Part shown: piece by piece, positions 1 to 64,000 of the stretch
Layout: every line of letters begins with the position of its first letter
Position numbering within the stretch: position 1 is the stretch's first letter
Origin: Thalia democratica
Lineage: Eukaryota
Assembly: GCA_965202585.1 (NCBI GenBank)
Contig: OZ241829.1
Span: 31,062,001 to 31,126,000 of the forward strand
Direction: 5' to 3'
Length of the DNA stretch: 64,000 bases
Made by a program: the position numbers and the translations under genes
The notes under the pieces: model-generated
Databases searched by the model: none
The model's input: only the letters and a program-made list of their open reading frames with translations
Told to the model about the DNA's origin: nothing

Positions 1-136
1 TTTTTTTTCAAACTTTAAATACAACTTAAGATCTCGAAAAAAGTGTGAAGCATTGTTTTGAAACAAATGTCTCTGAAATAAAACAACGGTGCTAGTTTTT
101 ACGACTAAAGTCACTAAAAATTGATAAAATATTCAC

Positions 137-3100
137 CTGCAAGTCGATCCAGTATATGTTTTCTCCGAACACTGTCAGATCCAGCACCTGCTGGCTGTTT
201 CGCAGCAAAGTGCTCCTGTCGCTTCCGTCCGTGCGGCTCGACTCCACAGCGTTCCTGGTGGCCCAGTAAACCCTTCAGAACAAGCGTTTGGAGTTTGAGT
301 GTAAGTTTTTAAATGATTGGTTTATTGTTAATAACACGTTTTAATTTGTTGTAGTTAAACTACGTTACTGCTTTGAACAAATGTTGGCATTTAAATTCGT
401 AAGTTATACAACTAAGACGTTACCTCTTTTATAAATGCATGGTTGTCTTAAACAACAAATAGAAAGTATATTATTTTACAACCCTTGAACAAATATTTGA
501 AGCTTGAGTGTAAACTTCCTGGTTGATTCTAAACAGCAAGTTTTATTTGATTTTAAGTAAACTATGTTACTGTTGCTTGCGTTTTAATTTTGATTTGTAA
601 GTCATACAGATGATATTTAATCAATTATGATTATAGATGGTTGTTTCAAATAATGAACAGAAGGTAAACTTTTGTCTATTAAACAAAAAAACAAGCTAAA
701 GATTTTTTTAAAATATTAAGACTGTTTACAAACTTATACTAAAACATGTTATTTACAAAACTTTGTCAAGTTTCAAATTTAAATTTTTTTAACTATAAAG
801 TTTCAACTTTAGTTATTTTAGACAAAAAACGTACTTGTTGCTAAAAAACTGACGATTTGTGGTTTTACGTAAAGCTACAATTGAAAATTAAGTAACTAGA
901 AAGAAAATTGTGAATTATTATATTGTTGATGAAAAATTGAGTTTTTTTACTCAAATACTTTACATGACTCTATGTTTGTTATTACTTTCTTTAGAGTAAA
1001 ACAACCTTATACTAACTATAAAAGCCTGAATAAAAAATATCTTTTTAACCTTGTGTACTTTCATTATTATAAACTCAACATTGTATCATATGCAACATGT
1101 AGCTAACTTTTAACTTCCAAAGTTTTAGAATATTCTTACAAAAAGTTTTATATAAAAACAACTGATTGTTCTTTAAAATCAAACAGTTTTTATTTTGGAT
1201 ATCTAAATTGAAAATACCTTTTTATTTTCAAATTTTCTAAAGAAAAACTTAAACGTATCAAGTATAGGCACAAGTACGTTCAGTGACTCACATAAGAACG
1301 AATAAAGTTGTGACAGATTTCATCTTACAAAAACAAAAATGTTTCACTTATCAATAAATTCAATCTGATCTAAAAAGCCCGTTGCTTAGATTTTAAATAA
1401 GTCAGGTCTTTCAAAATTTTCGCAATCTTTTTTTAAATCCAGATAAATATTGGTAACAGTCTTGTTCACTTTATAATCAAAACATTTTCTTTTTAAATTA
1501 CTTAATGAGTACTATTTTTAAAAGTATTAGTTTATGTTACTTTACACTGACTTAAAATATTTAAGTTAATATTGAAACATAAGAAAAATTAATATTCAAT
1601 TTATCAGAAAAACTGGAACTTAGTTCTTTTTAAACTCTAGATAATAAAAAACAAACTACTAATAAACCTTTTAAAAGGTTATTTATTCCAATAAAACATT
1701 AAAATACTACGAAATGATACTAATGTACTGGATACTACAATAACAAAAAAAAAATTCTTTGACATACCTAAAAAAACAACATTTTCAACTTGCCTTGCAA
1801 CTCATATGCCTAATCACTAAAGCAAAATATTTAAAAAGTTAAAAAACCTGTTATCTTGTACGTCGACGGTGAGGGCTGTGAAGTTGTACTGGTAACCAAT
1901 CACAAAGTTGGAAATGTCCAACCCGTCCAATGAGGACCTGAGAATTCTGTGCTTGCATCTGACCTGCTCGTCGGTGCAAACTGACGTGAAGTATATGAAG
2001 CTGTAAACAAAATTTTGAAACTCAAAAGGTTTTTAATACGTGAAGGTTATACTGATTGCACTTAATTTCCACTTCAACTGTTTACTCTATTTACTAACAG
2101 AATACTATCATTTGGAAGTCGCAATTTTACAAAAATCACTTTAAACAACAAAATTTCCGTGTGCTTTTGAAGAATAAGAATACTCAACGATGTTCTTTTT
2201 AAACAATCATATGTATAAATCATAACTTATAAGAATTGTAAGCTAAATCAAATACAAGATTATAATTACTACTTCTATGATACATATATATATGTGGTCA
2301 AACCAAGTCACACAAGTGATTTGCACTTAATTGTTCAACTTGCGTCGAGCGAACGCACTTACCCTTCTCTGGGGTGAACGCTGATCAATCTGGGTTTCAA
2401 CGCGAGCACTGTGCCATCGGCTGTTTCCTGGCTCCCGCTCAGTATCCTGCCGACTTCGACCCCGTCGAACGTCAGCGCCACGATCTGCGTCGAGTTAAAA
2501 AATCATTGCAAGTAAGCTCATTAGGATTTGGTCTTTGCTTTTAAAAACAGTAAAAACCACTGAACAAAAACTTCGATGCAAAGTTACGAAGGTTTCAAAA
2601 AAAAAAAAAAACTTACACTGACAAATTGGTGTCTTATACTTTGTGTGTAGTTTTCAGCTACCTATTATGCTTACTTTCACTTATCAAACTATTTTAATAT
2701 CTTTAACAGTTAGATAAAAAAAAGCGCAGGCTACTTTACTTGAATTTTCAACGTCTTAAAAACGTCAGTTTTATATATACAACAAACTATATTAACACAA
2801 ATTTTGTATTATGCTTTTACAAAAAACTCAGTGCTTAACAAACACAAACTAACATGAGAACAATCTCATTAAACACAAAACTTTCAATGCAACTAACCGA
2901 ATCGGTTTTGACGTCGGAGAAATAAATGTGTTTTGCGTGAACATCCAATGCCAGATACCTTGGTTCGTACTTTGAGTAAGCAGGCAAAAGAACTCTTACC
3001 TGCGTGTGTGAAGAAGTAAATTCTTAGTTTAATTAACTTGGTGGCAAAGTCGAAAAATAATGATAGAGATTTGTGAATGAAACTAAGTAGTTATAATTTT

Positions 3101-6100
3101 TTTTTTCAGTTAAAAGTTTGTTGGCTAATTAAAATGTTTTTATAAATTTATTGTAACATTACTAAAACGCCTTGAACTTTATAAAAATGGTTATACCCTA
3201 CGTTACATTATCAAGTAAGAAATCTACAATATTTTTTTTAATATCTAAAGCAGGGTTTCCCAAAGTGGGCGATATCGCCCCCCTGGGGGCGATTTTAGTA
3301 TTTTGGGGGGCGATAATTAGTAAGGGGGCGAAAGGGTGGGCGATAACTAGTAAGGGGGCGAAAAGGGGGCGATTTTAAAATTTTGGGTTGTCATAAAATT
3401 TTTACTTTTTATTTTGCTATTTTACTAAATTTAGCTTGCTATTAAATATTTGACCCTGTGGTAAAACTTAAACAAAAAAGTTTTTTGTGTTTATGTAAAA
3501 TATAGAGAAAAAATCAAGTACTTATGACTGCTACTTTAAAGTTAATTACATATTTTCAATTATATATTTTCTTATTTAACACTTAAATAGATCATAGACG
3601 GTCGGAATTCTTTTCACTACTTTTTAACCTTACATATATGTAGTTTAGGATCATAAATGGTTTGTAAAAATCTATGTTTTCAATATTAACTATCACATCA
3701 CCTCATGATATTTCCAATTGTTTTTTGAAAAGTCATTAAGTTAGACTAAGAAATAAAACTATACAGGGTTGCCAATTTACCTAGAAAAACCTTAAATTTG
3801 ACAATTTAGGCAAAAAAAAATTTTTTATCTGGAATTTTTAACAATTTCAACATATTAAGTAGTAAAATTTCGATTTGACACAAAAAAGCTATCATATAGA
3901 TAAAAATATGGATCCTTCGTTGCAGATCTGTTTGAAGTAAACGTCTCACAGGAAACCTTCTTCGACTTACAAACTGACCTTGAACTTAAAGTAATTTTTT
4001 CCAAAGAACGAAATGAAAGCTTTTGGACTCAACAAAAACTAAGGCAAAAGTATCCATTTATTTGAAAGGAATTTAGATTGTTGTGTATAGTTTTTCCTTC
4101 TAGCTATGTTGTTGAGAAAGCTTTTAGTTTAGTTATAAACATCTTGAGCAAAACATCTAATCTAGATATTTGTAAAGGAGGTGACTTGAGGCTTTACGTG
4201 ATTGATTTAGCAAATTAGAAAAACTTGTATGCATTTATGAACCTCATCCTTTGCATTATATTAAAAGTCAGTAGCAGACATTATTTTATGAAAGTTTTTT
4301 TTTATTTATTTGATCTTTTAAAATACTTCTTGTTTAACCTGGTTTGTATTGTATTTAAGTAGTCTTTTAATACTAAAAATTTATTTTTAAGCTATTTATT
4401 CTATAATAGATTTGCATAATGCCTAAAAATATTATTTACGGTAGACTTCCTCTTGAGTTCGCACTTTTTACCCAAAAAAAGTGCAAACTTATACTTTCTT
4501 AAATTTAACTTAAATAAAGTCTATTACTAACTAAGTATTAATAAAACAAAAAATACACAATATTTAATAGCTTATATAGGTCTTTTTTTTTATGAATGTT
4601 TGTTTTATGTTTTAGTTAATTTCATGTTTATTTATAACATTTTTGCATATAACATATTTAAATTTATAATTTTGTAAAAAATATGGTAATAATTTTTGAG
4701 TTTAAACTTTTTTATTTTGTTCAAAGTACGAATTGAAGAGGAAGTCTACTGTATTTATAAAATGTTTTATGTTTTAAATATGTTAATAGCTTTGTTTTGA
4801 CCTGGCTAATTTTGTAGTTTATATTTGTCGATTTATATTACACTAAATGTTTTTATAGCATAGTGATTAAAGTATTTGTTTGAAAGAAATTTATTTAACA
4901 TATTTTTGTTATTACTTGTTTAATCTGTATAAATAAAAAAATCTTGATAACCATTAATTTTTTTATTTCAAAAATTATTTTTGGTTTCAAAAGAGTATAG
5001 ATTTTATGTCTCTATTTGAAATGATTTCAAATTTTTTATTTAAAAGATTATTAAACTTAAATTTATTTTCTAACTTGATTTATTACTGTTAGAAAATCTA
5101 TATATTAAATAATTTTAAACTTTTAATACAACTTTTTTTTTGTTTAATCTTATTTTTTAATATATTAGCAATTAGAATATGTTGTTAATTTTAATAGTTC
5201 AACACTAGCTTTTAGTTTTTCACTATTTTTTTCTGGTAAAATATTATAGGCTAATAACTAGAGAAAAATAAAACTAAACAGTTTTAAATAAGCAATCAAA
5301 AAGACTGCTACAGTTACAAAAGATGTTTTAAGACAATTAAAAGAATTTTTTAATTGATTACTTTTTGTTCACAGGAAAGAATTATCTGTAAAACATTTGA
5401 TATTTTTGAATTTAAATGAAGAAAAAAAATATTAAAATTAAGGTTTAGTTTCCTAAAGGTTATTTTAAGTCAAATACTACTAAATGGTATTCTACTAGAA
5501 AACATATAGTTTAAAAAGTTTAGAATTAAAATTTTAATTTTACAACTAAATTGCTTATAACATATCTCAGCATTGAAATTAATGAATTTACTGCATTAAA
5601 AGACGCTATTGATAACCCAACTTTTCATGTGAGATAATCAACCAGTCGGTCAAAGTTCCTAAAACTGGATCAGCAATAATGTTTTAATATCTATATCATT
5701 ATGTTTAAAAAAATCTGTTCATTTTTTTATAGTTTTTTAATCTCTGGTATCTAATTTTAGAATATGCCTATTTTTAAAATAATTTAAGTATTTTGTGCGG
5801 CTTAAATAAGTTACTTAGTATTCACTCTAAATGTCCGAAATTCGTTAAATGAGAGTTAGTTATAATGTCAGGTTTCAGTTAAGATTTCAGATGGGTAACT
5901 TACGGTCCAGATCTAATAAAATTTCGACCCGCCAAGTAACTCGAAACTACTTGTGCAAAATAAACAAAATTTAGTTTTCTGATGCTTATGATTTAAAATA
6001 CCTTTTCAATTCGGTTTTCAGTTACTTTAGTAATTCCGAGATTACAATATTAGTAAATCATTTTATTAAAACTATGCTCGAGTTTTTTAGTTTTCTATAT

Positions 6101-9100
6101 GTTATTTTATTAAATTATGCAGCCCGCAATTACATTTTTTTAACAAGTTGAAACAAGAAAATATTTTTTAGTAAATATGAATTGCTGACTACAAAAGTTG
6201 TCCACCACTACCCTAAAAGTTTCATTAGATTCAGAACAATTCATATTTAAACAGGATTGATTACTGATTACATAAGGCTTTTTAATATTTAAGTATTTTA
6301 ATACATTTTAGTGGGCTTATAAGAAAACAACAGTACCTTATTTTCTCAAGCCCTGTAAAATACTTTGAACACAGCCCAAAAGTGCGTGTATAAGAAATAC
6401 CAAACTAAATTACACTACGAACACAATTTTTTGGCTCAAAAGTTTGTACTTAAGTGAAAAACTACTTTTTAAAATCGTGGGGGGCGATTATTTTTCAATT
6501 TTCTGAAAAGGGGGCGATTTAGTAAATGAGTTTGGGAAACCCTGATCTAAAGTATCAAGATAACTTGGATTAAAATTGTCAAGTATTAAAAAAGTTATAT
6601 TTTTCTAAAAGTATTAAAAATGTCTTTTTAACTTTAAAAATGAGCAATCAAAGTGACTAACGTCGGTGCCATTGCTGTTGGCGCTCACTATCTGGTTTTT
6701 TTCGCAGTCGATCCAATATATTTTCATGCCAATATCGTCATGCTGAATCGAGCAGGCATCCTGTTACGAATTCGAGTTTGTTTTCATAACTCAGTTACTT
6801 ATTTATATTAAAGTCACTTTAGTACAAACAAACTTAACAATTGCGCAGACAGTAACACAATATTCGCACAAAAACAAATTCACACACTTCTCAATGTTTC
6901 TGATAAATTTAAGTTTTATAAAGTTCATACGACTTTGTTTTCAGGAAAAGCTAATAAGCACGACTTTACGGTTTTTCGTTCGATTGGCTTTACTTAAACT
7001 TTTGTGTAACCAAACTCTATGTGAGTATTCACAATAATAGGTTCTCACGTATAAGTGCTTTAAACAAAGGATAATTCGATGAGTTGCATAAAGTGTGGAA
7101 AAATTTTGACTGTGAATAAAAAATTCCATATAAATATAGTCATGTGATGATATTAAGTTTCGATGAATTCGATAACATTCATACGTAGATTGTGCAGTAT
7201 TTTTAGTTTTTTTAAACATTAAAAGGTTTGAAATATAAATATCTATAACCTAAAACAAATAAACAATTTATTTAAATTGAAAGATGGTTTTATTTTATTA
7301 CATTTTTGAATAAAATTTGTTCAAATATTTAAAACTAAGTTTGAACTCAAGTATTATATTTAAAATGTATAAATTACAGGTCGAAAATCTAAACAAAACA
7401 CTCGTTTTCTATTGAATTTTAGCACTTTTAATGATATATATTAAAATTGTGTTGTTTCTGATGTATAATAAATACGCAAAAACTTGATTTTGTGTAACTT
7501 TTGCAAATAAAAAATCATCTTGCATTTTTAATTTTTCATAAAACTTATAAATTTAAGTGACGTCTTAACTCATACATTTATCTTTTACAAATATATCACT
7601 TTTGCAATAAGTTTCTACAACTTTACAGCGTGGAAAAGTAAAAAAAAAAACTTTGTACATTAATAGAATTTCAGTTGCAACTCAGTTTTATAACATTATT
7701 CTCACTAAAGATAAATTAAAAAGAGAAAAAAAACAACTTTAAAAAAAAATTGAAACTTAAATAAACTTATCAATCAAATCAAACTGTTACAAACTCAAAG
7801 TTAGCAAAACAGACTGTTGATATCTAAAAACTTTTACAATTTTTTTTTTAAATATTAAACAAGTCTTCATATTCACCTTGACACTGTGCAGGGGTAGCAC
7901 AGCGTCCAAACTGGGCACCAACGTGTCCTTGCTGTTCTTCTCTGGCAATATGCTCTTGTCGCTTCTCCTGTCACCCGGAGTTTTGTCGCCCGGAGATTTG
8001 TCGTCTTTCTCGAACATGAGCCGGGTGAAGTGGTTGATCTGGCTCACAACCAGGAAGTTTCTCGGTTCTGAATTGTTGTCATATTTTTTCAGAAATTTAG
8101 CATCCTTTCACTTTTTAGTATAAATTCATTTTTATAATTTCCAAAGTTATCAAACATGAACTATACATTAAAAAGTACGTTCAGTCAAGATAAATTTTAA
8201 CGTTTTACATTATGAACCTAAACAAATAAGATACAAGATACATCAGGGTTCTGAAAAGCTGGCTGTATCACCCCCTTTTTTTAATTTAGCTATCAGAAGG
8301 CTATAAATAATAATGTACATCAGCTAACAATAAAAAAGTTGTTTTTCAAAAAACAAATGTTTTAAATTCTACGAACCAGTGCAAGTTATGTTGTCCCTGT
8401 TCAGCGTGTAGTGCTGCGGACACTCGCACTTGTGGGAAATTCCCGAAGTCGAGGGCAGGTTGAAGCAGAAATGCTGGCATCCGCCGTTGTCGTGGTCGCA
8501 GGGGCTGCCCGCTGGGTGGTGCTGCCGAGTGCCATGGAAAATTATCAGGTCCTCCAAATCGATGTCCCTCTTGACGACTAAGGGTCTGTTGGAATTATTT
8601 GGTTTTAAAACTTTGTAGAAAAGTTTAAAGAAGTATTTTAAAAAATCATTGTAGCTGCACAGTTTAATTAATATCTATTTATTTATTAAAAGTACACATA
8701 TACTTATAGACGTTTTAGTTATAATAAAATTTTAGAACTTAATTCTCGAAGTAGTTCTTTTTAAGAACAATGAAGTATCTCACATTTTATTATTTTTTTG
8801 TATCAATTTATATAACAAAAAGTAAATAATTTTTTACCGGAAATTCTTGCCATTCATATTTTGTTTATAATATCTACAACTTGTTTTGAAAATAAACATT
8901 TGGGTGTCATGTGAAAAATAAAAATAAACAACATATCTTATTTATAGCTTAAAATTTTATCACGTAGCTCAAATTAATATTTAACCGAGACAAAAAGATT
9001 ATATTTAGCACAAAAGTTTAAATGTTATGTGTAATAAAACCTAAACTTTACACATAAAACATATTCTCAAGCTAAAAAATAAGTAGGCAAATTCAAATAT

Positions 9101-12100
9101 GTCTTTTGTACCATGTCGCAAGTAATTAAGCATAAAATTAAAACGTGCAAAGCTGTTTTGAAACTTGTAACTTTCAACTTACGTTTAAACACTGATCAAT
9201 ACTTTTAAGTACATGGTAGTGCTTCATAATAAAGTTGTTTGAACTTATGTATACAGTCTTATTAGCATAACAATTTAAACTATTTTTCTAATTAATAAAG
9301 TTTATATTAATTTATGTGTGTTGAAAAAATGTTATGTTCTATTAATAAATAAAATACATTCTTAATACTTTTTTTTTTAATACAAGACGAATATAATTTT
9401 GTTTTTGATTAATGGGAGTTAAGATAATTGAGTCTGAAGTGCTTTAGATTATTTTTTATATCTACATTTTTCGAACACCAAGTAAAACATTTTAAATCTT
9501 ACGAACTTCTACCTATGAATTGCTTATAGAAAAATAATTTATAAACAAAAATAATAAGTTATAGCAAAAAGCACTAGTTAAGTAGTTCACCAAACTTTAA
9601 AGCCTACAAAATGTCGTTATTTAGTTTGATTTTTTTTATACACAGTATACACTGTACTTTTGAAATGCATAAGTCGCGATTGAGTTTATAAACACTGAGA
9701 ATTATAAGATCAACGCAACAATTAAACATCCATCCGATTGAACGTCTAAAAGAAACAGTTTGATTACAAGAAGCTCAATATTTACATTCCACGCAGGAAC
9801 AAATGTCAACTAGTACCAACTTGGTGCTGTTGTTTTTGCTCAGCGGCTGCTTCTCAATGGTGTGCTTGTTCATGTTGAACCAGTACACGTGCGAGTCGTG
9901 GAGCGCCACCGAGAACACGTCGTTCGTGTGCGACCCCCTCACCACTATCCGCATGTGGGTGCCTGCAGAACTTACATGTTAACACTTGTTAAAATGAAAA
10001 TGTAATTCACATAGAGAAGTGTATTAGATTCTAATAAATAAAGTACTTTTTCAAATTGTTGTTGCTATGTTCAAATGGACTTGCTCCGTTGTTTATATTA
10101 AACAACAGAAATTATTAACAATTGATACGTTTAAACACCTTCATTTTAGTACACCAAACTACATTGAATTTTTAGTAATGTTTGAAAACCTTTGTTAAAA
10201 AACACTTATGCTTCTTAGATATAAAAATAAAAAAGTTAAGCAGAAAAGAAACAACCTTGGTTGGTGCAACTCATCACCATGTTGGACTCGAAGTCCACCC
10301 AGTAGATCCGCCCGTCGTTGTAGTCCACCGTGAGCGAGTTGGCCCGCCCGACCAGCGTGGACGTGGACAGGTGGCCGACGTCTCCGCCGTCCAGCCTCGC
10401 CCGCATTATGGACGGGTTGCTGCTCCATTGCGACCAGAATATGTACCTGGAGTGTTTACGTGTTAAAAATATGAGCAAACACTTCCTTGCACGTGCTTCA
10501 GACTTGATGACTTATGCATTGCTCAGGGTGATGTTTATTTTATCGCGTTACATATGCGAACAACTTGGCACTATGGTATGCAAGTTCGAGTTTCATAATG
10601 CACTGTGCTTTTGAAAAATTTTACTGCTTTTTTGACACGTTTTTATAAAGTATGCAGTGACTTATTTAGTGGATTTATAAACAGTTTTTAATTTATTCAA
10701 ACTAAAGTAGTAATTGAGGGTAGCATATATTATGCCGTTCAAGTTGTATTAGTTTGCAAAAAAGTGTTTCAAAATGTTTGTGTTTTTTTAATACAAGACA
10801 CTTGTAAGAGTAATGATTAAGCTATTTAAACAACTAATGAAAGCTTTACCGATTAATATTTCTGTATGTCGTATAAAAACATATACTACACTATAAAAAA
10901 GTAAATATAATGACAAATCAACGTTGAAACTTTAATTTTATAAAAACTTGAACACTTAAGTTTGCATAAACAGTTGTTTAATTATAACATTTATGTGATA
11001 GTGTACTAAACACGATTGATTATAAAATTTACAAGCAAACATAAGTAGAATTTAAATGCGAATCTTAAAACCGGATTCTATCTAACTATTGATTGTTGCC
11101 AAACTGATGCGTTGCATTATTAGCTGATCATTATTCTTTGTTGTTTATAATTAATAGAACTTGAGTGATAGCTTATTTCTATTGCATGAACTTGCACAAG
11201 AATTTATGTAACAGTTTATAACTATCAGTAGATTAAAGTTTTATTATTTTACAAAAACTGACGCGTTTTAATGGAGAAGAAAAATTGACATGTTAAAAGT
11301 TTACATTTTTAAAAAACTATTTAATATTTTTCAAACCCTCTTATCGGGTCGACGGCCAGACACCTCGGACTCTCCACTCCGGACCACACCACTGCCCTCC
11401 GGACAAACGTGTCAATTTTCGCCACCTCAATCCTGTTTGTCCTACCGTCCGCCCAGTACACCTGGAACATTTATTTTGATGGTACATATTGACAGTTTTT
11501 GCAATATTAATTTTTTAATTTATTAAAATGTGTTTTTATTTCATCAGAAAGTTTATATACTATCAAAATAAAATTTTTGATTTTTTAAATATAAAAAGTA
11601 AAACTTTCACAAATCTAACTATATGCTTCAAAAGTGTAGTAAATTTTCAGGTTATATTTTGTATAGTAGAAGAAGTATAAAATAAAAAACGAGTCAACAA
11701 AAATGCATGAAGTTTTAAATTAACTTAATAACATTTAAAAGAATACATTAATGTGCTCTTACAATTATTTACAATACATATACATATATATAATATTAGT
11801 ATATAAGATCAAGCTTCAGTTTTTGTTAAAACTTCAAACCTGTCTGCCGATCCAGTCGACGGCAAGCCCTTCCAACACGCCGATTCCAACTTGGACCAGG
11901 ACTTGCTGGTCCCCGGTCCACATGTGCGACCCGTATATCGCCTACACCACAATATTCAATTGTTTATTACGTTTTACTAATGGAAACTTGAAGAAATAAC
12001 AGCTTAATTTAATGGCTTGATTTTTTTTTCAAAAACTAATTTGTAAGATTTTGTCATTTTCAAGTCACAGCGACAGCGAAATATTCAACACAAAAACAAA

Positions 12101-15100
12101 TCACAAGCAAATGTTGTCCAACCTTGTGGTGGGCGTGCGTCCAGTAAACGGTCCTGTCCCTGACGTGGAAGTCGAGTTGCGATGCGGACATCCACTTGGA
12201 ATTGTTGAAGGGGAACCGCGTCCCGTGCGTGTCCAATGAGAAACCGTCGATGCCCACCACGAAATTCCCTGTTGAAATTGATAAAAGTTTTAATTTACAT
12301 TTTTTTATTTGAAGTTTATCTGAAAAAGAAAATAACTTTAAAGTATTGTTTTAAGTGCAAAAACAACTTTGCCAATTTTTTGTAACACGAATCTTTTGAC
12401 TAATCATTTAATTAATTTTCTGAAACATGTTTAGAAACTTTTTTGTTGAAAACTTCAAAAGGGTTTCCTTCGAAAATTCATATTAAGTCAATCATTAAGC
12501 TCAAACTAATGTTTGAACTTGATTGTAACATAATCTGTCTGGAAAATTGCTGTCTAAAACATAATCTTGCGAGATTATGTTTTTTGTTTCCGAGAAATTT
12601 GCATTTAGCAGTGGTATTTTGGCAACTGCAATAAAACTAAACTTTATTGTGTCACTAAACTTATTTTTTATATATTTTATATTTCAACTACAATTCTGAC
12701 CTATAAAAATTATTACGATTTAACCGCAAGAAAGACATTCGTGCAAAAAAACAAGGAAATAAAAGTTTTTATTTTCGTAAATGCATCACATAACTTGAAT
12801 ATTTTGCTAGATAGATTATAAATGCTGTTTAACATTTAAACTATTTAACTTTTGACAAGCTACAGGCTTTAGATTATAACCAATTTTACGTAGCATTAAC
12901 AAGCTGTTAAACTTTAATTCTCGTAAAAATACTTTTATATTTCTCATGTTTAAGATTAAACGTCTTACTTTGCATACTTTGTTTTTCAATCAACCTTTTA
13001 CATAAATATTTTTTTTATAGCTACACAATTTTATGTTTATTACCTTTAATTAAGCTCATTTTTTCCTTCGATATTTTTTTAAGTAAAACTATAAAAAAAT
13101 TCAGTCGATTTTCCACCAAACAGTGCTGAGTTTACACAATTATTGAGCATGTTTTTTTAAAACAATCAGTATAACAATCACAAAAGTACAATTAAACTTT
13201 TATACAAAAATGTCGCACCTCCGTTGTCCTTGTCCTCCTTGTCGTTGTACCTGGCGGGCAAGTTGAACTTGGACGCCGACTGCTTGGGAATGGTGTAGAA
13301 CATGAAGGCTTCCGGCTGTATGCACGACTTCTTGTCCGAGGACAGCTCCAGCCCGTCCGGGCAGCCGCACACTGTTTGCTGTGTGAGAAAAATAAAATTA
13401 ACTTGGTATTGTGGTAATTCAATTCGCAAGTTAAACTTGGGCAAAACAGTAAACAAGTTGATTTGTACGTTTACTCAAACAGCTTTGCACTGTTACCGAA
13501 TAGCTGAACAAATGCTATCTTTTATTGAACTGAACATTTATAGATCTTGATGAAAAAGTTTCAAAGTGAATCATTTAAAATATTTCCATCTATTTTAACT
13601 TTATTTTCTTAGTAAGACTAACAATTTATTGAGTTATACTTTCCAAAATCAGAGTTTCAATCACTACACAAAAGCCTTTTTCTTTTCTTTTTTATTTCAG
13701 AACGCATTTTTTATACAACCGATTTAACAAGCTTTATTTTAAAATGCCAACTCCTAAACAAAACAATTTTCAACCGACCAGCACGTTGTAGAAGCAGAGG
13801 TGGGAGCACCCGCTGTTGTTGTGGCTGCACACCTGCTGCGTGGCAACTCCCGCGTACTCCATCAGGGTGGCGTGGATTCCCGATATTTCCTGCAGGTTGG
13901 AGGCGACCACCTCCTTTCGAGCCCTCAACTCGTCGGTTTTTCCGACGGTCGGCATCCTCTCGATTATCCAGCGGTGCGTGTCCGTCCAGTACAAATATCC
14001 GGACAGGTAGCTGTTGTGTATAAATGAAAATAAATTCACACTTTTTATTGAGAAAAAGAAAATCAACGGGTAAAAGTTTTTGGTTATTTAGATTTTATGA
14101 AGCTTTAAAAATCCGGCAACAGTTGTGAAGGTAGATCATGTTTTTAATACTGTCTTATAAACTGTAAAAACTATAAAAACTGTCATCATCTGAGTTTAGA
14201 ATGTGAACGTTGACGTTTGATTTTAACCTATTAAATGTTATACGTGTAATAACTTATATTAGCTATTAAAAGTTTTACATTTATATATGTATATGTAAAA
14301 ATAAATAAATATAACTTCGTTGCTTGTGCAACTTTTCAAAGCAGCATCAAAAACAAATAAAAATAAAACTCGAGATTCATCGCTTTCATTAAGCCTTATT
14401 AAAACTACCTGATATCACCGATTGCAGCGGAAGGATTTTTGCTCAACAGCTTCACTCTGCCCGTTCCGTCGTAGTTGATGACGTTGATGGTCAGATCGTA
14501 AACGTCCACCCAGAACAACCTTCTACCGGCCGTGTCTATTGCTATGCCTGGCGAATTTACTAAAATAAAATCGATTTTTAGCAGAGTTAAGTTTATTTTT
14601 TCAACTAGTAAAAGTTTTCCTAAGTTTCAAAAAGATATTTCTTCTGTATTAATTAATTATATATAAACTTACTAATTCATACCGTTTTTTCGTTTTTTTA
14701 TATTATTATTCTACGTTATAAAACACTTCAACAGTCTTATTTATCTTTGCATGCATATTTTTTTTTTTCAGTAAAAAGTTTTATTTAATCCAAAAATTAA
14801 ATGAAACAAAAGATAGTGTAAAATTTCATAGAATTTTACCTTTGTAACTTAATAAGACATTTCTAAACAAACATTATTAAATTTTACTTTTAAAAAACAC
14901 TAAAAACAATATTAGAACTATATAATGTCATTCAAAATTGGTAATGCAGATTAGTACAAAACGAATTATATTCCAATCAAGACTTCGACTGATTCTTAGC
15001 TTAAATACCATAACACAAAGAGCGCTTTAAAAATACCGAACAAAACTGATTTTTTACCACACTGTGGTAAACTATCTCATACAAAAAACTTTTATATCAT

Positions 15101-18100
15101 CACATTCGGATGCTGATTAGTTTTATTACTTTTCCCACACACACACACATCACGCCACGAACTTACACAATGAGGTGCTGTGTGAAAAACAGGCTCAACT
15201 GTTGCAAGCATCACCCGTCAAACCGAACACCTGTACAAAGGAAGCGCTGATGGTCGAAACGCAAATAGTTTTCTTACGGCCGAGCTCATTAGGAGATTAT
15301 TTGTTGTGCCGGAGCGCAGACAGGAAACGATGTTTGAATGAACTTGTTGAAGACGCATCGCGTTATCTGCAACGGCAAACAAACAAGATTTCGGCATCAA
15401 GAGGTTCATTCATCACTTCAAGTGCGCGTTTAAACGAGTAACCGAAACTGTAATAAACTTGTTTAATTAGTTTTCCGCGCCTTCACAACAACTCGTTGTT
15501 CGCGAGTGTCGGTTTTGCTTACTAGATACATGACTTACTTTGCGTTTCACAACAAAGTAATTATTCCAGCAATCAGATTACAAACAGTCATTAATCAACC
15601 ACACAAGTCAAGTTCACCGGAAATAAGATAAAACTTCAGTAGCACAGAACAGAGAATTCTTCAAATTTGTCAGCTGTAGCTCTCGTACAAGCTCAACGGT
15701 CTTAACAGTTTTTCGGCTGAAACTTTTTAACACTTTCAAATTTTTTGCACAAAACAAAAGTTTCCGCATATTTTTACGTTCAAAAAAAAAGAACAAACTA
15801 GGAACTTTTCATATTTATATATTTACTTTGAAGGTTCGTCTCAAGCTAATTGCATTCAAATATTGTGTGGTTGAATACACTTTGAAAATTGAAAGGTTAA
15901 TGAACTTGCTTCACATTCGATGTTCAAACGCTGATTATGCTCGTGAATGGAATAAAAAAAATCTTTTTGTTCAAACAAAAAGAGCAAACCCTTTTGGAGC
16001 AAGAGTAAACTTAATTAAACAATTTAAACAAGATACTTTTTAATAATAAACAAACTGAATGTTTAAATATTTTTAACTCCTAATAAAGCTTGGTAATAAA
16101 GACATAAACGAAAAGGCTCGTTGTAAACAATAAACTGGCTCTTTTTTAAGAAATGAATTGAGCAAAATACTCAACTCATTTAAAACAAGTAGTTAATAAA
16201 CTTGAGTACTTTGCAAATTGTTGATGAAAAAACTTATGGCAAATTTACCGTTGGGCCAGGGTATGTTCGTTGATACGAGTGCGGACCTGTTGCTGCCGTC
16301 CAAATTGGACATTTCGATTTTGGTGTCCTCGCCCCAGTCCGACCAGAACAGGTGGCCGTTGATCGGGTCCACTTTGATCGACCTGACGAGAAAAGTGTTT
16401 TAAATTAAATATTTAATTACTTGGACTAAAAGTGTTTGAATGAAAGTTTTTAATGTTTAAATGTTACACTGAAAATATAACTAGTTAATGCAATTAAAAA
16501 TTATAACGTAACTAGAAAGCCAAAGTTTAAATAAAACTTTCATGAAGGCTTTATTTATTTTCAAATCGTGACAAAAAGAATAAAAAAACATTATTTAGAA
16601 AGTACCGACCTGGGCTGGTTAAGTCCTTCTACGAGCAACTTCTTCCATTTACCGTCGTTTTTGCTGACGTAAATGCTGTTGCTCTCAGTGTCGGTCCAGT
16701 ACATGTTGCCGGATATCCAGTCCACCGATAATCCGTCACTCTGCTGGAACGCGCTTCGAACTACCGTCTCTCGGTCTGGGTAAAAATATGCGATTTTGTT
16801 ATTATAATTGTTACGTTTAAGTCATGACGGAAATAACGACTGCAATAATTAATGCACAGAAGCATTACATACAAACTTTGTTTTACGTTTAAATACATGT
16901 GCTTTGTTTTCTTCTTTCAAATTTACTTTCAAAAGTCAAAAAATAAAAAAATTCTTCATAATTAATTTAGGTCAAAATTCATTTTATGTTCGGGTTTTCA
17001 TTCATGAAACAAAATCTTTTTTAATGCTACAAGAAGCATAGTAAAATCTACTAACGATCTAAAACCGTTATATAACAGTGTAGTTTCTAAAAAAAATGCC
17101 AGTACTATTTCCATGTTACTAGTGGCTCAGACAAATTTACCCGTTGAAGCTGCTTAGCAACCATCATAATTGGACACGGCTCGTTAGCAACCGTGCTCGC
17201 TCGGGCGTGTCGGATCGTCACGTGACGCAAGCGAAACGCGGCTGGGAAATTCAAAAGCATCAAATTGATTTTGGAATTCGTTTTTGGACGCTCCGGGCAT
17301 TTTCGCTTGTCGGTTTAGATTTGAGCGCCGATAAAAAGTAGATTTTTTTTCGCAACGCGGCTGTTGTTTAAAGTAAACTGTTTAGGCTCAACCTTATATA
17401 AGTGCGTCGAATTAGGCGTCTTATTAGCATTTAACAAGCGCGATAAGGCGACGAAATAATTCGAATTTGAAATAGCTTGCGGGAGTTAATGAGTTTGTAG
17501 CGAGTAGATGTTATGAAAAGTTTGAAAACTTGTTTTGAAATTGCAAACAACCTAATACATCGAAGTAAACTGTAAATAAATATTCAAGGCATTTAAATAT
17601 TTCGTATAACCTAATTACCAAGTTAGTATAACCATAAAACTTCTTTGTCAAAAAAAACGTTTTGCGAATAAAGCGTTAACACTTTTTTTTTTTACTAAAA
17701 GCATTTTCTTTCCTAGCTAGTAAATATTATCTAAACATCGTAAGTACAAGTTTACGAGAAACAAACAATCTAAAAAGGCGCCATTTTCTAATGGTTTGTT
17801 TATCCATTGTACTTTTGAACCCATAAAAGTTAGACTTTGAAACGATTGAACAAACAAATTAATACATCAAATATTTTACAAGCACACTCAAAATACCAAG
17901 AGAAAGTTATAGAAAGTTATTTATAGAAAGTTAAGGAAGCAAATCGACTTAACTAGGTAAAATTTTAAACTTTGCAAACACAGTATTTCCTGATTGAAGT
18001 ACATTTGTAGATGGTGTTTAAGGGTTTAAACATTATTATCTTTGTGGTATCTCTGGTATTTTCTCAAAGGCAAAATATTTGTAGAATTGTGATAGAATAG

Positions 18101-21100
18101 TAGTAGCTAAGTTACTAATTTGTCTTCATAACCTGACAGTAATTATCGAAAAAGTTGCAAATCAAAGTACTTCTGTTTCAGTTTTTTAATCAGTTTTCGG
18201 AAAATTAACCGAACTACTTTATTTAATTTTTACATAACTTCCATTTACTTTGTTCAAAAACTTTTTTCAGATTTGTTTATAACAACTGATGATCTCATAT
18301 ACCCCAATATAGGATTAAAACATTGTTTTGTTGATAACAAACTGTGAAAATAAATAATAGATATAGAACTACTTGAATACTTGCAAAAATTTTTAGGGAT
18401 ATGTTTAAGCGCTCATATAAAATGCTAATCCTATTAATACTTAAAATGCAGCTAATATTACTGAGTAAAAAAATACTTTTTCCGAAAACTACCAGTAGTA
18501 ACTTTTATAGTAGCTAAGCAAACTTGATTTGTTTTTTTAAGCAAAATTAAAGCTTGGAAAAACTTTAGCTCCCAAAAAAAAAATTGGTTAGTAAAAGCAT
18601 ATTTCAAAGTAATTACGACTTCCAACCACTCAAATATATTTTTTCAATTTAACCTATTTATTAAAACAAACTTTTTCCGTCTACATCACTCCGCACTATT
18701 TCTCTCGTGTCGTCATCGACCCAGTAGACTTTTCCTTCCGTGACGTCATAATCGACTTTGATCGCGTTGCTTACTTCCGATTGAATTATGACGTCGGTCT
18801 GGTCTTCGGTGTCCATGGAAACCATGCGGATGTCGTTTCTCATCGCCACTATGACGACGTCTCGCGGGCCTGTGACGTAATAACAGTTCGTGTTGGTTTA
18901 AATGAATTATTAAAAAAAAATCTTTTTGCACTTTTTCAATCTGTAGTGACAAGTTTGTATATGCATTCAGTTTTTGAAATTCTCTTAATATTTTAGCTTT
19001 ACTAACTTTTTTTTAAGCTCTTACTTTTCAAAACTACACTGTTTTTTAACGATTTTTAAAACGTATTATATTAAATTTTAACGAACTTTGTAATTTTAAG
19101 CATCACAATTTTAAGAATGTTCAATACTTACAATTGACAGTTAAAAAATTTAAATTCAAATTTGTGAAATACACTTACTAAAAACCAAAAAACTTTTGAG
19201 ACTATACAAGTGGTTGAAAAGGTCAAAAAACTCGAAAACTCAAGAAAAATAATTAAATTGAGCCGAAGAAACTTTAAAAGTTTAAAGTCGGAAATTAGCA
19301 AGAAGAGAGAGGTGAGCCCCCTTCAGCGTTTCGGCGCTCGTTCGTTTGAACGGGGCTTCAACTTTTCATTATCTTCTTAACCTTTTCCTGTTTCGCGCAT
19401 CGAGCACTTTTCAGCTCGCCCCTTGAAGTTTTTGTTCGCTGAAGTCATCAAGATTGAAAATGGTTGCGAGGTGAAAGAAAATTGAAAAGTCTTCAGGCTT
19501 TACTGCCGTGCAATTTTTGTTTTAACTTTAATTATTTTGTTTTCAGATTTTGCATGATCAAGATGATCAAGAAATAAATTACTTTATAAAATAAAAAGTA
19601 ACAAACTTTCGTGGCAGGTTTTTCCGTCCGGTTTCAACCTGATGCCGGTCGGGCAGGAACACCTGAATCCCTGTTTCGATGGGGACAGCAGGCACAGGTG
19701 CGAGCACCCGCCGTTTCCATGGCGACACCCGACGTTTCCAGGCACTGAAATATGCAACTATCAGTATTAGAATGTAATACAATCAAAACATACTAAAAAC
19801 GTAAAAGTTCTTTTTTTAATTGATATTAATACTTATAGATGTTATAAAAGTGATTGAAATATTTTACTTTTAAATCTTTATACACAATATTTTCTACTTT
19901 CTTATCAAAAAATTACTTTAAAGGCTCGCCTTCCAAAGCATCTAAATTATTTTTTTAGTATAATATTTAAAAACTTAATATAGAAAAATGCATATTAGTT
20001 TCAAGGTAGTTTTTCTAAAAAACAATGCATTGTTGTTCATTTGAAGTATATAACTCAATACTAGAAAACTATTTGTCAGTTTAAAGTTTGAATTAAATAT
20101 ACTATTAGTTATTTAAGCATTCTTGTTACAAAAAATTAGCAAAAAAAATTTAAAGTAATACGAAGAATTAAAAAGAGTGATAAATAAAAAGCAATAGCTG
20201 TGCCAAAAGTTGCAGACAATTCTCGCACGGGCTGTGAGAACCTTTGCACTGCGCAAAAATAAAGCCGCTCACAAAATAGAAGAATTTTCAGCGAAACGAA
20301 CGAAAACAACGGCAAAGGAAACTTCAAAGCACCGAACGCCGCCGTGTCTTCGAAATCGACGCTCGAAAACGAGAGAATAGAAAAAACAACACGAGAGAGA
20401 TTTTAGATCAAACGAGCCGCGCTCTTTCTGAAGATCAGCCGAATGAATACTTTTCTTTATGCTCGCTTTCTTATTCTGGCTTTGTGCTTGATTTACTTGA
20501 TTTTCAAGCATTTATGTGCACTGAACAAAGCGTTTATATTTTAAACAAATACACGATTTATTTAAGATACAATAACCTATCTAAACAAATTTACTTACAC
20601 TTATATATTATAGTAATAGCGTTCTGTAAAAAACTTTTTATAATAAATTCCCAAAACATAATGTATAGACAAGAAGCCTATAATGAAGATAACACTGCTG
20701 TATATTTTATTTTATTCTTAAGAATACCATTAAAAAAATTGGTGCTTTAAATTCATTTTAAAACTAAAAACTGAAATACATAAACAATCAGTTACTTTCA
20801 TTTTATATATAAAAACATTAAAAACTTATAACCCAAACTACTCAACTACGCAAAAAAAACATTTAAGTTTTTGTACCAAACTATTTTTTCAAATGAAGTG
20901 TAACTAAATTAAATACAAAACATGTTTAGTTGAAAGAATATGTAGATTAATAGAACCAAAAAAAAACGATTTAATTAAAACTTGATAAATACATATACAA
21001 AATTATGCAAACAATCTTCAAAGACTTTGTAATTTTTTATGGTTTTATTTTCACACAGAATGAAAAATTCAAATGATAAAGTTCTTCGTACCACCCAAGT

Positions 21101-24100
21101 TGACAAAAAAAAATCTTTTGTCTTACGCTGTGAAAACCACCAGCGAAAATTTATTAAACACAACCAATCAAAACCTTGCTTTTGTCGCTCGGCAGAGTAC
21201 ACCTGCACGTCCATGGGGTCGTTCTGGGTGGTCCTGACCTTCTCCGGGTTGCCGGTGAGGTTCTTGTTGATGGCGTTGATCGAGTACGTGTTCCAGTTGG
21301 TCCAGTACAATCGGTCCTTGCTCACGCAAATGGCAAACGGGTGGCCCAGCAGCGAGTAGGTCTGATCCTTGGCGCCGTACAACTGTGACGTCATAATATT
21401 TATATTGCGAGAACATAAAAAATTCACACTGTTATTTTATTTAGAATAGTACTAAATAGAACGACTCCAAATGTTTACAACTAGTTTATACCGTGTTGTT
21501 CTTTACATTTAAAAGCAACAGTAAACCATGTAGTGTTAGTAATATTTCTGTTTTGTCATTTTAATAGCAAAAAATTATCTCCAGGAGTTAAAAACAAACA
21601 GCCTACCAAATTGTACTCGTAGGGCTCAAGTTTGTGGGGGTAGGGGTTCAAGTGGGTCCTGCCAACCCTGACGGTTCTGTTGTTCTCATCAACTGGAATG
21701 TTGGGTGAAATTTTGATGCCTAGAAGCTGTTTCACCTGCATGTCATCAATTACTTTCTCTCTGTTTGAAGCAGAATAACAGTAAACTTTTGAAAATTGTC
21801 ATTCAAATAAGCACCTCATTTTCAAACAAACACAAATTTAGTAAATTACTTTGTAGCTAAAAGGTACATCTTCAATAGAAATTGTTCCAGTACAAGAAAC
21901 TTTATTAAGAGTAAATTTTTAAAGCCTTCGAAAAAAAAAAACACACAAAAATATCTCACCTTTCAGTCCCGTCCAAGTTCATCCGGCTGATCCAGTGGTA
22001 CTGGGCATCAACCCAGTACACTTTGCCTTCGTCGTAATCTACGGTAAGTCCGTTCGGCCAGTATATGTCTTTCTTGACCAGAACTTTTCTGTTGGACCCG
22101 TCCATTCCACACCTCTCTATTTTCGGCATGTAGCCCCAGTCAGTCCAGTACAAGTACCTGGTTGATTGAAAGTTATTTAAATTTAAATTTTCAAGGTACC
22201 ATAATTCTTATTATCACATTTATACATGTTATACTTTATTTTTATTATTTATGTTAATAAACATAAAATAGCTAACTTGTTTTCGTTTGAAAACTTTAGT
22301 TTAGTTTATAAATTTCAGATCTAAGTAGTTGTTAGACTTATTTTCTAGATGTAAAAAATATAAAACTAACTTTCTAAATGGATCTACAGCTATTGCTCTT
22401 GGATAGTGAATATTTTTCCACACTAGAACTTTGCGGTAGTCACCATTTAAATTACTAACTTCAATGCGACGTGACATGCTATCAGTCCAATATAATTTTC
22501 TGCTAACCTGAATGTAAGTATTTGTAAATACCATTTTTGTTTATGCGTTGATTTGAAAAAAAACATATGGCAGGGTTGCCACTTGTCTTTTCAAAAATTT
22601 TTCCAGGTTTTTAAATGTACACATTTTGGGTCTATTTTCAGTTTAAAGTTAAGTTTAAGGTAAGAAACTGTGTTAAATAGCATTAAAACATTGAAAAGAT
22701 ACTGTATAGCTACTTTAAATATGTTTTTTAATAAAAAAGACTTTTGATGATTACAAAAACTTTTTATTTATATGATAGATTCTTTGAGTCAAATCTAAAT
22801 TTTACTACTGAACATGTGAAAGTTGTTAAAATTCCAGGTTTTTTGGTGATTTTTGTTCAAAATTCCAGGTTTTTTTCAAAATTTCTCAAATTACAGCTTT
22901 TTCCAGGTAAAGTGGCAACCCTGATATGGATAAAACGTGTTTAAATATGTACTGTAGATGTGCAAAATCAATATTGTAAATATACAACAGCAAAAACGTG
23001 AGAATAGGTTCACAAATGCAAAGAGCCTTTTTTGCAAAAGCTTTAAATGTTCAAACTTTAACTTTTATAATTAAAGACTTTTTTCCTTAAAATGTTTTCT
23101 TAGAAATAAATAGATTGCTAATTGATTTTAAATTCGACTATTTGACCAAAATAAAGTGCAAAAGTGTTGGTTTATGCAAAGGTGATGCTATTCATTACTG
23201 TCAACTAACCCAAAAACATATGTGTAAACTACTTTAGGTACATTTAGTTGTATAATTTAGATGTTTAGCAAAACTTAAAAACGTATAATCATGTATTTGA
23301 TATTTTAAAATACGTGTGAAACTTTTTAGAAATAAGCTGAACACAGTAATTTACATTATATTGCCATTTAATTTTTTATCAACGGTATTTAATAAAAATC
23401 TTGAATTAAACTCACCCAGTCAACAGCAATACCTTCAGCTTTTCCTATTTTTATGGGGAGTTCTTGTGGTTCTCTTGGTGCTTCAGAAGACATATTCACC
23501 AACATAATATTTGACTAGAAAATAAATTAAATTTTAATATGAGTTTTAAACCTGTTTAAAAACTTAACGCCTTCAGAATATCCAGGTATTTATTTTATTT
23601 TAATATTTTGTATTTAAGTTTTTATTAAAAAAAAAAAAAAAATTGTGACTACATTTTACCTTCAACTTAAAAAATAAAAAACAAAAAATATTTTAAAATT
23701 TTGTAACTTTTTCACTTTTTTCTTAATTATTAAATAAATAGCAGAAAATACTTTGTTTAACTCAATAAATAAAGATCAGAAAGCAATAATTGAATTTTGT
23801 TAATTGCTTGACTTGTTTTTATAAAAAAAAAAACTCTTTTTTTTAAACACTATATACTTTTTATAAATCTAAAGTTTTAGTCAAATAAACGCTTAAGAGG
23901 TTTACAGCTGAAACAAATAAGAACAACTTTTATTTGCAACAAAATATATTTTTATTCAAAAATTGACTATTAAAATATAATGTATTAACTATCAATAGAA
24001 AACAGTTAGTCACGAAACACATATACACATAAAAAGTAAAACTATAATATAATATAACTGCTGCACGTTACTCAACTTTACAATTTGATGTACTAATCAA

Positions 24101-24990
24101 CTTCTAAACTTTACTACTTGTTCGATTTTACATCGTACAACTAAATACCTTGTCAAGGTTAGACACCCAGAAAATTAGCTGCTCATTGAACAAGAAATCC
24201 GCTGATGCAGCTTGCTGCAATCTGGAAGCAATAGCTCTTTCTTTTCCGTTGGGATTTGCTGATAATAGAAGAACATTCTTCTGGTTGGCTAGCAATAACA
24301 CTGGGTCTTCCACTGGAAATTTTACGAAGATTATGACAATATTTTAGTTATCCTTTTTAACATTAACTTTTATTTTTTATTTTATTTTATTTAGATAAGT
24401 GGTTTTAAAAGTGCGCATTCACTGTAAATTTTAATTTAGATGAGTAACAGGTATTTCCAAAATAAACATGCAATGCATTTAAGTTTGTTTAAAAAAAAAA
24501 TTATATAGTACTAAACTAGATTTAGTTTAAAACTTTAATATATAAGTAACTAAGCCACTTTAAGATTAGTTTTAAAATTAAAGAGTTTTTCTAAGTTTTT
24601 TATTGTGCACAGAATTTTTTTTTAGTAACAACCAACACAGATTTTGAAAATTTCTAAAGCTACTGATTTAGCAAACATGTTAAACTTTATTCAATTTTTT
24701 TCTTTAGTGTTTTTTTTTTGAATATATAACATAAACAAAGCTGATCAGCAACATTAAACCACATAAAAATCTTTTTAAATAATAAAACTTTGAGATAAGT
24801 TTAGTAATACAAATCTTTAAAACGTTAAGAAAAATTTAAATTTCACCCTAACTAGTTAGTCTAGAGTAGAGAACTGTAAAACTATTTTAACTACTACAAA
24901 CTTTTTATACTGACTATATTTTAACTTACATTTTTCAAGAGAGCTTGCAAACTTTACCAATAGTAAAGATAATATTAACAAATACTTCAT
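137..24990 (-). CDS. LRP5/6: LRP5/6 (arrow-like) Wnt co-receptor, 26 coding exons from signal peptide into YWTD propeller 4; continues beyond the window start
   Basis: Manual spliced translation with GT-AG ends and consistent phases. Exons in transcript order: 24930-24990, 24149-24312, 23416-23514, 22371-22507, 21960-22157, 21607-21760, 21175-21382, 19607-19744, 18672-18869, 16610-16775, 16249-16382, 14409-14547, 13779-14010, 13219-13378, 12123-12268, 11840-11941, 11337-11461, 10256-10446, 9821-9962, 8377-8585, 7877-8067, 6662-6760, 2898-2999, 2363-2484, 1848-2000, 137-272. Motifs: [56 protein letters not shown], EGFs [56 protein letters not shown] signal peptide followed directly by propeller-EGF repeats, with no N-terminal LDLa repeats, is the LRP5/6 layout. 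Confidence 0.9.
3251..6544 (+). mobile_element. Non-autonomous hAT (Buster/Charlie-type) DNA transposon in an LRP5/6 intron
   Basis: Perfect 14-bp TIRs CAGGGTTTCCCAAA / TTTGGGAAACCCTG. Perfect 8-bp TSD ATCTAAAG (3243-3250, 6545-6552) with central TA. Clustered GGGCGA subterminal motifs. Frameshifted transposase C-terminus at about 3907-4260. Colinear with the copy at 28279-32336. Confidence 0.92.
3764..3906 (+). mobile_element. Truncated end of the CAGGGTTGCCA MITE family, nested in the hAT element
   Basis: Starts CAGGGTTGCCAATTTACC and aligns by eye over about 140 bp with the reverse complement of the right end of 22571-22923. Confidence 0.7.
21607..21760 (-). CDS. LRP5/6: Extra LRP5/6 exon encoding an insertion in propeller 1
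   Basis: CAG acceptor and GTAGGC donor. The 154 nt exon converts phase 2 to phase 0, exactly as needed between the flanking exons. Open frame [51 protein letters not shown]. Confidence 0.8.
22571..22923. mobile_element. MITE (353 bp) with 13-bp TIRs in an LRP5/6 intron
   Basis: TIRs CAGGGTTGCCACT / AGTGGCAACCCTG. Flanking direct repeat ATATGG (22565-22570, 22924-22929). Internal TTCCAGG repeats. Confidence 0.85.
24930..24990 (-). CDS. LRP5/6: First coding exon of LRP5/6 (signal peptide [20 protein letters not shown])
   Basis: ATG at 24990, hydrophobic core, GTAAGT donor at 24929. Phase 1 joins in frame (T|TG GAA GAC) to the 24312 exon. Too short for the ORF track. Confidence 0.8.
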
Positions 24991-26474
24991 TGTTTCTTTC
25001 TGTTTACATGGTTTAACTAAAACAGTTTGATTATATACCTGTTATAAATTATTTGTGGTAAACTTTCAATTGAAGTGGTCAAAACATAAAAGTTTAAAAC
25101 ATAAATAACTCGAAGAATTAAAAAAAAATTTGCTACACAAAAGGTAAAAATATTATGTGATTTTATTAGTTTTTCATGGTAATTTACACTCAAATAACTT
25201 TTATACCATAACTTAATTTTATTAGAAAGTTTAATACCTTCAACATTATTTTTTTTAAATTCAATACACTTTATTTAATGTTTTAGAAATGTTCAAAATC
25301 CCTACTTTTAAACTTTATTACTGCTGTATATTATATAACAAAGAGAGTTTTAGATTCTTAACAATATGTATTGTAAATTTAGTTCAACTTTTTTAAGGCA
25401 AAAAATGAGTTCCCAGCTTCAGTGTTGCTTGAAAACTGTTATAAAGTTAAATTTCAGAATAGCAATAGTAATCTTTTGCTTCCCACACTTGTTAGTGGTT
25501 TTCCTAAATAATTTAATGCAAAAAAAACAATACTTCAAGTTTTTAACTAAAACTTAAAACTTTTTTTAACACCAATGTACCTAAAACTTATTTAATTGAG
25601 TAAATTTAAGTTGTTAATTTTGTAAAAGATTATTTAAGACCAAAAAAGTTGTTTACTGTGCTTTTAGTAATATAAATATTTACAACTTACAGTCCTACAA
25701 AAACATGCTACCATAAACATCTTTTTACAATATTATCTATTCTAAAAGTTAAAAGTTATAATTTAATACACTTCAACAGCATACTATAATAATAATACTT
25801 TAACAATATTTATCTAATTTAACTCTTGACATGTCAATTATTTACTTAACAAAGTTTATAGTTGGTAAATAAATTAGAAACCATCAAAAAAGTTTACAGA
25901 AATTAAGACTAATTATTGTTAGATAACTATTTACTTTTCTTTTTTTTTTAGTAGCATAAAGTTTTTATTAAACTAAACATCCAATAATTTTGTGATATTT
26001 TATTGTAGTACTTTCATATACTTATAGTATTTTATTTAGTTGGTTATTGAAAATCTTTTTCATAAATGGTGATGTGTGAAAATTGTCCAATATTGTGTTG
26101 AATATTAATATTAGTATGTAAAAATAGAAATAATTAGTTCTAAAAAATATTGTAGTTTATCTAAAAATAAAATAGCTAAGTCCATCTTTCTCCAAAACTC
26201 TTGGACATAACTTAAAAATTTTAACAAATGTAAAACAGTAAGATTATATTAACAATAAACTTTTTGTGTATCATTCAAACTTATAATAATTGTTTTTTTT
26301 TTGGGTTCCATTTTATTAAGCAACTGTAAGTGTTATTGTAAGGTAAACTTAAATGATACTGGATTATATTTTGAAAAAGAAATTATAAGTGCAGTTTTAA
26401 GATAAAGTTGAATTTTTTTTTAAATCAAAAATGCAAGAGTTAGAACCAAATAAACAAGTTTCATTATGAATGTA

Positions 26475-27076
26475 CATTAGGGTGCTTATAAAAAACGCAA
26501 TCTTTGATTTTTCAACTAAAAACTTATTTATATTAGGCATAAACCAAAAAAATATTTTCTGCAAAGTTTTAGCTGATTATAAAAAAATCTTATAGTTTAC
26601 TTTTGATTTCTCAAAACAACCTCAATGTAAACTGATTGGGACCCATAAAATGAAACCTTTATCTGGCAATTGTCACATAAACATATTGTGCAGAATTGAA
26701 AACAATTTGAAGAAAGTATTACAATGGCAGTTCTTGTTTTTTTTTTGAAAAAATTTGAAATTTAAGAAAAATTACAAAAACTCAAGAAGAACCTCCATGA
26801 AACATTTTTTAAATTACATTTTAAATTTACACAACGTGTTTTTGTGATAATTACCACTACTAAAACTATTTTCAAATAAAAATTCTGAGATTGCAATTTT
26901 TGGGTCCCAGTCAGTGTACATTGGGTTTGTTTTGAGAAAACCAAAAACAGATTCTGTAATTATTTTAATAAATTAGTCTAGATTTTGCACCAGGTCTTTT
27001 TGTCATATGTGCTAGAATAAAAATAGGTTTTCCAACTGAAAACTTATAGGTAGTATTTCTTATAAGCACTCTACTG
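26475..27076. mobile_element. Tc1/mariner-pogo-like MITE (602 bp)
   Basis: TA on both flanks. Imperfect TIRs CATTAGGGTGCTTATAAAAAA vs CAGTAGAGTGCTTATAAGAAA (reverse complement of the right end), with weaker inverted similarity for about 100 bp. Confidence 0.6.
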
Positions 27077-28064
27077 TACATTAAATAACATTTCTGCAAA
27101 TTTTTTAAATTGAATAAATAAAGAATTTGTTTTTATTGGATGTCAAATAGTTTTAGCTTATATCTAGCTTTGATTTTGGGATCTTAGGAAAAAAGGGCGC
27201 AAGTAATCACCTAAAACAAATATCTGTAATTATATTCATTTAAAATTATTTTAAAGAAATACAATCAAACTATAGATACCTTGTTTATGAATTTTAAATG
27301 TTGTAAAACCTTTAATTTTTGACTTCAACAAAACATATTAGTTTACAACAAATTTATAAAAACATTCTAAGCTTTTTTTTTTTTTTTGCTAAAAAAATGA
27401 AGGGAACTAATTTTTTTTTAATATTTCTTGATTTGCTTATCATAACTTTTTAAAGTTTGTATGCAATAGTTATTCAAAACTAAAAACTATAACTCTGAAT
27501 AGCTGACTTAATAATGTTTAAGTTTTAAGTTTTAAAAATTATATGTAAATAGTAAGTTCTTTACTAAAATTTACTATTCCCATTTATTCAATAACTTTGT
27601 TTTTTTAAACAATTTGAATATTTAAAATAACAATTTTATTTAATGAACACTAAATAACTTTAAATTTTTTTTGAAACCAGGATACTTTGAAAACTTTTTA
27701 AGAAATAAGCAGACTTCCAATGTATAAGTTTGTTCAAGTTAAAAATTAACATCTAAAAAGTCTATATGTTTGAAACACTTCTCTCTATGTCTTTTTTATG
27801 AATAATTAGTTGTTGACTAAAATAAAAACTAAAAAACTAGGAGTCAAAAAGGTTCTTACCCTAACACATAAGTAGTTCAAAAACATTCCTCAAAACAAGA
27901 CTATAAGTTTCTTATCAAAAAGTTACAACAACAAACGCAAGTCTTTTCAAAAAATTATCTGTTGTTGACTTTACATATATACATGAATTTAAAATTAAAA
28001 CGTGAATATTGTGTTTCATTAACTTTAATTAAAAACGAAGCTTGTCAACAAAAATCCTAAAATA

Positions 28065-28140
28065 TCCTGGACAAGACGTTAAAAGGTATCCGTGGTGTGC
28101 GACTTGATAACCGAAAGGTTCTTTGAACACCAGGTCCTAG
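28065..28140 (+). repeat. About 76-bp structured dispersed repeat, copy 1
   Basis: TCCTGGACAAGACGTTAAAAGGTATCCGTGGTGTGCGACTTGATAACCGAAAGGTTC..GTCCTAG. 70/76 identical to the reverse complement of the copy near 34031-34106. Confidence 0.85.
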
Positions 28141-28278
28141 CATTAAAATTTATTAGCATTTTTTGGTCATTAAATAAATTATTGTTGTTGTATGTTTCAA
28201 ATGGGTTAAAAACCAAAAGTACTCTAAAAAAAACTAGCTTTAGAGGGCTAGTTAGTATACTTGAAGATCAGTCTAAAC

Positions 28279-31200
28279 TAGGGTTTTCCAAAGTAGTGAT
28301 ATCGCCCCCTGGGGGCGAATTTTAGTAAAGGGGCGAAAGGGGGGGGGGCGATAACTAGTAAGGGGGCGAATGGGTGCGAATTATAATTTTGGGTAGTCAT
28401 AAAATTTTTACTTTCTAGTTTCTATCTTGTTATTTTAGTAGATTTAGCTTGCCATTAAATATTTGACCCTTAGGTAAAACTTTAACAAAAAAAGTCCTTT
28501 TTTTTACGTAAAGTATAGATTTCATTTCGAACATGTAGATAAGAATGTAGAGTTTTTCAGAAAACTTCGAGCTGAGAAAACAAAACAGTGTAAAATCACA
28601 AACATGTTCAAGAAATCTACACAAAGCATTGAAGATGGACAATTAGCTTTTTATTATCTTCTCTCATAGTTGCTAAACAAGGACTGCCTCACACCGTTGG
28701 GGAAAAAACGTTTACTCCTGTCTTAAAAGCAGTTTTTAGTTGCAAAAAATTTGAGCCTCCGTTTAAATGACTCATTAAACTTTGTGATAAAAGCTGTCAA
28801 CGTAATAAAGAGGCATGCTTTACAAAGTTGTCTGTTTAAAAAGCTGTGCAATGACAATGATGAGGTTTTTGATAAATTGATAATTTATACAGAAGCGAAA
28901 TGGATATCAAAAGGAAACTGTTTAGAAAGTTTTTGGCTGTTTTTAATTCAATTACTGATTTTTGTTCTCTGAAAATGATAAGGTATTGGCAGACAATCTT
29001 CTTAAAAGAAAAGTAGATATTGCTTACATGTTAGACTTATATGGTGAGATCAAAAATCTGACCAAAATTTTATAAGGTAAATTTTGTAAAAGTCAAAAGT
29101 AAGATAATCAATTTCAGAAACCAACTTGAACTGTATGGAAAAAAATTCTAAAATAATCAGTTTACACTATTTGCAAGTTTGGAAAACTTAAAACTTCAAA
29201 TAAGTGAAGGTGAAGTAGAAACATTTTTATCTCATCTGGAACAGCTTAAAGGTGATATTGATAAACGGTTTACTGACGTTTTTCAATTAAACGTCCCGAA
29301 GTGGGTTATGGATCCCTTTGAAGCAGATCTTTTTGAAGTAAACGTTGACTTACAGGAAACTTTCTTAGACTTACAAACTGACCTTGAACTTAAAGTAAAT
29401 TTTATCCAAAGAACGATATGAAAGCTTTTGAACTCAACAAAAACTCGGGCAAAAATATACAATCATTTGGGAGGAAGTTAGATTGTTGTTTATAGCTTTT
29501 CCTTCTAGCTATGTTGTTGAGAAAGCTTTCAGTTCAGTTATCAACATCTTGAGCAAAAGATATAATCTAGATATATGTAAAGGAGGTGACTTAAGGCTTT
29601 ATTTGACTGATTTAGAACCAGGTATTGAAAAACTTGCAAGCAGTCATGAAGGTCATCCTTCACATTAGATTAGACTTCAGTTGAAGACATTACTTTCTGC
29701 AAGGTCTTCAATTTTATTTGATATAAAAAATTCTTATTTAAGCTGGTTTGTATTGTATTTAAATAGTCTTTTTATAGTAAAAATTTTATTAAGTTGTTTA
29801 TTCTACAAAAGGTTTGCTTAAAAGCTTATATAAATAAATCTTTTTTAATGAATGTTTATTTTATGTTTTAGTGGATTTTAAGTTTATTCATAAAATTATT
29901 GCCTCATGACATATTGAAATCTGCCATTTTGTAAAAAAATGATAATGCATTTTTGAGTTCGCGCTTTTTGATTTTGTTCAAAGTGCAAATTCAAGCGGAA
30001 GTCTATTGTATTTATTGAGTGGTTTATGTTTTAACTTGGTTAATTTTCTATTTTATATTTGTCGTTTTAATTACACTAAAAGTTTTTTTAGCACAGTGAA
30101 TAAAATATTTGTTTAAAAGATATTTATTTGACATATTTTTGTTATTACTTTTTTATATAAGTATAAGTAAAATAACTTTGTAAACCATTAAAGTTTTGAT
30201 TTCAAAAAATATTTTTTGACTTTAAAAGAGTATAGATTTAAGGTCTCTATTTGTAATTACTTTAACTATTTCACTAAAAAGATTCTTAAAGTCAGTTGTA
30301 TTTTCTAACTTGATTTATTATTGCTAGAAAATCTGTATATTAAAGAATTTTAAACAATTAGTACAACTGTTTTTTGTTTTATCTTAATTCAAAATATTTT
30401 GACAATTAAAATGTGTTGTTTTTTTTAATGTTTCAATCCTAGCTTTTAATTTTTCACTATTTTCCTTTGTTAAATTATTGTAGGTTGATGGCTAGAAAAC
30501 AAATTCATTTTTGAACAGAATTAAATAAGCCATAAAAAAGACTGCAACAGTTACAAAACAGAAGTTTAATCTAATAGAAGAATTCTTAATTGATTACTTT
30601 CTGTTCACAAAATTAACTGTAAACCTTTAATTTTTATTTTTCAAATTTAAATAAAGAAAATAAAATATTGCTAGGATTAATGTTTAGTTTTCTAAAGACT
30701 ATTGTAAGTCAAATACTGTTTCATGGTATTCTTCTACGAAACATATATTTTAAAAAGTTAAACATTAAATTTTTAATTTTACAACTATTTTGCTTATAAT
30801 ATATTTTAGCATTGAAATTAATATTGTTTCTGAATTAACTGAAGCTATTGATAAAACTTTTCATGTGAGATAATCAACCAGTTGGTCAAACTTCCTAAAA
30901 CTAGATCAGCAATGATGTTTTAATATCTATTTCAGATGTGTAAAATAAGCTGTTCATTCTTTTGTAGTTTTTTAATCTATGGTAAATTAATTTTAGAATA
31001 TGCCTATTTATAATATGATTTAAGTATATTGTGCGACTTGAATAAGTTACTTAGCATTCAAAGTGTCTTAAATTCTAAATGTCCGAAATTCTTTATATTA
31101 GAGATTATTATAATATCAGGTTTCAGTTAAGATTTTAGATGGGTAATATACGGTCCAGATCCAGTCAAATTTCGGCCCGCTAAGTAACTTGAAAACTATT

Positions 31201-32336
31201 TGTGCAAAACAAATAAAATTTAGCTTTTTGATACATAATACTTTGAAATACGCTTTCAATTTGGTTTTCAGTTCACAATAGCACTTCCTAGATCACAATA
31301 ATAGTAAATCTATATTACAATTTTTCTCGGGTTTTTTAATTTTCTTATATGCTAGCTTTTTAAATTATGCAGCCCGCAAGTACACAAGTCGACACTAGAA
31401 AGAATTTTTTAGTAAAAACAACTTGCTAACTACAAAAATTGTCCACAACTAACCTAAAGGTTTCAATAGTTTCAAAACAATTCATATTTAAACAGAATCG
31501 ATTATAGATTACAAAAGGCTTTTTAATGTTTAAGTTTTTTAATACACTTTACTGGGCTTATAAGAAAGTAACTGTAAACTATTTTTTCAAGCCCTGAAAT
31601 TACTTTGAACACAGTCCAAAAGTGCGTGCATTAGAAATTCCAGACTAAATTACATTTCTATCGCTAACCGGAGTGTTCTACTTATACAATGTTAGGGGCC
31701 TGGTTTATAACGCAACGTGCGCTTTAACTTGTTTAATAAATGTACCCAAGCTAACGCTTAAAGTGTATTTGATAAGTAAACTAATATAACTTACGTACTA
31801 TTTACTAAAGATTTAATGAATAAGTTACTTATACTAATGTTAAACATAATTCGAGTCTGTGGTAGTGATTATATTTACAATGAAATTGCGAAACTTCAAA
31901 ATGATAAAATACTGTACAACATAAAACTAATAAATCGAATTATAAATTCTTTTAAAAGACTAGAATACATGAATCAAAGAAGCTGAAAACTACGTGTTCG
32001 TTTAAACAAAACTATAAAGCAATATAGAAGCGAACTAAACTCGCTTAAACAAGATTGAAACCATTCACAACTAAGTACAGCGAAAAGCCGCAATGACTTA
32101 AAATTAGCTGCTACGCAGCCAAAACTAAAAGCCAGTTTTAAGCGTAACTTTACTTTAAATACAAGACAGCTCTCTCGAAAAGGAGAAAATGCAAATAGCA
32201 TTACAGTGCGAATACAACTTTTTTGGCTCAAAAGTGCGTACTAAAGAAAAAAAAAAACTTATAAAATCATGGGGGGAATTTTTTTTTCAAAATTCTGAAA
32301 AGGGGGCAATTTATCAAATGAGTTTGGGAAATCCTG
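28279..32336 (+). mobile_element. Decayed hAT (Buster/Charlie-type) transposon, second copy
   Basis: Degenerate TIRs TAGGGTTTTCCAAA / TTTGGGAAATCCTG. Degenerate TSD GTCTAAAC / CTCTAAAG. GGGCGA subterminal repeats. Long AT-rich 3' region colinear with 3251-6544. Confidence 0.88.
28640..29668 (+). pseudogene. Disrupted hAT/Buster-type transposase
   Basis: Fragments KQGLPHTVGEK, VIKAVNVIKRHALQSCLFKKLC..IYTEAKWISKG (matches the HTEVRWLSRG motif), and C-terminal [39 protein letters not shown]. Stops, frameshifts and internal deletions. Confidence 0.85.
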
Positions 32337-32807
32337 CTCTAAAGCAGCGTTACCTAAACTCGATTTCATAAGCGCTCATTTTGAAGAAATTTAAAAAATA
32401 CTAGCCCCCTAAACTAATTATCGACCCTTTGCTAGTTAACCACCCAAATAAGACTTTGGCACTTATAAGTAGTTCGGGTGTCGCTCAAATTAGGAGTAAC
32501 CCTGATTTAAAGAATATTTAAACTGTAAAACAATCGAACATAACAAGTTTCAGATCAAACATCTTAATATGACGTCATAAACAAAATTTATTATACTTTA
32601 ACAAACCAGTAGAATTTATTGCTAATAAATTACGAATAAAGTATGAATTACAAACAAAATAAAGTTGTTGTTCTGGAACTATTTCTTAACTGTTAGTTTA
32701 ATTTATCGATTGCTTTAACACTTTATAACTAAATCTTTTTATGGCGAATGGTATTATAATTTTACACTTTTTTATAGAATCGGTTTAGGTTAATGATTAT
32801 TATAAAA

Positions 32808-32880
32808 CAGGGGTCGGCAAGCAGTTGGAGCTCGCGGGCCAAATTTCAAGTGTTCAAATTCTTCGCGGGCCACAGTTTTA
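32808..32880 (+). mobile_element. Orphan hAT-like terminus
   Basis: CAGGGGTCGGCAA followed by GCGGGCC motifs, typical of Charlie/Buster-type MITE ends. No partner TIR found. Confidence 0.4.
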
Positions 32881-34030
32881 GTTTTAGTGATATTTAAATA
32901 TATTTTGACTTTAGTTTTGGTCACACCAGAGATAGTTTTACTTTTTTTTCACTTAATTACTTTAAGTGACTTTTAGCTACTTATAGAATGCCTATTTAAT
33001 ATATAAATATCTATTAGAATATAATTTACATTGTTTAATATACTTAAGTCTTAATAAAATATGCACTTTCTTAAACACTTAATATTTTGATTAAACACTT
33101 AATTTGATAAAATATTTTTATAATTTTATTTACAACCTAACTCTCTATAAAAACCCGAGCTTGAAAAACATTTATAGGTCACTTTTATATATTTTTTATA
33201 TTTTGAACCACCTTTTCATATTTGAAAAATGTTAACTTTTAAAAATATTTTATGCGTATTAAATAGTTCGCATTCTTTAGAAAATTCATTAATTAGTTAG
33301 TTAAATAAAATTAATACTGTAGATAAGCTAAATAAAATTTTTTTAACATTATTAATGCTGGAATACTTTAATAAAACACGTTATTAGTAATTAATTAGTC
33401 TTTTACACGGTTGCCACTTTAAAAGCAAAAATGTCTGAATTATATTAAAAGTTTACTAAAAGTTGAAACAGCTAAAAATTTTCTGTTAATCAGGCTTAAA
33501 CACATAACTAAAATATAATTATTATTAAAAAGCACAATATGTAAATAGACAAAAAATTACAATTAGTAAACTACACTAAAGTCATAAAAACTATTCTGAG
33601 AATTCGAAGATTTATTCAAAGTGTTTGAAATAAAAGTTTCAAATACACATGAGTTTTATAAAAATTTCTTAAACAGCTTTAACCTAGTCTGAATTAAAAA
33701 AAATAATTTAAAGTAGTCTGTTTGTTTGGCAAACCTGTTTAGAATAAAGTTCAAAAAATAAAGAAATAACGAAGTTTATTAACAGTGAATTAATTATATA
33801 AAAAAAGATTATTGTTCATCTTGAATGGACAATTAAGTTATTATAATTTTTAACAAATGTATAAAAATTTATTAAGCTGTTTATGAACTAGAAAAACTTA
33901 TTTTTTATTAACCATTGTAGCAATTCTTTATGTGCAATAAAAACATTGCATTTATTTTATATATATATATATAAGAATACAATAATAAAGAAGTTTATTG
34001 AGCGACAAAAAGCGCTCAAAATATTTGATC

Positions 34031-34106
34031 CTAGGACATGGTGCACGAAGAACCTTTTGGTTATCAAGTCGCACACCACGAATACCTTTTAACGTCTTGT
34101 CCAGGA
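34031..34106 (-). repeat. About 76-bp structured dispersed repeat, copy 2 (inverted relative to copy 1)
   Basis: Reverse complement reads TCCTGGACAAGACGTTAAAAGGTATTCGTGGTGTGCGACTTGATAACCAAAAGGTTCTTCGTGCACCATGTCCTAG. Confidence 0.85.
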
Positions 34107-34129
34107 ATAATTTAAAAAAAGAGCAAATG

Positions 34130-34720
34130 TGAATTATAAGACGAGCTATTAGAACTATAATACGTTAGTCTGGAGTTATTGTGAGAGACAAAAAAAAAAG
34201 GCTAAAGTCAGTTTAACAACGCTCATGATTATTCTTAGTAATTACAGACTGATCAGAAAAAAACTGTTTAGGGCAAGTTATAAAGTAACGAAGGTAATTA
34301 CTAAAAAAAGATACCGTTTAGAGTTGAAAATTTATTTAAATAACTTGTGTTGGGGAACTTTAACTGTTTGTAGATGTTAAGCTCACTCTGACAAGCATAA
34401 GCAATTAAACACAAAGTAAAAGAAAATGTTATAAAATTTAATATATTAATTTAAATAAAATATCATACAGCTCTTACTGCATGTTTAAGTAGAATAAGGT
34501 TTCGTCTAAGAACAGCTTTGAGGATCTAGACTAGTCTTTTAAAACTATACATTGGTGGGACCAAAAGGAAATGGAGGTGTCACTTTGAAATATTGTTTAG
34601 AATAAATAAACTTTAAACTGATTTTGATGGAGGACTTTTTAAGCTTAAACAAATTGTAAAAAATGCAAAAAACTGTTACGTTTGTATATTCTATTTTTTA
34701 TAAAAGCCCAAATGCATAAG
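34130..34720 (+). pseudogene. Possible highly decayed hAT transposase remnant
   Basis: Short frames such as ASYKVTKVITKK resemble the hAT ASYKVA..IAK motif. Many stops. Confidence 0.3.
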
Positions 34721-36483
34721 TCATTTTATTTACTTATGATAATTTCAATACCGTTTCGCGAGATTTTTACAACTTAAGTACATCTTCGAAAACAGCCTTC
34801 AGTTTGTTTAATATTCAAGGCTATAAAAGTCCTTTTGATAAGTGAAAATTCTACTTTTTTATTAAACTATACTTTTTTAACATAAGTCAGCTGCTAGCAC
34901 AACATTTTTATCAAACAATTGTATTACTTCTAAAAGGAACGGTATATACGAGCGACGTTTACAAGACAATTCAAATTCAGAGAACTAAAATTCCGACAAT
35001 TCAAATTCTTAAAAGTTTTTTTTTTCTTTTTCGAAAAATCTTATACATTTTAAAATATTTTGAAATTACTAAAAAACAAAGAATTTAGAAAAATAAAACA
35101 GAAACAGTTAACAGTTGCTATAAAAACAGTTTGAATAGTTAGATTTCATTACGTTTCATTATTTTCTTATTGTTATGACTAAAGTTTAACTATTTTTTAT
35201 AAAATATAAGTTGGTATTTACTTGGATGTAACTTTTCTAAACAGTGGTTATTATCTTTACTCTTTGCTAGAAAGTAATAAAAGTATAAGTGTAAGGAAAA
35301 AAGTTGTGCATTCTTCCTTTTAAATTAAAAGTTTGTTTACATTTAAAGCTCTTTGAAACTGTATGAAAAGAATGCGTTAAAAAATGACTGTAAAAAATGT
35401 CAAATTTTTAAATTTTAGCTCTAAAGCATATTTTTTTTAATTTAGATACAAAATTAACAAAAAAAAGCGTAACTTTAAAGATAAGTTTTATTAGTTGGTT
35501 GTTTTAAATCCGGCTTGAACCAAATAATTTTAAAGCAAAGAACCTTTACTTAAGCTTTTTGACACCAAAGAGATATCTAAATTGTACATGCACACTGGTC
35601 AGATATGTTATTTATTTTCACATTAAGAAACAAACATAACAACTGTTTAGTATACCCACTAAAACTGAGAGGGGTGCAATATGTAATGTTTTTAAGTAAA
35701 AGTCTTTCTGTTGGTATAAAAACACTAACTTCACTTACTAATACCTGAACTCATAAAAAACGTCGAGTGTTAATTTTTTTGAAAGTTGGCTATAGATAGG
35801 TAATAAAACGTAACATTAAAACCAAATATTTATTACACGGGCTGTTGCATGAAAATTTTCTTTTCAATGCATGATTTTATCGAGCTTTTGTACTGCATGA
35901 TCAAATATACTTTTTCCCTACTATTTTTACTAATTGTTTACGTTTTTAAAAAAGTTTAACCAATTGACCTAATTGTTTAATCACTTCAATTGTTTTGATG
36001 TATTAATGCAATAAAGTTTCTAAAAATTAATTTTAAAATTATACGTTTTTTTTATATGTTGTAAACAAATGTTTATGAGACGACTAAAATAATTATTTAT
36101 ACCTTATTGAATGTTTAGTGTTATCTGTTGAAAAGACAAAGTTTTAAAATAAACATTTAGCTTAAGCTTTAAATGAAAAACTAAAAGCACTAAACGTTTT
36201 TTATCTAGTTAAAAAGTTTTTGTTTTATAACATGAATTTTTTGATACTGTGATTCAGAAACAGGTTTAAAAAGTTTTAAAATAATTTTTAAATAAAGTAA
36301 AAAAAATTATTAGTCTAGTATTTTTATTTTGTATGACTGTTATATTTCTCTGAAGATTATAATATGATATGAAAAATAAAACACCTTAATAAACATTTAT
36401 TAAAAAAAACTTGAAATGTTACACCAAAAATAGTTTTTTAATTTCTAATAACAATGATAACATCTTATTTATAAACAATAAAG

Positions 36484-39400
36484 CGAAAATGGAGAATTTG
36501 AACTGAACACAAAAGTACCTGACACAATAACTTCTTGGGAGATAAGTGCATTCGCTGTTTCACAAAATGGTGGTCTTGGAGTAGCTGACATATCTAAAGT
36601 TTGTGTACTAGAATATCTTAACTACTTTAGTTAACTGTGAACAAAAAGTGAATAAGTAGTTAATGTAAGTGTATAAAGTGTTAAACATTTAAAACAGCTA
36701 AAAGAACACTTTAAATTTTTAATCAAAATACAGAAAACATTAATCAAATCAATGAGCATCGTTAAAAATTTAAGGTTACAGTATTTCGAAATTTCTTTGT
36801 CAACTTGAACATGCCACTGAAAGTAATCAGAGGTGAGATTATCATCGTGCAAGCAGTCGTCTTCAACTATTTCAAACGAGACTTGACAGTAAGAACACTT
36901 TTGTAAAAAAAAAAGATATCTTTTATTTTTGGTTTATAATAAACTTCTAAAGTTTTGCATTAATATAAAACTATAAAAATACTTTAAATAATTTTACAGA
37001 AAAATAAATCAAAGCATTTAAAAAGTATAAAAAACATTATGTACAAAACATATACCGCACAACTATAATTATTTTATCTTATTATTAATTTTTCCTAGGC
37101 TTCATTGAAACTAGTCGAAAGCGACGACTTCAAACTGGAAATGCCAGTGGACGATCTGGACGTTGCCGGTCCAGACCGCAGGATCACCATTCCCGCCGAC
37201 AGCTCCATTTCCGTTTCCTTCCCAATCAGAATGACGACCATCGGTGACGTGGACATAAAAGTGGTGGCGCTGTCCAACCGTGCTTACGATTCACTCATCA
37301 GAACTGTGCACGTCAACGTTAGATTTGTATATCTTATAATTTGTAAAACTTTATATCTAGTTTCATTTAAAACACATAGTTTAAAAATAGTCAGCAGCAA
37401 TTAATTATAATGCTTTTAATTTTGTTTTTTGACAGGACACTATATACTTATAATTTAATAAACTGTGTATACAGCTTGGCTCAAGTAAAAATATGCTTTC
37501 TAGTAACAACACCTTAACACTAACAGCCTGAAGGAATTGAACAGTGCTTTTCGGAGTCAGTTCTTTTTACGAATGAAGAAGGTGAAACACTTTCGGACGC
37601 ATTCGAGATAATTTACCCTGAAAACGTTGTGCCAGGATCCGAAAGAGCGTCTCTGTTCATTTACGGTATGATTCGTTAAATACAGTTTTTCCACTAATTT
37701 TTATACAAATTATTTTAGTTAATAACAAAAATTAAACATATTTTATTTTTTAAACATTTTAATTAATTTGTAAAAACTGCTGAGTGTCTTAAAGTCTAAA
37801 AAATAACAGATAACCTTTTAAGAAATAGACCGATGAAACTTTTTAATTAAACGTGTTTTATTTTTGTTATAGTCATTTTAAAATAATGCTTATCAAAACA
37901 ACTAATGCAGGTGATGTGATGGGAAGCACCGTGAACAATTTGGGCGATTTGTTGAAAGAACCGACCGGGTGTGGAGAGCAGAACATGGTTTCTTTCGCAC
38001 CTGATGTTTTCATCACCTTGTACTTGGAGAAAACGAACTTTTTGACCAAAGTGCTCAAAGACAAAGCGTACAAACACTTTTTAAAAGGGTTTCAAAATCA
38101 ACTCAAGTAAGTACTGTATGGATAATTAATTACCAAAAACAAATAGATACTAACACAACTATCTGACTTTTTCAATGTACATATGTTAACATTAAAATCT
38201 GTTTTATACTGAAAAATCATATGCAGCACTATTTTTGAAATACAGATACTGTTCAATAAACCAACTTAAGAAATTTTATAGAAAACATTTATGGTTTAAA
38301 ATAATATCTATTAAGATAGCCTATGACTTGTACATTTGCATAGCAGTTTAAACAAGACTTTTAAAAACATTAGTTAATTTTTTTATGTAGCTTTTTTAGT
38401 TTCAATAGTTTCAATTAAATATAATTTTTATTCAAATTTCCTTAGTTTTATAACAAAAGAAAAAGAAATTTTTTTAAATGTTAGATATAGTATTATACGA
38501 ATTTAACTTGGTTCACAACATTATAGAAAGCACTACTGCTAATTTAAATGATTTATTCCTAAAAACTACAAAAGTATGTAGAAATGAATTTTTCTTTTAA
38601 AGAAACTTTTATAGGTTCTAGTCCTCAAACTGCTGCTTGAACACCTATATTGAATTAATTACACTTGACTGCCTACTTACTAGAGTTTTGTGAGTAGAAA
38701 AAGTTTACTAAGTTCTTCAACATTGCATTTTATTTAACTGCGTGCGAAATTATTTTAATATATCAACTCTTTACCTTGTGTTTTATCTGTCTAAGTAGAC
38801 ATTTAAATATTAAACTAAACTTATCTCCGTTTAAGTATATACTAGAAGTCTAAAACTAAAGCAATTTTTTTATTAGTATGTATCTAATTCTTTTTTAACA
38901 ATGCACTAAATATTTTTTTAAAGTGTTCTATTTTCAAGCTAGACCAAATTTAACTTTACTTTAACTTAACTACCTGTTTTTATAAAAAACTATAAAACCT
39001 TGAAGCTTCATACACTTTCTCAAAGCTCTAACAAACGTTTTAAACAAAGGTTTTTGAAACATTTGAAAAAACTATAATGTTTTTGTTCACAGCTTCTAGA
39101 TAATACTTTAAATTTTTTTTTCATAAAAAACTGTTTAAGTTTTTTATTTTTTCAAGTGTTGAATTTAGAACTTTTATAAAATTGTTATTATCGAATAATT
39201 AGAAGTTATTTTAAATTTTTATCTTAGACTAATTTATAGTTAACATAAAATTTTTGAGTGAAAGACTAATTACTTTTGTACGGGAAATAGTTATTTTCTC
39301 TTACAATTTTATCTTCTATAGTTCCAGGCTTTTTTAGCCTGTTCGTTATTCTAAGCTTTAAAAACTCATAAAATCTGCTCAAAATTTAATAAACTGTTTT

Positions 39401-42400
39401 CAAACTTCCGCAGCTACCAGCGCAATGACGGATCGTTCAGCGCTTTCGGCAAAAGAGACGATCACGGGTCGCTGTGGCTGACCACTTTCGTAACGAAGGT
39501 CTTCTCGCACGCCCGGGGCCTGGACGCTGGGATCGAAGATCAAATTCAACAGCACGTGGACAGGGCTCGTAGTTACATTCTACGTCAGTATCAAGACGGA
39601 AAGTTTGTCGAAGAGGGCAAACTGTGGAACAAAAATTTGCAGGTAGGTTTTGTACTATAATAAGTTTCCATAAATCGTAGTTGTTTGGTTTAAAGTTTGT
39701 AATGTTATTGCCTTCTGCAAAGCTTAATAATGGTTATCTATTAGATTTAGATTTTTTTAAACAAGATACCGGCAGATCTGGATCTAAGCAGAAAAATGGT
39801 CGGATCCAGTCGGATTTTAATCTTAGATCTGATGGATCACTATTTAGAATTTTTGCACATTACACTAAACCATGATTAAATACACAGAGTTCTTTTTGCA
39901 TTAAAAAAACGAGATACTAATAATTTTGTTACAGAAGTATTAATTATTGAACTTTATAAACTAATTACACTCATTTTATATAGCTTTAAAATCAAACTAT
40001 GTACAAAAAACACTTTCAAACATTCTAAAAACATCTTAAGTGTAACAACAAATTTGATCAGTAATAATTTTTTTAAATAAATACATAGTTATAGATCAGA
40101 ATAAATTGGTGTACATTATACAATAAATAAAACAAAACTGATCTGTATGAAACAAAACAATTCTTGGTATAACTAGATAAATGTCGTAGTTCAATCTTTT
40201 GTAATAGTTTAGTAACAGTGATGAATGGAAATTAGAAAATCTAGTAGCGTTTCTTTTATAATTAAAATATGACACTTTTAAATTTTGTTATACTTTGTAA
40301 AATAATGCAAAAAGCACTTTTGGTCAGAGATAAGCATCTTTTTCAGTCAGCGGGCTTAATTTTTTTTGAAATAAAAATTAAAAATAAATTAATATTAATA
40401 AAATCATATTTCATGGGTTAAACTTGTTACTGACCCTAATATACCTGGTGTATGTTTTAAACCTTGAACAAGTATTTTTTTTCTTAAATGCGTTCTTGTG
40501 GTTCAAGTTAAAAAAATGGCTGTAGTTCTTTTTAATTGGGATTCGACCGGATCCGGTTCCAATAAAAAACGGCCGAATTTAGCCTGATTCGGATCCGGTA
40601 GTTATTATAATAAATGGTTTTTACAGAAATAACAAGTCATTAGCTTAATTTATCAATACAGTATTTACCATTTTACAATAGTTGTTTAAGATGTTATTAA
40701 GTAAAGCTATTATGTTATATTTGCTCTATGTTATGTTTAATATTATTTAAAAAAGTAGTATGATATTTTTCAGGGTGGAGTTAACAGCGATTTGACAATG
40801 TCAGCTTATGTAGCGATTGCTTTTCTAGAAAGTTGGCCTGAGGTAAAGTTTGTTAAACAAAAACACAAATAATAATAATAAATGTTGATCTAATTTATTT
40901 TTAGCACCATAATCTAAGTTTAAATAGTTTAATATATAAATAACATTATATCGAAACATTTTAATCAATATTATTTTTGTAACAAATAAATTTTTACGAG
41001 TTTTACTTTAAAAACAGCCGTACGCTACATACTTTTTTTCTTTTTTTATGATCTTTTCGCAGTAATAATAGTTTTTATGATTTATATTTTTTAAAATTTA
41101 GATTAATAAACAGGACGAACCAAAAGATTTAAAGATATTTTCTAAGATAAGAACTAAACTGGAAAGAAACTTAGTTTCAGTTAGCGACAAACCCTATGAG
41201 CTTTCAATTTTGACTTACGCACTGCATTTGTTAGAAAGCGACTATATTGACGACGCTTTTGCAATGTTGGAAGCCATTAAAGTTAACGAAGGTACTTTCA
41301 CTTCATATTTTTATTCAATTATGAATTAAGTTTTCGACTAAAACTAAAACTACAATTATACAAGGTGCGAACACTTACTGGGGCGAAAAAGACTCATCGT
41401 CTACAAAATACAAGGAGTCTTACAGATCTCACTACCACAAAGAGTCCAGCAAAAACGTGGAAACTACGTCATACGCGCTGCTGACGTACGTGTATCGCGG
41501 ATTGAAAGTTGAAGCGCTGCCCATTTTGAAGTGGCTCGCGTCCAAGAGGAACGCTTTTGGAGGTTACAGCAACACCCAGGTAACTAAGTTACAATTTTCA
41601 CGAATAAAATTAGAAAGAATAAACTTTTTTACGCTTACAATGAATATAATAAATAATTTTAAACATTTGACACGAAAAACAACAGAGTTTATCCATTAAG
41701 GATTTAAGGATTTATGCAGACTAGTTTTCTTTATAAATTCTATATTATCCAAACTGATGACAGATAACGGAGCTGCAAAACTTTCGATAAAATAAGTTTT
41801 GCATAGGTTTTAATTAAACTACAAGTATTGTTAGTATTATAGTCGAGCTTTTTATGAATAGTCCTGGACAAGACTTTAGATGGTATCCAAGTGGTTTACG
41901 ACTCAATAGTCAAAAGGTTTTTCGTTTACCATGTCCTACGACCAAATATTTTGAGCAATTTTTTTCATCTTTAAATAAAAAATATACAGTGCACAAAATA
42001 ACTTTTATTTTAGGACACAGTGATTGCAATTCAAGCGATGTCGGCCTTTGCAAGTGAAATATCATTCGGCGAACAAAATCTGAACGTTATGTTTACACAA
42101 GGAACATCTAACCGAAATATCAACCTCAACAAAAACAACTTCCAAGTTCTATCTCAATTTGATGTTAGTGACCTCAATTAGTTTGTTGAACTATAATGTT
42201 CAAAAATATTTTCTATGATAGAAAAAAAAGAAAAACTATATGATGGTGATAAAAGCATAAATACTACAAAAATTGTATTATGTTATTTATATAAAAAAAG
42301 CAAAAAAAAATTATGCGGGAGTTATTTTCAGTGTTGGAGTTTTTCTTTCATTTTAAAGAAAGCGACCAAAAGTAAATAAAAACAAATTATTTTAAAAGCT

Positions 42401-45400
42401 TGAAGCTGACACGGGTTACGTGATGGTGGAAGCAAGCGGTTCTGGTATGGGCGTGGCACAACTGTCTATCTGCTACAACCAAGTAGAATCCCCTTATGAG
42501 CAATCTCCTTTCCAATGTGACTTGAACAATTACGACCACAGCTTAGACCATGCCAGATTGGACCTTTGTTGCAGGTAGGCCATGTTAATTGTTATATTTT
42601 AGAATAAATTAATTAAATTGTAAAGAATTTTAAAAAGTTAAGCTTTAATTTTTTTTAAGTCGCACTTGATTTTCATATTAATGATTGTGGTTAGAAAAAT
42701 ATACTAATGCAGACAAGTATTATATGAGAAGTTGAGACATGAGTTGTATCTTTAGAAATTTATAAATAACTTTTTATTTTTAATAATTTAATTACTGTTA
42801 ATGTTTAAACTAATTTCATGTTTTTTAAATTGTCCTTTTTTTAAATAAATATTTATTTTAATTCAAACCATGTAAACAAACAGTCTGAGCAACTCGTCAG
42901 ACGAAGCAACTGGAATGCTGTTGTACAAATACCAGCTTCCGAGCGGCTTCAGTTACAAACCACTTGGTGAGTTTGAAGCGATGGTTATACAGATACCGGT
43001 TTGGGATGATAGCATGAAATTTCTCAGCATAGGCGGCGCAGAACCAAAGAAAATTGAAATGCAAAAAGACACTCTTAATGTTTATTTCGATGAGGTTTAT
43101 TTCTTAATATTATATTATGTACTTATTATTTTAAATTTTGTGTCTGCTTTAAAATTCATTGTTTGTTTTTTTTCTAAAACTTTAGTCCAACTCAAGTTTT
43201 AGAATCATTTTTTTCAGTTGAGTGGTGAAGACAAAGTATGCAACCATATTCGATTAGAGAGAACTCAGAAGGTAGCATCGACACAGCCTGGATCTATAAC
43301 AGTGATGGACTATTATAAACCAAGTAATAAAGTGATAGCATTAATAGACTTACTTTCTTTAAAATAAACTAAAAATCAAGCAAAAATATATTTAACAGTT
43401 TTTATCAAGTTTTGACACAAACATGTTGAGTCCAATAACACAGAGTTTTTTCAATACACAGAGTTAAATGTTTTAAGAAAAACTAGTGGCTTGTTTAGCT
43501 AAATAAAAAAAAGATATATATCTTGCTTACGGAAAGAACTAAAATTAATTAAGTATTTGTTGGTTTTTTTTACATTATTTTTACATGGTTTGCAACTAAA
43601 AACTTACTTTATCTTGAAATATTTGCAAAATATTTAAAAAAACTAAATTTTCAACATTAGTTACAAAAGAAAACACTGCTAGAGAAAATGTTTTATTAAC
43701 AGAAAGGTCGTTCGTGATGCCCTACTCCTTACGAGCTCTGGAAACTTCAGATATTTGCCAAGTTTGTCCTGAATGTGGAGGTTGCGCAGGTAACAAATAA
43801 GACCAAATTATTTAAAAAAGTAAATAAGCTGCTTCTAATCATAAATGGTGCATTGACTACTTCAAACTCAAGTTTAAACAATTAATGTGTTTGTGTAAGC
43901 TGTTTTTAAAACAAATGCATGTTATAAGGCACATGTTATAGCATATTCTAACAAATTTTTAGTAATATTAGTATACAGTGTTTAAAATTTATACAAACAT
44001 ATACTTAAAGTTTAAAATAGTAAAACTTTATTTGTAGTTTTCACTTTGTATTCTAAATAAAACTTCCGTATAGCATACAAAAAAGCACCTGGATCACTGG
44101 ACTACTGTCCTCTATTTTGCAAAAATGATATTGACGATCGGGTTGCTGACAGTTGCCAAGGAAAGTTCTTCTCCAGTTGTCCGGGTAAGTTAAACATCAA
44201 TACCTCAGATCACCACAAACTATACTAAATTTCCTTACATTGCTATACATAACTAGCTTTAATGTTTTAATCTAGTTACTTATGTTTGAAATTTTAAGAC
44301 ATGGATGACACAATGTGGGACGCGCTCGGTCCTGAACACCAGCGTGGCAGGGCTTTGGGCGAAGAATGCCACCTTGTGGACGGTCCCGAAAATCGCGTCT
44401 ACAGCGAGAAATTCCCAGGTATATTAGCTGTATTGAGTTTAGGTTTTAATAAAATTTATGGAACAAATCAAAATTTAAAAAAAGGTTAATTTTTTTTTTC
44501 TATTTTATCTTATATTTAATAACGTTTTACAAAAAAATGTCAAATAAAAAACTAAAATTTAAACTTGTTTATTCTAATTAATCACAGCCATGAACCTCGA
44601 CTTGAAAGAAGAAAAGCCATATTTGAACTGCAGTCGATTAGCGTTCGAACTTGAAAACGTTCCACAATTTTCATTTTCTTTTATTGTCAAGATGAACTCG
44701 TTTGGAAAGAAAACAACAAAAGTTTTTAACTATGGTAATAATGACCACAAAAGTTACAGGTCCACATTTTACATGTACCACACTTCCAGGTATGTTCTGC
44801 GGTTGAAACTACTTTATGAGTCTTACAAAATTTATTTTGTATTAAAAAGTAATCGAGTCTCGACTGTAAAACGTTTTGCAATTTTTTTAGGCCGCGGTCA
44901 GGTTTCAGATTATACATGCATAGGAACGGAAGAAGACATGGAGTTTTGAGAATCAAACCTTCGTTAGTTTATGTTGACCAAAAAAAACATTTAATAAACT
45001 TTAGTACGTCTTTCTGCAATCAAAATTTTTCTACTGAGTATTTATAGACAGTAGGAACTTTTAACTTACAACTACTTTTTTATATTAATCTGATTAAAAA
45101 AGCTTCAAATTTTATAAATCTATCAACTCATAGTGTAGGTAAAAAAAGATAAAGACTTGTGACCTGCTAGTTTTATGATTCTTTTTTTACTTTTTCGATA
45201 TTTTTCTTAAACTATATTTTATTGCATTAAAAATTTTGAACATATCTGATCGCATTTCTGGGAATTTTTAGGCTATTTGATAACAAGTTTGCACACGTTT
45301 TGATCACTTACGATGGCGAGCAAATGAAACTCTACGTGAATGGTCAGTCAACTGGTATCGCATACTCGGATACAAGAGCAGTGAGGTATCCTCGAGACGG

Positions 45401-46082
45401 TCCCAAGCAGTTTTTCTTCGGAAGAAACGCTAGATTTGGTGGAGTCAGAAGTAGACAAAGCAGAAATGGTGACATTTATTAAACATTTTGAATTATTTGT
45501 TTTAAAATTGTTAACTTTTCAAAAATGTAACTATTCGCCATTACTGTAAAGAAAAAGTTTTAGTTTAATTATGACTAGCTTTTTAAATTTCATTAAAAAA
45601 AAAGTTTTACTACTGAACTATTAAAAGTATAAATAGATTCACTCTACACTTCATATGAACTTAAGAAAATTAGTTAAAGTACAAAATAAATAACAAGTAA
45701 TTTTTAATTAAATCAGTTAATTTAAAACTGAACGTTTAAGTAGACTATGAACAACTAAAACTCTTCATAAATTTTATAAGAAATATTGCAATTTGTATAT
45801 ACAGAATTTCCTGGAAGTTTCTCTTCCTTGTTGTTCTGGAAGAAGGCGCTCACTTCCAACGACGTGTCATCAGTTTATGACATCTACAAGGAGGAGCTCA
45901 CTCAGGCGAATCGCGACAAAATGGTCCTTTACAATCCTCAAATGGCGCTTTTCCTGACGTCAGGGCGCAACTTGATGGCAGGTTGTTCACCGTTCCACAG
46001 CCTCCAGAACTTGGACACTTTCGTGAGAGTTAAAAAACTGTACAAGATCGCCGAAACCTGCCCTGCCCCTGTGCCATTTTAA
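36484..46082 (+). CDS. Thioester-containing protein (A2M/CD109/TEP family), 3' half: MG7-CUB-TED-MG8 plus Cys-rich segment and LamG-like domain
   Basis: 21 phase-consistent GT-AG exons: 36484-36598, 36775-36888, 37099-37317, 37527-37665, 37911-38106, 39414-39642, 40774-40842, 41114-41291, 41365-41579, 42014-42163, 42399-42574, 42884-42966, 43033-43094, 43218-43323, 43703-43789, 44074-44184, 44299-44418, 44588-44789, 44891-44962, 45272-45468 (or 45450), 45805-46082. Motifs: VPDTITSWEISAFAVS, NMPLKVIRGE, EPTGCGEQNM (37967-37981), YQRNDGSFSAFG, VETTSYALL, GGYSNTQDT, QLPSGF, VMDYYKP, DICQVCPEC. Confidence 0.93.
39760..40600. repeat. Probable decayed non-autonomous element in a TEP intron
   Basis: Two GC-richer clusters of GGATCC/AGATCT/CCGG palindromic motifs (39765-39838, 40537-40600) bracket AT-rich sequence. 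No TIR or TSD resolved. Confidence 0.3.
41862..41941 (+). repeat. Diverged third copy of the 76-bp repeat in a TEP intron (also in the duplicated and mirrored arms)
   Basis: TCCTGGACAAGACTTTAGATGGTATCCAAGTGGTTTACGAC..CAAAAGGTTTTTCGTTTACCATGTCCTAC, followed by GACCAAATATTTTGAGC, which closely matches copy 2 (GATCAAATATTTTGAGC). Confidence 0.7.
44588..45890 (+). CDS. LamG/concanavalin-A-like (pentraxin-type) domain exons at the TEP C-terminus
   Basis: FSFSFIVK, FAHVLITYDGEQMKLYVNG and FPGSFSSLLFWKKALTSNDVSSVY match the pattern F.....W.HVAVTYDG..LRLYVNG....F.G.I.EVRIW.RALS..EI..LY. Confidence 0.75.
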
Positions 46083-46225
46083 AATGCGTTTTTGAGCAAC
46101 TTAATTACTGTTGTTTTTATTCTATGTGTTTTTTTTACAATGTTTGATATTTAACGTGAAGATTTTATTCATTCTGTTAACTGTATATTTTTCGTTGCTG
46201 TACATATTCTAGTTAAACTTATAGA

Positions 46226-46231
46226 AATAAA
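46226..46231 (+). terminator. Candidate polyadenylation signal of the TEP gene
   Basis: AATAAA about 145 nt after the TAA at 46080-46082. The context is AT-rich, so it could be chance. Confidence 0.45.
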
Positions 46232-46337
46232 GGTTATTATAATTACATCGTTTACTTTACTGCAAGTAATATTTGATGTTTAAAAAAAGTATAAACTTTA
46301 AAAGAAATTTTTAGTAAATTTTTTTAAAAGTGTTGAT

Positions 46338-48823
46338 TTATGAAATAATAATAATAGAATAAATAGCAACTAAGATATTCTTAAAGTAAAGCGTATATAC
46401 GTATATAGTGTCTTTTTGCATTTCAATTTTCTTTGGTTCTGCGCCGCCTATGCTGAGAAATTTCATGCTATCATCCCAAACCGGTATCTGTATAACCATC
46501 GCTTCAAACTCACCAAGTGGTTTGTAACTGAAGCCGCTCGGAAGCTGGTATTTGTACAACAGCATTCCAGTTGCTTCGTCTGACGAGTTGCTCAGACTGT
46601 TTGTTTACATGGTTTGAATTAAAATAAATATTTATTTAAAAAAAGGACAATTTAAAAAACATGAAATTAGTTTAAACATTAACAGTAATTAAATTATTAA
46701 AAATAAAAAGTTATTTATAAATTTCTAAAGATACAACTCATGTCTCAACTTCTCATATAATACTTGTCTGCATTAGTATATTTTTCTAACCACAATCATT
46801 AATATGAAAATCAAGTGCGACTTAAAAAAAATTAAAGCTTAACTTTTTAAAATTCTTTACAATTTAATTAATTTATTCTAAAATATAACAATTAACATGG
46901 CCTACCTGCAACAAAGGTCCAATCTGGCATGGTCTAAGCTGTGGTCGTAATTGTTCAAGTCACATTGGAAAGGAGATTGCTCATAAGGGGATTCTACTTG
47001 GTTGTAGCAGATAGACAGTTGTGCCACGCCCATACCAGAACCGCTTGCTTCCACCATCACGTAACCCGTGTCAGCTTCAAGCTTTTAAAATAATTTGTTT
47101 TTATTTACTTTTGGTCGCTTTCTTTAAAATGAAAGAAAAACTCCAACACTGAAAATAACTCACGCATAATTTTTTTTTGCTTTTTTTATATAAATAACAT
47201 AATACAATTTTTGTAGTATTTATGCTTTTATCACCATCATATAGTTTTTCTTTTTTTTCTATCATAGAAAATATTTTTGAACATTATAGTTCAACAAACT
47301 AATTGAGGTCACTAACATCAAATTGAGATAGAACTTGGAAGTTGTTTTTGTTGAGGTTGATATTTCGGTTAGATGTTCCTTGTGTAAACATAACGTTCAG
47401 ATTTTGTTCGCCGAATGATATTTCACTTGCAAAGGCCGACATCGCTTGAATTGCAATCACTGTGTCCTAAAATAAAAGTTATTTTGTGCACTGTATATTT
47501 TTTATTTAAAGATGAAAAAAATTGCTCAAAATATTTGGTCGTAGGACATGGTAAACGAAAAACCTTTTGACTATTGAGTCGTAAACCACTTGGATACCAT
47601 CTAAAGTCTTGTCCAGGACTATTCATAAAAAGCTCGACTATAATACTAACAATACTTGTAGTTTAATTAAAACCTATGCAAAACTTATTTTATCGAAAGT
47701 TTTGCAGCTCCGTTATCTGTCATCAGTTTGGATAATATAGAATTTATAAAGAAAACTAGTCTGCATAAATCCTTAAATCCTTAATGGATAAACTCTGTTG
47801 TTTTTCGTGTCAAATGTTTAAAATTATTTATTATATTCATTGTAAGCGTAAAAAAGTTTATTCTTTCTAATTTTATTCGTGAAAATTGTAACTTAGTTAC
47901 CTGGGTGTTGCTGTAACCTCCAAAAGCGTTCCTCTTGGACGCGAGCCACTTCAAAATGGGCAGCGCTTCAACTTTCAATCCGCGATACACGTACGTCAGC
48001 AGCGCGTATGACGTAGTTTCCACGTTTTTGCTGGACTCTTTGTGGTAGTGAGATCTGTAAGACTCCTTGTATTTTGTAGACGATGAGTCTTTTTCGCCCC
48101 AGTAAGTGTTCGCACCTTGTATAATTGTAGTTTTAGTTTTAGTCGAAAACTTAATTCATAATTGAATAAAAATATGAAGTGAAAGTACCTTCGTTAACTT
48201 TAATGGCTTCCAACATTGCAAAAGCGTCGTCAATATAGTCGCTTTCTAACAAATGCAGTGCGTAAGTCAAAATTGAAAGCTCATAGGGTTTGTCGCTAAC
48301 TGAAACTAAGTTTCTTTCCAGTTTAGTTCTTATCTTAGAAAATATCTTTAAATCTTTTGGTTCGTCCTGTTTATTAATCTAAATTTTAAAAAATATAAAT
48401 CATAAAAACTATTATTACTGCGAAAAGATCATAAAAAAAGAAAAAAAGTATGTAGCGTACGGCTGTTTTTAAAGTAAAACTCGTAAAAATTTATTTGTTA
48501 CAAAAATAATATTGATTAAAATGTTTCGATATAATGTTATTTATATATTAAACTATTTAAACTTAGATTATGGTGCTAAAAATAAATTAGATCAACATTT
48601 ATTATTATTATTTGTGTTTTTGTTTAACAAACTTTACCTCAGGCCAACTTTCTAGAAAAGCAATCGCTACATAAGCTGACATTGTCAAATCGCTGTTAAC
48701 TCCACCCTGAAAAATATCATACTACTTTTTTAAATAATATTAAACATAACATAGAGCAAATATAACATAATAGCTTTACTTAATAACATCTTAAACAACT
48801 ATTGTAAAATGGTAAATACTGTA
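46338..48823 (-). pseudogene. Inverted partial TEP copy truncated inside MG8, ending at the assembly gap
   Basis: 46407-48823 is the reverse complement of 40657-43073 (coordinate sum 89480). The frame continues past the breakpoint as IYVYTLYFKNILVAIYSIIIIS-stop. Confidence 0.85.
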
Positions 48824-48923
48824 NNNNNNNNNNNNNNNNNNNNNNNNNNNNNNNNNNNNNNNNNNNNNNNNNNNNNNNNNNNNNNNNNNNNNNNNNNNNN
48901 NNNNNNNNNNNNNNNNNNNNNNN
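48824..48923. other. Assembly gap (100 N)
   Basis: Run of exactly 100 N, typical of a scaffolding placeholder. Confidence 0.98.
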
Positions 48924-51900
48924 GAAAGTTTGTCGAAGAGGGCAAACTGTGGAACAAAAATTTGCAGGTAGGTTTTGTACTATAATAAGTTTCCATAAAT
49001 CGTAGTTGTTTGGTTTAAAGTTTGTAATGTTATTGCCTTCTGCAAAGCTTAATAATGGTTATCTATTAGATTTAGATTTTTTTAAACAAGATACCGGCAG
49101 ATCTGGATCTAAGCAGAAAAATGGTCGGATCCAGTCGGATTTTAATCTTAGATCTGATGGATCACTATTTAGAATTTTTGCACATTACACTAAACCATGA
49201 TTAAATACACAGAGTTCTTTTTGCATTAAAAAAACGAGATACTAATAATTTTGTTACAGAAGTATTAATTATTGAACTTTATAAACTAATTACACTCATT
49301 TTATATAGCTTTAAAATCAAACTATGTACAAAAAACACTTTCAAACATTCTAAAAACATCTTAAGTGTAACAACAAATTTGATCAGTAATAATTTTTTTA
49401 AATAAATACATAGTTATAGATCAGAATAAATTGGTGTACATTATACAATAAATAAAACAAAACTGATCTGTATGAAACAAAACAATTCTTGGTATAACTA
49501 GATAAATGTCGTAGTTCAATCTTTTGTAATAGTTTAGTAACAGTGATGAATGGAAATTAGAAAATCTAGTAGCGTTTCTTTTATAATTAAAATATGACAC
49601 TTTTAAATTTTGTTATACTTTGTAAAATAATGCAAAAAGCACTTTTGGTCAGAGATAAGCATCTTTTTCAGTCAGCGGGCTTAATTTTTTTTGAAATAAA
49701 AATTAAAAATAAATTAATATTAATAAAATCATATTTCATGGGTTAAACTTGTTACTGACCCTAATATACCTGGTGTATGTTTTAAACCTTGAACAAGTAT
49801 TTTTTTTCTTAAATGCGTTCTTGTGGTTCAAGTTAAAAAAATGGCTGTAGTTCTTTTTAATTGGGATTCGACCGGATCCGGTTCCAATAAAAAACGGCCG
49901 AATTTAGCCTGATTCGGATCCGGTAGTTATTATAATAAATGGTTTTTACAGAAATAACAAGTCATTAGCTTAATTTATCAATACAGTATTTACCATTTTA
50001 CAATAGTTGTTTAAGATGTTATTAAGTAAAGCTATTATGTTATATTTGCTCTATGTTATGTTTAATATTATTTAAAAAAGTAGTATGATATTTTTCAGGG
50101 TGGAGTTAACAGCGATTTGACAATGTCAGCTTATGTAGCGATTGCTTTTCTAGAAAGTTGGCCTGAGGTAAAGTTTGTTAAACAAAAACACAAATAATAA
50201 TAATAAATGTTGATCTAATTTATTTTTAGCACCATAATCTAAGTTTAAATAGTTTAATATATAAATAACATTATATCGAAACATTTTAATCAATATTATT
50301 TTTGTAACAAATAAATTTTTACGAGTTTTACTTTAAAAACAGCCGTACGCTACATACTTTTTTTCTTTTTTTATGATCTTTTCGCAGTAATAATAGTTTT
50401 TATGATTTATATTTTTTAAAATTTAGATTAATAAACAGGACGAACCAAAAGATTTAAAGATATTTTCTAAGATAAGAACTAAACTGGAAAGAAACTTAGT
50501 TTCAGTTAGCGACAAACCCTATGAGCTTTCAATTTTGACTTACGCACTGCATTTGTTAGAAAGCGACTATATTGACGACGCTTTTGCAATGTTGGAAGCC
50601 ATTAAAGTTAACGAAGGTACTTTCACTTCATATTTTTATTCAATTATGAATTAAGTTTTCGACTAAAACTAAAACTACAATTATACAAGGTGCGAACACT
50701 TACTGGGGCGAAAAAGACTCATCGTCTACAAAATACAAGGAGTCTTACAGATCTCACTACCACAAAGAGTCCAGCAAAAACGTGGAAACTACGTCATACG
50801 CGCTGCTGACGTACGTGTATCGCGGATTGAAAGTTGAAGCGCTGCCCATTTTGAAGTGGCTCGCGTCCAAGAGGAACGCTTTTGGAGGTTACAGCAACAC
50901 CCAGGTAACTAAGTTACAATTTTCACGAATAAAATTAGAAAGAATAAACTTTTTTACGCTTACAATGAATATAATAAATAATTTTAAACATTTGACACGA
51001 AAAACAACAGAGTTTATCCATTAAGGATTTAAGGATTTATGCAGACTAGTTTTCTTTATAAATTCTATATTATCCAAACTGATGACAGATAACGGAGCTG
51101 CAAAACTTTCGATAAAATAAGTTTTGCATAGGTTTTAATTAAACTACAAGTATTGTTAGTATTATAGTCGAGCTTTTTATGAATAGTCCTGGACAAGACT
51201 TTAGATGGTATCCAAGTGGTTTACGACTCAATAGTCAAAAGGTTTTTCGTTTACCATGTCCTACGACCAAATATTTTGAGCAATTTTTTTCATCTTTAAA
51301 TAAAAAATATACAGTGCACAAAATAACTTTTATTTTAGGACACAGTGATTGCAATTCAAGCGATGTCGGCCTTTGCAAGTGAAATATCATTCGGCGAACA
51401 AAATCTGAACGTTATGTTTACACAAGGAACATCTAACCGAAATATCAACCTCAACAAAAACAACTTCCAAGTTCTATCTCAATTTGATGTTAGTGACCTC
51501 AATTAGTTTGTTGAACTATAATGTTCAAAAATATTTTCTATGATAGAAAAAAAAGAAAAACTATATGATGGTGATAAAAGCATAAATACTACAAAAATTG
51601 TATTATGTTATTTATATAAAAAAAGCAAAAAAAAATTATGCGGGAGTTATTTTCAGTGTTGGAGTTTTTCTTTCATTTTAAAGAAAGCGACCAAAAGTAA
51701 ATAAAAACAAATTATTTTAAAAGCTTGAAGCTGACACGGGTTACGTGATGGTGGAAGCAAGCGGTTCTGGTATGGGCGTGGCACAACTGTCTATCTGCTA
51801 CAACCAAGTAGAATCCCCTTATGAGCAATCTCCTTTCCAATGTGACTTGAACAATTACGACCACAGCTTAGACCATGCCAGATTGGACCTTTGTTGCAGG

Positions 51901-54900
51901 TAGGCCATGTTAATTGTTATATTTTAGAATAAATTAATTAAATTGTAAAGAATTTTAAAAAGTTAAGCTTTAATTTTTTTTAAGTCGCACTTGATTTTCA
52001 TATTAATGATTGTGGTTAGAAAAATATACTAATGCAGACAAGTATTATATGAGAAGTTGAGACATGAGTTGTATCTTTAGAAATTTATAAATAACTTTTT
52101 ATTTTTAATAATTTAATTACTGTTAATGTTTAAACTAATTTCATGTTTTTTAAATTGTCCTTTTTTTAAATAAATATTTATTTTAATTCAAACCATGTAA
52201 ACAAACAGTCTGAGCAACTCGTCAGACGAAGCAACTGGAATGCTGTTGTACAAATACCAGCTTCCGAGCGGCTTCAGTTACAAACCACTTGGTGAGTTTG
52301 AAGCGATGGTTATACAGATACCGGTTTGGGATGATAGCATGAAATTTCTCAGCATAGGCGGCGCAGAACCAAAGAAAATTGAAATGCAAAAAGACACTCT
52401 TAATGTTTATTTCGATGAGGTTTATTTCTTAATATTATATTATGTACTTATTATTTTAAATTTTGTGTCTGCTTTAAAATTCATTGTTTGTTTTTTTTCT
52501 AAAACTTTAGTCCAACTCAAGTTTTAGAATCATTTTTTTCAGTTGAGTGGTGAAGACAAAGTATGCAACCATATTCGATTAGAGAGAACTCAGAAGGTAG
52601 CATCGACACAGCCTGGATCTATAACAGTGATGGACTATTATAAACCAAGTAATAAAGTGATAGCATTAATAGACTTACTTTCTTTAAAATAAACTAAAAA
52701 TCAAGCAAAAATATATTTAACAGTTTTTATCAAGTTTTGACACAAACATGTTGAGTCCAATAACACAGAGTTTTTTCAATACACAGAGTTAAATGTTTTA
52801 AGAAAAACTAGTGGCTTGTTTAGCTAAATAAAAAAAAGATATATATCTTGCTTACGGAAAGAACTAAAATTAATTAAGTATTTGTTGGTTTTTTTTACAT
52901 TATTTTTACATGGTTTGCAACTAAAAACTTACTTTATCTTGAAATATTTGCAAAATATTTAAAAAAACTAAATTTTCAACATTAGTTACAAAAGAAAACA
53001 CTGCTAGAGAAAATGTTTTATTAACAGAAAGGTCGTTCGTGATGCCCTACTCCTTACGAGCTCTGGAAACTTCAGATATTTGCCAAGTTTGTCCTGAATG
53101 TGGAGGTTGCGCAGGTAACAAATAAGACCAAATTATTTAAAAAAGTAAATAAGCTGCTTCTAATCATAAATGGTGCATTGACTACTTCAAACTCAAGTTT
53201 AAACAATTAATGTGTTTGTGTAAGCTGTTTTTAAAACAAATGCATGTTATAAGGCACATGTTATAGCATATTCTAACAAATTTTTAGTAATATTAGTATA
53301 CAGTGTTTAAAATTTATACAAACATATACTTAAAGTTTAAAATAGTAAAACTTTATTTGTAGTTTTCACTTTGTATTCTAAATAAAACTTCCGTATAGCA
53401 TACAAAAAAGCACCTGGATCACTGGACTACTGTCCTCTATTTTGCAAAAATGATATTGACGATCGGGTTGCTGACAGTTGCCAAGGAAAGTTCTTCTCCA
53501 GTTGTCCGGGTAAGTTAAACATCAATACCTCAGATCACCACAAACTATACTAAATTTCCTTACATTGCTATACATAACTAGCTTTAATGTTTTAATCTAG
53601 TTACTTATGTTTGAAATTTTAAGACATGGATGACACAATGTGGGACGCGCTCGGTCCTGAACACCAGCGTGGCAGGGCTTTGGGCGAAGAATGCCACCTT
53701 GTGGACGGTCCCGAAAATCGCGTCTACAGCGAGAAATTCCCAGGTATATTAGCTGTATTGAGTTTAGGTTTTAATAAAATTTATGGAACAAATCAAAATT
53801 TAAAAAAAGGTTAATTTTTTTTTTCTATTTTATCTTATATTTAATAACGTTTTACAAAAAAATGTCAAATAAAAAACTAAAATTTAAACTTGTTTATTCT
53901 AATTAATCACAGCCATGAACCTCGACTTGAAAGAAGAAAAGCCATATTTGAACTGCAGTCGATTAGCGTTCGAACTTGAAAACGTTCCACAATTTTCATT
54001 TTCTTTTATTGTCAAGATGAACTCGTTTGGAAAGAAAACAACAAAAGTTTTTAACTATGGTAATAATGACCACAAAAGTTACAGGTCCACATTTTACATG
54101 TACCACACTTCCAGGTATGTTCTGCGGTTGAAACTACTTTATGAGTCTTACAAAATTTATTTTGTATTAAAAAGTAATCGAGTCTCGACTGTAAAACGTT
54201 TTGCAATTTTTTTAGGCCGCGGTCAGGTTTCAGATTATACATGCATAGGAACGGAAGAAGACATGGAGTTTTGAGAATCAAACCTTCGTTAGTTTATGTT
54301 GACCAAAAAAAACATTTAATAAACTTTAGTACGTCTTTCTGCAATCAAAATTTTTCTACTGAGTATTTATAGACAGTAGGAACTTTTAACTTACAACTAC
54401 TTTTTTATATTAATCTGATTAAAAAAGCTTCAAATTTTATAAATCTATCAACTCATAGTGTAGGTAAAAAAAGATAAAGACTTGTGACCTGCTAGTTTTA
54501 TGATTCTTTTTTTACTTTTTCGATATTTTTCTTAAACTATATTTTATTGCATTAAAAATTTTGAACATATCTGATCGCATTTCTGGGAATTTTTAGGCTA
54601 TTTGATAACAAGTTTGCACACGTTTTGATCACTTACGATGGCGAGCAAATGAAACTCTACGTGAATGGTCAGTCAACTGGTATCGCATACTCGGATACAA
54701 GAGCAGTGAGGTATCCTCGAGACGGTCCCAAGCAGTTTTTCTTCGGAAGAAACGCTAGATTTGGTGGAGTCAGAAGTAGACAAAGCAGAAATGGTGACAT
54801 TTATTAAACATTTTGAATTATTTGTTTTAAAATTGTTAACTTTTCAAAAATGTAACTATTCGCCATTACTGTAAAGAAAAAGTTTTAGTTTAATTATGAC

Positions 54901-57900
54901 TAGCTTTTTAAATTTCATTAAAAAAAAAGTTTTACTACTGAACTATTAAAAGTATAAATAGATTCACTCTACACTTCATATGAACTTAAGAAAATTAGTT
55001 AAAGTACAAAATAAATAACAAGTAATTTTTAATTAAATCAGTTAATTTAAAACTGAACGTTTAAGTAGACTATGAACAACTAAAACTCTTCATAAATTTT
55101 ATAAGAAATATTGCAATTTGTATATACAGAATTTCCTGGAAGTTTCTCTTCCTTGTTGTTCTGGAAGAAGGCGCTCACTTCCAACGACGTGTCATCAGTT
55201 TATGACATCTACAAGGAGGAGCTCACTCAGGCGAATCGCGACAAAATGGTCCTTTACAATCCTCAAATGGCGCTTTTCCTGACGTCAGGGCGCAACTTGA
55301 TGGCAGGTTGTTCACCGTTCCACAGCCTCCAGAACTTGGACACTTTCGTGAGAGTTAAAAAACTGTACAAGATCGCCGAAACCTGCCCTGCCCCTGTGCC
55401 ATTTTAAAATGCGTTTTTGAGCAACTTAATTACTGTTGTTTTTATTCTATGTGTTTTTTTTACAATGTTTGATATTTAACGTGAAGATTTTATTCATTCT
55501 GTTAACTGTATATTTTTCGTTGCTGTACATATTCTAGTTAAACTTATAGAAATAAAGGTTATTATAATTACATCGTTTACTTTACTGCAAGTAATATTTG
55601 ATGTTTAAAAAAAGTATAAACTTTAAAAGAAATTTTTAGTAAATTTTTTTAAAAGTGTTGATTTATGAAATAATAATAATAGAATAAATAGCAACTAAGA
55701 TATTCTTAAAGTAAAGCGTATATACGTATATAGTGTCTTTTTGCATTTCAATTTTCTTTGGTTCTGCGCCGCCTATGCTGAGAAATTTCATGCTATCATC
55801 CCAAACCGGTATCTGTATAACCATCGCTTCAAACTCACCAAGTGGTTTGTAACTGAAGCCGCTCGGAAGCTGGTATTTGTACAACAGCATTCCAGTTGCT
55901 TCGTCTGACGAGTTGCTCAGACTGTTTGTTTACATGGTTTGAATTAAAATAAATATTTATTTAAAAAAAGGACAATTTAAAAAACATGAAATTAGTTTAA
56001 ACATTAACAGTAATTAAATTATTAAAAATAAAAAGTTATTTATAAATTTCTAAAGATACAACTCATGTCTCAACTTCTCATATAATACTTGTCTGCATTA
56101 GTATATTTTTCTAACCACAATCATTAATATGAAAATCAAGTGCGACTTAAAAAAAATTAAAGCTTAACTTTTTAAAATTCTTTACAATTTAATTAATTTA
56201 TTCTAAAATATAACAATTAACATGGCCTACCTGCAACAAAGGTCCAATCTGGCATGGTCTAAGCTGTGGTCGTAATTGTTCAAGTCACATTGGAAAGGAG
56301 ATTGCTCATAAGGGGATTCTACTTGGTTGTAGCAGATAGACAGTTGTGCCACGCCCATACCAGAACCGCTTGCTTCCACCATCACGTAACCCGTGTCAGC
56401 TTCAAGCTTTTAAAATAATTTGTTTTTATTTACTTTTGGTCGCTTTCTTTAAAATGAAAGAAAAACTCCAACACTGAAAATAACTCACGCATAATTTTTT
56501 TTTGCTTTTTTTATATAAATAACATAATACAATTTTTGTAGTATTTATGCTTTTATCACCATCATATAGTTTTTCTTTTTTTTCTATCATAGAAAATATT
56601 TTTGAACATTATAGTTCAACAAACTAATTGAGGTCACTAACATCAAATTGAGATAGAACTTGGAAGTTGTTTTTGTTGAGGTTGATATTTCGGTTAGATG
56701 TTCCTTGTGTAAACATAACGTTCAGATTTTGTTCGCCGAATGATATTTCACTTGCAAAGGCCGACATCGCTTGAATTGCAATCACTGTGTCCTAAAATAA
56801 AAGTTATTTTGTGCACTGTATATTTTTTATTTAAAGATGAAAAAAATTGCTCAAAATATTTGGTCGTAGGACATGGTAAACGAAAAACCTTTTGACTATT
56901 GAGTCGTAAACCACTTGGATACCATCTAAAGTCTTGTCCAGGACTATTCATAAAAAGCTCGACTATAATACTAACAATACTTGTAGTTTAATTAAAACCT
57001 ATGCAAAACTTATTTTATCGAAAGTTTTGCAGCTCCGTTATCTGTCATCAGTTTGGATAATATAGAATTTATAAAGAAAACTAGTCTGCATAAATCCTTA
57101 AATCCTTAATGGATAAACTCTGTTGTTTTTCGTGTCAAATGTTTAAAATTATTTATTATATTCATTGTAAGCGTAAAAAAGTTTATTCTTTCTAATTTTA
57201 TTCGTGAAAATTGTAACTTAGTTACCTGGGTGTTGCTGTAACCTCCAAAAGCGTTCCTCTTGGACGCGAGCCACTTCAAAATGGGCAGCGCTTCAACTTT
57301 CAATCCGCGATACACGTACGTCAGCAGCGCGTATGACGTAGTTTCCACGTTTTTGCTGGACTCTTTGTGGTAGTGAGATCTGTAAGACTCCTTGTATTTT
57401 GTAGACGATGAGTCTTTTTCGCCCCAGTAAGTGTTCGCACCTTGTATAATTGTAGTTTTAGTTTTAGTCGAAAACTTAATTCATAATTGAATAAAAATAT
57501 GAAGTGAAAGTACCTTCGTTAACTTTAATGGCTTCCAACATTGCAAAAGCGTCGTCAATATAGTCGCTTTCTAACAAATGCAGTGCGTAAGTCAAAATTG
57601 AAAGCTCATAGGGTTTGTCGCTAACTGAAACTAAGTTTCTTTCCAGTTTAGTTCTTATCTTAGAAAATATCTTTAAATCTTTTGGTTCGTCCTGTTTATT
57701 AATCTAAATTTTAAAAAATATAAATCATAAAAACTATTATTACTGCGAAAAGATCATAAAAAAAGAAAAAAAGTATGTAGCGTACGGCTGTTTTTAAAGT
57801 AAAACTCGTAAAAATTTATTTGTTACAAAAATAATATTGATTAAAATGTTTCGATATAATGTTATTTATATATTAAACTATTTAAACTTAGATTATGGTG

Positions 57901-58148
57901 CTAAAAATAAATTAGATCAACATTTATTATTATTATTTGTGTTTTTGTTTAACAAACTTTACCTCAGGCCAACTTTCTAGAAAAGCAATCGCTACATAAG
58001 CTGACATTGTCAAATCGCTGTTAACTCCACCCTGAAAAATATCATACTACTTTTTTAAATAATATTAAACATAACATAGAGCAAATATAACATAATAGCT
58101 TTACTTAATAACATCTTAAACAACTATTGTAAAATGGTAAATACTGTA
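48924..58148 (+). repeat. Apparently identical direct repeat of 39599-48823 (offset 9325), including a second copy of the TEP 3' exons (stop at 55407)
   Basis: All ORF-track entries recur at +9325 with identical translations. Even the arm-specific SNP states are reproduced. Both copies abut the gap. Confidence 0.93.
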
Positions 58149-61100
58149 TTGATAAATTAAGCTAATGACTTGTTATTTCTGTAAAAACCATTTATTATAA
58201 TAACTACCGGATCCGAATCAGGCTAAATTCGGCCGTTTTTTATTGGAACCGGATCCGGTCGAATCCCAATTAAAAAGAACTACAGCCATTTTTTTAACTT
58301 GAACCACAAGAACGCATTTAAGAAAAAAAATACTTGTTCAAGGTTTAAAACATACACCAGGTATATTAGGGTCAGTAACAAGTTTAACCCATGAAATATG
58401 ATTTTATTAATATTAATTTATTTTTAATTTTTATTTCAAAAAAAATTAAGCCCGCTGACTGAAAAAGATGCTTATCTCTGACCAAAAGTGCTTTTTGCAT
58501 TATTTTACAAAGTATAACAAAATTTAAAAGTGTCATATTTTAATTATAAAAGAAACGCTACTAGATTTTCTAATTTCCATTCATCACTGTTACTAAACTA
58601 TTACAAAAGATTGAACTACGACATTTATCTAGTTATACCAAGAATTGTTTTGTTTCATACAGATCAGTTTTGTTTTATTTATTGTATAATGTACACCAAT
58701 TTATTCTGATCTATAACTATGTATTTATTTAAAAAAATTATTACTGATCAAATTTGTTGTTACACTTAAGATGTTTTTAGAATGTTTGAAAGTGTTTTTT
58801 GTACATAGTTTGATTTTAAAGCTATATAAAATGAGTGTAATTAGTTTATAAAGTTCAATAATTAATACTTCTGTAACAAAATTATTAGTATCTCGTTTTT
58901 TTAATGCAAAAAGAACTCTGTGTATTTAATCATGGTTTAGTGTAATGTGCAAAAATTCTAAATAGTGATCCATCAGATCTAAGATTAAAATCCGACTGGA
59001 TCCGACCATTTTTCTGCTTAGATCCAGATCTGCCGGTATCTTGTTTAAAAAAATCTAAATCTAATAGATAACCATTATTAAGCTTTGCAGAAGGCAATAA
59101 CATTACAAACTTTAAACCAAACAACTACGATTTATGGAAACTTATTATAGTACAAAACCTACCTGCAAATTTTTGTTCCACAGTTTGCCCTCTTCGACAA
59201 ACTTTCCGTCTTGATACTGACGTAGAATGTAACTACGAGCCCTGTCCACGTGCTGTTGAATTTGATCTTCGATCCCAGCGTCCAGGCCCCGGGCGTGCGA
59301 GAAGACCTTCGTTACGAAAGTGGTCAGCCACAGCGACCCGTGATCGTCTCTTTTGCCGAAAGCGCTGAACGATCCGTCATTGCGCTGGTAGCTGCGGAAG
59401 TTTGAAAACAGTTTATTAAATTTTGAGCAGATTTTATGAGTTTTTAAAGCTTAGAATAACGAACAGGCTAAAAAAGCCTGGAACTATAGAAGATAAAATT
59501 GTAAGAGAAAATAACTATTTCCCGTACAAAAGTAATTAGTCTTTCACTCAAAAATTTTATGTTAACTATAAATTAGTCTAAGATAAAAATTTAAAATAAC
59601 TTCTAATTATTCGATAATAACAATTTTATAAAAGTTCTAAATTCAACACTTGAAAAAATAAAAAACTTAAACAGTTTTTTATGAAAAAAAAATTTAAAGT
59701 ATTATCTAGAAGCTGTGAACAAAAACATTATAGTTTTTTCAAATGTTTCAAAAACCTTTGTTTAAAACGTTTGTTAGAGCTTTGAGAAAGTGTATGAAGC
59801 TTCAAGGTTTTATAGTTTTTTATAAAAACAGGTAGTTAAGTTAAAGTAAAGTTAAATTTGGTCTAGCTTGAAAATAGAACACTTTAAAAAAATATTTAGT
59901 GCATTGTTAAAAAAGAATTAGATACATACTAATAAAAAAATTGCTTTAGTTTTAGACTTCTAGTATATACTTAAACGGAGATAAGTTTAGTTTAATATTT
60001 AAATGTCTACTTAGACAGATAAAACACAAGGTAAAGAGTTGATATATTAAAATAATTTCGCACGCAGTTAAATAAAATGCAATGTTGAAGAACTTAGTAA
60101 ACTTTTTCTACTCACAAAACTCTAGTAAGTAGGCAGTCAAGTGTAATTAATTCAATATAGGTGTTCAAGCAGCAGTTTGAGGACTAGAACCTATAAAAGT
60201 TTCTTTAAAAGAAAAATTCATTTCTACATACTTTTGTAGTTTTTAGGAATAAATTATTTAAATTAGCAGTAGTGCTTTCTATAATGTTGTGAACCAAGTT
60301 AAATTCGTATAATACTATATCTAACATTTAAAAAAATTTCTTTTTCTTTTGTTATAAAACTAAGGAAATTTGAATAAAAATTATATTTAATTGAAACTAT
60401 TGAAACTAAAAAAGCTACATAAAAAAATTAACTAATGTTTTTAAAAGTCTTGTTTAAACTGCTATGCAAATGTACAAGTCATAGGCTATCTTAATAGATA
60501 TTATTTTAAACCATAAATGTTTTCTATAAAATTTCTTAAGTTGGTTTATTGAACAGTATCTGTATTTCAAAAATAGTGCTGCATATGATTTTTCAGTATA
60601 AAACAGATTTTAATGTTAACATATGTACATTGAAAAAGTCAGATAGTTGTGTTAGTATCTATTTGTTTTTGGTAATTAATTATCCATACAGTACTTACTT
60701 GAGTTGATTTTGAAACCCTTTTAAAAAGTGTTTGTACGCTTTGTCTTTGAGCACTTTGGTCAAAAAGTTCGTTTTCTCCAAGTACAAGGTGATGAAAACA
60801 TCAGGTGCGAAAGAAACCATGTTCTGCTCTCCACACCCGGTCGGTTCTTTCAACAAATCGCCCAAATTGTTCACGGTGCTTCCCATCACATCACCTGCAT
60901 TAGTTGTTTTGATAAGCATTATTTTAAAATGACTATAACAAAAATAAAACACGTTTAATTAAAAAGTTTCATCGGTCTATTTCTTAAAAGGTTATCTGTT
61001 ATTTTTTAGACTTTAAGACACTCAGCAGTTTTTACAAATTAATTAAAATGTTTAAAAAATAAAATATGTTTAATTTTTGTTATTAACTAAAATAATTTGT

Positions 61101-62321
61101 ATAAAAATTAGTGGAAAAACTGTATTTAACGAATCATACCGTAAATGAACAGAGACGCTCTTTCGGATCCTGGCACAACGTTTTCAGGGTAAATTATCTC
61201 GAATGCGTCCGAAAGTGTTTCACCTTCTTCATTCGTAAAAAGAACTGACTCCGAAAAGCACTGTTCAATTCCTTCAGGCTGTTAGTGTTAAGGTGTTGTT
61301 ACTAGAAAGCATATTTTTACTTGAGCCAAGCTGTATACACAGTTTATTAAATTATAAGTATATAGTGTCCTGTCAAAAAACAAAATTAAAAGCATTATAA
61401 TTAATTGCTGCTGACTATTTTTAAACTATGTGTTTTAAATGAAACTAGATATAAAGTTTTACAATTTATAAGATATACAAATCTAACGTTGACGTGCACA
61501 GTTCTGATGAGTGAATCGTAAGCACGGTTGGACAGCGCCACCACTTTTATGTCCACGTCACCGATGGTCGTCATTCTGATTGGGAAGGAAACGGAAATGG
61601 AGCTGTCGGCGGGAATGGTGATCCTGCGGTCTGGACCGGCAACGTCCAGATCGTCCACTGGCATTTCCAGTTTGAAGTCGTCGCTTTCGACTAGTTTCAA
61701 TGAAGCCTAGGAAAAATTAATAATAAGATAAAATAATTATAGTTGTGCGGTATATGTTTTGTACATAATGTTTTTTATACTTTTTAAATGCTTTGATTTA
61801 TTTTTCTGTAAAATTATTTAAAGTATTTTTATAGTTTTATATTAATGCAAAACTTTAGAAGTTTATTATAAACCAAAAATAAAAGATATCTTTTTTTTTT
61901 ACAAAAGTGTTCTTACTGTCAAGTCTCGTTTGAAATAGTTGAAGACGACTGCTTGCACGATGATAATCTCACCTCTGATTACTTTCAGTGGCATGTTCAA
62001 GTTGACAAAGAAATTTCGAAATACTGTAACCTTAAATTTTTAACGATGCTCATTGATTTGATTAATGTTTTCTGTATTTTGATTAAAAATTTAAAGTGTT
62101 CTTTTAGCTGTTTTAAATGTTTAACACTTTATACACTTACATTAACTACTTATTCACTTTTTGTTCACAGTTAACTAAAGTAGTTAAGATATTCTAGTAC
62201 ACAAACTTTAGATATGTCAGCTACTCCAAGACCACCATTTTGTGAAACAGCGAATGCACTTATCTCCCAAGAAGTTATTGTGTCAGGTACTTTTGTGTTC
62301 AGTTCAAATTCTCCATTTTCG
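55663..62321 (-). CDS. Inverted TEP copy (MG7 to mid-MG8, GCGEQ at 60824-60838), 3'-truncated; its 5' part may lie beyond the window
   Basis: Mirror of exons 36484-43073 with splice sites and frames intact. Breakpoint at 55732, stop at 55663-55665. Confidence 0.8.
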
Positions 62322-64000
62322 CTTTATTGTTTATAAATAAGATGTTATCATTGTTATTAGAAATTAAAAAACTATTTTTGGTGTAACATTTCAAGTTTTT
62401 TTTAATAAATGTTTATTAAGGTGTTTTATTTTTCATATCATATTATAATCTTCAGAGAAATATAACAGTCATACAAAATAAAAATACTAGACTAATAATT
62501 TTTTTTACTTTATTTAAAAATTATTTTAAAACTTTTTAAACCTGTTTCTGAATCACAGTATCAAAAAATTCATGTTATAAAACAAAAACTTTTTAACTAG
62601 ATAAAAAACGTTTAGTGCTTTTAGTTTTTCATTTAAAGCTTAAGCTAAATGTTTATTTTAAAACTTTGTCTTTTCAACAGATAACACTAAACATTCAATA
62701 AGGTATAAATAATTATTTTAGTCGTCTCATAAACATTTGTTTACAACATATAAAAAAAACGTATAATTTTAAAATTAATTTTTAGAAACTTTATTGCATT
62801 AATACATCAAAACAATTGAAGTGATTAAACAATTAGGTCAATTGGTTAAACTTTTTTAAAAACGTAAACAATTAGTAAAAATAGTAGGGAAAAAGTATAT
62901 TTGATCATTCAGTACAAAAGCTCGATAAAATCATGCATTGAAAAGAAAATTTTCATGCAACAGCCCGTGTAATAAATATTTGGTTTTAATGTTACGTTTT
63001 ATTACCTATCTATAGCCAACTTTCAAAAAAATTAACACTCGACGTTTTTTATGAGTTCAGGTATTAGTAAGTGAAGTTAGTGTTTTTATACCAACAGAAA
63101 GACTTTTACTTAAAAACATTACATATTGCACCCCTCTCAGTTTTAGTGGGTGTACTAAACAGTTGTTATGTTTGTTTCTTAATGTGAAAATAAATAACAT
63201 ATCTGACCAGTGTGCATGTACAATTTAGATATCTCTTTGGTGTCAAAAAGCTTAAGTAAAGGTTCTTTGCTTTAAAATTATTTGGTTCAAGCCGGATTTA
63301 AAACAACCAACTAATAAAACTTATCTTTAAAGTTACGCTTTTTTTTGTTAATTTTGTATCTAAATTAAAAAAAATATGCTTTAGAGCTAAAATTTAAAAA
63401 TTTGACATTTTTTACAGTCATTTTTTAACGCATTCTTTTCATACAGTTTCAAAGAGCTTTAAATGTAAACAAACTTTTAATTTAAAAGGAAGAATGCACA
63501 ACTTTTTTCCTTACACTTATACTTTTATTACTTTCTAGCAAAGAGTAAAGATAATAACCACTGTTTAGAAAAGTTACATCCAAGTAAATACCAACTTATA
63601 TTTTATAAAAAATAGTTAAACTTTAGTCATAACAATAAGAAAATAATGAAACGTAATGAAATCTAACTATTCAAACTGTTTTTATAGCAACTGTTAACTG
63701 TTTCTGTTTTATTTTTCTAAATTCTTTGTTTTTTAGTAATTTCAAAATATTTTAAAATGTATAAGATTTTTCGAAAAAGAAAAAAAAAACTTTTAAGAAT
63801 TTGAATTGTCGGAATTTTAGTTCTCTGAATTTGAATTGTCTTGTAAACGTCGCTCGTATATACCGTTCCTTTTAGAAGTAATACAATTGTTTGATAAAAA
63901 TGTTGTGCTAGCAGCTGACTTATGTTAAAAAAGTATAGTTTAATAAAAAAGTAGAATTTTCACTTATCAAAAGGACTTTTATAGCCTTGAATATTAAACA
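55732..64000 (-). repeat. Right arm (A') of the long inverted repeat, running off the window end
   Basis: Reverse complement of 34805-43073. The last bases of the window match 34805 onward. Confidence 0.95.

Follow-up and report, generated by a model that had tools for sequence, protein, structure and literature searches.

Thioester proteins are among the oldest immune effectors of animals, and the additions to their common scaffold largely determine their functional classes. These additions are a C345C domain in the complement proteins, a GPI anchor in CD109, an LDLa module in MCR and a Kazal domain in CPAMD8. Their reactivity is also known to vary, as an Asn at the reactivity-defining site directs the thioester to amines, a rule that comes from the chemistry of C3, C4 and A2M, proteins other than the one described here. 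Some members do not act alone, and TEP1 depends on the separate partners LRIM1 and APL1C. The accessory features listed for thioester proteins (TEPs) are the C345C domain, LDLa, a GPI anchor, a transmembrane (TM) segment and a cysteine stretch (PMC7016707). The cysteine stretch, at the C-terminus, is the signature of the insect-type TEPs (iTEPs), one of which, BgTEP2, has 12 mutually exclusive exons (PMC7016707).

This report addresses a TEP locus of Thalia democratica, in a stretch of 64,000 nucleotides (contig OZ241829.1, positions 31,062,001 to 31,126,000 of the forward strand), which is called the window and to which all coordinates refer. Taken as a whole, the locus is best explained by a lineage-specific TEP of the CD109/iTEP clade that is spliced past its cysteine signature into a linker, a Laminin_G_3 domain and a further extension, together with the mechanism suggested below, and we hold this explanation to be probable.

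The closest relative of known structure, as judged by sequence, is CD109, which shares the MG/TED/MG8 body and the GCGEQ motif, and whose alignment ends at the cysteine-signature exon of the window. However, CD109 has a GPI-anchor signal and a His, whereas the window protein has an Asn, ends without a hydrophobic stretch and carries a further 326 residues that include LamG_3. The insect-type TEPs (Anopheles TEP1, Drosophila Tep2 and Biomphalaria BgTEP2) are similar in their C-terminal cysteine stretch and tandem duplicated bait-region exons, with TEP1 being the second-best solved relative, but they end a few residues past the cysteine stretch, with no accessory C-terminal domain. Complement C3, C4 and C5 carry a further globular domain behind MG8, attached by an "anchor" segment that contains a disulfide, and the LamG tail lies in the analogous position. 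In complement, though, that domain is C345C/NTR, an anaphylatoxin domain is present as well, and the sequences are less similar (1e-9 to 1e-15). CPAMD8, with its Kazal domain, and MCR, with LDLa and a transmembrane helix, demonstrate that the scaffold tolerates added modules, and the LamG tail would be another such accretion, although domain type and placement differ and neither is reported with LamG. Finally, the tail resembles the Laminin_G_3 domains (the LG domain of PAPP-A/pappalysin, the bacterial S-layer structure 4qvs and the lectin-like domains of sialidases) and the pentraxins, yet no thioester protein is attached to any of them.

The Thioester Protein Body

The body is encoded on the plus strand, where two open stretches at 36482..36903 (PDTITSWEISAF...) match the Pfam A2M domain (PF00207, E 1.9e-10 and 1.1e-10). 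The thioester motif GCGEQ follows at 37967..37981, in the first TED exon, and the open stretch 37847-38107 matches TED_complement (PF07678) at 4.3e-17. Another TED exon, 39414..39642 (TED_complement 2.7e-14), ends in ...EEGKLWNKNLQ. The first Asn of WNKN is the reactivity-defining position, which phmmer places opposite the His of CD109 (VIH) and the Asn of A2M (LLN). The remaining body exons were located by tblastn of P0009, a relative's protein, and by pieces of RNA contigs. They comprise the late TED exons at 41186..41585 (tblastn; TED_complement 1.3e-13), the TED-to-MG8 transition at 42012..42163 (tblastn and RNA contig pieces of runs X1 and X4) and two MG8 exons at 42399..42571 (both sources) and 42881..43095 (RNA contigs reaching 43078 and 43094). 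The last MG8 exon, 43218..43323, reads ...GSITVMDYYKP. The A2M_recep model (PF07677) scores 30.1 bits at 43209-43337, and 3e-13 in P0009.

Among solved structures, the body is best matched by CD109 (5.8e-33, from TED to MG8) and TEP1 (6.5e-26), followed by A2M (2e-12) and C3 (about 1e-9). With GCGEQ, TED, A2M, MG8 and the cysteine stretch, the gene can be placed by its sequence in the TEP superfamily, within the CD109/iTEP clade. It is not CD109 proper, as it has no GPI-anchor signal and has Asn instead of His. No NTR or ANATO match was returned by Pfam in the tail exons, P0007, P0009 or P0010.

The C-Terminal Tail

Beyond the body, seven exons can be read at 43703-46082 on the plus strand, each bounded by GT..AG and all compatible in phase: 43703-43789, 44074-44184, 44299-44418, 44588-44789, 44891-44962, 45272-45468 and 45805-46082. 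The first is the cysteine-signature exon (43703..43789, DICQVCPECGGC), which is of the iTEP type, has RNA joints on both sides and marks the point where CD109 and TEP1 normally end and their alignments stop. From here, the spliced frame runs as ...DYYKPKRSFVMPYSLRALETSDICQVCPECGGCA and then through 326 further residues, among them HVLITYDGEQMKLYVNG and FPGSFSSLLFWKKALTSNDV, before closing with ETCPAPVPF and a stop codon. The protein end, ...KIAETCPAPVPF, shows no hydrophobic stretch or membrane anchor in translation. The original prediction of six more in-phase exons, adding about 330 residues and ending at ETCPAPVPF with no hydrophobic anchor, was therefore correct, the exact figure being the 326 residues of the six exons that follow the cysteine-signature exon. 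The TEP frame has no stop ahead of the donor at 43789, and the intron after it begins gtaacaaataa, so that translation of an unspliced message would end three codons further on.

The two exons after the signature (44074..44418) encode a cysteine-rich linker of about 77 residues, which is placed by RNA joints, is colinear with P0009 and P0010, and matched no known family in a Pfam search. Most of the Laminin_G_3 domain lies in the next three exons (44588..45468), as given by Pfam and RNA joints. The last exon (45805..46082), defined by translation and an RNA contig, completes the LamG strands (FPGSFSSLLFW) and then encodes a conserved extension of about 70 residues at the C-terminus, which belongs to no known family, up to the stop codon. 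This exon is about 70% identical to P0001, P0002 and P0006. The 3' untranslated region extends to at least the end of a run X1 RNA contig (46083..46226). In total, the tail has 12 cysteines.

Identity of the Added Domain

Against Pfam Laminin_G_3 (PF13385), exon 6 of the window alone scores 30.5 bits (E 4.8e-7), above the Pfam gathering cut-off of 27.6 bits. The relatives exceed this cut-off as well (L012, P0006, P0007, P0008 and P0010). The open reading frame of L012, a relative's contig, reaches 51.6 bits over model positions 16-149 of 151 and P0010 reaches 49 bits, with E-values in relatives of 1.5e-13 and 9.7e-13 over the same nearly complete span of the model. Sequence matches of the tail in the PDB are LamG-like domains, namely 4qvs at 1e-4 and, weakly, pappalysin-2. 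Look-alikes found with a language model fall in LamG_3 and pentraxin clusters.

The tail had been described at the outset as LamG/pentraxin-like. The LamG part of that description holds, as Pfam places the domain in Laminin_G_3 of the ConA-like clan, but membership of the pentraxins proper was rejected: the Pfam Pentaxin model (PF00354) found no match in any of four tail proteins, even with E-values up to 1 allowed, and pentraxins turn up only in the clusters of language-model look-alikes. A further difference from both families is the extension of about 70 residues. An AlphaFold2 model of the tail, built on a shallow alignment of 8 rows, has strands predicted in the first 125 residues and, with a mean pLDDT of 43.6, is of too low quality to support a fold search.

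Transcripts and Relatives

Every tail junction is covered by RNA contigs from marine metatranscriptomes of two independent studies (runs X1 and X4). The joints are 43323>43703, 43789>44074, 44184>44299, 44418>44588, 44789>44891 and 44962>45272, together with 45467/8>45804/5. In each of the two studies, a single RNA contig contains all tail joints as well as the joint to the last MG8 exon, so the junctions from 43789-44074 through 45468-45805, proposed earlier as a check of the fusion, are crossed in both. The RNA contigs include none shown to run from signal peptide to tail, and breaks fall near 43078-43094.

The same order is found in related marine species, whose reading frames are about 70% identical to and colinear with the window exons. 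P0010 carries A2M_recep and Laminin_G_3 through to the stop in one open reading frame, P0007 likewise joins A2M_recep and LamG_3, and P0009 contains TED, A2M_recep, the linker and the start of LamG. The tail is thus supported as part of the thioester gene's transcript.

An ordinary TEP followed by a small separate LamG gene, with the joined contigs being read-through products or chimeric assemblies, is a highly improbable explanation of these data. Tail exons 3 and 4 do happen to start near in-frame ATGs (MDDTMW... and MNLDL...), and L012 retains the intron ahead of its first LamG exon, which means that unspliced or alternative forms exist. Yet canonical GT..AG joints connect MG8, the cysteine exon, the linker and LamG in both studies, every intron phase matches with no TEP-frame stop before the donor, and three independent open reading frames of relatives cross the boundary. 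A separate LamG protein would also have no signal peptide, despite the 12 cysteines of the tail.

Arrangement of the Locus

The fused gene lies within a rearranged region. The part of the body described above occupies one arm, X(+), at 34356..43073 on the plus strand, which extends from the intron that follows the bait-region exons as far as halfway through an MG8 exon and which self-BLAST identifies as an inverted repeat of 55732-64449. The two arms measure 8,718 nt and are 99.94% identical, with 5 mismatches inside the window. The exact repeat stops at 43073, and the native boundary between arm and tail segment lies between 43073 and 43074, within the exon 42881..43095, where KKIEMQKDT is followed by LNVYFDE. 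At the other end of the tail segment, comparison with gene B (below) and arm X reveals a non-native junction (J2), where a 16-nt filler, GCGTATATACGTATAT (46391..46406), precedes the start of the inverted arm X(-) at 46407..48823 on the minus strand. There the frame reads ...KKIEMQKDT and then IYVYTLYFKNIL... to a stop, giving a TEP truncated within MG8. An assembly gap of 100 N follows (48824..48923). Adjoining it, 48924..58148 is a direct plus-strand copy of 39599-48823, identical at 9,225 of 9,225 bases and including a second whole tail at 53028-55407; this duplicate is probably an artefact of assembly, an unmerged contig overlap. Arm X(-) at 55732..64000 (minus strand) forms the 3' part of a gene that we call gene A, whose body runs past the window to about 80.3 kb on an extended scale. 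A search of the organism's own genome returned both tail copies and found the tail at no other locus. In run X7, DNA contigs have a depth of about 199 on the arm and of about 116-159 on the tail, which would fit 3:2 copies, although such depths are no measure of copy number.

The copy on the plus strand of the window is the 3' half of a TEP only, set between the 8.7-kb inverted repeats. No TEP homology is present in the left flank (24344-34355), and no signal peptide, MG1-MG6 or bait-region exons of this copy occur between 24344 and 36400. The original prediction of a secreted protein consequently does not stand for the copy at 43703-46082, which is incomplete as assembled; a signal peptide and MG1-MG6 occur only in the copy of opposite orientation and in a paralogue that lies about 69 kb downstream.

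That paralogue, gene B, lies outside the window on the same strand and is intact, with the same tail and an unbroken tail reading frame. Its N-terminal exon, MLVKNKLLLSAAFLIGVLVVSTTA..., resembles a signal peptide when judged by eye. Pfam finds MG2 at 1e-6 (29.4 bits, below the cut-off of 32.8), and MG3 at 7.6e-6 and A2M_BRD at 4.6e-12, both above their cut-offs. Additionally, gene B has tandem alternative bait-region exons.

This arrangement raises the possibility that the tail at 43703-46082 is a dead or mis-assembled copy, with the inverted repeat and the duplicate reflecting either an assembly error or the recent breakup of gene A by rearrangement, and with the TEP-LamG protein made by gene B only. 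We take this as a serious possibility, somewhat short of probable. It is favoured by the exact 9,225-base duplicate beside the gap, by arms that are nearly identical when genes A and B are about 5% apart, and by the state of the two copies, one having no 5' half and the other being cut inside MG8. The RNA letters, moreover, agree with gene B at 14 of the 20 listed sites. On the other hand, the tail reading frame of the window is fully intact and its differences between A and B are mostly synonymous (9 synonymous, 7 non-synonymous), the filler at J2 is typical of real rearrangement, and the tail segment is oriented alike in both contigs that flank the gap. Recombination between the 8.7-kb arms would also yield another isomer, in which gene A is complete and has the tail. 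A fold-back chimeric read was rejected as a simple source of the inverted repeat, given that only one tail segment separates the two arms, that these differ at 5 sites and that the filler is present.

Most likely, the working gene is gene B, possibly joined by gene A if the tail segment truly lies in the other orientation. Less likely even than the self-contained lectin considered below is the idea that the 3.3-kb tail segment between the inverted repeats may flip and so switch the tail on or off gene A. The tail itself is under purifying selection, with a dN/dS of about 0.2: genes A and B give 0.20, and the window compared with L012 gives 0.23 at a dS of 0.94. For annotation, the locus serves as a warning, as automatic gene calls would give duplicated and truncated TEP models.

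A Possible Mechanism

In this architecture, the reading frame passes the usual C-terminal cysteine signature, and the six additional exons supply the cysteine-rich linker, a Laminin_G_3 domain with a predicted ConA-like jelly-roll and the conserved extension. The protein would be secreted, and a cut in the variable bait region would be expected to expose the thioester, which, with Asn in place of His, should react directly with amino groups in the manner of A2M and C4A. The LamG domain would hang off MG8, at the position of C345C in C3 and of the GPI signal in CD109, and would provide a binding handle.

What this handle may bind can be ranked. A ligand on the host side (a cell surface, the matrix or a clearance receptor), with the domain tethering the protein as a GPI anchor would, is given slightly less than an even chance. 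A microbial glycan, as in the sensor idea with which the analysis began, is rather doubtful as the ligand, and the probability that is left falls to some other ligand or to none.

The full mechanism first proposed, in which LamG would be a lectin for microbial surfaces and one chain would combine recognition with covalent tagging, with no separate partners, seems unlikely from the sequence. Its appeal lies in the relatives of Laminin_G_3, which include lectin-like domains of sialidases and trans-sialidases, in the pentraxin clusters among the look-alikes, in the conservation of the tail under selection and in the immune role of CD109/iTEP-clade TEPs in invertebrates (PMC7016707). Against it are the silent Pentaxin model and the Asn at the reactivity-defining site, found in A2M in place of the His of C3 and CD109, which favours amines over sugar hydroxyls and so argues against C3-style tagging of glycans. 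Animal LamG domains, furthermore, bind host receptors and matrix more often, and the protein already has the means by which iTEPs usually diversify, namely tandem variable bait exons. A version in which the tail would be a self-contained recognition lectin, so that a single chain could recognise and covalently tag, be diversified by alternative bait exons and need no separate partner, is judged improbable. The secreted TEP with a LamG handle remains our preferred reading.

Precedent and Significance

According to the original prediction, no TEP is known to have a LamG- or ConA-like tail, and none has emerged from a search that covered database proteins and the literature; in the latter, TEPs and LamG appear together only incidentally. 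The exon-7 piece, searched against 1.84 billion protein representatives, yielded no full-length protein, only a pair of fragments that are 72% identical; three weaker matches (P0003-P0005) were discarded as repeat proteins. Scanning of JGI metagenome contigs with alignment A2 gave 286 pattern matches, of which 0 were confirmed.

Thus far, the source organisms of TEP-LamG proteins are known only from ocean metatranscriptomes and one new genome. A conserved and expressed TEP with a LamG-type binding domain after MG8 would represent a new class of thioester protein, and would offer a testable case of targeting that is built into the effector itself.

The Tail Exons and Their Transcripts

The LamG tail belongs to the thioester gene. 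The window is AT-rich eukaryotic DNA (G+C about 30%) with short GT-AG introns, and the exons were called by reading 43000-46600 directly and then translating it. Seven plus-strand exons, all in phase, were found in this way at 43703-43789, 44074-44184, 44299-44418, 44588-44789, 44891-44962, 45272-45468 and 45805-46082, the first six also marked by RNA joints and the seventh by an RNA contig. Joined to the exon at 43218-43323, they give the frame ...GSITVMDYYKP KRSFVMPYSLRALETSDICQVCPECGGCA, followed by 326 more residues and terminating in ETCPAPVPF-stop, and the peptides quoted in the original prediction are present in this spliced frame. Past DYYKP the tail contains 355 residues, 12 cysteines and one N-x-S site, with no hydrophobic end at its C-terminus.

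Six GT..AG joints (43323>43703, 43789>44074, 44184>44299, 44418>44588, 44789>44891 and 44962>45272) lie together on one contig in each of two marine metatranscriptome runs from separate studies, X1 and X4 (1280 and 1130 nt). They include 43789>44074, on which the original prediction had staked the continuity of the gene, and its observation of a thioester protein (TEP) with an extra tail is confirmed. The joint at 45467/8>45804/5 is seen from consecutive pieces of the RNA contigs; the X1 contig extends into the 3' UTR, to 46226, and the X4 contig stops at 46075. The exons before these, at 42012-42163, 42399-42571 and 42881-43094, are represented in additional RNA contigs.

The Thioester Body and the Same Architecture in Relatives

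The exons of the window match A2M, TED_complement and A2M_recep, and the GCGEQ thioester motif lies at 37967-37981. Marine relatives, whose proteins are fragments predicted from ocean transcript assemblies and about 70% identical in the tail, carry the same architecture and so support the joined gene independently. The ORF P0010 (421 aa) contains A2M_recep (1.2e-10) and Laminin_G_3 (9.7e-13) in a single frame through the stop, P0009 (480 aa) contains TED (9e-26), A2M_recep (3e-13), a linker and the start of LamG, and P0007 (311 aa) contains A2M_recep and Laminin_G_3 together. On the window, the exons from 41186 to 46076 follow P0009 and P0010 one by one in colinear order. In L012, a transcript contig of a relative, exons 4-7 are spliced, but positions 1-314, up to a ...tttacag that abuts the first LamG exon, are AT-rich and full of stops; this stretch is a retained intron or pre-mRNA, or possibly an internal start.

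Among solved structures, P0009 is closest to human CD109 (5.8e-33), then to Anopheles TEP1 (6.5e-26), with A2ML1, C4, A2M, C5 and C3 ranking below. The alignments stop at the DICQVC... exon, which indicates that exon 43703-43789 is the normal C-terminus of the family and that everything from 44074 onward is extra. In both paralogues, the intron past 43789 opens gtaacaaataa (43790-43801), so that without splicing the protein would end ...CGGCAGNK-stop, three codons on, at about the normal iTEP length. This stop may be the trace of an ancestral terminus past which the tail was spliced; stops are frequent in AT-rich introns. At the thioester-reactivity position the protein has Asn (LWN), like A2M (LLN), whereas CD109 has His (VIH). 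Work on C3, C4A/C4B and A2M established that His catalyses hydroxyl attack, and that with Asn or Asp the thioester is left to react directly with amines.

Identity of the Tail Domain

On its own, the 65-aa exon 6 reaches 30.5 bits with the Pfam model Laminin_G_3 (PF13385; cut-off 27.6 bits), and the longer ORFs of the relatives match model positions 16-149/151 at 1.5e-13 and 9.7e-13. Among PDB sequences, the tail matches a LamG-like domain from a bacterial S-layer (4qvs, 1e-4) and has a weak match to pappalysin-2, and its language-model look-alikes are clusters of Laminin_G_3 and pentraxin. The Pfam Pentaxin model matched none of the tail proteins scanned. These profile matches point to a domain of the LamG_3/ConA-like kind rather than to a pentraxin, so that of the LamG/pentraxin-like domain first proposed, the LamG half is supported and the pentraxin half is rejected. 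No family matched the two exons before the LamG domain (about 77 aa, 5 Cys) or the C-terminal stretch of roughly 70 residues, helical in a weak predicted model; AlphaFold2 of the tail, from an 8-row alignment of close relatives only, gave a pLDDT of 43.6, which leaves the fold as a prediction from sequence.

Purifying selection acts on the tail. Against L012, dN/dS is 0.23 at a dS of 0.94 (0.20 for LamG, 0.30 for the C-terminal extension), and between the two paralogues of the Thalia genome it is 0.20. Within that genome the tail is found at this TEP locus only, and the other TEP loci (C8:65.02 Mb, C5:60.12, C5:64.67-64.89 Mb and C1:71.83 Mb) have no LamG tail. The C5 cluster contains at least four A2M_recep-encoding loci, some of whose matches have internal stops.

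In large protein collections, searched for proteins short of full length, only a handful of ocean transcript fragments carry the tail, and it was not found in JGI metagenome contigs. A review-type paper on the diversity of TEPs gives as their accessory features C345C, LDLa, GPI anchors, transmembrane helices and the iTEP cysteine stretch (PMC7016707). The literature was searched for LamG domains in a TEP, CD109 or A2M, and none was found; the architecture is provisionally without precedent, as judged from fragment and literature searches rather than from domain-architecture databases.

Structure of the Locus

Where the tail copy of the window lies, the assembly is compromised. The segment 39599-48823 recurs at 48924-58148, exact over 9,225/9,225 bases, immediately across a 100-N gap (48824-48923). 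An exact copy abutting a gap is the usual signature of scaffolded overlapping contigs; most likely, an overlap was left unmerged and the two contigs were scaffolded instead. The second tail copy (53028-55407), with the repeated parts of both arms, is thus probably not real.

There is also an inverted repeat, in which the gene body at 34356-43073 and 55732-64449 (within the window to 64000) are 99.94% identical over 8,718 nt, with 5 mismatches counted inside the window. Between the arms lies a segment of 3,333 bases (43074-46406) holding the MG8 end and the tail. Its left junction is native, within an exon (...KDT|LNVYFDE), and its right junction is non-native, a 16-nt filler GCGTATATACGTATAT at 46391-46406 leading into the inverted arm. 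We fetched 80 kb past the window and ran self-BLAST on the extended stretch, numbered onward from the window. Past the window, the minus-strand arm becomes gene A, which has a full TEP body and reaches about 80.3 kb, and head-to-head with it lies gene B, on the plus strand, from about 86.8 to 115.0 kb. Gene B joins body and tail in one piece, with an exon encoding MLVKNKLLLSAAFLIGVLVVSTTA... and exons matching MG2, MG3 and A2M_BRD, and is about 94% identical to the A copy in the body and 96% in the tail. As assembled, gene A is cut inside MG8, and the window tail is on a fragment without promoter or signal peptide. The 5' half of a TEP is missing upstream of the plus-strand arm, where the sequence holds only a hAT-like remnant, some short repeats and, on the opposite strand, an LRP-like gene. 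Of the 20 letter differences listed for the RNA contigs, 14 agree with gene B, so it is a B-like gene whose expression has been demonstrated.

Between the two gene heads, a stretch of roughly 3.2 kb (79691-82842) has an inverted copy, 86% identical, at 116071-119215 (stretches L005 and L009), just downstream of the gene B tail; the duplication history is thus more complex than one palindrome. Open stretches resembling hAT-type transposase (C-terminal dimerisation region) lie on the plus strand at 28083-29665 and 3904-4062, and 4564-6414 and 29818-31654 are copies about 80% identical. The large LRP-like gene adjoining the locus (95-24343, minus strand) contains numerous exons of the YWTD/LDL-receptor class B and EGF-like types. 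The vertebrate receptor of activated A2M is LRP1; the proximity may be chance.

Bait Exons and Proposed Mechanism

In both paralogues the bait region has four or five exons duplicated in tandem, which diverge in their N-terminal part and share the ending ...EPRKEFPETWLWLN.ETK. Those of gene B lie on the plus strand at 96386-102508 (L007, C5:31156001-31166000), mirrored in gene A on the minus strand at 64930-71039 (L004); one further copy, 98504-98590, looks degenerate. They are candidate mutually exclusive alternatives, resembling those of Drosophila Tep2 and Biomphalaria BgTEP2.

Beyond the architecture, expression, conservation and thioester residues observed, a mechanism may be proposed in which the protein would be secreted, become active when cut in its bait region, which the alternative exons apparently vary in both paralogues, and then attach covalently through amines. 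The LamG domain, which takes the position of C345C in C3 and of the anchor in CD109, would most plausibly be a binding handle. Our tentative preference is for a host-side tether or receptor handle, given the chemistry expected of Asn, what LamG domains usually do in animals, and the membrane-tethered nature of the closest clade; a sensor of microbial glycans is somewhat less likely on the same grounds.

As read from the assembled sequence, recombination between the arms could invert the segment between them, giving an isomer that returns the tail to gene A. If the arms do recombine, the tail segment could be exchanged between one gene that is complete and another that is a fragment.
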